Part shown: positions 1 through 32,000 of the stretch, piece after piece
Position numbering within the stretch: the first letter of the stretch is position 1
Layout of the letters: each line of letters begins with the position of its first letter
NCBI RefSeq assembly: GCF_008189285.1
Contig: NZ_CP043315.1
Location: 540,001-572,000 of the forward strand
Length of the DNA stretch: 32,000 bases
Source of the DNA: Candidatus Saccharimonadota bacterium
GTDB taxonomy: Bacteria > Pseudomonadota > Alphaproteobacteria > CAJXXZ01 > 1604HC
Direction of reading: 5' to 3'
Made by a program: the position numbers and the translations under genes
The notes under the pieces: model-generated
What the model was told of the DNA's origin: nothing
The model's input: only the letters and a program-made list of their open reading frames with translations
Database searches by the model: none

Positions 1-393
1 TGTGTCTGTGCTAATATTTCCACTCCAACCCAATCCTCCACATACAATAATTTTATGCGTATTTTTTTGCATTAATTCTTTTATTTTCATTGGATTGTAT
101 GGATTTATAACATCTTCATTGCAAATTGGAGCACATATATATGGATTCAAACTTAAACTAAGCATTTTTTCTCCTAATGACACCCCATTAATTAAAGTGC
201 TTAGTATTCCCATTCTGTCTTTTAAAAGCCTATCTTTGGATTCTACATATCTTCCTCTGGTAATGTTTCCACCACCAACCATAAACACTAACTTCTTGTC
301 ACGATTTTTATTCAAGAAATTCATTAATTCTTCTTCTTTATCTTGAAAATATGCCCCAGATATTTTTATAAGTCCAAAATTATTATAATTCAT
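1..393 (-). CDS. pyrH: UMP kinase, 5' part (131 codons); the 3' end lies beyond the window start
   Basis: Absent from the ORF track because no stop falls inside the window. Hand translation of the reverse strand from ATG (393-391) gives MNYNNFGLIKISGAYF..KKLVFMVGGGNITRGRY..KDRMGILSTLINGVSL..HKIIVCGGLGWSGNISTDT. This carries the K-x-SG, GGGN-x-x-RG and D-x-MG motifs of UMP kinase. It lies directly downstream of rpsB-tsf, as in most bacteria. The + strand ORF 2..346 is its antisense shadow. Confidence 0.85.
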   Translation of the reverse strand, partial: MNYNNFGLIKISGAYFQDKEEELMNFLNKNRDKKLVFMVGGGNITRGRYVESKDRLLKDRMGILSTLINGVSLGEKMLSLSLNPYICAPICNEDVINPYNPMKIKELMQKNTHKIIVCGGLGWSGNISTDT

Positions 394-529
394 CAATTCT
401 CCAAATATTTATTTTATTATTTTGCATATCGCATTGTACAGATAGCGAATGCATAATGCTCAACAATTCATGAAAAAAATCTATGAAATTGCATTAATGA
501 ACAAATTCACTATTAAATTGCAGTGAAAA

Positions 530-1366
530 TTATTTTAAAATCTCAATTCTTTTAAATTCTAAGATTTCAATTCCTTTTTCTTTAGCAAATTGCTCTATAG
601 TGTATTTTTTTCCTGATTCATAATCTTCATAATCTTGTGATAGAAGAACTTTGTCTTTAAGAGCTTTTTTAAGCATTCCTTCTAACATCGCACTTTGAAC
701 AGCTTCAGGCTTGCTTTGGTCAACCTTAGCAGATGCCACTTCTTTTTCTCTTTCCATTATATCAGATGGAATTTGACTATAACTTATAACTTCTGGATTC
801 ATTGCTGCAACATGCATTGCAATTTTCTTTCCGAAATCATCATTTGGCTTAGAAATTCTTACCAAAACTCCTATTATTCCTATTGTTGGCAATGGAACTA
901 TATTTCCATGTGCATAACCATATACATAAGTATCAGGTTCAGATTTTAGAGTTGCAACTTCTCCAAGCTGTATATTTTCTTTAATTATTGCAGATTTATC
1001 AACCAGCAAATCAGAAACTTTAGTTCCATTTAATGCTTGATTTGGCAAATCTTTTGAATTCACTATTGAAAGCGGACATAAATCTCTAGCTATTCCCCAG
1101 AAATCCTCGCTTTTAGCAACAAAATCTGTTTCACATTTCAATGAAACTAATGTTCCAGCATTTCCTTCAAGTAGCATTGCAATGATACCTTCAGATGCAT
1201 CTTTTCCAGATCTTTTTGCTTGTGATGCAATTCCTTTTTGTCTAAGCCAATCTATAGCTTTTTCTTCATTTCCACCATTTGCAACAAGAGCTTCTTTGCA
1301 TACTGCTATACCTGATCCAGTTCTGCTTCTTAAAGATTTTATTTGATCCATAGAAATATTAGTCAT
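530..1366 (-). CDS. tsf: Translation elongation factor Ts
   Basis: ORF track. The N-terminal UBA-like signature is present (IKSLRSRTGSGIAVCKEALVANGGNEEKAIDWLRQKG), as is the core CETDFVAKSEDF. An 8-nt overlap with the rpsB stop gives classic rpsB-tsf synteny. Confidence 0.93.
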   Translation of the reverse strand: MTNISMDQIKSLRSRTGSGIAVCKEALVANGGNEEKAIDWLRQKGIASQAKRSGKDASEGIIAMLLEGNAGTLVSLKCETDFVAKSEDFWGIARDLCPLSIVNSKDLPNQALNGTKVSDLLVDKSAIIKENIQLGEVATLKSEPDTYVYGYAHGNIVPLPTIGIIGVLVRISKPNDDFGKKIAMHVAAMNPEVISYSQIPSDIMEREKEVASAKVDQSKPEAVQSAMLEGMLKKALKDKVLLSQDYEDYESGKKYTIEQFAKEKGIEILEFKRIEILK

Positions 1367-2261
1367 TTTTCTCTTTTTCCTTTTCCTTTTCTTTCTTTTC
1401 TTCTTCTTTTCTCTTCAAAATTTCTTGCTCATCATGAATTCCAAGCAACCCTGCTCTAGAACATAATGCACAAAACAAATGAACAGAAATAATTGAGTCA
1501 TCATTTCCTGGAACTGGGTATGAAATTCCCTTAGGGTCTCCATTAGTATCCAGAAGAAGAATTATAGGAATATTCAAAACTTGAGCTTCTTTAATTGCTG
1601 TTTGCTCATGATGAGAAGTGATGATAATCAAACTAGGAAGATCACTCATATCTCTTATTCCTTCAAAAAGACTTTTATCTTTTTCATAGTTTTTTTGTAT
1701 CTTAACTTGCTCATGCTTTTTATATGTGCTGAAATAGCCTTCTTTTATCTTTTTTTCTATGTCTTTCATTCTCTTAATGGATTTTGAAACTGTATTCCAG
1801 TTTGTTAGCAAACCACCAAGCCATTTTTTATTAACATAATATTGAGCACATTGCATTGCTGCTTCTTGCACTGCTTCTGAAGATTGGTGCTTTGTTCCAA
1901 CAAATAATATTCTTCCATTACGAGGGTTTGAAGCGTGTTTTCTAACAGCCAATAATGCATTTTTCAACAAAGGAATGGTTTTTCCCAAATTTATTAAATG
2001 TATTCCATCTTTTTCACCATATATATATGGAAGCATTCTTCTGTTAGTTCTAGCTACTTTATGCCCGAATTGTAACCCTGCATCTTGCAAATCTCTAAAA
2101 CTAAACTTAATGATAGATTCTATATCAGAATCGCTTTTTTGTTTTTCATTAACATCTTTAGCATCTTGCTCTTGACTTGCTACAATTTCAGACTCTATAT
2201 CAGCACCACCGTGCTTACTATTAACATCTTTAATGCTTTGTTCGTCTATAACTTTATTCAT
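1359..2261 (-). CDS. rpsB: 30S ribosomal protein S2, with an N-terminal extension and a KE-rich C-terminal tail
   Basis: ORF track. The S2 core is GLQFGHKVARTNRRMLPYIYGEKDGIHLINL..ILFVGTKHQ..KKWLGGLLTNW. About 55 residues precede the core with no internal Met, and the protein ends KRKEEEKKEKEKEKEKND. Confidence 0.92.
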   Translation of the reverse strand: MNKVIDEQSIKDVNSKHGGADIESEIVASQEQDAKDVNEKQKSDSDIESIIKFSFRDLQDAGLQFGHKVARTNRRMLPYIYGEKDGIHLINLGKTIPLLKNALLAVRKHASNPRNGRILFVGTKHQSSEAVQEAAMQCAQYYVNKKWLGGLLTNWNTVSKSIKRMKDIEKKIKEGYFSTYKKHEQVKIQKNYEKDKSLFEGIRDMSDLPSLIIITSHHEQTAIKEAQVLNIPIILLLDTNGDPKGISYPVPGNDDSIISVHLFCALCSRAGLLGIHDEQEILKRKEEEKKEKEKEKEKND

Positions 2262-2429
2262 TTAATCTCCTTCTGTTTTATGCTGCAATCAAGAATTTTA
2301 AATAATTTAATACTTTTATTTTCTTAAATTATTTTTACAAAAATTCCACAGAAATAATTTGACTGCACTTACTGGACATTGTTTCATAAAAAGATATAAA
2401 ATACAAATACGTGAATAAGGCGGAAGAAT

Positions 2430-2903
2430 ATGAATAACTATTTTCCAATTACCAAAGAAGGGTATAAAAAGCTAAATGATGAGCTTTTTGAATTAGAAAA
2501 TGTAAAATTGCCTAAAATTATAGAGGCTATACAAAAAGCTAGAGCATTAGGCGATTTATCTGAAAATGCAGAATACAAAGCTGCTAAAGAAATGCAAGGA
2601 GCTCTTGAATCAAGAAGATCTTATTTAAGAAGAAGGATTCCTGCATTAAGAATTATAGATTTTTCAAATGGATTTGATGATATAAGATTCGGAGCAACAA
2701 TTACATTATGCGATTTAGATAATGATGCACAAGTATCATATCAACTTGTAGGTGAAGATGAATCTGATCCTGATTCTGGTAAAATATCTATCAAATCACC
2801 TGTAGGGCGATCTTGTTTAGGTAGATCTGAAGGTGATTGCTTTGAAGTCATAACTCCTGGCGGATCAAGAGAATACGAAGTCATTAAAATATTATACAAA
2901 TAA
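2430..2903 (+). CDS. greA: Transcription elongation factor GreA
   Basis: ORF track. ITKEGYKKLNDELFELENVKLPKIIEAIQKARALGDLSENAEYKAAKE matches the GreA coiled-coil N-terminal domain; size is 157 aa. Confidence 0.92.
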   Translation: MNNYFPITKEGYKKLNDELFELENVKLPKIIEAIQKARALGDLSENAEYKAAKEMQGALESRRSYLRRRIPALRIIDFSNGFDDIRFGATITLCDLDNDAQVSYQLVGEDESDPDSGKISIKSPVGRSCLGRSEGDCFEVITPGGSREYEVIKILYK

Positions 2904-2996
2904 ATTACATAAATAATAAATTATTCCAGATAAAATTTTAACTTCTTAAGCGAAATTAAATAGTAATTTTTTCGCAATTCTGATGTTGCAGAAAAA

Positions 2997-3005
2997 TGAT
3001 ATAAT
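2997..3005 (+). promoter_or_regulatory. Candidate extended -10 promoter element (TGaTATAAT) upstream of frr
   Basis: The sequence tgatataat lies 31 nt upstream of the frr ATG. A purine-rich aaagagag stretch lies just before the ATG. No convincing -35 was seen. Confidence 0.3.
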
Positions 3006-3035
3006 TAATATTATATTGTAAAAGAGAGTAAATTT

Positions 3036-3587
3036 ATGACAAATCATATAGAATCAGATTTAAAAAACAGAATGGAAAAAACGATAGTCGCATTGAAAAG
3101 CAATTTATCTGGACTTAGAACTAATGTTGTGACTCCAGATTTTTTAAGTTCAATTAAAGTTGATTCTCATGGCCAAATCATGCCTATCAAGTCTGTTGCA
3201 AGCATTACAGCAAGAAATCAAGCTTTACATGTTCAAGTTTGGGATAAATCCCTTATTAGGTCTACAGAAAAAAGCATTAGAGATAGTAATCTTAATGTAA
3301 ATCCTTATGTAGAAGGGGATTCTATAGTGGTAAAAATTCCTTCTTTGACACAAGAAAGAAGAAATGAAATTGTAAAAGTTGCCAAAGATTTTAAAGAAAA
3401 GGCAAAAATATCTATGAGATCAACTCGTCAGGATATTATGTCAGAATTGAAAAAAATGGAAAAAGACAAAGAAATATCTGAAGACATAAGAAAAAAATCT
3501 GAAAAAAGCTTCGATGAAATTGTAAAAAAATACACTGCTAAAGTTGATGAAATTGTTAGTCAAAAAGAAAAAGAAATACTAAACTAA
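3036..3587 (+). CDS. frr: Ribosome recycling factor
   Basis: ORF track. 183 aa with RRF-typical LKSNLSGLRTNVVTPDFLSSIKVD..VWDKSLI..IEKSIRDSNLNVNP..IPSLTQERRNEIVK. Confidence 0.93.
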   Translation: MTNHIESDLKNRMEKTIVALKSNLSGLRTNVVTPDFLSSIKVDSHGQIMPIKSVASITARNQALHVQVWDKSLIRSTEKSIRDSNLNVNPYVEGDSIVVKIPSLTQERRNEIVKVAKDFKEKAKISMRSTRQDIMSELKKMEKDKEISEDIRKKSEKSFDEIVKKYTAKVDEIVSQKEKEILN

Positions 3588-3732
3588 TTTCTTTTCAATA
3601 ATTTGAACAATCAATTTAATTATATTTTTAATACCTCTGTCTCTCTTATCACTTAATGATGATTTATTTATCAAATTACACATGGAGTAATCAAATTTTG
3701 CAATTTATTTTCATAATGTTATAAGAGCCTTA

Positions 3733-3915
3733 ATGAAATGTAAAATTATCCAATTGCTTTCCATAATATGCGCTGCAAATATAAGATCCAGCAAAGATCT
3801 ATTCTATAAATACATGATTAAAGTGGATTCTTATAGTTCTAATTATCTGAAAAAGGTTAAAACTGAAGCAGGATATGAAAGATATTTATCACAAAAAGTA
3901 AAAAAGAAGCATTAA
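3733..3915 (+). CDS. Hypothetical 60-aa ORF, doubtful
   Basis: ORF track only. No recognisable motif and no clear RBS, in an AT-rich spacer. Confidence 0.15.
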   Translation: MKCKIIQLLSIICAANIRSSKDLFYKYMIKVDSYSSNYLKKVKTEAGYERYLSQKVKKKH

Positions 3916-4065
3916 CATTATATTGCGCTTATCAAATTAAAAAAAATAAGCCAAATGCATCTCATTTTGTAAGAGATTATAATCAATTTCAAAAAAATAA
4001 GGCAAATAACTTTCTATATACACTTTGCATGGGAGATAAGAATGTTTTAAATAGATTGAATAAAG

Positions 4066-4890
4066 TTGCTATATGCAGATGGGACCCCTAAGTATATTCC
4101 AGATAATTTGTTTGATAATTTGCATAACTTGAGAGAGCTTAATATCTCAAACAATGAATTGACCAAACTGCCTATTTGTCTAGGGAGCTTGAAGAATCTA
4201 ACAAAGCTTAGCATTTGTGATAATAGATTGGTCACATTGCCTGGCTTCCTAGGAGATTTGAGCAATTTAGTAAATCTTTCTGTATCATACAATAGATTGA
4301 CTGCATTGCCAAATAGGATTGGAGATTTGAGCAATTTAACAATGCTTGATTTAGGGAATAATAAATTAACCTTATTGCCAGCTTGGATTGGAGATTTGAG
4401 CAATTTAACAGAACTTTATATACAAAATAATTGCTTAACCTGCTTACCAGAAGATGTATGCGATTTAGATTTATCATTAGGGAGTTTTTGTTATTCAAGC
4501 AATAATGTTAATATAATCTCTAATTCTGATTCATGCGTTCAAGAATGGATTGATAGTGGACTAGAAGCCTTAGAATGGGATGAAGAGGAAGAAGAATATG
4601 AAGAAGGACGCTATGAAGAGCAAAGAGTGGAATACACATGCGATCCATATTTAACAACATTAGAAGCAAGCGATCAAAATCAAAGCTATATCGATATAAT
4701 TAATGTGAATGCTTGGGCAAGAGAATATCCTAATTATAATTCGCTTAGTTTATGCCGCAATAATTTAATGAAACTGCCTAATTGGATAGGGTCGCTTTAT
4801 AATTTGACATCACTTGATATATCAGATAATCAATTAAAAACACTTCCAAAAGAAGTTGAAACGTTAAAATATTTACATTACTTAACTTGA
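4066..4890 (+). CDS. Leucine-rich-repeat protein, upstream fragment (5 LRR + cap + acidic linker + 2.5 LRR)
   Basis: ORF track. It contains tandem 23-residue LxxLxxLxLxxNxLxxLPxxIGx repeats. No in-frame ATG lies near the 5' end: the track start is TTG 4066, with an in-frame TGA at 4057. The ORF terminates at TGA 4888-4890 in the middle of a repeat. Confidence 0.8.
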   Translation: MLYADGTPKYIPDNLFDNLHNLRELNISNNELTKLPICLGSLKNLTKLSICDNRLVTLPGFLGDLSNLVNLSVSYNRLTALPNRIGDLSNLTMLDLGNNKLTLLPAWIGDLSNLTELYIQNNCLTCLPEDVCDLDLSLGSFCYSSNNVNIISNSDSCVQEWIDSGLEALEWDEEEEEYEEGRYEEQRVEYTCDPYLTTLEASDQNQSYIDIINVNAWAREYPNYNSLSLCRNNLMKLPNWIGSLYNLTSLDISDNQLKTLPKEVETLKYLHYLT

Positions 4891-5594
4891 ACGACAATCA
4901 ACTAACTGTATTGCCAAAAGAAATGAGAAAGCCGAAAAATTTAGAGAAACTATTTTTAAAAGATAATCAATTAAGGTCATTTCCAACTTGGATTGGAGAT
5001 TTAAGAAGTTTGGCATTACTTAATATATCGTATAATCATTTAGATGCGCTACCATTTGGGATTGGGGATTTAAGAAACTTAGAAGCACTTGATGTGTCAT
5101 ATAATAAATTAACCATATTGCCAAAGGAAATGGCATATCTATATAATTTAAAATATCTTGACATGCAAAACAATTACATAACCTTTTTGCCAAATTGCAT
5201 TAAGGAATTGAAAAATTTGACAGGACTTTATATATCTAATAATCAATTGACTTCACTGCCAGATTGGATTGGAAATCTGGAAAGATTAGAAGAGCTTGAT
5301 GTATCTAATAATAAATTAACTGCGCTACCAGAAGGAATTTGCAATTTATCATTAAAAGAATTTAATTATTCAAACAATGCTATTAATTTAGAATTTTCTT
5401 CTATGAATATGAAAACATGGATGCAATATGAAGGAAAATACACTATTTCTTACATTGTATCCGCACAAGATCGAGAGCGAGCAATAGAAAAACAAAAACA
5501 AAAACAAATGAAAGTATTGGAAGAAGAGCAAAAACGACAAATAGAAGAAAGAATCCATGCAGAAAGAATCCATGCAGATGCAGAAAAAAAATAA
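4887..5594 (+). CDS. Leucine-rich-repeat protein, downstream fragment (continues the broken repeat; 6.5 LRR + cap + K/Q/E-rich tail)
   Basis: ORF track. The non-ATG 'start' (TTG) lies inside an LRR (L)NDNQLTVLPKEM. The frame is offset by one base from the upstream fragment. The tail reads ..RERAIEKQKQKQMKVLEEEQKRQIEERIHAERIHADAEKK. Confidence 0.8.
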   Translation: MNDNQLTVLPKEMRKPKNLEKLFLKDNQLRSFPTWIGDLRSLALLNISYNHLDALPFGIGDLRNLEALDVSYNKLTILPKEMAYLYNLKYLDMQNNYITFLPNCIKELKNLTGLYISNNQLTSLPDWIGNLERLEELDVSNNKLTALPEGICNLSLKEFNYSNNAINLEFSSMNMKTWMQYEGKYTISYIVSAQDRERAIEKQKQKQMKVLEEEQKRQIEERIHAERIHADAEKK

Positions 5595-5716
5595 AAGCTT
5601 ATTCAAGAAGGTATTTAATATTTCTGCTAGTCAATCAGATATAAATAAAAGCGCTAAAAGATACTTTGAACAAAATAAAGATCTTTTTTAATCAATAAAT
5701 TTATATTTAATGTATT

Positions 5717-5738
5717 TTTTGTTCCACATGGAACAAAA
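5717..5738. repeat. Palindrome family copy: TTTTGTTCCA-CA-TGGAACAAAA (10-bp arms)
   Basis: Read directly from the sequence. Intergenic, downstream of the LRR gene. Confidence 0.9.
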
Positions 5739-5979
5739 GCTTAATATTATATCTTATTTAGAGAAAATCTACTCTCTAGCTCTTTTGCAATTTTGCAGCT
5801 TTAGTCATTTTACATTTTCTGTAAACTGTATATAAAAGTTGAAAGGTCATCAAAAATAGGAATTCTACTAACGTTTATTTTCAATTTTTTCAAGGTATTG
5901 CTATTATATAAGTTTTGTTTAATTCATTGCATTGAATAGCTTTATGCATTAAGGTTGATTGGTTGTTTGGATTTTATTT

Positions 5980-6462
5980 ATGAAGATTTTAGGATTAGAT
6001 GTTGGATTGTGTAAAACTGGATGGGGATTGATCAAAAAAGGGAAAAAACTTCAATGTGTGGATTATGGACTTATAAAGCCAAATCCTAAGCTCCCATTAG
6101 AACAAAGATTGGCTCTTTTATGGTCAAATACAATGAATATTATCCATACTCACAATCCAGAAAACATAGCTATAGAGCAAACTTTCTTTGGCCTAAATGC
6201 ATCTTCTGGAATTAGATTAGGAGCTGCATATGGAGCTATTATATCTGCTGCTGGTTTAGCAAAAGTCCCTGTTACATCATATCCTACGACAGTAATTAAG
6301 CAAAAAGTAGCTGGAAAAGGCAATGCAACTAAAGAAGATGTCATGAGTTTTGTTTGTAAAATTTTAAAAACTGAAATAGACCAAGAAGATATTTCTGACG
6401 CGCTTGCAACTGCTATATGTCATTTACAAAAAATAGAAAATAATTCGCAAGAAATTGCATAG
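5980..6462 (+). CDS. ruvC: Holliday junction resolvase RuvC
   Basis: ORF track 5959..6462. I prefer the ATG at 5980 (MKILGLDVGLCKTGWGLI), which matches the canonical RuvC N-terminus. IEQTFFG, the KxKVAGxGxAxKEDV-like segment and DALATAICH are present. Confidence 0.9.
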   Translation: MKILGLDVGLCKTGWGLIKKGKKLQCVDYGLIKPNPKLPLEQRLALLWSNTMNIIHTHNPENIAIEQTFFGLNASSGIRLGAAYGAIISAAGLAKVPVTSYPTTVIKQKVAGKGNATKEDVMSFVCKILKTEIDQEDISDALATAICHLQKIENNSQEIA

Positions 6463-6481
6463 AATTTGTTAGAGATGCAAG

Positions 6482-6583
6482 GATTTAAAATATAGATATC
6501 TAATGGAAGCATTATAGATGTAGAAATTTAAAGATTTAAAATATAGATATCTAATGGAAGCATTATAGATGTAGAAATTTAAA
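6482..6583. repeat. Perfect 51-bp direct duplication (2 copies, head to tail)
   Basis: gatttaaaatatagatatctaatggaagcattatagatgtagaaatttaaa occurs at 6482-6532 and again at 6533-6583. It lies in the convergent ruvC / PAAR-like spacer. Confidence 0.9.
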
Positions 6584-6595
6584 ATTCAAATAATA

Positions 6596-6979
6596 TCACA
6601 ACTTCACTTTAACTTGCCCTGCAAAGGATATGCTAATTACTCCACCCCAAATGCAAAATGCTTTAGATTGATCATTCAATGCTGGAATCTCTCCAATTAA
6701 TACATCTGGCTTTCCAGTCACCCATGGAGCAACAACTGCAGGCACACATGGAGCCTGAGTAACAGTTCCTAAACTTGCTATGATAACAGCTTGTACAGCT
6801 GGATTTGCAGGAGATGTGCACATGACAAACGGATGAATATTTGCGATTGGAATATTATCTGCAATTGTTGCTGCTGGCTGCCCACAGGCATTAACTCTTT
6901 TTGCTGGCAAGATCATTAAATCAGATTGAACTGTTCCAAATGTACAATTCGCACAAGCTCCATTACATACTAGATTCAT
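6596..6979 (-). CDS. DUF4280 / PAAR-like domain protein (candidate T6SS or contractile-injection spike tip)
   Basis: ORF track, 127 aa. The pattern C-x2-C-xFG..GQPAAT..N-I-x-PF-x-MC-x-S-x-ANP..APCVP..PW..G-x-PAL..S-x-x-x-C-x-x-GG-x-I-S-I..GQ matches my recollection of the DUF4280 (PAAR-like) family. No extension domain is present. Confidence 0.8.
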   Translation of the reverse strand: MNLVCNGACANCTFGTVQSDLMILPAKRVNACGQPAATIADNIPIANIHPFVMCTSPANPAVQAVIIASLGTVTQAPCVPAVVAPWVTGKPDVLIGEIPALNDQSKAFCIWGGVISISFAGQVKVKL

Positions 6980-7286
6980 TGTATATTTTTTGAATCATAA
7001 TGATTAATTTTTGATTAAACTTTTATCTTCAATTACTTTGCTATTTTGCTCTATTCGCTCCATTATCTTAATATTTTTAAGATCTTAACTCAATTTATCT
7101 TTTTTATTATTCGCTACATTTATTAAATTTAGAGCCGTTATCTTGAATAGCAATTCATTTCATCCAGTTTAGATTCGCTTTTTTATATATCAACTCCACT
7201 TGCCCTTCTCGCTTTGCTCAACTTAACTTCTATTTCTCGTTTCTCTCAAAATCTTGCTCTTCTCGCTTTGGTCTGCTTATTAAATC

Positions 7287-7913
7287 TCAATTCAATGAAG
7301 TTTCAAATATAGAGCTTACAAATATTACAGATGGAGCTCTTTTGTGAATAATGCATTGTGTGTGAATTCTACTTACTGCATTGTATATTTCATCATAAGA
7401 TCTTTTCACTCGTTTAATAATAAATTGCAAAACATCATTATGTGCATCAAGTCCAAAATCTCTAAACAATTTATGCATTATCGCAATGCAAATTTCATTA
7501 TCTGGATTAGGTATTTGCATGTGAGTAATTACATTGAATCTTGACCTAATATCTGGAATTAGATTATCAATAAAATTCAAATCCTCAATAAGCCATAAAA
7601 TATTACCATTAGATTGAGATGAATTAAACAAAATATTAAAAATTTTCTCTTCCGAAAATCTATTCACATTATCTATAATTATATTTTTTGAGTAATCTAT
7701 ATTGCTGCATTCAGGATCCAAGAAAAAACCTCCAGAAATTTCTTTCCAAATATTCGCTAAATGGGTTTTTCCAGATTTTTTAGGGCCCACTAAAATAGTT
7801 TGGCCATTCCATAAATTATCATTTTCAATCCAATTTATTATAAATCTATTTGTTTTATTGGTAAAAAAATTAGCTTTAGAAGAGCTCTCGCTCCAATTAA
7901 AATTTAAGATCAT
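7287..7913 (-). CDS. hda: DnaA regulatory inactivator Hda-like AAA+ protein
   Basis: ORF track. 208 aa with Walker A LVGPKKSGKTHL, a short DnaA-domain-III-like protein, and the IRSRF sensor region. Confidence 0.75.
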   Translation of the reverse strand: MILNFNWSESSSKANFFTNKTNRFIINWIENDNLWNGQTILVGPKKSGKTHLANIWKEISGGFFLDPECSNIDYSKNIIIDNVNRFSEEKIFNILFNSSQSNGNILWLIEDLNFIDNLIPDIRSRFNVITHMQIPNPDNEICIAIMHKLFRDFGLDAHNDVLQFIIKRVKRSYDEIYNAVSRIHTQCIIHKRAPSVIFVSSIFETSLN

Positions 7914-7923
7914 TTTTTCTTAT

Positions 7924-8892
7924 TCAAGACCATTTCCTTTTAATTATTCCGGTCCTCCATACTGCTGCAAAAATCACAGATAGCGGCAATGTTAATATAA
8001 TACCGCTAATTCCAAGTAATTTTCCAAAAATTAACAACAGTATAAATAAAAATAAAGGATGTATTCCCGCTTTTCTTCCTATAAATAATTGAACCATAAA
8101 AACATTTTCCAATACAAATCCAAGGCTTAAAATAGCAAATGAATATATCATAAATTCTGAGAAAAATGGTTGATAACCAGATAAAATACTAAACATAATG
8201 ATAAATGAAATCATGTCTCCAATATATGGAATTATTGATAAAATACTAAATAAACAAGACAGTAAAAAGGCAAATGGCATATTGATATAACTTAATGCCA
8301 TAAAGTAATATGCAAATAAAGTTAATGTAACTAACATTTGTCCATAAATCCATATTTTCAATGAATGCATAATGTCTTCGAAAAGTATATTTGCCGTACT
8401 TTTATATTGCTCTGGAACAATGCTAAGAAATCTTGGCCTCCATAGCTCCCAATCTTTCAACATATAAAAACACATCATAATGACAGAAATAAATTGTAAG
8501 ACTAAATTTACCAAATCATAACCATATCCAGATGCAACAACAACAGCTTTTTGCAAACTATCTTTACTAAGAAGCATATTGCTTAAGGGTTGTTGGCCAT
8601 AATCATCCAAAATATGCGCATATTTATCAATGACTAATCTATATACTAATTGAAGAAATTTAAATAATTCAATTGCCTGCATGTAAAGTTTTGGTACTGA
8701 ATAAATTAATAACAATACCAATAAAATAGCAGCAATAAACACAGATAATAAAGCAGATAAAAATCTAGAAAATCCTATTTTCACTAATTTTTCATAAATT
8801 GGAGACAGAACATATGCAAGAAGAAAAGAAGAGAAAACAAGGGTTATAATATCTAAAAAATAAAATGCAATTCCAGTTGCAATAATGTTCAT
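7924..8892 (-). CDS. AI-2E/PerM (UPF0118) family membrane transporter
   Basis: ORF track. 322 aa with about 7-8 hydrophobic helices. The IIPYIGDMISF motif is typical of the family. A 4-nt ATGA overlap joins it to upstream pgsA. Confidence 0.7.
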   Translation of the reverse strand: MNIIATGIAFYFLDIITLVFSSFLLAYVLSPIYEKLVKIGFSRFLSALLSVFIAAILLVLLLIYSVPKLYMQAIELFKFLQLVYRLVIDKYAHILDDYGQQPLSNMLLSKDSLQKAVVVASGYGYDLVNLVLQFISVIMMCFYMLKDWELWRPRFLSIVPEQYKSTANILFEDIMHSLKIWIYGQMLVTLTLFAYYFMALSYINMPFAFLLSCLFSILSIIPYIGDMISFIIMFSILSGYQPFFSEFMIYSFAILSLGFVLENVFMVQLFIGRKAGIHPLFLFILLLIFGKLLGISGIILTLPLSVIFAAVWRTGIIKRKWS

Positions 8893-9404
8893 TTAATCAG
8901 CCTTCTGCAATAATCTAATATATTGAAAATCATAAATACTATGCATATCAAATACATTCTCCTCATGCAGAGTTGGCAATCTTCATATAAAGATAAAATT
9001 ATTGTTGATCCAATTATAACAGCAGTCAATTTTCCAGACCAACTTGCTTTGAAATTATTAATTCCATTTATAAACATAAATATAAATGCACTGAAAAACA
9101 TCATATCTCTTGCTATGCATACAAATAAGAACCATTTAGGAATAATGCTGCTCAAATACAAGCGAGATAAAATCAACATCCAGAATATTTTGTCTGATAT
9201 TGGATCAATTATTTCCCCTAATCTTGAACATAGTCCAAATTGCCTAGCTATAAATCCATCCAACACATCGCTAAATGCTCCAATGAACAAAAATATAACC
9301 GCATAACTTTCTGGGTATAAGCAAAAAAAAGATATTCCAAAGAAAATTCTAGAAATGCTTATTAAATTTGGTATTGCCATAATTGGCATGAATACCATTA
9401 GCAA
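8889..9404 (-). CDS. pgsA: CDP-alcohol phosphatidyltransferase (phosphatidylglycerophosphate synthase-like)
   Basis: ORF track. The signature D-x2-DG-x2-AR-x8-G-x3-D-x3-D is seen as [26 protein letters not shown]. 171 aa, multi-TM. Confidence 0.8.
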
Positions 9405-9814
9405 ATTTCCAGATCAGAAAAGAAGAAAGAGATTTCTCTGTTAGCGCTTTCTTCTGAATCTGAACCATGCACAGCATTGTTGTCGATAGAATCTCCATAC
9501 ATTTTTCTGATTGTTCCGTTATCAGACTCTGATGGATTTGTAGCTCCCATTAGATCTCTATTTGCTTTAATTGAATTTTCTCTTTCCAAAACTTGAACAA
9601 TTACAGGTCCAGAACACATAAAATCACATAAATCCCCATAAAACGGTCTTGCAGAATGCTCTTTATAGAATTCTTCAGCTTGTTTTTTAGACAAATGAAT
9701 CTTCTTCATTGCAACTATATTGAATCCATTGGACTCGAACATGCTTATAATATTTCCAGACACGCCTTTTTTAACTGCGTCAGGCTTAATAATAGATAAA
9801 GTTTTTAAAATCAT
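9398..9814 (-). CDS. ndk: Nucleoside diphosphate kinase
   Basis: ORF track. 138 aa with [29 protein letters not shown]. Confidence 0.93.
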
Positions 9815-9902
9815 AATAAAATTCTATCGTGTTCCTAAAATTAATTCAATTCAATTGAAACATTTCCTATATTGAAATGCTAAAAACTCATTATAAATTA
9901 TT

Positions 9903-10625
9903 TTATATTTCAAACATTACTGGAACATGATCGCTTGGTCTTTCCATTTTTCTGTAATGCTGCAAAGTTTTCAGTTTCCCTGAAACATTTTTAGATAATA
10001 TATAATCTATTCTCAAGCCTTCATTAGGCCTTCTATAATCCCACCAAGTAAAATCATTTTTTCCATCAGATATTTCATGGCAATCATCAAATTCAGCATC
10101 AAACACTTTTTGCATTCCATTTCTAACTTCATCTGTGCATAATACACTTCCAATCCATTTTGCAGGAGTTTGCATATCATCATCAGACATTGCAACATTG
10201 AAATCCCCTCCTATAATTGCACTTTCTTCGCCCTTCCATCTCGATGCAATAGATCCTAAAAATTCTTGCTTGTACTTATATGCTTCATCAGACTTATTTC
10301 CACATGGAACATATGCAGAAACTACATAATGTCCATTTGTAAATCCTTCAATATATCTTGCTTCTGTAGAATCATCTAAATCCCATTTCACATTCTCTAT
10401 AGGATATTTTGAAATAATAGCAACTCCATTATAAGTTTTTTGACCATGTATAGCTAAATGATAATTATGAGATTCAAAAAAATCTTTTGGGAAAAATTCA
10501 TTCATGCACTTCGTCTCTTGCAGCAATATAACATCAGGATTTTCTTCTGCAATTAATTGCTCTATTAATGGCAACCTCACCCTTACAGAATTAACATTCC
10601 ATGTAACAATTTTCATATTTATCAT
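9903..10625 (-). CDS. xthA: Exodeoxyribonuclease III (the start may be the second ATG at 10616)
   Basis: ORF track. MKIVTWNVNSVRVRL..DVILLQETK..GDFNV..DYRRPN..RIDYIL..SDHVPV are ExoIII/EEP family motifs. Confidence 0.9.
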   Translation of the reverse strand: MINMKIVTWNVNSVRVRLPLIEQLIAEENPDVILLQETKCMNEFFPKDFFESHNYHLAIHGQKTYNGVAIISKYPIENVKWDLDDSTEARYIEGFTNGHYVVSAYVPCGNKSDEAYKYKQEFLGSIASRWKGEESAIIGGDFNVAMSDDDMQTPAKWIGSVLCTDEVRNGMQKVFDAEFDDCHEISDGKNDFTWWDYRRPNEGLRIDYILSKNVSGKLKTLQHYRKMERPSDHVPVMFEI

Positions 10626-10744
10626 ATTATCACGTTCTTTAATTTAGTAGTAACAGCTCTCAAAAAAGATATCGCCATAAATATTAGAAATTTGTCAAGA
10701 AATTGTATTGATTTTGGAGCGCTGGATTAGTATGATGTTTATGT

Positions 10745-10815
10745 TGGGGTATAGCCAAGCGGTAAGGCATCGGGTTTTGGTCTCGTGATCCTAGGTTCGA
10801 ATCCTAGTACCCCAG
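10745..10815 (+). tRNA. tRNA-Gln (anticodon UUG)
   Basis: Hand-folded. Acceptor TGGGGTA/TACCCCA, T-arm CTAGG-TTCGAAT-CCTAG, and anticodon loop TTTTGGT with TTG at positions 34-36. CCA is not encoded. Confidence 0.85.
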
Positions 10816-10907
10816 CAATTTTCAAATATCATTATATTTCAGCAAAGATAAAATATCATTAGATTTCAATAAAACAAATAAATTATATAAATATTGCCCA
10901 TTTTGCA

Positions 10908-11235
10908 GCTATGAATCGAAAAACGCTTCTCTCTTTCGTTCTTGCTTCGCTATGAATCGAAAATCGCTTCTCTCTTTCGTTCTTGCTTCGCTATGAATCG
11001 AAAATCGCTTCTCTCTTTCGTTCTTGCTTCGCTATGAATCGAAAATCGCTTCTCTCTTTCGTTCTTGCTTCGCTATGAATCGAAAATCGCTTCTCTCTTT
11101 CGTTCTTGCTTCGCTATGAATCGAAAATCGCTTCTCTCTTTCGTTCTTGCTTCGCTATGAATCGAAAATCGCTTCTCTCTTTCGTTCTTGCTTCGCTATG
11201 AATCGAAATTCGTTTCTCTCTTTCGTTCTTGCTTA
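10908..11235 (+). repeat. Tandem array, 8 x 41 bp (gctatgaatcgaaaatcgcttctctctttcgttcttgcttc)
   Basis: The unit ATGs sit at 10911, 10952, 10993, 11034, 11075, 11116, 11157 and 11198, an exact 41-bp period. Six units are identical, the first has 1 substitution and the last has 3. Confidence 0.97.
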
Positions 11236-11274
11236 TCTCATAATTATCATCAACCATTTAATTGCAAAATCACC

Positions 11275-11280
11275 TATAAT
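11275..11280 (+). promoter_or_regulatory. Perfect TATAAT hexamer 6 nt upstream of the dnaQ ATG (possible leaderless-mRNA promoter)
   Basis: The sequence reads cacctataatacgattATG. No Shine-Dalgarno lies between, and no good -35 was seen. Confidence 0.25.
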
Positions 11281-11286
11281 ACGATT

Positions 11287-11928
11287 ATGAATATTATAGT
11301 TCTAGATACGGAAACCACTGGATTAAGCAGATCAACAGATAGGATCGTAGAAATAGGATGCATAGAATTAAATAATTTTGAATATACTGGAAGAAAATTA
11401 CACTTGTATATCAATCCGGAACAAGAAATGGGAGAAGAAGTACAAAAAATTCATGGAATAACTAATCAATTCCTTAAAGATAAGCCTGTCTTTAAAGATG
11501 TATATGAACAATTTCTAGACTTTGTAAAAGACTCAACTATAGTTGCTCATAATGCAAAATTTGATATGGGATTCCTAAACGCTGAGCTTTCAAGGCAAAA
11601 GCAAGAAAATTTAAGTAATAAAGTTGTAGATACTTTAGCTGTAGCGAGAAAAATGTTTCCAGGATCTCCTGCAAACTTAAATGCATTAGCTAAAAGATTC
11701 AATATTTCACTTCATGAAAGAACATTGCATGGAGCGCTGATTGATGCAAAAATATTGTCGAAAGTATATGTATCTCTTTATGCGCCAAAGCAACAGTCTC
11801 TTTTTGTTGAAGAAAAGAAAATAAAAACTGTATCTGGGAAAATTGAAAGATCTGAGAGCAAATTAACTGTTTCTGAAGAAGAAATGGATGCGCATAATAG
11901 TATTATGGATCAATTGAGGCAGAAATGA
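11287..11928 (+). CDS. dnaQ: DNA polymerase III epsilon subunit (3'-5' proofreading exonuclease)
   Basis: ORF track 11188..11928. I place the start at ATG 11287 (MNIIVLDTETTGL), because the upstream 33 codons lie inside the tandem repeat. The Exo motifs DTETTG, HNAKFDMGFL and HGALIDAKIL are present. Confidence 0.9.
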   Translation: MNIIVLDTETTGLSRSTDRIVEIGCIELNNFEYTGRKLHLYINPEQEMGEEVQKIHGITNQFLKDKPVFKDVYEQFLDFVKDSTIVAHNAKFDMGFLNAELSRQKQENLSNKVVDTLAVARKMFPGSPANLNALAKRFNISLHERTLHGALIDAKILSKVYVSLYAPKQQSLFVEEKKIKTVSGKIERSESKLTVSEEEMDAHNSIMDQLRQK

Positions 11929-13016
11929 ATAATGATTGCAATATAGCTGATGATGAAAAAAATAATGCAATTGATAATGCAAAAAACCATGTAATTGATA
12001 ATGCAGTTTTTATAGATAATAAAGTTGATTTAGATAACTTTATAATCACGCTTGAAGCTCCAGAAATAATATATTTTGACACTGAATTTCATCGCAGAAA
12101 CACTTATTGGTCTACATTATGCTTAATACAATTAAAAATAAATAATAAAATTGCCATTATTGATGCTCAAAAAGTAGAAATAAAAAATACTCTTATAGCA
12201 GAAATGTTTGCAAATTCTGAAATTCTTAAAGTATGCCACGCATGCGAACAAGATTTAAACGTTCTTAAACATGCTGAAATTAGCATAGAAAATTGCTTTG
12301 ACACTCAAATAGCAGCTTCATTTTGTCAATTAGGACACAATATGTCATATCAAAATCTTACAAAGCAAATTGTAGATGTAGAATTAGAAAAAAAATACCA
12401 AGATGCAATATGGAATGTTAGGCCACTTACAAAAGAAATGCTCGAATATGCAAAATATGATGTGATGTATCTTGATGTTATATTTAAATCATTATCATGT
12501 AAATTAAAAAATACAAATAGATATGAATGGGTTAAAGAAGAAGTATCAAATATTAAATATAACCCAAAGAAAAAATCTATGATTCATTTGTGGAGAGATA
12601 AATTAGCACAGAAAAAAAATATTCCACCTGGATGGATCCTGAACAATAAAATTCTTCATTCAATATCATGTGAAACAGATAGAAATAAAATAAAATCTAT
12701 GATTCCAGATAAATTGCAAATATACTTGCAGGATATAATGGATATTTTAAATTCCAGCACAAAACAAAAAGATAACATTGATGCTAATTTGCAAAATGCG
12801 CTACATATATTAATTAAAATTATTGCTGAAAATGAGAATATTCCTGCAAGCTGGCTTTGTAGCTCTGAGCAAGTAAGATTTATATGCGCAAATGGAAAAT
12901 TACAATATAAATATGGATGGAGATATGAAATGCTAAATCAATCGATAAATGATTTCTTAAATGACAAAATTAGCATATCATGCAAAAATAACAAAATGCA
13001 TATTAAAAATAAGTAA
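11925..13016 (+). CDS. rnd: Ribonuclease D (DEDDy 3'-5' exonuclease + HRDC-like C-terminus)
   Basis: ORF track. YFDTEFHRRNTYWSTLCLIQL, CHACEQDL and YAKYDVMYL are RNase D motifs. A 4-nt overlap joins it to dnaQ. The N/D-rich N-terminal extension contains an internal direct repeat. Confidence 0.85.
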   Translation: MNNDCNIADDEKNNAIDNAKNHVIDNAVFIDNKVDLDNFIITLEAPEIIYFDTEFHRRNTYWSTLCLIQLKINNKIAIIDAQKVEIKNTLIAEMFANSEILKVCHACEQDLNVLKHAEISIENCFDTQIAASFCQLGHNMSYQNLTKQIVDVELEKKYQDAIWNVRPLTKEMLEYAKYDVMYLDVIFKSLSCKLKNTNRYEWVKEEVSNIKYNPKKKSMIHLWRDKLAQKKNIPPGWILNNKILHSISCETDRNKIKSMIPDKLQIYLQDIMDILNSSTKQKDNIDANLQNALHILIKIIAENENIPASWLCSSEQVRFICANGKLQYKYGWRYEMLNQSINDFLNDKISISCKNNKMHIKNK

Positions 13017-13132
13017 TCCATAATTTTCTAAATTTATTAATTTATATAAAATTTATGATTTATGCCATGAAATTAATTAATATAATTCAAATCATCAAAA
13101 TAAAGAGATAATCCAAAATGGAGAAACGATAT

Positions 13133-13344
13133 TGTTCCACATGGAACAGTAAATTTACAATTGTTTTTTGCTGATAAGTGTTCCACATGGAACAATGAAT
13201 CCCTCAATGCATTCTTCAGAAAATGCTCCACATGGAACATATCTTGTCACATTAATAATTTCATAAACTTTCATTTTTATAAGATATTTTACAAAAGCTA
13301 ATAAATCATTCAACATTCTTAATGCCTTTGTTCCACATAGAACA
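13133..13344. repeat. Cluster of four palindrome-family copies (13133-13148, 13179-13194, 13224-13239, 13329-13344)
   Basis: TGTTCCACATGGAACA occurs twice perfectly. The other two copies are TGcTCCACATGGAACA and TGTTCCACATaGAACA. All lie in the convergent rnd/yebC spacer. Confidence 0.9.
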
Positions 13345-13374
13345 TTTGTTAATTGCTATATTTGATAAGTGTAA

Positions 13375-14073
13375 TTATATATTAGAGCAATTATGCCAAA
13401 CATTTTGAACATCATCATGATCTTCCATTATATCAATGAAATTTTTCACTTTTTCTATATCTTCAGCATCAATTTTACTTGTTGTCTTGTATGCTGATTC
13501 ACAAATAATTTCACTAAATTTGCTTTCAAGCGCATTCTGAATGTTAAATAAATCTGAGAAATTAGCAATTACATTAATTCCATCATCTTCATAAATATCA
13601 TCAATATCAAAATCTGCAAGCAATTCCAATACATCATCTTCACTAACTTTCTCATCATTTGTGCTTTTAATATTTGCCAATGCGATATGCTCAAACATAA
13701 ATGATAAATCATTAAGTCCAGATCCATATTTATTAAATAAAACTTTTAATTCTGTAAATGTTCTATTGCTATTATCTGTAATTCCTTCAATAAGAAATGC
13801 TATTTTCCCAGGCCCATATCCTGTATATTTTACTTCTATATCGGCATTCTTATCAGCAGCTTTATTGATAGCATTTTTAATATTATCTTTGGGCATATTA
13901 GCCCTTCTTGCTGCCTCTAATGCCGTTCTAAGAGAAGGATTCATCTTAGGGTCAGTCCCATTCCGAGCTGCTATAGTAAGAATTTTTCCTATTTTTGTAA
14001 AAACTTTAGCTCTTTTTGAGTCTTGTCTTTCTTTTCTATGTTTAATATTATGAAATTTCGAATGACCAGCCAT
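13375..14073 (-). CDS. yebC: YebC/PmpR family DNA-binding transcriptional regulator
   Basis: ORF track. MAGHSKFHNIKHRKERQDSKRAKVFTK..DPKMNPSLRTALEAARRANMPKDNI is the family hallmark. Confidence 0.92.
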   Translation of the reverse strand: MAGHSKFHNIKHRKERQDSKRAKVFTKIGKILTIAARNGTDPKMNPSLRTALEAARRANMPKDNIKNAINKAADKNADIEVKYTGYGPGKIAFLIEGITDNSNRTFTELKVLFNKYGSGLNDLSFMFEHIALANIKSTNDEKVSEDDVLELLADFDIDDIYEDDGINVIANFSDLFNIQNALESKFSEIICESAYKTTSKIDAEDIEKVKNFIDIMEDHDDVQNVWHNCSNI

Positions 14074-14140
14074 GATTTCATTCTATCATTTTATAAAATT
14101 GCAATCTATTGCCTGGAACCAAACAAGCATTAACGAATTA

Positions 14141-14893
14141 TCAAGCAAAATCTGCGCAATAATTCAACGGATTATCTGTATATTCGCTAGTGTATTGAGG
14201 TTGATCTGACTCCTCGCTTAAAGCTCTATTTAGATTCTGTAAGTAATCAGGAACAGAAGGATTTGGCAATCTTGGAGAAGCAACTGATTCAGTCAACTCT
14301 ACATCTTCATAAATCTCTTCTTCTGCCCCTGTAAAGTTTAATCTTCTCGCAGCTACATCTTGCTCATAAGATGACAAAGAAAGGCAATCAATCAAATTAT
14401 TCACTAAAAGATCTGCAGAATCTTCTTCAGATAACAAAGTAGGAGCACTACAAGAATCTGATGAATCACTGCATGATGAAAAACTTTCTAAAGCAGGAAT
14501 ACTTGATAAATCACTGGCATCACAAGACATTGGAATTAAATTAGGCATATCCAAATTTAATAATTCGCTTAATAATTCACTTGATATTTCATTATTAGGC
14601 AAATATGCATTATTTGCTGGCTTCCACTCTATTTCTTCTTCAGAAATCGGATCCAATGAATTGACTTCATTTGTTTCTTTTATCCAATTTGCGCAAGATT
14701 CAACTTTATCTAAATCTTCGCTTATTTCATTTACCATTGCTTCTGAAGTTGTATTTTTTCCTATAAATGTATATGGATTATGATTAAATAATTCATTATT
14801 TAAGTCATCATCTGTAGCGCAAATACTACTTGCCAATATTATTAATATACTATTTTTTAACATAACTATACTATAACATAAATTAATATTCAA
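14141..14893 (-). CDS. Hypothetical secreted acidic Ser/Asp/Glu-rich protein
   Basis: ORF track. There is a signal-peptide-like N-terminus (MLKNSILIILASSICA, from the second Met). The rest is acidic and low in complexity, with no recognisable domain. Confidence 0.6.
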   Translation of the reverse strand: MNINLCYSIVMLKNSILIILASSICATDDDLNNELFNHNPYTFIGKNTTSEAMVNEISEDLDKVESCANWIKETNEVNSLDPISEEEIEWKPANNAYLPNNEISSELLSELLNLDMPNLIPMSCDASDLSSIPALESFSSCSDSSDSCSAPTLLSEEDSADLLVNNLIDCLSLSSYEQDVAARRLNFTGAEEEIYEDVELTESVASPRLPNPSVPDYLQNLNRALSEESDQPQYTSEYTDNPLNYCADFA

Positions 14894-15077
14894 AGTAAAG
14901 AAATAATTAAATTATTATTTAATCAATACTGAAAAATACATAATAAGTAATAGTTTATACTATTCTTTGATAATATAGAAATAGCAAATAAGTTGATTAA
15001 TATAAACAAAATGAAAGAAATGGGAATTTGAAAATAAAGATAGTAAAATAGCAAATTGCTATAATATACAATACAAT

Positions 15078-15914
15078 ATGCATCATATGAAAGTAAAAAT
15101 TGAGCCATACAATTCAAACTGGATTAAACAATTTGAAATCGAAGAATGTAAAATTAAATCATCATTAGGGAAAAATTTAATATCTATTCATCACATTGGA
15201 TCTACAGCAATTCCAGAATTATCTGCAAAACCTATAATAGATATAATTGTAGAAATTGATAACTTAGAATTTGAGCACAAAGACTTAGAATGCTTGAATT
15301 ATGAATACAGAGGTGGATTCAATTTACCTTTGAGAAAATGCTTTACTTACAGATCGTCAAAATTAAATATTAATCTTCATATTTTTGAGAAAAATAATCC
15401 AGAAATAGAGCTAAACTTATTATTTTGCGATCATTTAAAAAATAATGATAACAATAAAGAAGAATATGAAAAGTTAAAATACAAACTTATTAAAAATGCA
15501 AAATCACATCAGAAAGATAATTCAATGTTTAAAAATTATACTTTAGGAAAACATGATTTTATAAAAGAAATATTGAAAAAGACAAAATTTAATCGTTTGA
15601 GATTTGTAATATGCGCGCATTTTGAAGAATTAAATGCAGCAAAGAAATATCGTAATGAGTATATTAGAAACGATAAATATGAACTCACTTTTCATGACGA
15701 AGATCACAAGCATTTTATTTTGTATGAAGGAATTAAAATTATTGGATATTCTCATATTCAACTGAAATTTGAAAAAAGAGCTATAATGCACATAATTGTA
15801 ATAGATAAGAATAATTGCACCCAATCAAATTATGATAAAAATTACATCAAAGAATTTCTATTTTTAATTGATAAATGGCTAAAACTGCAAAATTATATAA
15901 GATATGACAAATAG
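15078..15914 (+). CDS. GrpB (UPF0157) nucleotidyltransferase-fold domain fused to a degenerate GNAT-like C-terminal domain
   Basis: ORF track. The N-terminal half (VKIEPYNSNWIKQFE..IHHIGSTAIPELSAKPIIDIIVEI) matches GrpB. The C-terminal ~100 aa (HFILYEGIKIIGYSHIQL..AIMHIIVIDKN) resembles small GNATs but lacks the R/Q-x-x-G-x-G/A motif. Confidence 0.65.
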   Translation: MHHMKVKIEPYNSNWIKQFEIEECKIKSSLGKNLISIHHIGSTAIPELSAKPIIDIIVEIDNLEFEHKDLECLNYEYRGGFNLPLRKCFTYRSSKLNINLHIFEKNNPEIELNLLFCDHLKNNDNNKEEYEKLKYKLIKNAKSHQKDNSMFKNYTLGKHDFIKEILKKTKFNRLRFVICAHFEELNAAKKYRNEYIRNDKYELTFHDEDHKHFILYEGIKIIGYSHIQLKFEKRAIMHIIVIDKNNCTQSNYDKNYIKEFLFLIDKWLKLQNYIRYDK

Positions 15915-15955
15915 ATTTTTCCTGAAAACTGCATTATATATTATATTTTTGAAAA

Positions 15956-15971
15956 TGTTCCATGTGGAACA
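15956..15971. repeat. Palindrome family copy TGTTCCATGTGGAACA
   Basis: Read directly from the sequence; intergenic. Confidence 0.9.
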
Positions 15972-16050
15972 AGAGCTCAACTTTTTAATTAGATAGATAA
16001 TTTTGAATATATTTTGTTTATTGTTTTGTTTATTGACCTGAATACTCAAC

Positions 16051-16070
16051 ATTGTTCTACGTGGAACAAT
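16051..16070. repeat. Palindrome family copy ATTGTTCtACGTGGAACAAT (one mismatch)
   Basis: Read directly from the sequence; intergenic. Confidence 0.85.
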
Positions 16071-16132
16071 TTGTTTTTACATCACTTGTAAAAATTTAAA
16101 ATTTGTTTGCAATGCCAGTCAAAAAATACTTT

Positions 16133-16168
16133 ATGCATTGATGCATTGCTCAATTTGCATCAATGCAT
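16133..16168. terminator. 13-bp perfect-stem hairpin, candidate bidirectional terminator between convergent GrpB-like gene and rnpA
   Basis: The arms are ATGCATTGATGCA (16133-16145) and TGCATCAATGCAT (16156-16168), with a 10-nt loop. An A-run lies upstream and TAATTTT lies downstream. Confidence 0.5.
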
Positions 16169-16351
16169 TAATTTTCAAACCCAACTCAATATGAAGAACT
16201 TTACATCAAATGACCTGCGATCGATAATTTTATTTATTGATATTTTCTTCATTAATATGAAGATTTTGCATAAAATTGACAATTTTATAGACGTTTAATT
16301 ATTTTATAGATATTAAATTAAGTGAGACAATATGCATTTTGCACATTTTTA

Positions 16352-16681
16352 TTAACAAAATTTCTTTGTAAAAACACTTAGTACACATTCAAATAATTCT
16401 GAGAATTTTACATTGAAAGATTCTTTTTTCAAAACAATAACGATATTTTTCTTGATTTCTGTTTGAAATGTGCTTAAAGATAAGTCTATAGCACTTCTCA
16501 TTCTTCTTCTGCATTTATTCCTAAACACAGCATTGCCTAACTTTTTACTCGTTATAATTCCTATGCACAATTGAGATTCATTATCCATATGGCGCACAGT
16601 AAAAAATTGAGTAAAGAACGGCTTACTTTTTTTAATTTCTCTAAAGATAGATTTCTTATTTAAAGCAAGATACTTTCTCAC
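16352..16681 (-). CDS. rnpA: Ribonuclease P protein component
   Basis: ORF track (GTG start). ITSKKLGNAVFRNKCRRRMRSAI is the RnpA RNR-like motif. It lies immediately downstream of rpmH. Confidence 0.88.
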   Translation of the reverse strand: MRKYLALNKKSIFREIKKSKPFFTQFFTVRHMDNESQLCIGIITSKKLGNAVFRNKCRRRMRSAIDLSLSTFQTEIKKNIVIVLKKESFNVKFSELFECVLSVFTKKFC

Positions 16682-16816
16682 CTAAGCTGAAATCTTAATT
16701 CTACCTTTTCTTCTTCTAGCAGCTAAAATATTCCTACCGCTTTTGGAAGACATTCTTTCTCTAAATCCATGTCTTCTTTTTCTTACCAATTTACTTGGTT
16801 GATACGTACGTTTCAT
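16682..16816 (-). CDS. rpmH: 50S ribosomal protein L34
   Basis: Below the ORF-track size cutoff. Hand translation of the reverse strand from ATG 16816 gives [44 protein letters not shown]. Confidence 0.95.
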
Positions 16817-16936
16817 ATCATTATTTTCGCCACTTTCAAGCAATATGTCAATAATAATTTAAAATTTATAAACAATTTTTGCATTTTAGAGAAAATTATA
16901 TTGTAAAACAAACAATAAAAGAGTAAAATCCATTCT

Positions 16937-17024
16937 GGAGAGGTGGCCGAGAGGCTTATGGCGGCGGTTTGCTAAACCGTTATACGTTTTCAGCGTATCG
17001 AGGGTTCGAATCCCTTCCTTTCCG
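16937..17024 (+). tRNA. tRNA-Ser (anticodon GCU), long variable arm
   Basis: Hand-folded. Acceptor GGAGAGG/CCTTTCC, anticodon stem-loop GCGGT-TTGCTAA-ACCGT, a long extra arm, and T-arm GAGGG-TTCGAAT-CCCTT. Confidence 0.9.
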
Positions 17025-17362
17025 TGTTTAATAAAATTACAAAAAGAGGGACAGAAAAAGATTTTTGAATAAATAAATATTGAAGTTTAAGACTCCTAAA
17101 AAGGGCAGAGCCAATTAGATTCTCATAGAGATTTAGCTAAGCATTAAAATTTAAAGTGCTAAGTAAGAGAATTAAGCAAAATTAGCTTATAAACAGGTAA
17201 AATTATATTAAGATGAATTCTTTATCTTGTAGATTTTGCAAATATTTAATAGAGAGATAAAATTTAATGGGATAAATAACTGTATTCAGTATTTTCCTTT
17301 TTGTTAAAATATTATAAATATTTAAGTTTTTCGAAATTTAAATAAAGAAAGGGAAATAAAAA

Positions 17363-18556
17363 ATGAATGAAAATGACACAGTAAATAACTCAAACTCTGG
17401 AAACGACGGAGGAAACAGAGAAAGAAGTTCAGGCGGAGATTTTAGAGGAAATCGTGAAGGCGGCGGAAGTCGCGGAGGTTTCGGCGGCGGACGTGACGGT
17501 GGAAGTCGCGGAGGTTTCGGCGGCGGACGTGACGGTGGAAGCCGTGGCGGATTCGGTGGCGGACGTGATGGCGGAAGCCGTGGCGGATTCGGTGGCGGAC
17601 GTGATGGTGGAAGCCGTGGCGGATTCGGTGGCGGAAGTCGCGGAGGTTTCGGTGGCGGACGTGACGGTGGAAGCCGTGGCGGATTCGGCGGAGAAAGATC
17701 TGGCGGATTCGGTGGCGGACGTGACGGTGGAAGCCGTGGCGGATTCGGTGGCGGACGTGATGGCGGAAGCCGTGGCGGATTCGGCGGAGAAAGATCTGGC
17801 GGATTCGGTGGCGGACGTGACGGCGGAAGTCGCGGAGGTTTCGGCGGCGGACGTGACGGTGGAAGTCGCGGAGGTTTCGGTGGCGGACGTGACGGTGGAA
17901 GTCGTGGAGGTTTCGGTGGCGGAAGTCGCGGAGGCTTCGGTGGCGGACGTGATGGCGGAAGTCGTGGCGGATTCGGTGGAGAAAGATCTGGTGGATTCGG
18001 TGGCGGACGTGACGGCGGAAGTCGTGGCGGATTCGGTGGAGAAAGATCTGGTGGATTCGGTGGTGGACGTGACGGCGGAAGTCGTGGCGGATTCGGTGGC
18101 GGACGTGACGGTGGAAGTCGCGGAGGTTTCGGTGGCGGAAGTCGCGGAGGCTTCGGTGGAAGCCGTGACGGTGGAAGCCGTGGCGGATTCGGTGGCGGAC
18201 GTGATGGCGGAAGTCGTGGCGGATTCGGTGGAAATCGTGATGGTGGAAACAGATTCGAAAATGAAAATTCAAACAGAGGAAACTTCAGAGATAATAACAA
18301 TGAAGAAAGATTCAATAACGAAGATGCAAACGAAAATCAATTCGAGAGCAATATAGTGATTGAAGATGAATCCGAAGAAGGAATTTCAAATGAAAATCAA
18401 TCTGAGAATGAAACATCCAATGAATCTGAAGAAAATTCTAACGATGAATCTAAAGAAGATGAATCCGAAGAAGACTCTAACGATGAATCTGAAGAAGATG
18501 AGTCAGAAGAAGATTCTAACGATGAGTCAGAAGAAGACGCAACAAACAAGGACTAA
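17363..18556 (+). CDS. RGG/GAR-repeat protein with an acidic D/E/S/N-rich C-terminal tail (no other domain)
   Basis: ORF track. ATG is preceded by AAGGGA at an 8-nt spacing. About 25 modules of [12 protein letters not shown] / GSRGGFGG / ERSGGFGG are present. Differences between repeats are synonymous in this frame. The ORF extends about 100 codons beyond the repeats into the tail ..[29 protein letters not shown]. Confidence 0.8.
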
Positions 18557-18682
18557 TAATCCAAATTTCAAAGAAATGATGCAATCTGCATCGATTTTGC
18601 GATTATTTATCGCAAATAAAATTACAATAATACAATAAATATAGCCAGGATCGAGCTACTCAAGTTAAAACAAAGAATATAA

Positions 18683-18700
18683 ATGCTCCAAGCGGAGCAT
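18683..18700 (+). terminator. Weak hairpin ATGCTCC-AAGC-GGAGCAT downstream of the RGG gene
   Basis: A 7-bp stem read directly from the sequence. No U-run follows. Confidence 0.2.
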
Positions 18701-18796
18701 GCTAAAATACTAATAAATTTACTTCATATAAAATATTTTTGAATATACAAATTAACAAGCATATCTAAACAATTATTATTTTATAAAAAATATTGA

Positions 18797-18812
18797 TGCT
18801 CCACGTGGAACA
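18797..18812. repeat. Palindrome family copy TGcTCCACGTGGAACA (one mismatch)
   Basis: Read directly from the sequence; intergenic. Confidence 0.85.
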
Positions 18813-18935
18813 ATTTATAAGATCTTGCATTGTCTGCATTTTAAATTTTAAACATATCATTAGAAAAATTAATCTTATTGATAATAATGCGATTTATCTT
18901 AATGATAATTTTTTAATGAATTAAAGGAGATTTAT

Positions 18936-19721
18936 ATAGCAAGACTAAAAAATAAAATAGCATTAATCACAGGCGGGGACATGGAGTTAAAATAGAAACT
19001 ATCTTGCTTGCTTAATTCTAAAGGAGCAACTGTTATTATAGTTGATTTGTTGGAAAATGAAGACCAAACAGTGGCAGATAGCATTAATGGGGATCTTGTA
19101 CTATGTATGTTGCAAATAAATCAGAATGGGTGGATTATAAATGCAATAAAGAATAAATTTGGTTGATTGGATATTTTATTTAATAATGCTAAAATTACAG
19201 GTTTTGATGAGAATTTAGGTCAGGAAAATATTAGATTGGAAACTTGGCATCATGTGCATAAAATAAATTTAGATGACGTATTTTTGAGATGCAAATATGG
19301 AGCTTCTCTTATGAAACAGAACGGTGGATCAATTGTTAATATCATCTAGATTTTGGAGTTGTTGAAATTCCTAGGGCTAGCCGCATATACATAAAGCAAA
19401 GCAGCTGTAAGAAATCACACAAAAACTGTTGCCCTATATTGCGCAGAACAAGGTTATAAAATTCGTTGCAATTCACTTCATCCTGGAGCAATATTAACTC
19501 CAATGTGGGATTCTATGTTTGGAAATGACAAAAAATCTCGCGAAAAAATGATTAATTCAATTGCTTCTGGCGTGCCACTTGGAACTATGGGAGAGCCTAG
19601 CGATGTTGCAAATGCTGTACTTTATCTTGGTTCTGATGAATCAAAATATATAACTGGAATAGAATTAAATATTGACGGAGGAATTCTTGCAGGAAGTCAA
19701 TCTGCGCCAAAAAAGAATTAG
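18936..19721 (+). pseudogene. Short-chain dehydrogenase/reductase (FabG-like) pseudogene
   Basis: A single reading frame translates as (I)ARLKNKIALITGG..GATVIIVD..FG*LDILFNNAKI..GGSIVNII*..AAYT*SKAAV..IRCNSLHPGAILTPM..GEPSDVANAVLYLGSDESKYITG. In-frame stops occur at 18993, 19164, 19347 and 19392. The start codon position reads ATA, 5 nt after an intact AAGGAGA. The glycine-rich cofactor motif is degraded, and one stop falls inside YxxxK. Confidence 0.85.
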
Positions 19722-19736
19722 AATGAATAATAAATT

Positions 19737-19750
19737 GTTCCACATGGAAC
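19737..19750. repeat. Palindrome family copy GTTCCACATGGAAC
   Basis: Read directly from the sequence, 16 nt after the pseudogene stop. Confidence 0.85.
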
Positions 19751-19952
19751 GCTATAATTTGTGACTATGAATTCTTAATAAACTTTTCATTTGAAATTCT
19801 TTGTATAAAATATGCATCAAAGAAATTAACATCATATCTTTCTCCATCTAATCCGCTACAGCTTCCACCTTCACACCACTTAAACCTCCACGAATTCTAT
19901 AATCGAATACGCTAATGAAGTTTAATGCTTTAAATTTAGCATTTTAAACTTT

Positions 19953-19968
19953 TGTTCCACATGGAACA
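19953..19968. repeat. Palindrome family copy TGTTCCACATGGAACA
   Basis: Read directly from the sequence; intergenic. Confidence 0.9.
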
Positions 19969-20073
19969 CTTCTCCTTTAAATATCTTCACTAAATTTATA
20001 TCAATTTTTAGCATCATTTTTACAGCATATCGTTTTATCTTATTGGATCTACTTAACAAACTTTTAGATTAAA

Positions 20074-20139
20074 TTTAATTCCATTTTTCATTTCTTTCAT
20101 TTTCGCTTAAGTTTAATTCCGTTTTTCATTTCTTTCATT
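20074..20139. repeat. Direct repeat, 2 x 28 nt at 38-bp spacing (tttaattccRtttttcatttctttcatt)
   Basis: Copies lie at 20074-20101 and 20112-20139 with one mismatch. Confidence 0.7.
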
Positions 20140-20184
20140 CTCAGTTAATATTTAGATTTAATTTTCCATTCAGAAGAATGTTTT

Positions 20185-20823
20185 CTATTCAGAAGAATTG
20201 CTAAACAAGCTTAATCCTGCACATACAGCTGTTTCTGCTCTTAATATATTATGGTGCAAAGAAATCTTTTTATATTTATTTAAAGCATTTAGTTCATTAT
20301 CTGACCATCCGCCTTCAGGCCCAATAAGCATTCCATCTCCATTCCAGAAATCTTTTTTATTATTTTGAGAAGAATCTGCTACAACCCATTCTATATCTGG
20401 CAAATCAATTAATTTAATATTTTCATGTATTTTAGGAACTCCAATTCTTCCACATTGCTCAGCTGCCTCTATTGCAATTTTATTTAATCGCCTTGAATCA
20501 ATATATTTGCGATTTACTCTATCAGTAATTAATAAATATATTTCATCAACATCAAGCTCAACAGCTTTCTCTATTGCTACTTCTAGTTTATTTTTCCTTA
20601 TATAGCCAATGCCTAGCTTTGGTCTTTTTCGCATAACAGTAGATAGATTTTCTATTATTTCAATATTTGGAAATAATATTTTTGCTTTAAATGCATTTTT
20701 ATTATCGAAAATTTCAATAATATCTTCATCATTACATCTCATCACATTTTTAAGATAATGTAATTGCTTGTCATCAAGAGTCAATGTACTTGAATAAATG
20801 CTTTCTATATATATTCTTATCAT
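20185..20823 (-). CDS. rsmE: 16S rRNA (uracil1498-N3)-methyltransferase RsmE
   Basis: ORF track. 212 aa with HYLKNVMRCNDEDIIEIFD at the N-terminus and LIGPEGGWSDNE..L..NILRAETA at the C-terminus (SPOUT knot). Confidence 0.85.
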   Translation of the reverse strand: MIRIYIESIYSSTLTLDDKQLHYLKNVMRCNDEDIIEIFDNKNAFKAKILFPNIEIIENLSTVMRKRPKLGIGYIRKNKLEVAIEKAVELDVDEIYLLITDRVNRKYIDSRRLNKIAIEAAEQCGRIGVPKIHENIKLIDLPDIEWVVADSSQNNKKDFWNGDGMLIGPEGGWSDNELNALNKYKKISLHHNILRAETAVCAGLSLFSNSSE

Positions 20824-21359
20824 ACTCTGATTGTTCGCATATGATGTGTAGTTGTGTCAATAATCAATGACTCATTTCCCGTAACATTTTGATCATCTTC
20901 AATTCCCATAGCATCAATTGTAATTTCACTAAATTTAGAAGCATTGTCATGAGATGAAATATTTGCACTTGTCATGCATAGTGGCATTTTTACTTCATTT
21001 AAAATTTCTTGAAAAACTCTATTCTCTGGCACTCTAATTCCTATTTTTCCAGTGAATTTTGATCTGGAGTGAAATCCATGAGGAATGTCGCTTTTGATGA
21101 TCAATGTAAAAGGGCCAGGAAATAATCTATCGCACAAATTATGAAGATTTTTTGGAATATTAAATTGATCAAGCATGTTTTTTGTTATATGCAAACTAAT
21201 TGGCTTTTCTATATTTCGATTCTTTATATCAAATAATTTATCAATAGCAGTTTGAGAATCATACCTTGCTCCAATTCCGTATACTGTTTCAGTAGGCAAA
21301 ATTACAATTTCATCATTCAGTATTTTTTGTATTATTTTATTTTTTATTGAATAAATCAT
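20820..21359 (-). CDS. tsaC: YrdC/TsaC-family threonylcarbamoyl-AMP synthase
   Basis: ORF track. The LPTETVYGIGA motif is present, at 179 aa. A 4-nt overlap joins it to rsmE. Confidence 0.85.
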   Translation of the reverse strand: MIYSIKNKIIQKILNDEIVILPTETVYGIGARYDSQTAIDKLFDIKNRNIEKPISLHITKNMLDQFNIPKNLHNLCDRLFPGPFTLIIKSDIPHGFHSRSKFTGKIGIRVPENRVFQEILNEVKMPLCMTSANISSHDNASKFSEITIDAMGIEDDQNVTGNESLIIDTTTHHMRTIRV

Positions 21360-22680
21360 GCGCCATTTTTCTCAAATTATCAGAAGATTCATTAGACTTA
21401 GAGCCTCCAAAAGATTTATTTGACTCAGAGCTGCTAGAAGACTCATTCAATTTATAGTTTTCAGAAATCTCATTCGATTTGGAATTTACAGCAGATTCAC
21501 TTGATTCAGGCTTAACTCTAGAAATATTAATAGAATTATTGCTATTTTCTCCCACTCTTATCTTCTCTTTCATATCTTTGCTATCTTCCTCTGAATGATT
21601 GTGAATATCTTCTGAATTACTATAACTATTCTCTACATTATTATTTTGAGTAATTTGATTAGCCATGCTATTATTTCCAGATTCATACATCATTGATGCT
21701 TTAAGCAAATGTACATCGAATATCTCTTCTGGATATGGGCTCTGATGCAACTCTACAGAGCTTTGAGCCAACATATACCCTAAAGCAATATCTTGCTGAG
21801 AAGCATAATTCTCTCTTATTTGAATTAATAGCTGTCTTATTACATTTAATGAATCTGATCCTTCAGAAATGACTTTTTGCGCAATGGATTTCAACTTATT
21901 ATAAGATTTTTCTCTTATGCATTTTAAAATTTGAGATAAGTTATCTTCAGATGCCAATCCAAGCATTTTTTGCATACTGCTCTCAGTTATTTTCTGTTCA
22001 CATAAAAGAGAAGCTTGTTCCAAAATAGAAATAGCCTGCCTCATTGATCCATAAGATGCAAGAAAAATCATATCTATAGCATTTTTTTCAATGTCTATTC
22101 CATATTGCTTTGATAAATTCTGTATATGCAATTTCATACTTTCTTGCTTAATGCTTTCAAGTGAGATTCTAAAACATCTCGATATAATAGTTTTTGGAAT
22201 TTTATCGATATCTGTTGTGGCCAACACAAATTGGGTGTAACTATTTGGCTCTTCAAGTGTTTTTAGCAACGCGCTAATTGCACTTCTAGAAAGCATGTGA
22301 ACTTCATCTATAATATATATTCTCTTTTTTGCATTAACAGGCCTGTAGACAGATCCCTCAAGAAGATTTCTGATTGAATCAACGCTTGTATTACTTGCTC
22401 CATCCAACTCAAATACATCTGGATGAATATTATCAATACAATCTAAGCAATTTTTGCATACACCGCAAGGCTCATCATTTACATGATCTTTGCAACAAAA
22501 CCATTGCGCTATCAATCTAGCTAAAGTAGTTTTTCCAACCCCAGCTGGACCATGCAATAAACAAACATTCCCCAATAAATCTCGCTTCAATCCATTGTGA
22601 AGTAATTTTACAGCTAACTCTTGACCAATAACATCTCTAAATTTTCTTGGCCTAGCTTGTTTTGGTAAATTACATTTCAT
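21337..22680 (-). CDS. dnaX: DNA polymerase III subunit gamma/tau, with an N/S/E-rich low-complexity C-terminus
   Basis: ORF track. RPRKFRDVIGQE, Walker A HGPAGVGKTT, the zinc module CGVCKNCLDC, IIDEVHMLS, LLKTLEEP and SRC are all present. Confidence 0.92.
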   Translation of the reverse strand: MKCNLPKQARPRKFRDVIGQELAVKLLHNGLKRDLLGNVCLLHGPAGVGKTTLARLIAQWFCCKDHVNDEPCGVCKNCLDCIDNIHPDVFELDGASNTSVDSIRNLLEGSVYRPVNAKKRIYIIDEVHMLSRSAISALLKTLEEPNSYTQFVLATTDIDKIPKTIISRCFRISLESIKQESMKLHIQNLSKQYGIDIEKNAIDMIFLASYGSMRQAISILEQASLLCEQKITESSMQKMLGLASEDNLSQILKCIREKSYNKLKSIAQKVISEGSDSLNVIRQLLIQIRENYASQQDIALGYMLAQSSVELHQSPYPEEIFDVHLLKASMMYESGNNSMANQITQNNNVENSYSNSEDIHNHSEEDSKDMKEKIRVGENSNNSINISRVKPESSESAVNSKSNEISENYKLNESSSSSESNKSFGGSKSNESSDNLRKMAHDLFNKK

Positions 22681-22858
22681 TAAACAATTTTACCCTTCTT
22701 TTTATATTTGTTCAAATGCCCTATTTTTTATATATTTTTGTGTAATTTATTAATTTTATACAATTGCTTTTTGTGCTACTTTTTATTTTCCACCTGTAAA
22801 GTTTTTCCTATTGATATAAAAATTATTAATGATACTCTATGATCAATTAGGAGTTTTT

Positions 22859-23233
22859 ATGACAATATCAACAAAACCAAATTTACAACTTATTTATGTA
22901 TCGGACATTAAGCGTTCCACAGCTTTTTATGAGAAACTTTTTGATGCAAAGCCAATAGTTTCTATGGAGAATTATGTAGCATTTTCAGCTGGAGGAGATT
23001 CAGTATTCTCAATATGCATACGCTTAGAACACGAACCAAAATACGATGCTGAGCGATTCTCTGAAATTGGAATTATGCTTCCTTCAAATGAAGATGTAGA
23101 TCGATTTTTTGAAAAATGTAAAAATGAGCTTAATGCTAAAGTAGTGCAAGAGCCAATAACTGAATGTTTTGGACGCACTTTCTTAATTGCAGATCCTGAT
23201 GGACACATTATTAGATCTTGTCCAGTAGGATAA
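22859..23233 (+). CDS. VOC (glyoxalase/bleomycin-resistance/dioxygenase) family protein
   Basis: ORF track 22829..23233. I prefer ATG 22859, preceded by TAGGAG. The N-terminus LIYVSDIKRSTAFYEKLF and C-terminus FLIADPDGHIIR are typical VOC beta-alpha-beta-beta-beta module ends. Confidence 0.75.
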   Translation: MTISTKPNLQLIYVSDIKRSTAFYEKLFDAKPIVSMENYVAFSAGGDSVFSICIRLEHEPKYDAERFSEIGIMLPSNEDVDRFFEKCKNELNAKVVQEPITECFGRTFLIADPDGHIIRSCPVG

Positions 23234-23370
23234 ATATTTTAGATCTTGCCCAGTAGATTATTAGATATTGCCTAGTAGGATAAATATTTTAGATTTCATT
23301 CAGTAGGATAAATATTTTAGATTTCATTCAGTATGGATGAAATATTTTAGATTTCATTCAATGGGATAAG
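23211..23370. repeat. Degenerate tandem repeat, about 6 copies of ~28 bp (ttagatYtt..cagtaggataaatatt), seeded from the 3' end of the VOC gene
   Basis: The 'ttagat' anchor recurs at 23211, 23239, 23261, 23289, 23317 and 23347. Confidence 0.8.
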
Positions 23371-23432
23371 AAGAATTATCTTGTAACTTGATTTTTACTA
23401 CAATTTCTTCATTTTACTATAATTTCTTCAAA

Positions 23433-24269
23433 TTAGTTTTGTTGGAAAATCTTATTAATAATCGCAGGGTCATTAAATTCATTTAATATTTCTGCAAAGG
23501 ATTTATTTTCCCACTCTACCGCTTTATGTAACAAGTATGGAGTTGCACTATGAGGGTCATGTTTTTTTAGATATTTCGTTATATCTCTAATCAAGCTATA
23601 TGCATGCTCTCTAGATTTTATTTCATCACTAGATTCATTTTTTACTTCATGAACTATAGACTCACTAATACTTAGTTTGTCTTTTTGATTTTGAAAATCA
23701 TTAATAATTTTTGATACTTTGCTCATTTTTAGATTTTTCTTTTCACAATGAGAAATGATAGATTTAATAATATTAATCAAATCAAGAATTATTCTTGCTT
23801 CATCATCCAGCAATTCACTGCAGTAAGAAGGGGCAATATTTTTGTAGAAATCAGATAATGCATATTTATTATCTCCAGATCCGCATAATGTTAAATTATC
23901 AGGCATCATTTTGCATAATACTTTATCAAGATAATTTGCTGCCTTTTGAAGAGAGTCCTGATCATTGCAATGATTTATCATTATAAAATCAAACATCTCT
24001 AGAGAAATTTGCAAATCTTGCTTTAAATATAAGTTAGCCTCAACAAGCCATACCATAACTTGTAAATCTTTTTTATGCTTAACAAGAATATCTAAACATA
24101 GATTTCTAATTGTAGTCCAATCTTTTTGCTTTGCGCTTCCCCATGCTCCTTTTGGTAAATTATCATGCTTTTGCTCTACCAAAGTTTCTAATTGAACAAA
24201 TAAATTAGTGCCTCTAATATTATCAATTGGATCAATAAGATTTTCTTTTATATCAATTATTTTGAACAT
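23433..24269 (-). CDS. tssA: ImpA_N-domain / TssA-like T6SS protein (short form, 278 aa)
   Basis: ORF track. N-terminal ..G-x-N-x-F..-DW..IRNLCLDILVKHKKDLQVMVWLVEANLY fits the ImpA N-terminal domain. C-terminal REHAYSLIRDITKYLKKHDPHSATPYLLHKAVEW resembles the conserved EPHSP-x-PYLL motif. A 13-nt overlap joins it to tssM. Confidence 0.7.
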   Translation of the reverse strand: MFKIIDIKENLIDPIDNIRGTNLFVQLETLVEQKHDNLPKGAWGSAKQKDWTTIRNLCLDILVKHKKDLQVMVWLVEANLYLKQDLQISLEMFDFIMINHCNDQDSLQKAANYLDKVLCKMMPDNLTLCGSGDNKYALSDFYKNIAPSYCSELLDDEARIILDLINIIKSIISHCEKKNLKMSKVSKIINDFQNQKDKLSISESIVHEVKNESSDEIKSREHAYSLIRDITKYLKKHDPHSATPYLLHKAVEWENKSFAEILNEFNDPAIINKIFQQN

Positions 24270-27200
24270 AATCTTGCTTCTCCTGCTGGGAATTCAGCGG
24301 CATAACTTGGGAAATTTGGCCAATCCATTAGATTGCCTTTAAGCTCTACATCACACCATACTACTAATTCTTTTCCACATCGTAATGGAATCTTCATTTT
24401 TAATTTCTTGCCTTTATTGCAATTTTTTGCACAGAATTTATCTATCAATCTTATTATTCCGAAAAATCCTTTATATTTCATTTCACAAGACCCTCCTTTT
24501 TCAAATGCATAATTGCTCTCTTTAGAAATTTTCATTGTATTGCTGAAATCATAATTTCCTAATTCAATTTCTTTAGGATCCATATTCATGCTAACTTCTT
24601 GATTTCCGAACTTCATATTCCAAATCGCAAGATGATCTCCTAATTTTTCATTTTCTCTATTTGTTCTTAGAGTTATTAAGAATGATCCTGGGTATTTCTT
24701 TATATCTGACATAGACTCTAACCATGGAATAATGCTATTCATTTTATACAAAAACATAGCCCATGTGTATTTATGCTTCAAATAGCGTGATAGTAGGTCA
24801 ATATTCATATTTTTCTCTCGCCAAATAGCTAAGAAATTTCTCGCTTCTTCAGGAGTAACCTCAACATTGGATTTTTTGTTAAAAGGAAATCTATGAGCCA
24901 TATACTTATTGAAATAACTTCTGATTTTCCTATATTGAACTTTAACTGTATTATAATTATCAAATAAACACTTGTTTCCTATAGATGAAATAATATCCAT
25001 TTTCTTTCTATCAAAATAATCCTGATTACTTGAAGATTCTATATCCAAAATTTCACTGCAATCTTTTCTATCCAATACATAAGTTTTAATGAACTTTTCT
25101 ATTGATTTGATTTGATTTGCCTTTCCTTCTCTATTTTTTTCAACAGACTCATTGATTGTTTTCCATTCCAAGAAAGTAGGAGAATAAATTTTCTGACCCA
25201 TATCTGATACTTTGCTCAATAATCGCACTGCAGGCTCAGATAATTCAGATAAATAAGTAATTTGCTCATTTTGCTTTACAAGATACTCTTCAACATCTGC
25301 TTTGCGAATATTCTCGTCAAAATAAAAATCAGACTTTGCTATATTATATAAATCCTTGTTAACTAGCATATGATTCATTTTTTCTATAAATTTTATTGAT
25401 TGCTTTTGTATAGCATTCTTCAAATCAGCAAATAAAACTGCATTTCTAAATCTGATAAAATCTAGAATTTTTGTCAAATACTTTTGCGCTTCTTTAAAAT
25501 TCTGCGAAATATTGGACAACAACGCATCTTCTTTATCGAAAGTATCAAATTGAGTTTGACTATTTGATAAAGTATATGAAATATTTTTCATAATACTATT
25601 GCATGCAACTATAGACATAGCATTTGTTGCTTTTTCATGCTGATAAAGCATGTTGTGATCTGTAAATCTCCTAAATTCATCTATCATCTTGGCAATATTA
25701 GCCAGTTTATTCAAATTCCATTTTACTAAACTATCTTTAATCGCATAATTCATCTCAACTTTTCTATATTTCATAAACGATTTTCCAGCTAGTAAGTTCA
25801 ACACTCCTTGGAATTCAGAAAAATTCTTAGAAAACAGCATCACGCCATTCTCATTTTTATGAAAAATTGATCCAATAATTGGAATACGATGAGTTAGCAT
25901 TCTCTCTTTCAATGAAATAATTCTACTGCTAATTCTTTTCTTCATTTTATGAGCAACTTTAGGTCCCAAAACATGACTATCTTGTATTCTATAAATCATA
26001 TTATTCAAATTATCATTAAAGCCTAGCTTCTCTTCTGAAACCCACATTAATTTCTTGTTATTAAATGAAGAGGCCAAGTCATTGAAATAAGAATTCAGTT
26101 TTTCTGTATCATAATTTTGCTTATCTTCTATTTTTTTTAATGTAGTTTGAATATAAACTATATTTGGTATAATTTTTTCATATTGCAATGCATTATTAAT
26201 AAATTTATCAAACATATATTCCGCTTTAAATATTATTTCTTTTTTATATGATTCAATTGAATTTATATTAAATTTAGCATATTTCAATACATTGCTAAAT
26301 ATCCTCTTGTTTTTCTTTAGATTGTGACTTGCATCAAGATTTAGCAAATTTTTCATAACATATGCCACATCATCAATATTATGCAAATAAGGAATACGTT
26401 GAATTTTGTTATAAATATTCTCTAATTTTACTACTTGCTTTACATATTCATAAAATTCAACAAACTCATCAGATACAAAAGGGTCAAATGCTTTTTTGTT
26501 ATCATTTTTAAAACTCACCTTTCCGGCAATAGCATTTCTAAGATCTAAATTAAATTTACTTGCAATAAATTTGAACAAAATAACATCGCACGCACTTCCT
26601 AACATAAAATTAATGTCATATCTTAAAGAAGAAAACCAAGAAGGTGGAAGAAAATATGAAAACAAACCATCTGCATTAATATTATTCATTGCATTAATTA
26701 GGGAAAGAGATTGATCTTCTAGTATTGAATTATCTAATTCGTCATATGTTCCTTTGTAAACTAATTTCGCATTATGCACAGCAAGTCTTATTCTCTCTAC
26801 ACCTTGCCTAAAATCAGATTTAGTTCTATATATCCTAGAATAAAAATGACTCAAACTAACAACGCCGCCTAAGCACATAATCATAAAAAGATATTGCAAT
26901 ATTCTTACTTTATTTGAATTATCTAATATGCGCCTAGATAAAGAAGAGGCTATGCTTTTTTCCTTAAATATCTTATCAACAAATAAATTGTTAATAAATA
27001 AAATATCATCAGCTGCTTCAAAATCTGAATGATGCATAATTGATCCAAACTCTACACTTTTCAATGATTGCGAAAATTCATGCGAAGCATATGCATTTTT
27101 TCTTGCAGATCCTACAAAATAAATTCCTCTTAACATGAAAGAATCATGCAAAGAATTTCGCTTAAAAATGTAGTATAAAAATTCAGATATCTTACTCCTT

Positions 27201-28096
27201 AGTTTATGCATTTCAAATGGAAAGGCAAATAATCCACCTGGAGATTCAATTTGACTAATCATAATTTCTTGCTGTAGAACTAACAACCTATCAATTACTT
27301 GATCAATAGCATTTTCGATAAATTGAATATCTTCTATTCCAGAAATATAATTTGGATTTGACCATCCAAACATTTCATTTTGCAATTTATATTCCAAAGA
27401 ATTAGCAAAATGAGCAAACCCTGGAATCAAATCAGTATGAGTAATTACAATATATATAGGAATATTAACTCCAAATTTTTTCTGCATATTCCATAGCTTG
27501 ATATAATAATGCTCTGCAATATTACTTAAATTCATCGATTCGTCAAGAATATCATTCATTGAAATAGTTAAAATTAAACTATCGATTGGTCTCTCTGGTC
27601 TGTGATAAGACAATAAATGCAATAACTTATTCCAATTACTATCATCTGATGAAACATACGCCTCTCCAGATGAGAAGAGAGCGCTATTCATTTCAAGCAA
27701 TACAGCATCATTAAAAAAGAACCAATCGCAAAATTCATTTTTTTCAACCAAATCATCAATTGTTCTTTCAAGCTTTAAGCTATTTATTATTGAGGATTTC
27801 CCTGATTTTTCTGCTCCCATAATCATAATAAATGGCAATTTGTATTTAAAATCTTTATTTCCCAAAAATGAATATAAAGTGTGCATATTATTATCAAATG
27901 AATTTTTCATTCTATTATCAAATACATTCTCAAACTTAAACAAATCAGAAATATATTTTTTAAACTTAGTTAAATATATTAATGACACCTTAAATGCTTT
28001 AGGTATTTTGCCATGATGCTTATTTAACAGTATGAAGATAGTAGCTGAAATACTGCTAATTAATACTGTTGGAAGTAAATTATATATTTTGAACAT
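24257..28096 (-). CDS. tssM: IcmF/TssM-like T6SS inner-membrane protein
   Basis: ORF track, 1279 aa. There is an N-terminal hydrophobic helix, Walker A GAEKSGKSS, a second TM segment near aa 400 (ILQYLFMIMCLGGVVSLSHFY) and a large C-terminal region. Position downstream of a DotU gene supports the call. Confidence 0.8.
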   Translation of the reverse strand: MFKIYNLLPTVLISSISATIFILLNKHHGKIPKAFKVSLIYLTKFKKYISDLFKFENVFDNRMKNSFDNNMHTLYSFLGNKDFKYKLPFIMIMGAEKSGKSSIINSLKLERTIDDLVEKNEFCDWFFFNDAVLLEMNSALFSSGEAYVSSDDSNWNKLLHLLSYHRPERPIDSLILTISMNDILDESMNLSNIAEHYYIKLWNMQKKFGVNIPIYIVITHTDLIPGFAHFANSLEYKLQNEMFGWSNPNYISGIEDIQFIENAIDQVIDRLLVLQQEIMISQIESPGGLFAFPFEMHKLRSKISEFLYYIFKRNSLHDSFMLRGIYFVGSARKNAYASHEFSQSLKSVEFGSIMHHSDFEAADDILFINNLFVDKIFKEKSIASSLSRRILDNSNKVRILQYLFMIMCLGGVVSLSHFYSRIYRTKSDFRQGVERIRLAVHNAKLVYKGTYDELDNSILEDQSLSLINAMNNINADGLFSYFLPPSWFSSLRYDINFMLGSACDVILFKFIASKFNLDLRNAIAGKVSFKNDNKKAFDPFVSDEFVEFYEYVKQVVKLENIYNKIQRIPYLHNIDDVAYVMKNLLNLDASHNLKKNKRIFSNVLKYAKFNINSIESYKKEIIFKAEYMFDKFINNALQYEKIIPNIVYIQTTLKKIEDKQNYDTEKLNSYFNDLASSFNNKKLMWVSEEKLGFNDNLNNMIYRIQDSHVLGPKVAHKMKKRISSRIISLKERMLTHRIPIIGSIFHKNENGVMLFSKNFSEFQGVLNLLAGKSFMKYRKVEMNYAIKDSLVKWNLNKLANIAKMIDEFRRFTDHNMLYQHEKATNAMSIVACNSIMKNISYTLSNSQTQFDTFDKEDALLSNISQNFKEAQKYLTKILDFIRFRNAVLFADLKNAIQKQSIKFIEKMNHMLVNKDLYNIAKSDFYFDENIRKADVEEYLVKQNEQITYLSELSEPAVRLLSKVSDMGQKIYSPTFLEWKTINESVEKNREGKANQIKSIEKFIKTYVLDRKDCSEILDIESSSNQDYFDRKKMDIISSIGNKCLFDNYNTVKVQYRKIRSYFNKYMAHRFPFNKKSNVEVTPEEARNFLAIWREKNMNIDLLSRYLKHKYTWAMFLYKMNSIIPWLESMSDIKKYPGSFLITLRTNRENEKLGDHLAIWNMKFGNQEVSMNMDPKEIELGNYDFSNTMKISKESNYAFEKGGSCEMKYKGFFGIIRLIDKFCAKNCNKGKKLKMKIPLRCGKELVVWCDVELKGNLMDWPNFPSYAAEFPAGEARLCSK

Positions 28097-28814
28097 TTTC
28101 TATATCCTTTTGCACAATGCTAATTAAATTAGATATTTCATGAGTAGATTGATACCATAAAATATAACTAATACTTATATAAGACAGCAATGAAATCCCC
28201 AATATCATCATCCAAACTTGATAACTCTTCATATTTGCATTAGATATTTTAATAATTGTATGCTGTTGAGATTGTGGAAATAAATTATCATTATGAATAT
28301 TAGGGTCATAATTATTGACTAATTGAAATAATTGACTCTTATAATCTTTGATAATTCCTCCATCATCCAATCCTCTGTATTTTCCTCTAAAATTTAATCC
28401 CAAACAAAGCAAGTAAGAGCTTCCTATATCATATTTATAAACTGCATTAGAATGAATAAAATTGCTTATATTGTCAAATAATTTTGTCCCACCTATATGA
28501 GTTCCAAAAATTTGCATCTCCAAATTATTTTTTTTCCAAGCCTCTTTATCTTTCCATTCTATATTAATAAAAGTTTCATCAGCAAAAACAGTCATTATAT
28601 AGGAAATTTCCTTATACCCTGATTCTATTAATGTTCCTTCTTCTGCTGCTAAGTCTCTTTTATAGTATATCATTCTCATCAAGATATCTTGTATATCTCT
28701 TGAATTATAGTTATTTTGATTTAATAAGATCAATTCTTTAAATTTCAAAACTTCATTTAAAAACTCTTGAAAACACCCCATTAGGAATGATTGATCTATC
28801 TTATTACTTGCCAT
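28080..28814 (-). CDS. tssL: DotU/TssL-like T6SS inner-membrane protein
   Basis: ORF track, 244 aa. The DotU core is YIMTVFADETFINIEW..W..L..FG..GG..F..YLLCLGLNFRGKYRG, followed by a single C-terminal TM (VWMMILGISLLSYISISYILWY). A 17-nt overlap joins it to tssM. Confidence 0.8.
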   Translation of the reverse strand: MASNKIDQSFLMGCFQEFLNEVLKFKELILLNQNNYNSRDIQDILMRMIYYKRDLAAEEGTLIESGYKEISYIMTVFADETFINIEWKDKEAWKKNNLEMQIFGTHIGGTKLFDNISNFIHSNAVYKYDIGSSYLLCLGLNFRGKYRGLDDGGIIKDYKSQLFQLVNNYDPNIHNDNLFPQSQQHTIIKISNANMKSYQVWMMILGISLLSYISISYILWYQSTHEISNLISIVQKDIENVQNI

Positions 28815-29107
28815 ATCTCAAGGCAAACTTAATATATAAAAGTAAAATTTGTTTTAATTAAATAATTTTTAACTTGCATTTCCCATTTCACTCAAAACAT
28901 TGCTATAACTCAATTCTTTCATTTAGATAAATTTCATTTGCTCTTCTTGCTTTCATTCATTTTACTATATTTTATATAAACACTTCATATAAAACATTTA
29001 TTTGCAATTGCTTCATTATTTGAATAAATTTTTTACTTGGAACATTATGTATAATTCACATCTAAATTAACAATATTAAATTCTTTTTTGATAAATTCAA
29101 TGTTTTA

Positions 29108-29130
29108 TTTTTGTTCCATATGGAACATTT
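29108..29130. repeat. Palindrome family copy with flanks: TTTTTGTTCCATATGGAACATTT (left boundary of the 34-bp array module)
   Basis: Read directly from the sequence. It is the exact reverse complement of 30043-30065. Confidence 0.9.
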
Positions 29131-29188
29131 ATATTTATTGCATTTAACGCTCTACCGCAACTCACCAACGCCCTTTATTATTGCAATA

Positions 29189-30024
29189 ACGAATGATCAA
29201 AGCAAAGCTGAGAATGAGAGAAACGAATGATCAAAGCAAAGCTGAGAATGAGAGAAACGAATGATCAAAGCAAAGCTGAGAATGAGAGAAACGAATGATC
29301 AAAGCAAAGCTGAGAATGAGAATGAATGATCAAAGAAACGAATGATCAAAGCAAAGCTGAGAATGAGAGAAACGAATGATGATCAATGATCAAAGCTGAG
29401 AATGAGAGAAACGAATGATCAAAGCAAAGCTGAGAATGAGAGAAACGAATGATCAAAGCAAAGCTGAGAATGAGAGAAACGAATGATCAAAGCAAAGCTG
29501 AGAATGAGAGAAACGAATGATCAAAGCAAAGCTGAGAATGAGAGAAACGAATGATCAAAGCAAAGCTGAGAATGAGAGAAACGAATGATCAAAGCAAAGC
29601 TGAGAATGAGAGAAACGAATGATCAAAGCAAAGCTGAGAATGAGAGAAACGAATGATCAAAGCAAAGCTGAGAATGAGAGAAACGAATGATCAAAGCAAA
29701 GCTGAGAATGAGAGAAACGAATGATCAAAGCAAAGCTGAGAATGAGAGAAACGAATGATCAAAGCAAAGCTGAGAATGAGAGAAACGAATGATCAAAGCA
29801 AAGCTGAGAATGAGAGAAACGAATGATCAAAGCAAAGCTGAGAATGAGAGAAACGAATGATCAAAAAGCAAAGCTGAGAATGAGAGAAACGAATGATCAA
29901 AGCAAAGCTGAGAATGAGAGAAACGAATGATCAAAGCAAAGCTGAGAATGAGAGAAACGAATGATCAAAGCAAAGCTGAGAATGAGAGAAACGAATGATC
30001 AAAGCAAAGCTGAGAATGAGAGAA
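29189..30024 (+). repeat. Tandem array, about 25 x 34 bp (acgaatgatcaaagcaaagctgagaatgagagaa)
   Basis: The exact 34-bp period was verified at several points (e.g. 29189 to 29223). Most units are identical. Indel variants occur at about 29311-29400 and about 29866. No unique spacers are present. TGA stops close every reading frame on both strands within about 102 bp. Confidence 0.97.
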
Positions 30025-30042
30025 GCTGTTTAAAATAAACAC

Positions 30043-30065
30043 AAATGTTCCATATGGAACAAAAA
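30043..30065. repeat. Palindrome family copy with flanks: AAATGTTCCATATGGAACAAAAA (right boundary of the 34-bp array module)
   Basis: Read directly from the sequence. It is the exact reverse complement of 29108-29130. Confidence 0.9.
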
Positions 30066-30320
30066 AGAAAATATTTAATATTGTTAATTATTAAATGAAA
30101 AATTAATTTATCATTTTGCGAGAGAATTATTTAAATAAAAAATCGCAAATTAGATTGATTGTATTTGCTTAAAATCTTAATAATTTGAAATAAATATTTA
30201 AATAAATAAAATTGACAACTGTTAAATTTAACAATTTTTTGAAATATTAATTAAGAAAATTAACTAAATTAATTAATCCAAAGCTAAGCATTCAAAGAAT
30301 GACAGTTAAAAGAACAAGTA

Positions 30321-30917
30321 TTAAGCAGCTTCTGCTTTACCGAATACTTTATCCATTGAAATACCTCTTTTGATAGCGATCATTTTTGGAGATTGCATGC
30401 TAAATACCCCTTTAAACAGAGCTTTAACAACGTTATGAGGGTTATTACTTCCAATAACCTTTACAACTGCATCTTTTACTCCCAAAGCATCTAATGAAGA
30501 TCTAACTACTTCACTGGCAATGATACCAGTACCAACAGGAGCAGATCTTAAGCAAATTCTAGTGCTGCAATATTTTACTTCAGCATCATGATGGAATGTT
30601 CTTCCTTCTTTCAGTGAAACTTTAAACATAGATCTAGAAGCTTTGTCCATAGCTTTTCTTACAGCATCAGAAACTTCTTTTGCCTTACCTAAGCTATATC
30701 CTGCAGATCCATTTCCATCTCCAACTATTACAAACGCACAAACTCTTTGTCTTTTTCCACCTTTTGTAACAGCTGCAATCCAATTCAAAGAAAGAACGTG
30801 ATTGATCAAATTTTCTTTCTTCCTGGAAGAATCAAATCTTCTATTGCGTGATCTTCTAGCTTGAGGAACACCTGCATTACTATCTTTATTAAAAGTATTT
30901 TTAATAGTATTCATCAA
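30321..30917 (-). CDS. rpsE: 30S ribosomal protein S5
   Basis: ORF track. ..VTKGGKRQRVCAFVIVGDGNGSAGYSLGKAKEV..AVRKA..GTGIIA..GVKD matches S5. Confidence 0.93.
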   Translation of the reverse strand: MMNTIKNTFNKDSNAGVPQARRSRNRRFDSSRKKENLINHVLSLNWIAAVTKGGKRQRVCAFVIVGDGNGSAGYSLGKAKEVSDAVRKAMDKASRSMFKVSLKEGRTFHHDAEVKYCSTRICLRSAPVGTGIIASEVVRSSLDALGVKDAVVKVIGSNNPHNVVKALFKGVFSMQSPKMIAIKRGISMDKVFGKAEAA

Positions 30918-31276
30918 AACTCCAATCCATTTTCTCTTGCAGAATCAGCAAGAGCTTTAATGCATCCATGCATTTGCCATCCACCTAAATCAAATACGAT
31001 TTTAGTAATCTTTTTTGCTTTTAGTTTATCTGCAATTGTTTTTCCGATCCATTTGCATCCCTCTACTCCATATGTCTTTATAGAGTCAGGGAAATCTTTT
31101 GAAATAGAGCTAGCAGATGCAATAGTTTTATGTTGCTCGTCATCTATTGCTTGAACATAAACAAATTTATTAGACTTAAAAACAGATAATCTTAATCTAT
31201 TATCATGATTGATAGATCTGATCTTAAATCTTCTTCTTCTTTGTCTTCTGCAAAATGATAAATCTAATCTAGACAT
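30914..31276 (-). CDS. rplR: 50S ribosomal protein L18
   Basis: ORF track. RRRRFKIRS..RLSVFKSNKFVYVQAIDD..KTIASASS..FDLGGWQMHGCIKALADSARENGLEF matches L18. Confidence 0.93.
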   Translation of the reverse strand: MSRLDLSFCRRQRRRRFKIRSINHDNRLRLSVFKSNKFVYVQAIDDEQHKTIASASSISKDFPDSIKTYGVEGCKWIGKTIADKLKAKKITKIVFDLGGWQMHGCIKALADSARENGLEF

Positions 31277-31812
31277 TATCTTTTACCTTCCTTCTTGATT
31301 CTGGATTTCAAACCCAAAATTTCTCCACCTTTGTAAGCTATAGGCTTTCTATGTGAAGCAACTTCAGATGCAAATTGCTTTACCTTTTGAGCATCAATTC
31401 CTTCTATATCTATAATAACAGGCTTTACACAAGTCACCTTTATATAAGAAGGAATATCAACCACTATTGGGTGACTATAACCCAATAAAAGCTTAAGAGT
31501 TGATCCCTCAATGGAACTTTTATAACCAGTTCCAGAAAGAGTAAGAGTTACTTTAAATCCATCAGTAACGCCTTTAATTGCAGATACTATAATTGCTCTA
31601 ATAGTTCCAAGCATGGGGAAATTTTTATTTTTCTTATCATTTCCTCCATTCATGGAAAGCATAATAGAATTGTTATCAAGATTTAAATTCAAAAAAGAGG
31701 GTATATTTAATTCTCTTTCTCCTTTAGGTCCCTTAACAACAAGCATATTATCATTAAAATTACAGCTTATTTTATCTGAAAACATAATTGGATTTCTAGC
31801 TAATCTTGACAT
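31276..31812 (-). CDS. rplF: 50S ribosomal protein L6
   Basis: ORF track. MSRLARNPI..VKGPKGE..GYSHPI..GIDAQKVKQFASEVASHRKPIAYKG matches L6. Confidence 0.93.
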   Translation of the reverse strand: MSRLARNPIMFSDKISCNFNDNMLVVKGPKGERELNIPSFLNLNLDNNSIMLSMNGGNDKKNKNFPMLGTIRAIIVSAIKGVTDGFKVTLTLSGTGYKSSIEGSTLKLLLGYSHPIVVDIPSYIKVTCVKPVIIDIEGIDAQKVKQFASEVASHRKPIAYKGGEILGLKSRIKKEGKR

Positions 31813-32000
31813 TAACGTACCTCACAAACTATTTCTCCACCAATGCCATGAGCGATTGCTGAAACATCAGATATAACTCCCTTTGAAGTGCTAAGAATTA
31901 ACATTTTAGAAATTTGTCTTAATTTCTTAATTTGTGCCAAATCAACATGCACTCTTCTGGAAGATTTAGAAATTCTACGCAAACTAGATATTACAGGATA
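31813..32000 (-). CDS. rpsH: 30S ribosomal protein S8, C-terminal 61 codons; the 5' end lies beyond the window
   Basis: Not in the ORF track. Hand translation of the reverse strand gives ..YPVISSLRRISKSSRRVHVDLAQIKKLRQISKMLILSTSKGVISDVSAIAHGIGGEIVCEVR*, with stop TAA at 31815-31813 abutting the rplF ATG. Confidence 0.88.

Follow-up and report, generated by a model that had tools for sequence, protein, structure and literature searches.

The genome of Candidatus Cytomitobacter indipagum, an endosymbiont of the marine diplonemid Diplonema aggregatum, carries a genuine protein-coding gene whose product joins an RGG/FGG repeat array to an acidic tail. Purifying selection maintains this gene in a genome that is down to 628 kb after losing most non-essential genes. 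The best reading of the product, which we advance tentatively, is that of a bacterial RGG protein that stands free of any enzyme, binds RNA or acts as a chaperone, and limits itself through its acidic tail. To our knowledge, bacterial RGG low-complexity tracts occur solely as appendages of RNA enzymes. In this genome an RGG tract of ~255 aa stands alone, joined to an acidic block of net charge -37.

Architecture of the gene and its product

All positions are those of the window, the whole stretch of 32,000 nucleotides that was analysed. The gene and its signals are as follows.

17235..17263, plus strand: sigma-70-like promoter candidate (TTTGCA/TTGCAA, 16/17 nt, TAAAAT), ~100 nt 5′ of the ATG
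17349..17354, plus strand: Shine-Dalgarno-like AAGGGA, 8 nt 5′ of the ATG, by direct reading of the sequence
17363..18556, plus strand: RGG ORF, complete, ATG start, 397 aa, 38.6 kDa, pI 4.7
17363..17467, plus strand: N/G-rich head, 35 aa, without a hydrophobic segment
17468..18232, plus strand: RGG/FGG array, 255 aa in 24 in-frame modules of 36 or 24 bp
18233..18553, plus strand: acidic Ser/Asn-rich tail, 107 aa, net charge -37
18578..18592, plus strand: possible terminator hairpin (GATGCA-ATC-TGCATC, then T-rich), weak, 22 nt past the stop codon

The ORF, which a preliminary description of this DNA had placed at the same position and strand, is real and begins with an ATG that is the single possible start codon in a frame opening at 17360. 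The promoter candidate matches the consensus at 9 of 12 positions, a weak match in AT-rich DNA. The terminator palindrome was reported by the scan on the minus strand but is symmetric, so the hairpin forms on the plus strand as well.

The array spans residues 36-290 and consists of a leading partial SRGGFGG, 16 units of 12 residues (15 identical and one variant), three GSRGGFGG and four ERSGGFGG. The preliminary description had estimated about 25 modules, close to the 24 counted here, and a repeat block of about 290 aa, which is too long: 290 is the number of its last residue. Glycine makes up 57% of the array, which contains 20 RGG and 24 FGG motifs and, with 40 Arg against 20 Asp/Glu including one Asp per 12-aa unit, has a net charge of +20, or +0.08 per residue. 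At the DNA level the array is 49% G, with no GGG run, and the repeat core has a GC content of 66.4% against 30.3% for the window; the G+C counts given earlier for single lines (42 of 60 bases from 17461 and 9 of 60 from 17281) are exact. Most of the excess is supplied by the first and second codon positions (GC1 0.79, GC2 0.83), so amino-acid composition is its main source.

The tail contains 31 E, 23 N, 15 S and 13 D among its 107 residues and has 11 S/T-x-x-D/E sites. It does have repeats of its own, as had been proposed, in the form of a 39-bp unit present three times (NDES[K/E]EDESEEDS), although the 13-residue string quoted for them occurs only once, at residue 369 inside the 39-bp repeat. 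Derivation of the tail from RGG units by G-to-A decay was ruled out, because their DNA similarity scores 5 where the null gives 6.4; the array contributed no more than the partial unit with which the tail begins.

The preliminary description saw no catalytic or known bacterial domain, and this is borne out by searches of Pfam, NCBIfam, PHROGs and PADLOC, none of which returned a family match for the 397-aa protein. Pfam, NCBIfam and AlphaFold2 likewise revealed no conserved globular core of the fibrillarin methyltransferase, RRM or Gar1 type. AlphaFold2 gave a pLDDT of 37 with no secondary structure, and the protein is predicted to be fully disordered. The term diblock polyampholyte is apt for this domain-free RGG/FGG array (+20) followed by an acidic Ser-rich tail (-37). 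There is no signal peptide or transmembrane segment, the highest 15-aa Kyte-Doolittle value over the whole protein being -0.4.

Reading frame and selection

Among the 15 modules that encode identical protein, all eight variable DNA columns fall at third codon positions (P = 1.6e-5), and R, D, S and F are perfectly conserved in every unit. Pairwise codon differences between modules are 442 synonymous to 15 non-synonymous in the sense frame, and 397 to 70 in the antisense Pro-rich frame. Two alternative codon strings for SRGGFGG, both of which are present, had previously been taken as evidence for the plus frame. The argument holds but is weaker than claimed, because the antisense frame has the wobble positions of the sense frame and most variation is synonymous there too. 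The frame is settled by independent evidence, namely the stop-freeness of the tail and a decayed copy of the gene. The AT-rich tail is open without a stop in only 0.025% of shuffles, whereas the flanks of the antisense ORF are stop-free in 28-33%, which is not significant. In addition, the tail repeats differ by five synonymous changes and one non-synonymous change.

The decayed copy lies downstream of the gene, close to a species-specific palindrome.

18798..18811, no strand assigned: species-specific palindrome GTTCCACRTGGAAC, 240 nt 3′ of the ORF
19784..19912, minus strand: decayed, internally shortened, inverted partial copy of the RGG gene, identified by alignment to the ORF

This copy holds ~2.3 RGG modules (19833-19912), followed by a 16-nt exact match to the tail (19784-19799). 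Of the 84 nt aligned to ORF nucleotides 257-340 (E = 2.8e-9), 62 match, 18 are mismatched and 4 fall in a gap. Every one of the 18 substitutions is GC-to-AT, with a 5:6:7 spread over the codon positions, and the 4-nt deletion breaks the frame. The copy is a neutral comparator for the gene, whose selection contrasts with the decay of the copy; such a built-in neutral control is rare and allows AT-biased decay to be measured against selection within one locus. The palindrome GTTCCACRTGGAAC occurs at 14 sites in the window against 0.12 expected, and two of its copies (19737-19750 and 19954-19967) bracket the decayed copy.

We consider it very unlikely that the region is not a gene in the plus frame but a selfish GC-rich minisatellite open in four frames by chance, or that its product is the antisense Pro-rich ORF (17338-18315, minus strand): although four of six frames are open across the array and antisense changes are mostly synonymous at the wobble positions held in common, non-synonymous differences are far fewer in the sense frame, only that frame extends significantly into the AT-rich flanks, module lengths are all multiples of 3, and the decayed copy illustrates the course of neutral decay in this genome. 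An exact match to the 397-aa product is missing from a collection of 15 billion proteins that includes the neighbouring GrpB (QEK38219.1), but this is weak evidence because two ATG-start control ORFs are missing as well.

Codon usage and genomic neighbourhood

Codon usage is atypical across the whole ORF in comparison with 30 genes of the window. Arginine in the array is encoded by 28 CGT, 8 CGC and 4 AGA codons, with AGA confined to the ERS modules, while the head has 3 AGA and 1 CGT and the tail 4 AGA and 1 CGT. AGA accounts for 74% of Arg codons across the 30 neighbouring genes. CGY accounts for 90% of Arg codons against 7% in comparison genes, and TTC is used 28 times out of 28 against 21%. 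The head and tail together have a C-ending codon fraction of 0.44 against a maximum of 0.38 in the 30 genes (P = 2.6e-5), and C/(C+T) ranges from 0.44 to 0.70 over the ORF against 0.10 to 0.38 in those genes. This usage hints at a foreign origin, with high expression as an alternative cause.

The closest neighbours are these.

16936..17025, plus strand: tRNA-Ser(GCU), found by ARAGORN and Rfam, 337 nt 5′ of the RGG ORF
19008-19721: SDR pseudogene, in the region 3′ of the RGG ORF

The ORF is flanked by tRNA-Ser, rpmH and rnpA on one side and by the SDR pseudogene and rsmE on the other. Its neighbours serve RNA housekeeping (rnpA, rpmH, tRNA-Ser, rsmE, tsaC, RNase D and an RNase T-like gene), a context that speaks for a bacterial role in RNA metabolism. 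As stated in the preliminary description, the window also holds T6SS genes and LRR proteins besides tRNA-Ser: TssA-like, TssM, DotU, a DUF4280 PAAR-like gene and two LRR proteins. The nearest T6SS gene (TssA-like) is 4.9 kb from the ORF, across rsmE, tsaC, dnaX and a glyoxalase gene, and the DUF4280 gene is 10.4 kb away.

The suggestion that the gene belongs to an island acquired next to tRNA-Ser is not sustained. Between 17026 and 20184 there is no integrase or mobility gene, just the RGG ORF, the SDR pseudogene fragments and the decayed copy. The 22-nt 3′ end of the tRNA occurs once in the window with up to 3 mismatches allowed, and direct repeats considered as island borders are AT-rich and at chance level.

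Relatives in sequence databases

The nearest relatives in sequence are tails of bacterial RNA enzymes. In a HMMER search of 1.84 billion representative proteins, the top match was the tail of a bacterial RNase R (221 bits, E = 2.5e-60; P0139, locus L085, assembly GCA_002632265.1), which has ~30 copies of a near-identical 12-aa unit. This tail, too, is encoded by a tandem 36-bp DNA repeat with variation concentrated at third codon positions, and its AT-rich genome (37% GC, with ankyrin-repeat neighbours) resembles the setting of the RGG gene. Its Ser and Arg codons are TCA and CGA/CGT as opposed to AGY and CGY here, so common descent is not established. The remaining RGG-sharing matches are mostly tracts on bacterial RNA enzymes, namely DEAD-box helicases (P0002, P0011), RlmI/L-type (P0001, P0145), RlmB and RsmG methyltransferases and RluB-type pseudouridine synthases, along with IF2, RRM proteins and zinc-ribbon proteins; one bacterial protein (P0013) carries an acidic block and an RGG tail together. 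These database matches are driven largely by composition and do not prove common descent.

The preliminary description called the protein eukaryote-like. The resemblance to GAR domains is real at the motif level, and PDB sequences yielded a single match, a weak one to the yeast Nop1/fibrillarin GAR region (residues 6-83, E = 1.9e-7), but the label is not diagnostic, given that the best match is bacterial and no eukaryotic protein in the HMMER search scored near the RNase R tail.

No counterpart was found in protein searches covering C. primus, two ~620-kb relatives and Nesciobacter. The order DnaX-TsaC-RsmE is kept in four relatives, and the sequence past rsmE differs in each. A tblastn search of rsmE loci (C. 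primus, two ENA genomes, Nesciobacter and a Logan contig; 20-kb loci of four relatives) returned no RGG sequence, and an RGG tail on RsmE itself was ruled out, as none of the relatives carries one. A metagenome protein scan gave 600 pattern-matching stretches, of which 0 were confirmed by tblastn at E <= 1e-3. The degenerate DNA pattern of the 12-aa unit matched metagenomes at only five sites, each with a single copy, of which two lie in RRM proteins, one in a zinc-ribbon protein and two in spurious frames; it had zero sites in viral contigs. A DnaX scan of the genome collection had a best match of 44% identity, with the source genus and its close relatives not among the matches, and a search for RnpA homologs returned the source protein and two weak matches.

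A free-standing RGG protein as the preferred reading

We infer that the protein binds RNA, that its tail is autoinhibitory and that it resides by default in the bacterial cytoplasm. The array, a weakly cationic chain in which Phe "stickers" recur at intervals of 8 or 12 residues, would make multivalent, non-specific contacts with RNA, Arg to phosphate and Arg or Phe to base. It may thereby act in trans as the RGG tails of helicases, RNase R, rRNA methyltransferases and pseudouridine synthases do on their own enzymes. By intramolecular competition for the array, the acidic tail would keep the protein soluble and tune or limit RNA binding and condensation. The RNase R tail shares the interspersed Asp and low net charge of the array, and bacterial RNA-enzyme tails, among them IDR2 of the E. 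coli DEAD-box helicase CsdA, are presumed to serve in non-specific RNA binding or condensation as we presume here. They are, however, fused to a catalytic core, which the C. indipagum protein lacks, and the C. indipagum protein has the 107-aa acidic tail in addition.

Bacterial condensate scaffolds offer a second comparison. The C-terminal domain of Caulobacter RNase E is a charge-patterned disordered scaffold of BR-bodies. A precedent for the preferred reading comes from E. coli, where RNA-dependent condensates that serve ribosome biogenesis are driven by Arg/Gly-rich disordered regions of CsdA (bioRxiv 10.64898/2026.09.17.752289). Such scaffolds likewise combine disordered Arg-rich and acidic blocks in one chain; RNA-dependent multivalency would be a further likeness, and RNase E shares the alphaproteobacterial setting. 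Their blocks alternate and are attached to an enzyme, whereas the C. indipagum protein is a single diblock with no enzyme, and its Asp content and acidic tail may disfavour condensation.

Several observations weigh against this preferred reading. A core RNA function predicts a counterpart in the sister species, and none was found in the relatives searched. The low charge density of the array and the -37 tail may weaken RNA binding, the database matches are largely composition-driven and the RNase R tail has differing Ser/Arg codons, and the atypical codon usage hints at a foreign origin. If the RGG protein is active in the bacterium, it would be a natural minimal system for what an RGG array does on its own in a prokaryote, be it RNA chaperoning, condensate formation or another role, with the acidic tail as tuner.

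Alternative readings

The preliminary description proposed a host-mimicking effector, and this is the alternative that survives best, though we regard it as unlikely. The protein would be exported, for example by a modified T6SS, as a mimic of GAR/acidic nucleolar proteins, perhaps eukaryote-derived, and would target nucleolar, RNA-granule or mitochondrial RNA machinery of the diplonemid host. Lineage-specific genes of reduced symbionts are often host-interaction factors, and the failure to find a counterpart in the relatives searched and the atypical whole-ORF codon usage fit this proposal, as do the Nop1 match, the GSRGGFGG module and the clusters of acidic Ser sites. C. indipagum is an unculturable, obligate intracellular symbiont that encodes T6SS components and LRR proteins within the window. 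An association with host mitochondria is described for it (bioRxiv 10.1101/719211) and for the sister species (PMC13462478). T6SS cargo needs no N-terminal signal, so the lack of one is compatible with export.

Against export, the protein has no signal peptide, transmembrane segment, T6SS delivery marker (PAAR, MIX, FIX or Rhs) or toxin domain in Pfam or PADLOC searches. The ORF is not adjacent to vgrG, hcp, PAAR, adaptor or immunity genes, the nearest T6SS gene being kilobases away. Cytomitobacter is reported to be without Hcp, TssJ and T1SS (bioRxiv 10.1101/719211). The hallmarks of an island are absent, and no eukaryotic protein approaches the RNase R-tail score.

Eukaryotic GAR proteins (fibrillarin/Nop1, nucleolin, GAR1) share SRGGFGG motifs, acidic Ser-rich tracts and disorder with the C. 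indipagum protein, and TSR3-like rRNA factors combine RGG with an acidic tail (PMC4275035). However, GAR proteins have a methyltransferase, RRM or Gar1 core that the C. indipagum protein lacks, the block order of nucleolin is the reverse, the similarity is no greater than composition gives, and the genome context is bacterial. With one Asp per unit, the charge density of the array (+0.08) is unlike the ~+0.3 of condensing GAR peptides; in published peptide data, acidic residues placed among RGG motifs suppress both condensation and the binding of transportin, and [DRGG]7 and [ERGG]7 peptides show neither transportin-1 binding nor condensation (bioRxiv 10.64898/2026.01.26.701751). A review of bacterial nucleomodulins contains 0 occurrences of RGG (PMC7819608).

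A precedent for acidic repeats exists in other intracellular Alphaproteobacteria. The Ehrlichia TRPs (TRP32, TRP47, TRP120) are tandem-repeat effectors that use a T1SS. Like the tail of the RGG protein, their repeats are rich in Ser, Asp and Glu, and they too have no signal peptide and belong to an obligate intracellular alphaproteobacterium; unlike it, they have no RGG array and depend on a T1SS not reported in Cytomitobacter, and no sequence similarity was detected. Rather improbable is the fuller claim that an exported fibrillarin/nucleolin-like GAR protein with a CK2-type acidic serine tail was captured from a GC-richer, possibly eukaryotic, source and enters nucleolar, RNA-granule or mitochondrial RNA-processing assemblies of the host. 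If true, export would make this protein the first RGG-type mimic among bacterial effectors and a new class of host mimic.

We give little weight to an RNA-unrelated role as a cytoplasmic hydrophilic polyampholyte, whether a hydrophilin-like stress protectant, an ion or crowding buffer, or a chaperone whose acidic tail serves basic ribosomal or nucleoid proteins. The protein is extremely hydrophilic (40% Gly and 2% aliphatic residues), and its codon bias runs in the direction of the most expressed genes of the window (NDK, RRF, S2 and S5 are among the richest in C-ending codons), which suggests high abundance. It matches none of the known bacterial hydrophilin or KGG-repeat families, however, and the invariance of R, D, S and F from unit to unit argues for a sequence-specific interaction surface over bulk composition.

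There is only a slim chance that the ORF is an orphaned tail, left over when a gene for an RNA helicase, RNase R or methyltransferase lost or split off its catalytic part, and that it now does little or nothing by itself. Every close sequence analogue sits as a tail on such an enzyme, and the region is a decay zone holding the SDR pseudogene and the decayed copy. The preliminary description had named homology to ordinary helicase tails, with the ORF as a truncated fragment, as an outcome that would undermine its proposal; the first half of this holds, since its relatives do prove to be bacterial RNA-enzyme tails, but the ORF is not such a fragment. A tblastn search with helicase, RNase R, methyltransferase and pseudouridine-synthase cores gave a best E of 0.67 in the window, with nothing in the ORF or its 337 nt upstream; the nearest weak match (E = 1.9) is at 19381-19440, ~0.8 kb downstream. 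Enzyme tails, moreover, are without an acidic block. The ORF has its own ATG, Shine-Dalgarno-like site and distinct head, and it is under strong purifying selection while its copy decays.

Architecture of the RGG protein

The RGG ORF (17363-18556, forward strand, 397 aa) is organized as follows:

Head: forward strand, 35 aa, N-terminal part of the ORF
Array: 17468-18232, forward strand, residues 36-290 (255 aa), 24 modules
Tail: forward strand, 107 aa, containing a 39-bp repeat in three copies

The modules comprise 16 twelve-residue units (15 of one sequence and one variant), three GSRGGFGG, four ERSGGFGG and one leading partial unit. The preliminary description had put the repeat part at about 290 aa, which is the one real correction to it here; its G+C line counts proved exact on recounting, and its codon statements are correct except for one CGT in the tail. 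It had also seen no recognisable domain, and comparison of the protein with Pfam, NCBIfam, PHROGs and PADLOC indeed gave no family match. AlphaFold2 returns a pLDDT of 37 without secondary structure, and the composition is 40% Gly and just 2% aliphatic, with no hydrophobic segment anywhere in the protein. The array carries 40 R versus 20 D/E (net +20, pI ~12) and the tail 44 D/E versus 7 R/K (net -37, pI 4.05), giving a whole protein of 38.6 kDa and pI 4.7. The lack of a family match, the low pLDDT and the opposite block charges together point to a predicted disordered diblock polyampholyte, as originally suggested. The sole start codon possible for the ORF is preceded, at 8 nt, by an SD-like AAGGGA. 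There are also a promoter-like site and, downstream of the ORF, a hairpin, both being weak evidence.

Coding frame and selection

Because four of six frames are open over the GC-rich array, ORF length is by itself no proof of coding. The forward frame is picked by three independent tests: variation between units, stop-freeness of the tail and comparison with a neutral relic. Among the 15 units with identical protein, the eight DNA columns that vary all fall on third codon positions (P = 1.6e-5). Compared pairwise, the codons show 442 synonymous and 15 non-synonymous differences in the sense frame versus 397 and 70 in the antisense Pro-rich frame, whose score is worse rather than absurd because it has the same wobble positions; in the remaining frames, the differences are nearly all non-synonymous. 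The 321-nt tail is stop-free in the forward frame in 0.025% of composition-preserving shuffles, the corresponding value for the antisense-frame flanks being 28-33%, and only the forward frame enters the AT-rich flanks over a long distance. The tail repeats differ from each other by five synonymous changes and one non-synonymous change.

The neutral comparison is provided by a second copy:

Relic: 19784-19912, reverse strand, decayed, shortened, inverted copy of the RGG gene, ~2.3 modules plus a tail piece

Its RGG part aligns to the gene over 84 nt (E 2.8e-9) and is followed, collinearly, by a 16-nt exact tail match. Relative to the gene, the relic carries 18 changes, every one of them GC-to-AT, spread 5:6:7 over the three codon positions, and a 4-nt deletion. 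The relic shows the effect of the genome's mutation pressure on unselected RGG DNA, a pressure that the intact array has resisted at all first and second codon positions. The relic further shows that the RGG sequence has been in the genome for as long as ~22% decay requires. The earlier view that the forward frame is under selection agrees with all three tests, and we are highly confident that the ORF encodes a real, selected, disordered protein; that it is not a gene in this frame is scarcely credible.

The array is 49% G without a GGG run. None of its 146 Gly codons is GGG (genome 12%), the wobble variants being A, C and T and never G, possibly because G runs prone to slippage, or G-quadruplexes, are avoided.

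Relatives of the RGG protein

The RGG protein had 18 matches in a word-indexed search of 5.8 billion proteins and 61 when 1.84 billion representatives were searched exhaustively with HMMER, with neither a self-match nor a protein of the same architecture in either search. The best match, an RNase R of 1198 aa (221 bits, E 2.5e-60), is encoded in assembly GCA_002632265.1, whose source bacterium has 37% GC and ankyrin-repeat genes adjoining the locus. Matches through RGG tracts were as follows:

RNase R gene: 5001-8597 of its locus on NQOV01000006.1, N/Q/E-rich head, ~30 tandem 12-aa units at the C-terminus
DEAD-box helicases, one from a Spiroplasma endosymbiont
Methyltransferases: RlmI/L-type (database proteins P0001 and P0145), RlmB and RsmG
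RluB-type pseudouridine synthases
IF2
Small RRM proteins and zinc-ribbon proteins
A few eukaryotic nucleolin-like or helicase proteins

Matches without such tracts are unrelated low-complexity Gly-rich repeat proteins. P0013, a bacterial protein, combines an acidic block and an RGG tail. The exact 12-aa peptide occurs at just five places in the JGI metagenome collection, each in single copy, and is absent from the viral contig collection. The RNase R tail resembles the RGG array in its 36-bp repeat and in varying mainly at third codon positions, but its Ser codon is TCA and its Arg codons are CGA/CGT, and its DNA is therefore not that of the array.

The nearest company of the motif, judged by sequence similarity, is thus bacterial and joined to RNA enzymes. 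The protein had been called eukaryote-like; the motif is GAR-like, the single match among PDB sequences being the yeast fibrillarin GAR region (E 1.9e-7), but with a bacterial RNase R tail as best match, the broader label is not diagnostic. What appears to be new is a bacterial RGG tract standing alone and paired with an acidic tail, a combination not seen elsewhere in the searched collections.

Source organism and gene content

The organism is Candidatus Cytomitobacter indipagum, which lives as a Holosporales-type endosymbiont in the diplonemid Diplonema aggregatum; RsmE, RnpA and GrpB from the window are 100% identical to its NCBI proteins (GrpB = QEK38219.1). Its genome has ~30% GC and a 628,024-bp contig, assembled with Unicycler from Illumina and Nanopore reads (bioRxiv 10.1101/719211), so the 770-bp RGG array was presumably bridged by long reads, and its exact copy number could deviate slightly. 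Housekeeping genes in the window are in scrambled order. As first described, T6SS and LRR genes are present:

T6SS genes: TssA-like, TssM, DotU
Other genes: one DUF4280 PAAR-like, two LRR proteins

The GrpB-family ORF (15078-15914, forward strand, 278 aa) has its GrpB domain at residues 5-168 and a ~110-aa C-terminal extension beyond it.

Possible functions

We tentatively propose, at somewhat less than an even chance, that the RGG protein is a trans-acting bacterial RGG module that binds RNA and is tuned by its acidic tail. The array would make multivalent, non-specific contact with RNA, the tail would fold back electrostatically onto the array, and this fold-back would keep the protein soluble and limit or tune binding. 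The gene neighbours, which serve RNA housekeeping (rnpA, rpmH, tRNA-Ser, rsmE, tsaC, RNase D and an RNase T-like gene), fit this proposal, as does the example of E. coli CsdA, in which Arg/Gly-rich disordered regions drive RNA-dependent ribosome-biogenesis condensates (bioRxiv 10.64898/2026.09.17.752289).

A host-directed effector, the role first suggested for this protein as a host mimic, is unlikely. No RGG counterpart was detected by protein searches or at the rsmE loci of C. primus, two further ~620-kb relatives and Nesciobacter, and lineage-specific repeat proteins of reduced symbionts are often host-directed. However, the sequence itself gives no sign of such a role: the protein has no signal peptide and no T6SS marker, and its gene is separated from the nearest T6SS gene by 4.9 kb with four housekeeping genes. 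The secretion systems reported for the genus are Sec, T2SS/T4P in reduced form and a T6SS without Hcp and TssJ, with no report of a T1SS (bioRxiv 10.1101/719211). The array also differs from canonical GAR tracts in having one Asp per unit and a charge density of +0.08; in RGG-context peptides, acidic residues suppress both the binding of transportin-1 and RNA-driven condensation, and the latter levels off near +0.3 (bioRxiv 10.64898/2026.01.26.701751).

Some other cytoplasmic role is about half as probable as an effector, and slightly less probable again is an orphaned or broken tail of an RNA enzyme. The preliminary description had allowed for such a truncated fragment, but tblastn with the catalytic cores of RGG-tailed enzymes found no remnant (nothing better than E = 0.67 in the window and nothing in the ORF), and although the 3′ end of rsmE points toward the relic, none of the relatives has an RsmE with an RGG tail.

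Comparison of 18557-22680 in the window with the four relatives shows the order DnaX-TsaC-RsmE conserved, with a different gene after rsmE in each; two of the relatives have a VgrG cluster nearby.

Origin and codon usage

An island beside tRNA-Ser, where horizontal acquisition was initially suggested, is not borne out: there is no integrase at the RGG locus, no repeat of the tRNA-Ser 3′ end was found, and the AT-rich repeats flanking the gene are at chance level. The GC excess of the ORF lies mostly at codon positions 1 and 2 (0.79 and 0.83) because of its Gly and Arg content, GC3 being 0.37 versus 0.21 in the genome. Codon choice, a comparison proposed at the outset, is nevertheless atypical in repeat and non-repeat parts alike: CGY accounts for 90% of the Arg codons in the repeat versus 7% in the genome (AGA making up 90% of Arg codons in ribosomal genes), and TTC is used in 28/28 cases versus 21%. 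C-ending two-fold codons reach 0.46 in the head, 0.70 in the array and 0.44 in the tail, compared with 0.10-0.38 in 30 other genes (head and tail excess, P = 2.6e-5). This fits an older acquisition from a source richer in GC, with amelioration still under way, toward which C/T and C/A polymorphisms between array units also point. It also fits very high expression; NDK, RRF, S2 and S5 come near the top on the same C-ending index.

Decay zone and other repeats

The relic lies between rsmE and an SDR pseudogene (19008-19721, forward strand) in which two or more fragments, lying in different frames, match adh_short and a third piece is unconfirmed; pseudogene and relic mark the RGG gene-rsmE interval as a gene-decay zone. 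On either side of the relic is a copy of the 14-nt palindrome GTTCCACRTGGAAC, which has 14 sites in the window versus 0.12 expected:

5721, 10297, 13134, 13180, 13225, 13330, 15957, 16054, 18798, 19572, 19737, 19954, 29113, 30047

Twelve of the 14 are intergenic, frequently at gene 3′ ends, and none of the relatives' loci that were compared has the palindrome. Candidate roles for it are a terminator hairpin, a REP-like element and a binding site for a regulator. The copies at 29113 and 30047 flank a tandem array (29188-30024; 34 bp x 24, 102-bp higher order, purine-rich on the forward strand) between the T6SS gene dotU and rpsE, at a ribosomal operon break, with no ORF of at least 100 aa listed across it. 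A further tandem array (10908-11234; 41 bp x 8, 98% identity) directly follows tRNA-Gln and overlaps the TTG predicted as start codon of the RNase T-like ORF 11188-11928; that ORF probably begins further downstream.

Follow-up and report, generated by a model that had tools for sequence, protein, structure and literature searches.

The question raised by this locus is why three overlapping genes resembling those of a type VI secretion system (T6SS) membrane complex should lie between housekeeping genes, and whether they stand alone, are the remains of a lost system or belong to one whose other parts are encoded elsewhere. The stretch of DNA analysed (32,000 nucleotides, hereafter the window) comes from Candidatus Cytomitobacter indipagum, a diplonemid endosymbiont of the order Holosporales with a genome of 628 kb, and the TssM and TssA proteins are 100% identical to its products FZC35_02530 and FZC35_02525, respectively; the reduced, host-associated genome suspected in the original prediction is confirmed. 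ORF calling returned the three minus-strand genes at 23433-28814 exactly where they had been placed before.

28080..28814, minus strand: tssL (DotU family, short form), 244 aa, with a Pfam DotU domain.
24257..28096, minus strand: tssM (IcmF family), 1279 aa, with an IcmF-related_N domain.
23433..24269, minus strand: tssA (short TssA), 278 aa, with an ImpA_N domain.

The predicted overlaps of 17 nt (tssL/tssM) and 13 nt (tssM/tssA) follow from these coordinates, and motifs resembling Shine-Dalgarno sequences (AAGGA and AGGAG) are located within the upstream genes of the module. Co-transcription of the three genes is probable, as is coupling of their translation. Gene GC content is 26-28%, and lysine, asparagine and isoleucine together make up 28-30% of each protein, an enrichment that had also been remarked on. 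At 30% GC, the probability of a 1279-codon frame being open by chance is ~1.7e-46. Profile searches against Pfam and NCBIfam upheld all three family assignments (DotU/TssL, IcmF/TssM and ImpA_N/TssA), and the genes are intact, genuine type VI secretion genes encoding TssL, TssM and TssA.

TssL is divergent and AT-biased and misses the NCBIfam TssL/DotU cutoffs. It matches Pfam DotU (PF09850) at 1.7e-22 (80.5 bits, above the gathering score of 27), TIGR03349 at 1.3e-21 (score 77.4, under the cutoff of 89.95) and T6SS_TssL_short with a score of 33.1 (cutoff 180), and among PDB sequences it matches Vibrio cholerae TssL VCA0115 (4v3i, 3.2e-9). A cytoplasmic DotU domain is followed by one C-terminal transmembrane (TM) helix (residues 200-218, from a hydropathy scan) and a periplasmic tail of ~25 residues; TssL carries no peptidoglycan-binding extension. 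At the same hydropathy threshold the single C-terminal helix is kept in four of five orthologues, and identity to the Candidatus Cytomitobacter primus orthologue is 63.5%. A weak match of TssL to the NCBIfam model IcmH_DotU_IVB (NF038228, 2.7e-7) raises the alternative that TssL and TssM are the IcmH (DotU)/IcmF pair of a Dot/Icm type IVB secretion system, which IcmF and DotU homologues also serve. That match, however, reaches 30.2 bits against a cutoff of 50, and it is outscored by both the TssL-specific and the general DotU/TssL models; moreover, the third gene product is a TssA, with an ImpA_N and a TssA C-terminal domain, the module in relatives adjoins tssK, tssB, tssC, hcp and tssE-G, and no T4SS gene appears for C. 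indipagum in the published secretion-system table (George et al., bioRxiv 10.1101/719211). We therefore reject a type IVB assignment, the chance of which we regard as negligible, and treat the genes as T6SS genes throughout.

TssM matches IcmF-related_N (PF14331) at 1.5e-44 (152.7 bits, above the cutoff of 25), its sole Pfam match, there being none to ImcF-related (PF06761) or IcmF_C (PF06744). The NCBIfam model TIGR03348 is matched at 3e-47 over profile positions 85-468 only, with 161.3 bits, under the equivalog cutoff of 388.15. The Walker A motif of the original prediction is present as GAEKSGKS at residues 94-101, with G94, G99 and K100 invariant across eight TssM homologues. A hydropathy scan, the sole basis for these helices, places one (6-24) before the NTPase domain, as had been seen by eye, and another (397-415) after it, pointing to an N-out topology with two TM segments. 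Canonical TssM has three TM segments. The two-helix pattern is common to the clade (homologues P0002-P0019), complete clusters included, and homologue P0021 shows the canonical 2+1 pattern in the same kind of scan. The single N-terminal helix is not a peculiarity of genome reduction, because free-living bacteria with complete contiguous clusters (P0009-P0019) also have it.

Beyond the second TM helix, TssM continues as a periplasmic helical domain of ~860 residues with a terminal beta-sandwich. Sequence and profile searches against PDB sequences recovered no TssM, and when the AlphaFold2 model of residues 420-1279 (pLDDT 82.4) was compared as a whole with the PDB by Foldseek, only helical-repeat noise was returned. 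The model of the C-terminal 261 residues (1019-1279; pLDDT 88.7) had as its best match the C-terminal domain of enteroaggregative Escherichia coli (EAEC) TssM (4y7l_A; E 4.6e-5, probability 1.00, TM score 0.48/0.52), the second match standing at E 0.02. As modelled, the TssM C terminus retains the fold of the domain that binds TssJ in EAEC.

TssA matches Pfam ImpA_N at 5.8e-9 (36.5 bits, above the gathering score of 26.9) and TIGR03363 at 3e-25 (89.6 bits, under the equivalog cutoff of 160.85). The ImpA_N domain occupies residues ~17-83 and a conserved C-terminal helical domain residues ~185-264, the latter aligning with TIGR03363 positions 257-337 and matching the C-terminal domain of Burkholderia TssA in the PDB (6h8e, 1.2e-3; 6h8f, 1.8e-3). 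A homologue search returned only TssA itself and an ImpA-like protein from a Trichorickettsia plasmid, and TssA was compared through a local orthologue alignment, in which a C-terminal motif, HDPHSATPYLL..A.EWE.KSF, is conserved and relatives outside the clade have ~90 more residues in the middle region.

Around the module, the window contains the following features.

6596..6979, minus strand: DUF4280 (PAAR-like, IglG-type) spike-tip gene, a full-length Pfam DUF4280 match (1e-30).
18940-19720, strand not given: short-chain dehydrogenase/reductase (SDR) pseudogene.
21337-22680, strand not given: dnaX, lying beyond the glyoxalase-family gene.
22829-23233, plus strand: glyoxalase-family gene, the immediate neighbour of tssA.
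28815..29187, minus strand: intergenic leader upstream of tssL, containing no ORF and presumed to be the operon promoter region.

The flanks had been described as dnaX on one side and ribosomal genes on the other. In fact dnaX is near but the glyoxalase-family gene adjoins tssA, and on the ribosomal side tssL is set off from rpsE by a 1.5-kb non-coding stretch that includes a tandem repeat of 24 copies of 34 bp. A promoter scan did no better in this AT-rich DNA than on shuffled sequences (45 sites against 45.1 expected), and no promoter was assigned to the leader upstream of tssL. HMMs built from the clade for TssK, TssB, TssC, Hcp, TssE, TssF, TssG, VgrG and a TssJ-like lipoprotein found no further match in the window, in agreement with the earlier claim that tssB/C, hcp, vgrG, tssE/F/G/K and tssJ are absent from it. 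The broader claim that nothing else of a T6SS is visible in the 32 kb was not quite right, because it overlooked the DUF4280/PAAR-like gene at 6596-6979. This gene is solitary, lies 16 kb from the module between ruvC and an Hda-like gene, and is part of the same T6SS as tssL-tssM-tssA.

According to the published inventory, the remaining genes are found elsewhere in the genome. Table S3 of George et al. (2019/2020; bioRxiv 10.1101/719211) gives C. indipagum tssABCEFGHIKLM, vgrG and an IglG/PAAR-like gene, with hcp (TssD) and tssJ alone undetected, and the system of C. indipagum, C. primus and Candidatus Nesciobacter abundans is there termed a 'modified T6SS' without TssD and TssJ. We reject the idea of a stand-alone module on this inventory, in which tssB, C, E, F, G, H, K and vgrG are listed. 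An unclassified variant is likewise not supported, as the T6SS of Holosporales has been described as dispersed in conserved modules, namely tssK-tssL-tssM-tssA, tssB-tssC-hcp, tssG-tssF and ywqK-vgrG (Midha et al., 2021; PMC8163844). A dispersed T6SS, one of the options originally offered, is the one that agrees with both the inventory and the module layout. We consider, with a probability of roughly 0.88, that the module is the tssL-tssM-tssA part of the chromosomally dispersed T6SS of C. indipagum. In the membrane complex, the part that lies in the inner membrane and spans the periplasm would consist of TssL and TssM, and TssA would link that complex to baseplate docking and sheath polymerization. 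The baseplate (TssEFGK), sheath (TssBC), ClpV, VgrG and PAAR-like tip would be supplied from other loci, the gene for the tip being the one in the window, and the system would be assembled and firing. Against this we count the reported lack of TssJ and Hcp in the published inventory (George et al., bioRxiv 10.1101/719211), the scores of TssM and TssA, which are under the NCBIfam equivalog cutoffs, and the undetected Pfam ImcF-related and IcmF_C domains.

Comparison with other genomes indicates how the dispersed arrangement arose. A GTDB scan with a TssM alignment recovered relatives, a scan with the single TssM protein having given no match. In five Cytomitobacter-clade relatives (C. primus, locus L007; OZ247489, L002/L008; OZ247501, L009; CP060235, L001/L010; and L004) tssL-tssM-tssA likewise lies between housekeeping genes, and with C. 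indipagum the module is intact and collinear in six genomes, with TssM identities of 26-58% and the 13-nt tssM/tssA overlap retained in three relatives. Larger Holosporales retain tssK-tssL-tssM-tssA, in some cases preceded by a lipoprotein gene; the four-gene order is seen in Caedimonas (L014), two Holosporaceae (L040 and L076) and L003, and a member of the Paracaedibacteraceae (L028) has tssK-tssL-tssM only, with no tssA match. In ~25 non-Holosporales loci (e.g. L005, L006, L023, L027 and L079) the order lipoprotein-tssK-L-M-A-B-C-hcp-E-F-G-vgrG is contiguous, one contiguous cluster being the arrangement in free-living relatives. This order is the ancestral one, and the module is a fragment of such a cluster. 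A first break, in Holosporales, fell after tssA; the Cytomitobacter lineage later added a second, between tssK and tssL.

The same comparison bears on the proposal that the module is a decaying, non-functional relic of a lost T6SS. The genome is extremely reduced and has 16 reported pseudogenes (George et al., bioRxiv 10.1101/719211), the window itself holds the SDR pseudogene at 18940-19720, the module has lost tssK and the lipoprotein gene, and in one metagenome-assembled genome (L076) tssM is broken into seven ORFs. Yet none of the three ORFs is broken in this genome or in five others at TssM divergence of up to 74%, the motif residues are invariant, a 3.8-kb ORF would survive by chance at 30% GC with a P of only ~1e-46, and sheath, baseplate, ClpV and VgrG are all in the published inventory. 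On sequence conservation the module is under selection and not decaying: across six genomes, with TssM identity falling to 26%, all three genes stay whole and in the same order. We therefore reject the relic suggested in the original prediction, which we now think very improbable. Almost all Holosporineae, including those with the smallest genomes, conserve a T6SS, and it is considered the main candidate for manipulation of protist hosts by these obligate symbionts (review PMC11909080).

The dispersed T6SS that we favour has to accommodate the reported lack of TssJ and Hcp. In 44 related loci, tssK is preceded by a gene from a divergent family of TssJ-like lipoproteins that is invisible to Pfam, and some 'TssJ missing' calls in the clade are explained by this. 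The published absences of TssJ and Hcp were called with standard HMM tools only, and they may be failures of detection, because InterProScan recovered both TssJ-like and Hcp-like genes in another member of the Holosporales (PMC8163844). Searched out to 10 kb from the module, neither the window nor its five close relatives of the Cytomitobacter clade gave a match to the TssJ-like lipoprotein HMM. A database search with the profile gave 114 matches, none named Cytomitobacter, most of the matches being without an organism name; one of them (P0111, on a 608-kb contig) turned out to belong to a complete cluster of the ordinary kind in a larger genome.

A repurposed module, in which TssL-TssM-TssA serves as an envelope conduit or scaffold independent of a contractile tail, could be in keeping with the losses of Hcp and TssJ that have been reported. 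Such a role would also suit the physical separation of the three genes from all other T6SS genes, the TssA shortened by ~90 residues and the suggestion of George et al. (bioRxiv 10.1101/719211) that puncturing is perhaps unnecessary for cytosolic symbionts. We nevertheless think it unlikely. The contractile device is still in use, to judge from the survival of sheath, baseplate, ClpV, VgrG and PAAR-like genes in a 628-kb genome; tssJ-like and Hcp-like genes have been found by InterProScan in another Holosporales member (PMC8163844), and the Acinetobacter T6SS can fire without TssJ (PMC10564176). We speculate, with considerable doubt, that a contractile T6SS may still work in the Cytomitobacter lineage while truly dispensing with the outer-membrane lipoprotein, the TssJ-like gene having gone with the tssK linkage, and perhaps with the canonical Hcp tube too. 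Its membrane complex would depend on a TssM with two TM segments and N-out topology and on a shortened TssA, and no known T6SS envelope module would be more minimal. The TssJ-like lipoprotein profile can be used to re-test Cytomitobacter.

As a discovery the module matters little, since earlier papers on this genome and its order have already reported the genes, assigned them to a T6SS and described the dispersed layout. It is a compact natural example of a contiguous T6SS cluster fragmenting in genome reduction, with each piece under selection, and the details added here (ancestral gene order, the clade-wide TssM with one N-terminal TM helix and the Pfam-invisible TssJ-like lipoprotein family) could help annotators.

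With the canonical TssJ-TssL-TssM complex of T6SS-i (EAEC Sci-1; 4y7l; PMC6517824) the module shares a DotU-fold TssL with one TM helix and a TssM in which an NTPase domain bearing Walker A is combined with a large, helical domain in the periplasm and a beta-sandwich at the C terminus. The module differs in having one TM helix instead of two before the NTPase domain, no Pfam ImcF-related or IcmF_C match, no sequence-level PDB match for TssM and no detectable TssJ. TssA shares the N-terminal ImpA_N domain and C-terminal helical oligomerization domain of short-class TssA (Burkholderia cenocepacia, 6h8e/6h8f/6hs6; Pseudomonas aeruginosa TssA1-like, TIGR03363), but at 278 aa against 353 TIGR03363 profile positions it lacks most of the middle domain. 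That TssL and TssM can form a complex in the absence of the canonical lipoprotein has a precedent in Acinetobacter baumannii, whose T6SS functions with a TssJ-less membrane complex and compensates with TsmK and a C-terminal GS-linker domain of TssM (Kandolo et al., 2023; PMC10564176); Acinetobacter has these partners and Hcp, whereas no such partners were identified here. The tssK-tssL-tssM-tssA of Holosporales (PMC8163844) is the same module, with the same gene order and housekeeping surroundings, from which the Cytomitobacter clade differs in its detached tssK, the absence of the upstream lipoprotein gene and a TssA shorter by ~90 residues. Finally, the system reported by George et al. (bioRxiv 10.1101/719211) is that of the same genome, with the same tssL, tssM and tssA genes and no difference; to its account of the secretion system, which is given without a gene map, TssM topology or ancestral gene order, these three are added here.

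The tssL-tssM-tssA module of the window is already known. TssM and TssA of the window match FZC35_02530 and FZC35_02525 of Candidatus Cytomitobacter indipagum, respectively, at 100% identity; this diplonemid endosymbiont was sequenced by George et al. (bioRxiv 10.1101/719211), whose Table S3 lists for it tssABCEFGHIKLM, tssI/vgrG, cts2N and iglG/PAAR, and who report TssD (Hcp) and TssJ as missing. A scattered arrangement of T6SS genes in conserved modules, among them [tssK-tssL-tssM-tssA], was described for Holosporales by Midha et al. (2021; PMC8163844). Since both inventory and layout are in the literature, the module is an already described part of an already described T6SS with dispersed genes, and not the unclassified variant that had been considered.

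Three overlapping T6SS-like genes had been read from the minus strand at 23433–28814, and ORFs lie at exactly those coordinates, with overlaps of 17 nt (tssL/tssM) and 13 nt (tssM/tssA):

28080–28814, minus strand, tssL (DotU family), 244 aa
24257–28096, minus strand, tssM (IcmF family), 1279 aa
23433–24269, minus strand, tssA (ImpA_N family), 278 aa

The family assignments of the original prediction were borne out by profile searches, in which all three proteins exceeded the Pfam gathering scores (TssL against DotU, 80.5 bits, gathering score 27; TssM against IcmF-related_N, 152.7 bits, gathering score 25; TssA against ImpA_N, 36.5 bits, gathering score 26.9), and the Walker A motif reported for TssM is present as GAEKSGKS at residues 94–101. 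The NCBIfam matches fell under the equivalog cutoffs for TssM (TIGR03348, 3e-47) and TssA (TIGR03363, 3e-25) and under the cutoff of the DotU/TssL model for TssL (TIGR03349, 1.3e-21). Among PDB sequences, TssL matches Vibrio cholerae TssL (4v3i, 3.2e-9), the last ~50 residues of TssA match the C-terminal domain of Burkholderia TssA (6h8e/6h8f, ~1e-3), and TssM has no match. The genes are of 26–28% GC in a window of ~30%, and the proteins are, as had been noted, rich in lysine, asparagine and isoleucine (28–30% of residues in each); at this composition the chance of a 1279-codon ORF staying open is P ~1.7e-46. SD-like motifs precede both internal starts (tssM and tssA) within the respective upstream gene, consistent with translational coupling. 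The same two starts share an identical 12 nt, ATGTTCAAAATA (MFKI; minus strand, 28085–28096 and 24258–24269), each copy sitting within the 3' end of the preceding gene, which may be a coincidence or a common coupling signal. An IcmF/DotU pair of a T4BSS is ruled out as the identity of these genes: IcmH_DotU_IVB scored under its cutoff, TssA adjoins the pair, and in relatives the module abuts tssK, tssB and tssC.

Homologous loci were gathered by exact-protein look-ups and an alignment-based GTDB scan (72 loci from the scan) and annotated by tblastn, with reference T6SS genes from two complete clusters, L005 and L006. Three tiers of T6SS gene layout emerged. About 25 loci, from Acidobacteriota, Nitrospinota, Gemmatimonadota, Rhodospirillales (Insolitispirillum, Novispirillum) and others, carry a contiguous cluster of a small lipoprotein gene followed by tssK-tssL-tssM-tssA-tssB-tssC-hcp-tssE-tssF-tssG(-vgrG). 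The larger Holosporales carry (lipoprotein)-K-L-M-A only, without sheath genes downstream (Caedimonas L014, Paracaedibacteraceae L028, Holosporaceae L040 and L076, and L003; in L028, tblastn matched K-L-M and gave no match for tssA). The Cytomitobacter clade carries L-M-A only, flanked by unrelated housekeeping genes (the window, C. primus L007, OZ247489 L002/L008, OZ247501 L009, CP060235 L001/L010, and L004).

Amino acid identity to the window proteins within the Cytomitobacter clade
C. primus (L007): TssL 63.5%, TssM 57.8%, TssA 48.2%
L010: TssL 46.9%, TssM 38.7%, TssA 38.1%
L004: TssL 32.1%, TssM 25.9%, TssA 27.3%

In every member of this clade the L, M and A ORFs are intact; L007–L009 share the 13-nt overlap of tssM with tssA. 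On this evidence, one ancestral cluster has fragmented stepwise, each piece being held under selection. Of the readings first offered, dispersal stands; 'stand-alone' gives way to a fragment of an ancestral contiguous cluster, and a relic is rejected on account of the conservation of the module and the published inventory.

Two further observations concern individual homologues. In L076 (MAG Holosporaceae HK-STAS-PROT-86, CP060261.1), tssM is broken into seven consecutive ORFs of 112–432 aa (9809–13878) and tssK, tssL and tssA appear intact; tssM is here either pseudogenised or split by assembly frameshift errors. The sole non-self database match of the window TssA is P0137, an ImpA-like protein on a plasmid of the Rickettsiaceae symbiont Ca. 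Trichorickettsia mobilis (2e-4, 28% identity over 37% of the query), which hints that the T6SS of Holosporales is linked to the one carried on plasmids by protist symbionts of the Rickettsiaceae; George et al. (bioRxiv 10.1101/719211) call the source of the latter unknown.

Pfam searches of 29 other ORFs of the window, together with clade-specific HMMs, found no tssK, tssB, tssC, hcp, tssE, tssF, tssG, vgrG or TssJ-like gene, and to that extent the earlier statement that the 32 kb hold nothing else of a T6SS was correct; it had missed a PAAR-like gene (Pfam, 1e-30), the one that Table S3 lists as 'iglG/PAAR'. Two adjoining, overlapping genes encode leucine-rich-repeat proteins:

6596–6979, minus strand, DUF4280 (PAAR-like) gene
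4066–4890, plus strand, leucine-rich-repeat protein (LRR_8, 1.5e-27)
4887–5594, plus strand, leucine-rich-repeat protein (LRR_8, 1e-24)

It is unlikely that the membrane module has been repurposed to work without a contractile tail, because sheath, baseplate, ClpV, VgrG and PAAR-like genes are kept (mostly per Table S3) in a genome of only 628 kb; we retain the reading of a dispersed T6SS. Twenty-two LRR_8 proteins have been reported for C. indipagum, and George et al. (bioRxiv 10.1101/719211) connect leucine-rich-repeat proteins with T6SS effectors as well as with eukaryotic protein interactions.

A 397-aa ORF at 17363–18556 (plus strand) has 49% GC in this 30% GC genome, gave no Pfam match, and encodes ~24 repeats in a glycine-arginine-rich stretch, then an acidic Ser/Glu/Asp tail. 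We take the glycine-arginine-rich stretch to resemble the GAR/RGG domains of eukaryotic nucleolar proteins, and the product could be a eukaryote-mimicking effector. At 18940–19720 (plus strand), where no ORF of ≥80 aa was called, a sequence resembling a short-chain dehydrogenase with in-frame stops was read by eye and is probably a pseudogene; the syntenic neighbourhood in L002 has an intact adh_short gene.

For a genome of 628 kb, the window carries unusually many tandem repeats, the smaller arrays being mostly intergenic:

29188–30024, ~24 tandem copies of the 34-bp unit AACGAATGATCAAAGCAAAGCTGAGAATGAGAGA (TRF score 1141)
10908–11234, 41 bp x 8, running ~45 nt into the RNase T ORF from its called TTG start (11188)
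23207–23369, 28 bp x 5, just past the 3' end of tssA
20062–20170, 38 bp x 2.8
6482–6590, 51 bp x 2.2

tssL and rpsE lie 1.5 kb apart, and the 34-bp array takes up most of that distance, with one copy of the palindrome TGTTCCATATGGAACA on either side of it (29112–29127 and 30046–30061). As the spc operon halts after rpsE, with no rpmD, rplO or secY beyond, the array may mark a rearrangement breakpoint. The palindromic core TTCCAYRTGGAA occurs nine times in the window (5722, 10298, 13135, 13181, 15958, 19738, 19955, 29114 and 30048) against 0.01 expected; copies read directly extend to TGTTCCAYRTGGAACA. It looks like a dispersed intergenic element, lying between ORFs in all copies except that at 10298 (within ORF 9903–10625), and might be a site bound by a protein or the hairpin of a terminator; a terminator-like score was obtained for one copy.

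TssL has a single TM helix (residues 200–218) followed by a tail of ~25 residues, and no peptidoglycan-binding extension. TssM has, as originally observed, only one hydrophobic helix ahead of the NTPase domain (6–24), with another behind it (397–415), from which an N-out topology with two TM helices is predicted. The pattern is common to the homologues P0002–P0019, including proteins of the complete clusters L005 and L006, and is thus a clade trait rather than an outcome of reduction; TssM P0021 has the canonical two N-terminal helices. Pfam finds nothing in the 860-residue periplasmic part, which AlphaFold2 (17-sequence alignment) confidently models as a long helical domain with a beta-sandwich at the end (pLDDT 82.4). 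Residues 1019–1279, modelled separately (pLDDT 88.7), have as their sole significant PDB match the C-terminal domain of EAEC TssM (4y7l_A; E 4.6e-5, prob 1.00, TM 0.48/0.52), so that TssM keeps the domain that in E. coli binds TssJ. TssA keeps the ImpA_N domain and the conserved C-terminal motif HDPHSATPYLL..A.EWE.KSF; compared with relatives from outside the clade, its middle region is ~90 residues shorter.

In 44 related loci a lipobox protein of 150–180 aa is encoded directly upstream of tssK (L003 4280–4954; L014 6871–7416; L005 7012–7527; L006 622–1125; and ~40 further loci). It has no above-threshold Pfam match, the Caedimonas member giving weak TssJ signals (TIGR03352, 2.3e-4; PF12790, 0.021), and is probably the clade's divergent TssJ, missed by standard annotation. 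Since at least two loci of Holosporales type (L003, L014) have it, 'TssJ missing' calls in Holosporales can be detection failures. Neither the window nor any Cytomitobacter-clade genome has such a gene at up to 10 kb from the module, and in a database-wide profile search none of the 114 matches, most of them without an organism name, was named Cytomitobacter. Just upstream of the TssJ-like gene, L003 (3137–4258) and L079 (9131–9988) carry a gene for a SPOR-domain (peptidoglycan-binding) protein, which may anchor the system in the cell wall, TssL being without a peptidoglycan-binding domain. The T6SS of Acinetobacter baumannii can work without TssJ (Kandolo et al., 2023; PMC10564176), and a 2025 review ranks the T6SS first in conservation among the secretion systems of the group to which C. 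indipagum belongs (PMC11909080).

Follow-up and report, generated by a model that had tools for sequence, protein, structure and literature searches.

In BOX elements of Streptococcus pneumoniae, of which more than 100 copies are dispersed per genome, two partly complementary end modules enclose ~45-bp tandem units whose number varies. sopC of the F plasmid, which is noncoding and adjoins sopAB, is made up of ~43-bp units in tandem, each with a 16-bp SopB-binding palindrome. In reduced, obligately intracellular Alphaproteobacteria, VNTR-105 and VNTR-141 of Wolbachia and the intergenic repeats of Ehrlichia ruminantium are noncoding head-to-tail arrays of very high unit identity, in which a few units carry internal deletions or insertions; they evolve by slipped-strand mispairing (slippage) and concerted evolution, and function is unassigned there (PMC3287509, PMC10710844). 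Among the chromosomal parS sites, the centromeres of ParB/Spo0J (TGTTNCACGTGAAACA), TGTTCCACGTGGAACA is that of Pseudomonas aeruginosa and P. putida (PMC7022226, Table 1), and TGTTCCACGTGGAACG is that of Myxococcus xanthus, in which the 22 sites lie close together near the origin and gel shifts demonstrated ParB binding (PMC3899335). The abstract of PMC3597684 mentions sopC.

The array described here belongs to a Cytomitobacter/Nesciobacter-clade endosymbiont of diplonemid protists with a genome of ~628 kb; members of this clade are Holosporaceae-type diplonemid endosymbionts with a modified T6SS (10.1101/719211). TssL encoded in the window, by which we mean the whole 32-kb stretch of DNA analyzed, is 64% identical to that of Candidatus Cytomitobacter primus and 60% and 57% identical to those of two further ~620-kb genomes, and the closest relative (SRR12358675/6), with 80% TssL identity, is represented by short-read contigs. 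Clonal sister host strains have yielded near-identical symbiont genomes, according to George et al. Table 1 lists the features of the locus.

Table 1. Features of the array, its surroundings and related elements in the window
Feature	Position	Strand	Basis or remark
11 other palindrome copies	5720..19968	.	At 5720, 10296, 13133, 13179, 13224, 13329, 15956, 16053, 18797, 19736, 19953
Second minisatellite, 41 bp x 8, 98% identity	10908..11234	.	TRF; between tRNA-Gln and dnaQ
tssL (DotU family)	28080..28814	-	Pfam; first gene of tssL-tssM-tssA
Left inverted arm, 75 nt	29065..29139	.	Arm alignment and 17-mer search
parS-like palindrome TGTTCCATATGGAACA	29112..29127	.	In left arm; 14/16 to TGTTCCACGTGGAACA
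Leader, 48 nt, unique	29140..29187	.	Between left arm and array
34-bp minisatellite	29188..30024	.	24 units; TRF and unit-by-unit dissection
Trailer GCTGTTTAA, 9 nt	30025..30033	.	Last unit to right arm
Right inverted arm, 56 nt	30034..30089	.	Arm alignment
parS-like palindrome TGTTCCATATGGAACA	30046..30061	.	In right arm; 260 nt downstream of rpsE
rpsE (S5)	30321..30917	-	Pfam; last gene of truncated spc cluster

TRF called the array with a period of 34, 24.0 copies and a score of 1141, and cutting it by hand at the unit starts gave 24 head-to-tail units, 21 of which are identical (AACGAATGATCAAAGCAAAGCTGAGAATGAGAGA). The three variant units differ by indels only (47 nt at 29290, 39 nt at 29371 and 36 nt at 29852, the last with two extra A), and not one base substitution separates the 24 units. 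A first-pass annotation of this DNA had placed about 25 copies from 29189 onward; the array is real, but the count is 24 and the start is 29188. Its observations that most copies are identical and a few carry indels, and its suggestion of recent expansion or homogenization, agree with the near-identical, substitution-free units found here. Should the source be Ca. C. indipagum, whose assembly combined 2x125-bp reads with nanopore data (10.1101/719211), the identity of the 21 units and the restriction of the variants to indels could in part be a consensus or polishing artifact of the hybrid assembly, and the copy number of 24 is therefore not secure.

The 34-bp unit is purine-rich on the plus strand, and its only palindrome is the 6-bp TGATCA; no parS half-site is present in it. 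TGATCA occurs once per unit, as annotated before, and was counted 26 times in the array versus 9 times in the remaining 31 kb. All six frames of the array are closed, in accordance with the stops reported earlier for both strands, and they are closed by TGA alone (76 on the plus and 26 on the minus strand), with no TAA or TAG in any of the six. TGA is a genuine stop here, terminating 9 of the 30 window genes; because every frame is closed and TGA is a true stop in this genome, the array is noncoding. Its units abut with zero spacers, and Pfam scans of the gene-like ORFs of at least 60 aa in the window found no Cas family, so that a CRISPR array, which the first-pass annotation had also discounted, was rejected.

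In its anatomy the array resembles the VNTRs of Wolbachia and E. ruminantium: it consists of head-to-tail noncoding repeats within an intergenic spacer, and its near-identical units with internal-indel variants bear the signature of slippage and concerted evolution. It differs from them in having a unit of 34 bp rather than 105 to 141 bp, without an internal hairpin, a higher copy number (24), a Holosporaceae-type protist symbiont as host and a bracketing inverted duplication of 56 to 75 bp; moreover, copy-number polymorphism is the defining practical property of a VNTR, whereas the present array is known from one genome sequence.

Tests for a molecular function of the array were negative. No Rfam family was detected in it at E<=10, four units folded no better than their shuffles (z of +1.2 as DNA and +0.5 as RNA), promoter-like hexamers occurred at chance frequency (9 found versus 7.7 expected), and GANTC is absent from the array. 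The methylation-sensitive switch proposed earlier was abandoned, as GATC is of ordinary frequency outside the array (3.0 per kb versus 2.8 expected) and nothing suggests a Dam system. Derivation of the arm and array from a plasmid or phage was likewise rejected, the search having returned one spurious 36-nt match in Borreliella and no phage match.

The 34-mer core was unmatched in GTDB genomes, JGI metagenomes and IMG/VR, and the degenerate pattern AGCGAAG-N(1-10)-AAGAACGAAAG gave at least 120 single chance matches in GTDB, all in unrelated taxa. Solo 34-bp units elsewhere in the window or in the relatives were limited to chance-level matches of 12 to 16 nt, such as that at 7217-7248. No other module of arms plus array was found in the 32-kb window or in ~150 kb of relatives; the search for further 34-mer copies and palindrome-bounded modules that the first-pass annotation had proposed came out empty in the window and the relatives' loci.

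The array lies between two gene clusters on the minus strand. tssL is followed by tssM/IcmF and tssA/ImpA, and rpsE-rplR-rplF are located on the other side of the array (Pfam); a terminator-like hairpin is found at the rpsE stop (30337-30323). The distance of 294 nt from the tssL start to 29108, given in the first pass, was confirmed, the array itself starting 374 nt upstream of the tssL ATG, and the module does adjoin a broken ribosomal spc operon, as the cluster is truncated with the end of rpsE at 30321. Alignment with L001 showed that conservation with the closest relative upstream of tssL is confined to the 43 nt of 28815-28857.

tssLMA is intact in three of three relatives, where it is preceded by a divergent rseP-bamA-ompH-fabZ and where the tssL-rseP spacers, of 164, 65 and 171 bp, all lack the array. 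The order rpsE-rplO-secY-adk is kept in C. primus and Nesciobacter. rplO has also been lost after rpsE in L128 and in the closest relative, in both of which the sequence there is unrelated and no array occurs within 510 nt. Because C. primus and Nesciobacter keep rpsE-rplO-secY, the junction that holds the array is derived; the rpsE-tssL junction is lineage-specific, in a clade whose gene order is generally scrambled. The array is absent from the relatives and its junction is derived; it is not a conserved feature of T6SS control. By the first-pass annotation's own reckoning, moreover, intact tssLMA without the array in three relatives points to neutral satellite DNA. The spacer was also considered as decayed gene DNA, a reading rejected after tblastn with the relatives' rplO, secY, rseP, bamA, ompH and fabZ proteins detected no relics of these genes in it.

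The two arms are a genuine local inverted duplication of 56 to 75 bp. From the outside inward, the left arm comprises the 17-mer AATTAACAATATTAAAT, a T-rich stretch, the parS-like palindrome and the inner ATTTATATTTATT; the right arm is its reverse complement save for an indel of ~19 nt, which is a local insertion or duplication in the T-rich stretch of the left arm, and two mismatches in the inner part. The outer 17-mer is exact in both arms and occurs in only these two places in the window. Gapped alignment of the arms scored 59, compared to 18.6 +/- 3.1 in shuffles, of which 0 of 500 reached 59. Similarity ends with the arms; the outer flanks score like shuffles, so that an inverted duplication extending over the entire intergenic region was rejected.

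The 23-nt inverted ends reported earlier (29108-29130 and 30043-30065) are indeed exact reverse complements, but the similarity is longer, reaching 75 and 56 nt; the discrete module with terminal inverted repeats likewise has true inverted arms, yet their core is a palindrome dispersed in 13 copies. The first-pass annotation had cautioned that its reading would be undermined if the flank match recurred by chance at unrelated palindrome copies. The palindrome does recur 13 times, but the arms exceed chance, and the best-supported reading is that the arm duplication took in, by coincidence, one of the many parS-like sites. A discrete module with inverted arms of 56 to 75 bp is unusual for a plain slippage product, and the two other arrays found in this work, described below, have no arms.

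The leader between the left arm and the first unit (29140-29187) has a relatively high GC content, and the 8-mer TTATTGCA borders it on both sides as a direct repeat. A blastn-short search against all local tRNAs and loci gave no homolog of the leader, and both ARAGORN in relaxed mode and Rfam (E<=10) were negative; its reading as an RNA gene or tRNA relic, prompted by a resemblance by eye to the 5' half of a minus-strand tRNA (GGGCGTT..GGTAGAGCG), is unsupported.

The palindrome within each arm is a copy of the motif TGTTCCAYRTGGAACA, which is present 13 times in the 32-kb window at <=3 mismatches, versus 0.1 expected, and 12 of the 13 are intergenic, while noncoding DNA makes up ~23% of the window; the copy at 10296 is the only one of the 11 outside the arms that is not intergenic. 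Copies are grouped at 13133/13179/13224/13329, 15956/16053 and 19736/19953, with a spacing of 46 bp at 13133/13179/13224. The half-site of the 16-bp inverted repeat is TGTTCCA(C/T). Twelve copies lie within two mismatches of the published parS TGTTCCACGTGGAACA, and five of the 13 are TGTTCCACATGGAACA, which matches parS at 15 of 16 positions. The 16-mer itself is conserved, since its flanks are at background identity across copies. At its center, CACATG is read on the plus strand in eight copies and CATGTG in one, a bias that would fit an ancestral CACGTG in which G:C decayed to A:T preferentially on one strand.

The window palindrome is 14-15/16 identical to the chromosomal parS of Pseudomonas (TGTTCCACGTGGAACA) and Myxococcus (TGTTCCACGTGGAACG), and its multi-copy cluster is like that of the 22 sites of M. 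xanthus. Unlike chromosomal parS, it has CA, TG or TA in place of the central CG in 11 of 13 copies, a density, 13 copies in 32 kb, that is high for a 628-kb genome, and an intergenic position in all copies but one. Judged by its sequence, the palindrome would be of the parS type, and the window copies are putative ParB-binding sites.

Neither parA nor parB turned up in Pfam scans of the window and of the relatives' loci examined, and ParB is not mentioned in the clade's papers, including 10.1101/719211. rnpA and dnaX are present in the window, which contains no DnaA-box excess or other origin signature and no skew switch, and the palindrome is absent from the ~150 kb sampled in relatives. Interpretations of the palindrome as an ECF/sigma-54 promoter element, a DnaA box or an alphaproteobacterial LexA box were rejected: by eye, the copies share no consistent downstream element, and the window has no DnaA-box excess.

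A simple terminator scan flagged three sites, namely, the hairpin at the rpsE stop and both palindromes flanking the array. The left one on the plus strand and the right one on the minus strand each form a hairpin (-7 kcal/mol) with a T-rich tail pointing into the array, and on this consensus-level evidence, transcription may not enter the array. Inspection by eye showed no T-tail behind the hairpin in most other copies and T in front of several.

Two further arrays were found: the 41-bp minisatellite of the window, which is pyrimidine-rich on the plus strand and opposite in orientation to the 34-bp array, and, in the relative L004, 31.6 copies of a 43-bp unit between pyrG and rnd. Neither has inverted flanks or palindromes. 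No comparable array was seen in ~95 kb from four other relative regions, and the 41-mer core was unmatched in metagenomes. All three units (34, 41 and 43 bp) are 68 to 76% purine on one strand. Alignment of the 34-bp with the 41-bp unit scored 27 versus 13.5 +/- 3.1 (2 of 1,000 shuffles reached this score), and the score of the 41-bp with the 43-bp unit was reached by 9 of 1,000 shuffles; similarity of the 34-bp to the 43-bp unit was not significant in the shuffle test. The 34-bp and 41-bp units, and the 41-bp and 43-bp units, are weakly yet significantly related between loci and species, a similarity that could reflect shared constraint, hence function, instead of shared descent. Gene order is likewise broken at the tRNA-Gln-dnaQ junction in comparison with L003/L004, which have rnd-dnaQ-xthA-tRNA-Gln-fabZ; both high-copy arrays of the window are located at gene-order breakpoints.

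Altogether, we favor the view that the array is probably a noncoding, VNTR-type minisatellite that arose by slippage and recombination in a junk spacer at the lineage-specific rpsE-tssL breakpoint, that it has no dedicated role in T6SS control, and that its ends are a local inverted duplication around a dispersed parS-type palindrome. In such a process, a short sequence in spacer DNA would have been duplicated and then expanded, and its homogeneity would be maintained by replication slippage and by exchanges among identical units, either unequal and RecA-dependent or in the form of gene conversion; RecA/RecFOR have been reported for the Cytomitobacter/Nesciobacter clade (10.1101/719211), and ruvC is present in the window. 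The three variant units would be microhomology-type indels generated by the same slippage and recombination. Any role of the array would be at most that of 0.84 kb of passive DNA separating the tssLMA promoter region from the end of the rpsE transcription unit. It is probably neutral, a conclusion argued from absence of evidence.

As to origin, the 34-mer and 41-mer arrays might be the halves of one ancestral tRNA-Gln-tssL array split by an inversion of ~18 kb, or recombination between two inverted arrays might have made the inversion. The two units are related by the shuffle test above, the arrays are inverted to each other 18 kb apart, both are pyrimidine-rich in the sense direction relative to tRNA-Gln and tssL, and re-inverting 11235-29187 restores the tRNA-Gln(+)...tssL(+)MA order of L003/L004, minus the fabZ-rseP block. 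We nevertheless regard this history as unlikely: it needs at least two further rearrangements, given that the dnaQ-rpsE adjacency is not ancestral either, the similarity of the units is only ~73%, and indels separate them, agreement in orientation is a 1-in-2 chance, and gene order in this clade is scrambled in general. As a model of origin, it is compatible with a minisatellite expanded by slippage.

The parS-like sites raise the alternative of a composite centromere or chromosome-organization element, in which both palindromes would be active ParB loading sites within a 13-site cluster and the array would be tied to the architecture of the partition complex, for instance, by offering binding sites to a second protein or by lying within the zone coated by ParB. 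The palindrome core agrees with experimentally proven parS at 14 to 15 of 16 positions, conservation of the 16-mer amid flanks at background identity implies selection on the motif itself, the dense clustering with its 46-bp spacing resembles the M. xanthus cluster, and plasmid centromeres such as sopC of F consist of 43-bp units in tandem. We nonetheless consider such an element improbable, in view of the window without parA, parB, DnaA-box excess or origin signature, the silence of the clade's papers on ParB, the absence of the palindromes beside the 41-bp and 43-bp arrays and the relatives' ~150 kb without a parS-like motif.

The repeat itself is like sopC and iteron-type centromeres in being a tandem array in noncoding DNA, but the 34-mer offers only TGATCA, with no parS half-site, and no partition genes are nearby; an iteron reading of the array fails at least one defining test. 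The suggestion of a centromere- or iteron-like relic is partly borne out, but by the flanking palindromes, whose sequence matches parS, and not by the 34-mer. Equally improbable, in our judgment, is a broader scenario in which a parS motif expanded to at least 13 dispersed sites in ~25 kb while its center drifted to CACATG/CATATG, parS sites and purine-rich minisatellites jointly mark, and perhaps cause, gene-order breaks, and the array between inverted parS copies is part of an unusual repeat-rich centromere or organizer region of the 628-kb genome rather than junk by a T6SS operon.

A nonautonomous mobile element of MITE or BOX type, with the arms as transposase-recognized ends and the units as an expandable inner module in the manner of boxA-boxB(n)-boxC, would account for a discrete module with significant inverted arms of 56 to 75 nt, as expected of the terminal inverted repeats of a MITE, and for its position exactly at a synteny breakpoint, the insertion or recombination having made the rpsE-tssL junction; outward-facing promoter-like hexamers are also present in the outer arm, though at chance frequency. 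Nevertheless, no direct repeat indicative of a target-site duplication exists at 29064/30090 (ACATCTA before the left arm, ATTAAAT after the right), the arm 17-mer is confined to the two arms in the 32-kb window, and Pfam scans detected no transposase there. Like BOX of S. pneumoniae, the locus is a modular noncoding element with tandem inner units between complementary ends, but only one module was seen, and its arms recur nowhere else in the window or the relatives' loci; plasmid, phage, metagenome and GTDB searches gave no match, and the dispersed parS-like motif accounts for the arm core. The MITE-like vehicle of the first pass, lacking a target-site duplication and any second arm copy in the window or ~150 kb of relatives, is not supported, and we find a mobile origin improbable.

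Least probable of all, in our estimation, is a cis-regulatory device for tssLMA, be it a length-variable spacer, a set of regulator or titration sites, or a 0.9-kb segment flipped via the arms. Such a device would draw on an array that precedes tssL and shares its transcriptional orientation, on the inward hairpins with T-tails at both arms, which would shield the array from outside transcription, and on the 23-nt exact match between the arms, which could support inversion. Yet the same operon runs in relatives from an array-less spacer of 65 to 171 bp, which also speaks against the regulator-binding or titration array suggested at first; conservation with the closest relative is limited to 43 nt upstream of the tssL ATG, related arrays adjoin the unrelated genes dnaQ and pyrG/rnd, and the window contains no site-specific recombinase. 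The repeat is, moreover, far too long and too distant from any -35/-10 spacer for the known action of contingency tracts. A phase-variable contingency locus was rejected: the unit is 34 bp, no ORF runs across the array, and 374 nt separate the start of the array from the tssL ATG. The earlier proposal of a length-variable contingency switch for tssLMA is likewise not supported, the array lying outside an ORF and outside a -35/-10 spacer.

Taken as a minisatellite, the array matters little in itself and is largely an ordinary feature. It adds a Holosporaceae-type protist symbiont to the intergenic VNTRs known in Wolbachia and Ehrlichia and would be a handy strain-typing marker for diplonemid symbionts, and it carries the warning that array copy numbers in hybrid assemblies are soft. 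Because both high-copy arrays of the window sit at breakpoints, these data suggest that repeats and rearrangement are linked in reduced genomes that are otherwise "stable." Of greater use is the rereading of the supposed terminal inverted repeats, from which a 628-kb endosymbiont genome appears to hold a dense parS-like cluster. If ParB is present, the parS-like sites would pinpoint the centromere and origin domain of this genome and would provide a testable case of parS drift, from CG to CA or TA at the dyad center, under AT mutational pressure.

A 16-mer palindrome, TGTTCCAYRTGGAACA, also carried by each arm of the inverted duplication around the 34-bp array, is found in 13 copies in the window, compared with 0.1 expected. 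Twelve of these are intergenic, and three lie at 45-46 bp spacing in the convergent rnd/yebC spacer. Judged by sequence, the motif appears parS-like, agreeing at 14-15 of 16 positions with the parS sites published for Pseudomonas and Myxococcus. The centers of the copies read CACATG (n=8), CATGTG (n=1), CA/TACGTG (n=2), and CATATG (n=2). No copy of the motif was found in ~150 kb of relatives' sequence.

Coordinates of repeats, palindromes, and unusual ORFs
Feature	Coordinates	Context
TGTTCCAYRTGGAACA 16-mers	window 5720, 10296, 13133, 13179, 13224, 13329, 15956, 16053, 18797, 19736, 19953, 29112, 30046	
Minisatellite, 41 bp x 8, 98% identity	window 10908-11234	between tRNA-Gln and dnaQ
Tandem array, 43 bp x 31.6, 99% identity	L004 1098-2454	between pyrG and rnd
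Degenerate tandem repeat, 28 bp x ~5	window 23211-23369	begins within glyoxalase gene 3' end
Repeat, 51 bp x 2.2, 96% identity	window 6482-6590	immediately 3' of ruvC
Repeat, 38 bp x 2.8	window 20062-20170	in 1.6-kb noncoding stretch
DUF4280 gene	window 6596-6979	
208-aa ORF	window 7287-7913	
397-aa ORF	window 17363-18556	
Two short ORFs, putative dehydrogenase/reductase fragments	window 19167-19349, 19503-19721	
Direct 8-mer repeat TTATTGCA	window 29137-29144, 29177-29184	flanks GC-rich core of leader
Region of the 48-nt leader	window 29133-29187	between left arm and 34-bp array
spc break	L128 10583-12324	directly after rpsE
spc break	L005 6916-7425	directly after rpsE

The 34-bp array is accompanied in the window by a second minisatellite, whose 41-bp unit is related to the 34-mer and whose array is oriented opposite to it. 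This array also sits at a gene-order breakpoint relative to the related loci L003 and L004; every 41-bp unit contains a GAATC (GANTC) site. Furthermore, L004, from a relative with a TssL 57% identical, holds a 43-bp array that shares GAA(G)CAAGAACGAAAG with the 41-mer, and the pyrG/rnd junction of L003 is without an array. Two unit subtypes occur in the 43-bp array, GCGCAGCGAATAG at its start and GCGAAGTGAACAG at its end.

Three further repeats were recorded in the window. The 28-bp repeat occupies the spacer from the glyoxalase gene up to the tssA 3' end, and the 51-bp repeat adjoins the DUF4280 gene (PAAR-like, T6SS-associated), distant from tssLMA. The 38-bp repeat shares its noncoding stretch with three parS-like sites and two short ORFs that match separate parts of a short-chain dehydrogenase/enoyl-ACP reductase and look like a fragmented pseudogene.

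GC content reaches 49% across 17001-18000, versus 30% for the genome. The 397-aa ORF, overlapped by a long antisense ORF, encodes glycine-arginine repeats of the RGG/GGF type and, after these, acidic DESEE repeats; it has no Pfam match and resembles a eukaryote-like GAR domain. The 208-aa ORF has a P-loop-like stretch, and its sole domain match is a weak one to the Hda lid domain (E 0.0025); it may encode a divergent Hda/DnaA-regulatory protein.

Read on the minus strand, the leader preceding the 34-bp array looks by eye like a tRNA 5' half; no tool supported the likeness, and this reading was rejected. Separately, in L005 a 16-nt inverted repeat (GCGACTGGCAAAATTT / AAATTTTGCCAGTCGC) brackets the ~300 nt following rpsE.

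The order rpsE-rplO-secY is retained in Candidatus Cytomitobacter primus and in Nesciobacter, another endosymbiont of the same clade. In two further relatives (L128 and L005), the spc ribosomal cluster is, as in the window, broken immediately downstream of rpsE, and each has a different sequence there. The end of rpsE looks like a recurrent breakpoint.
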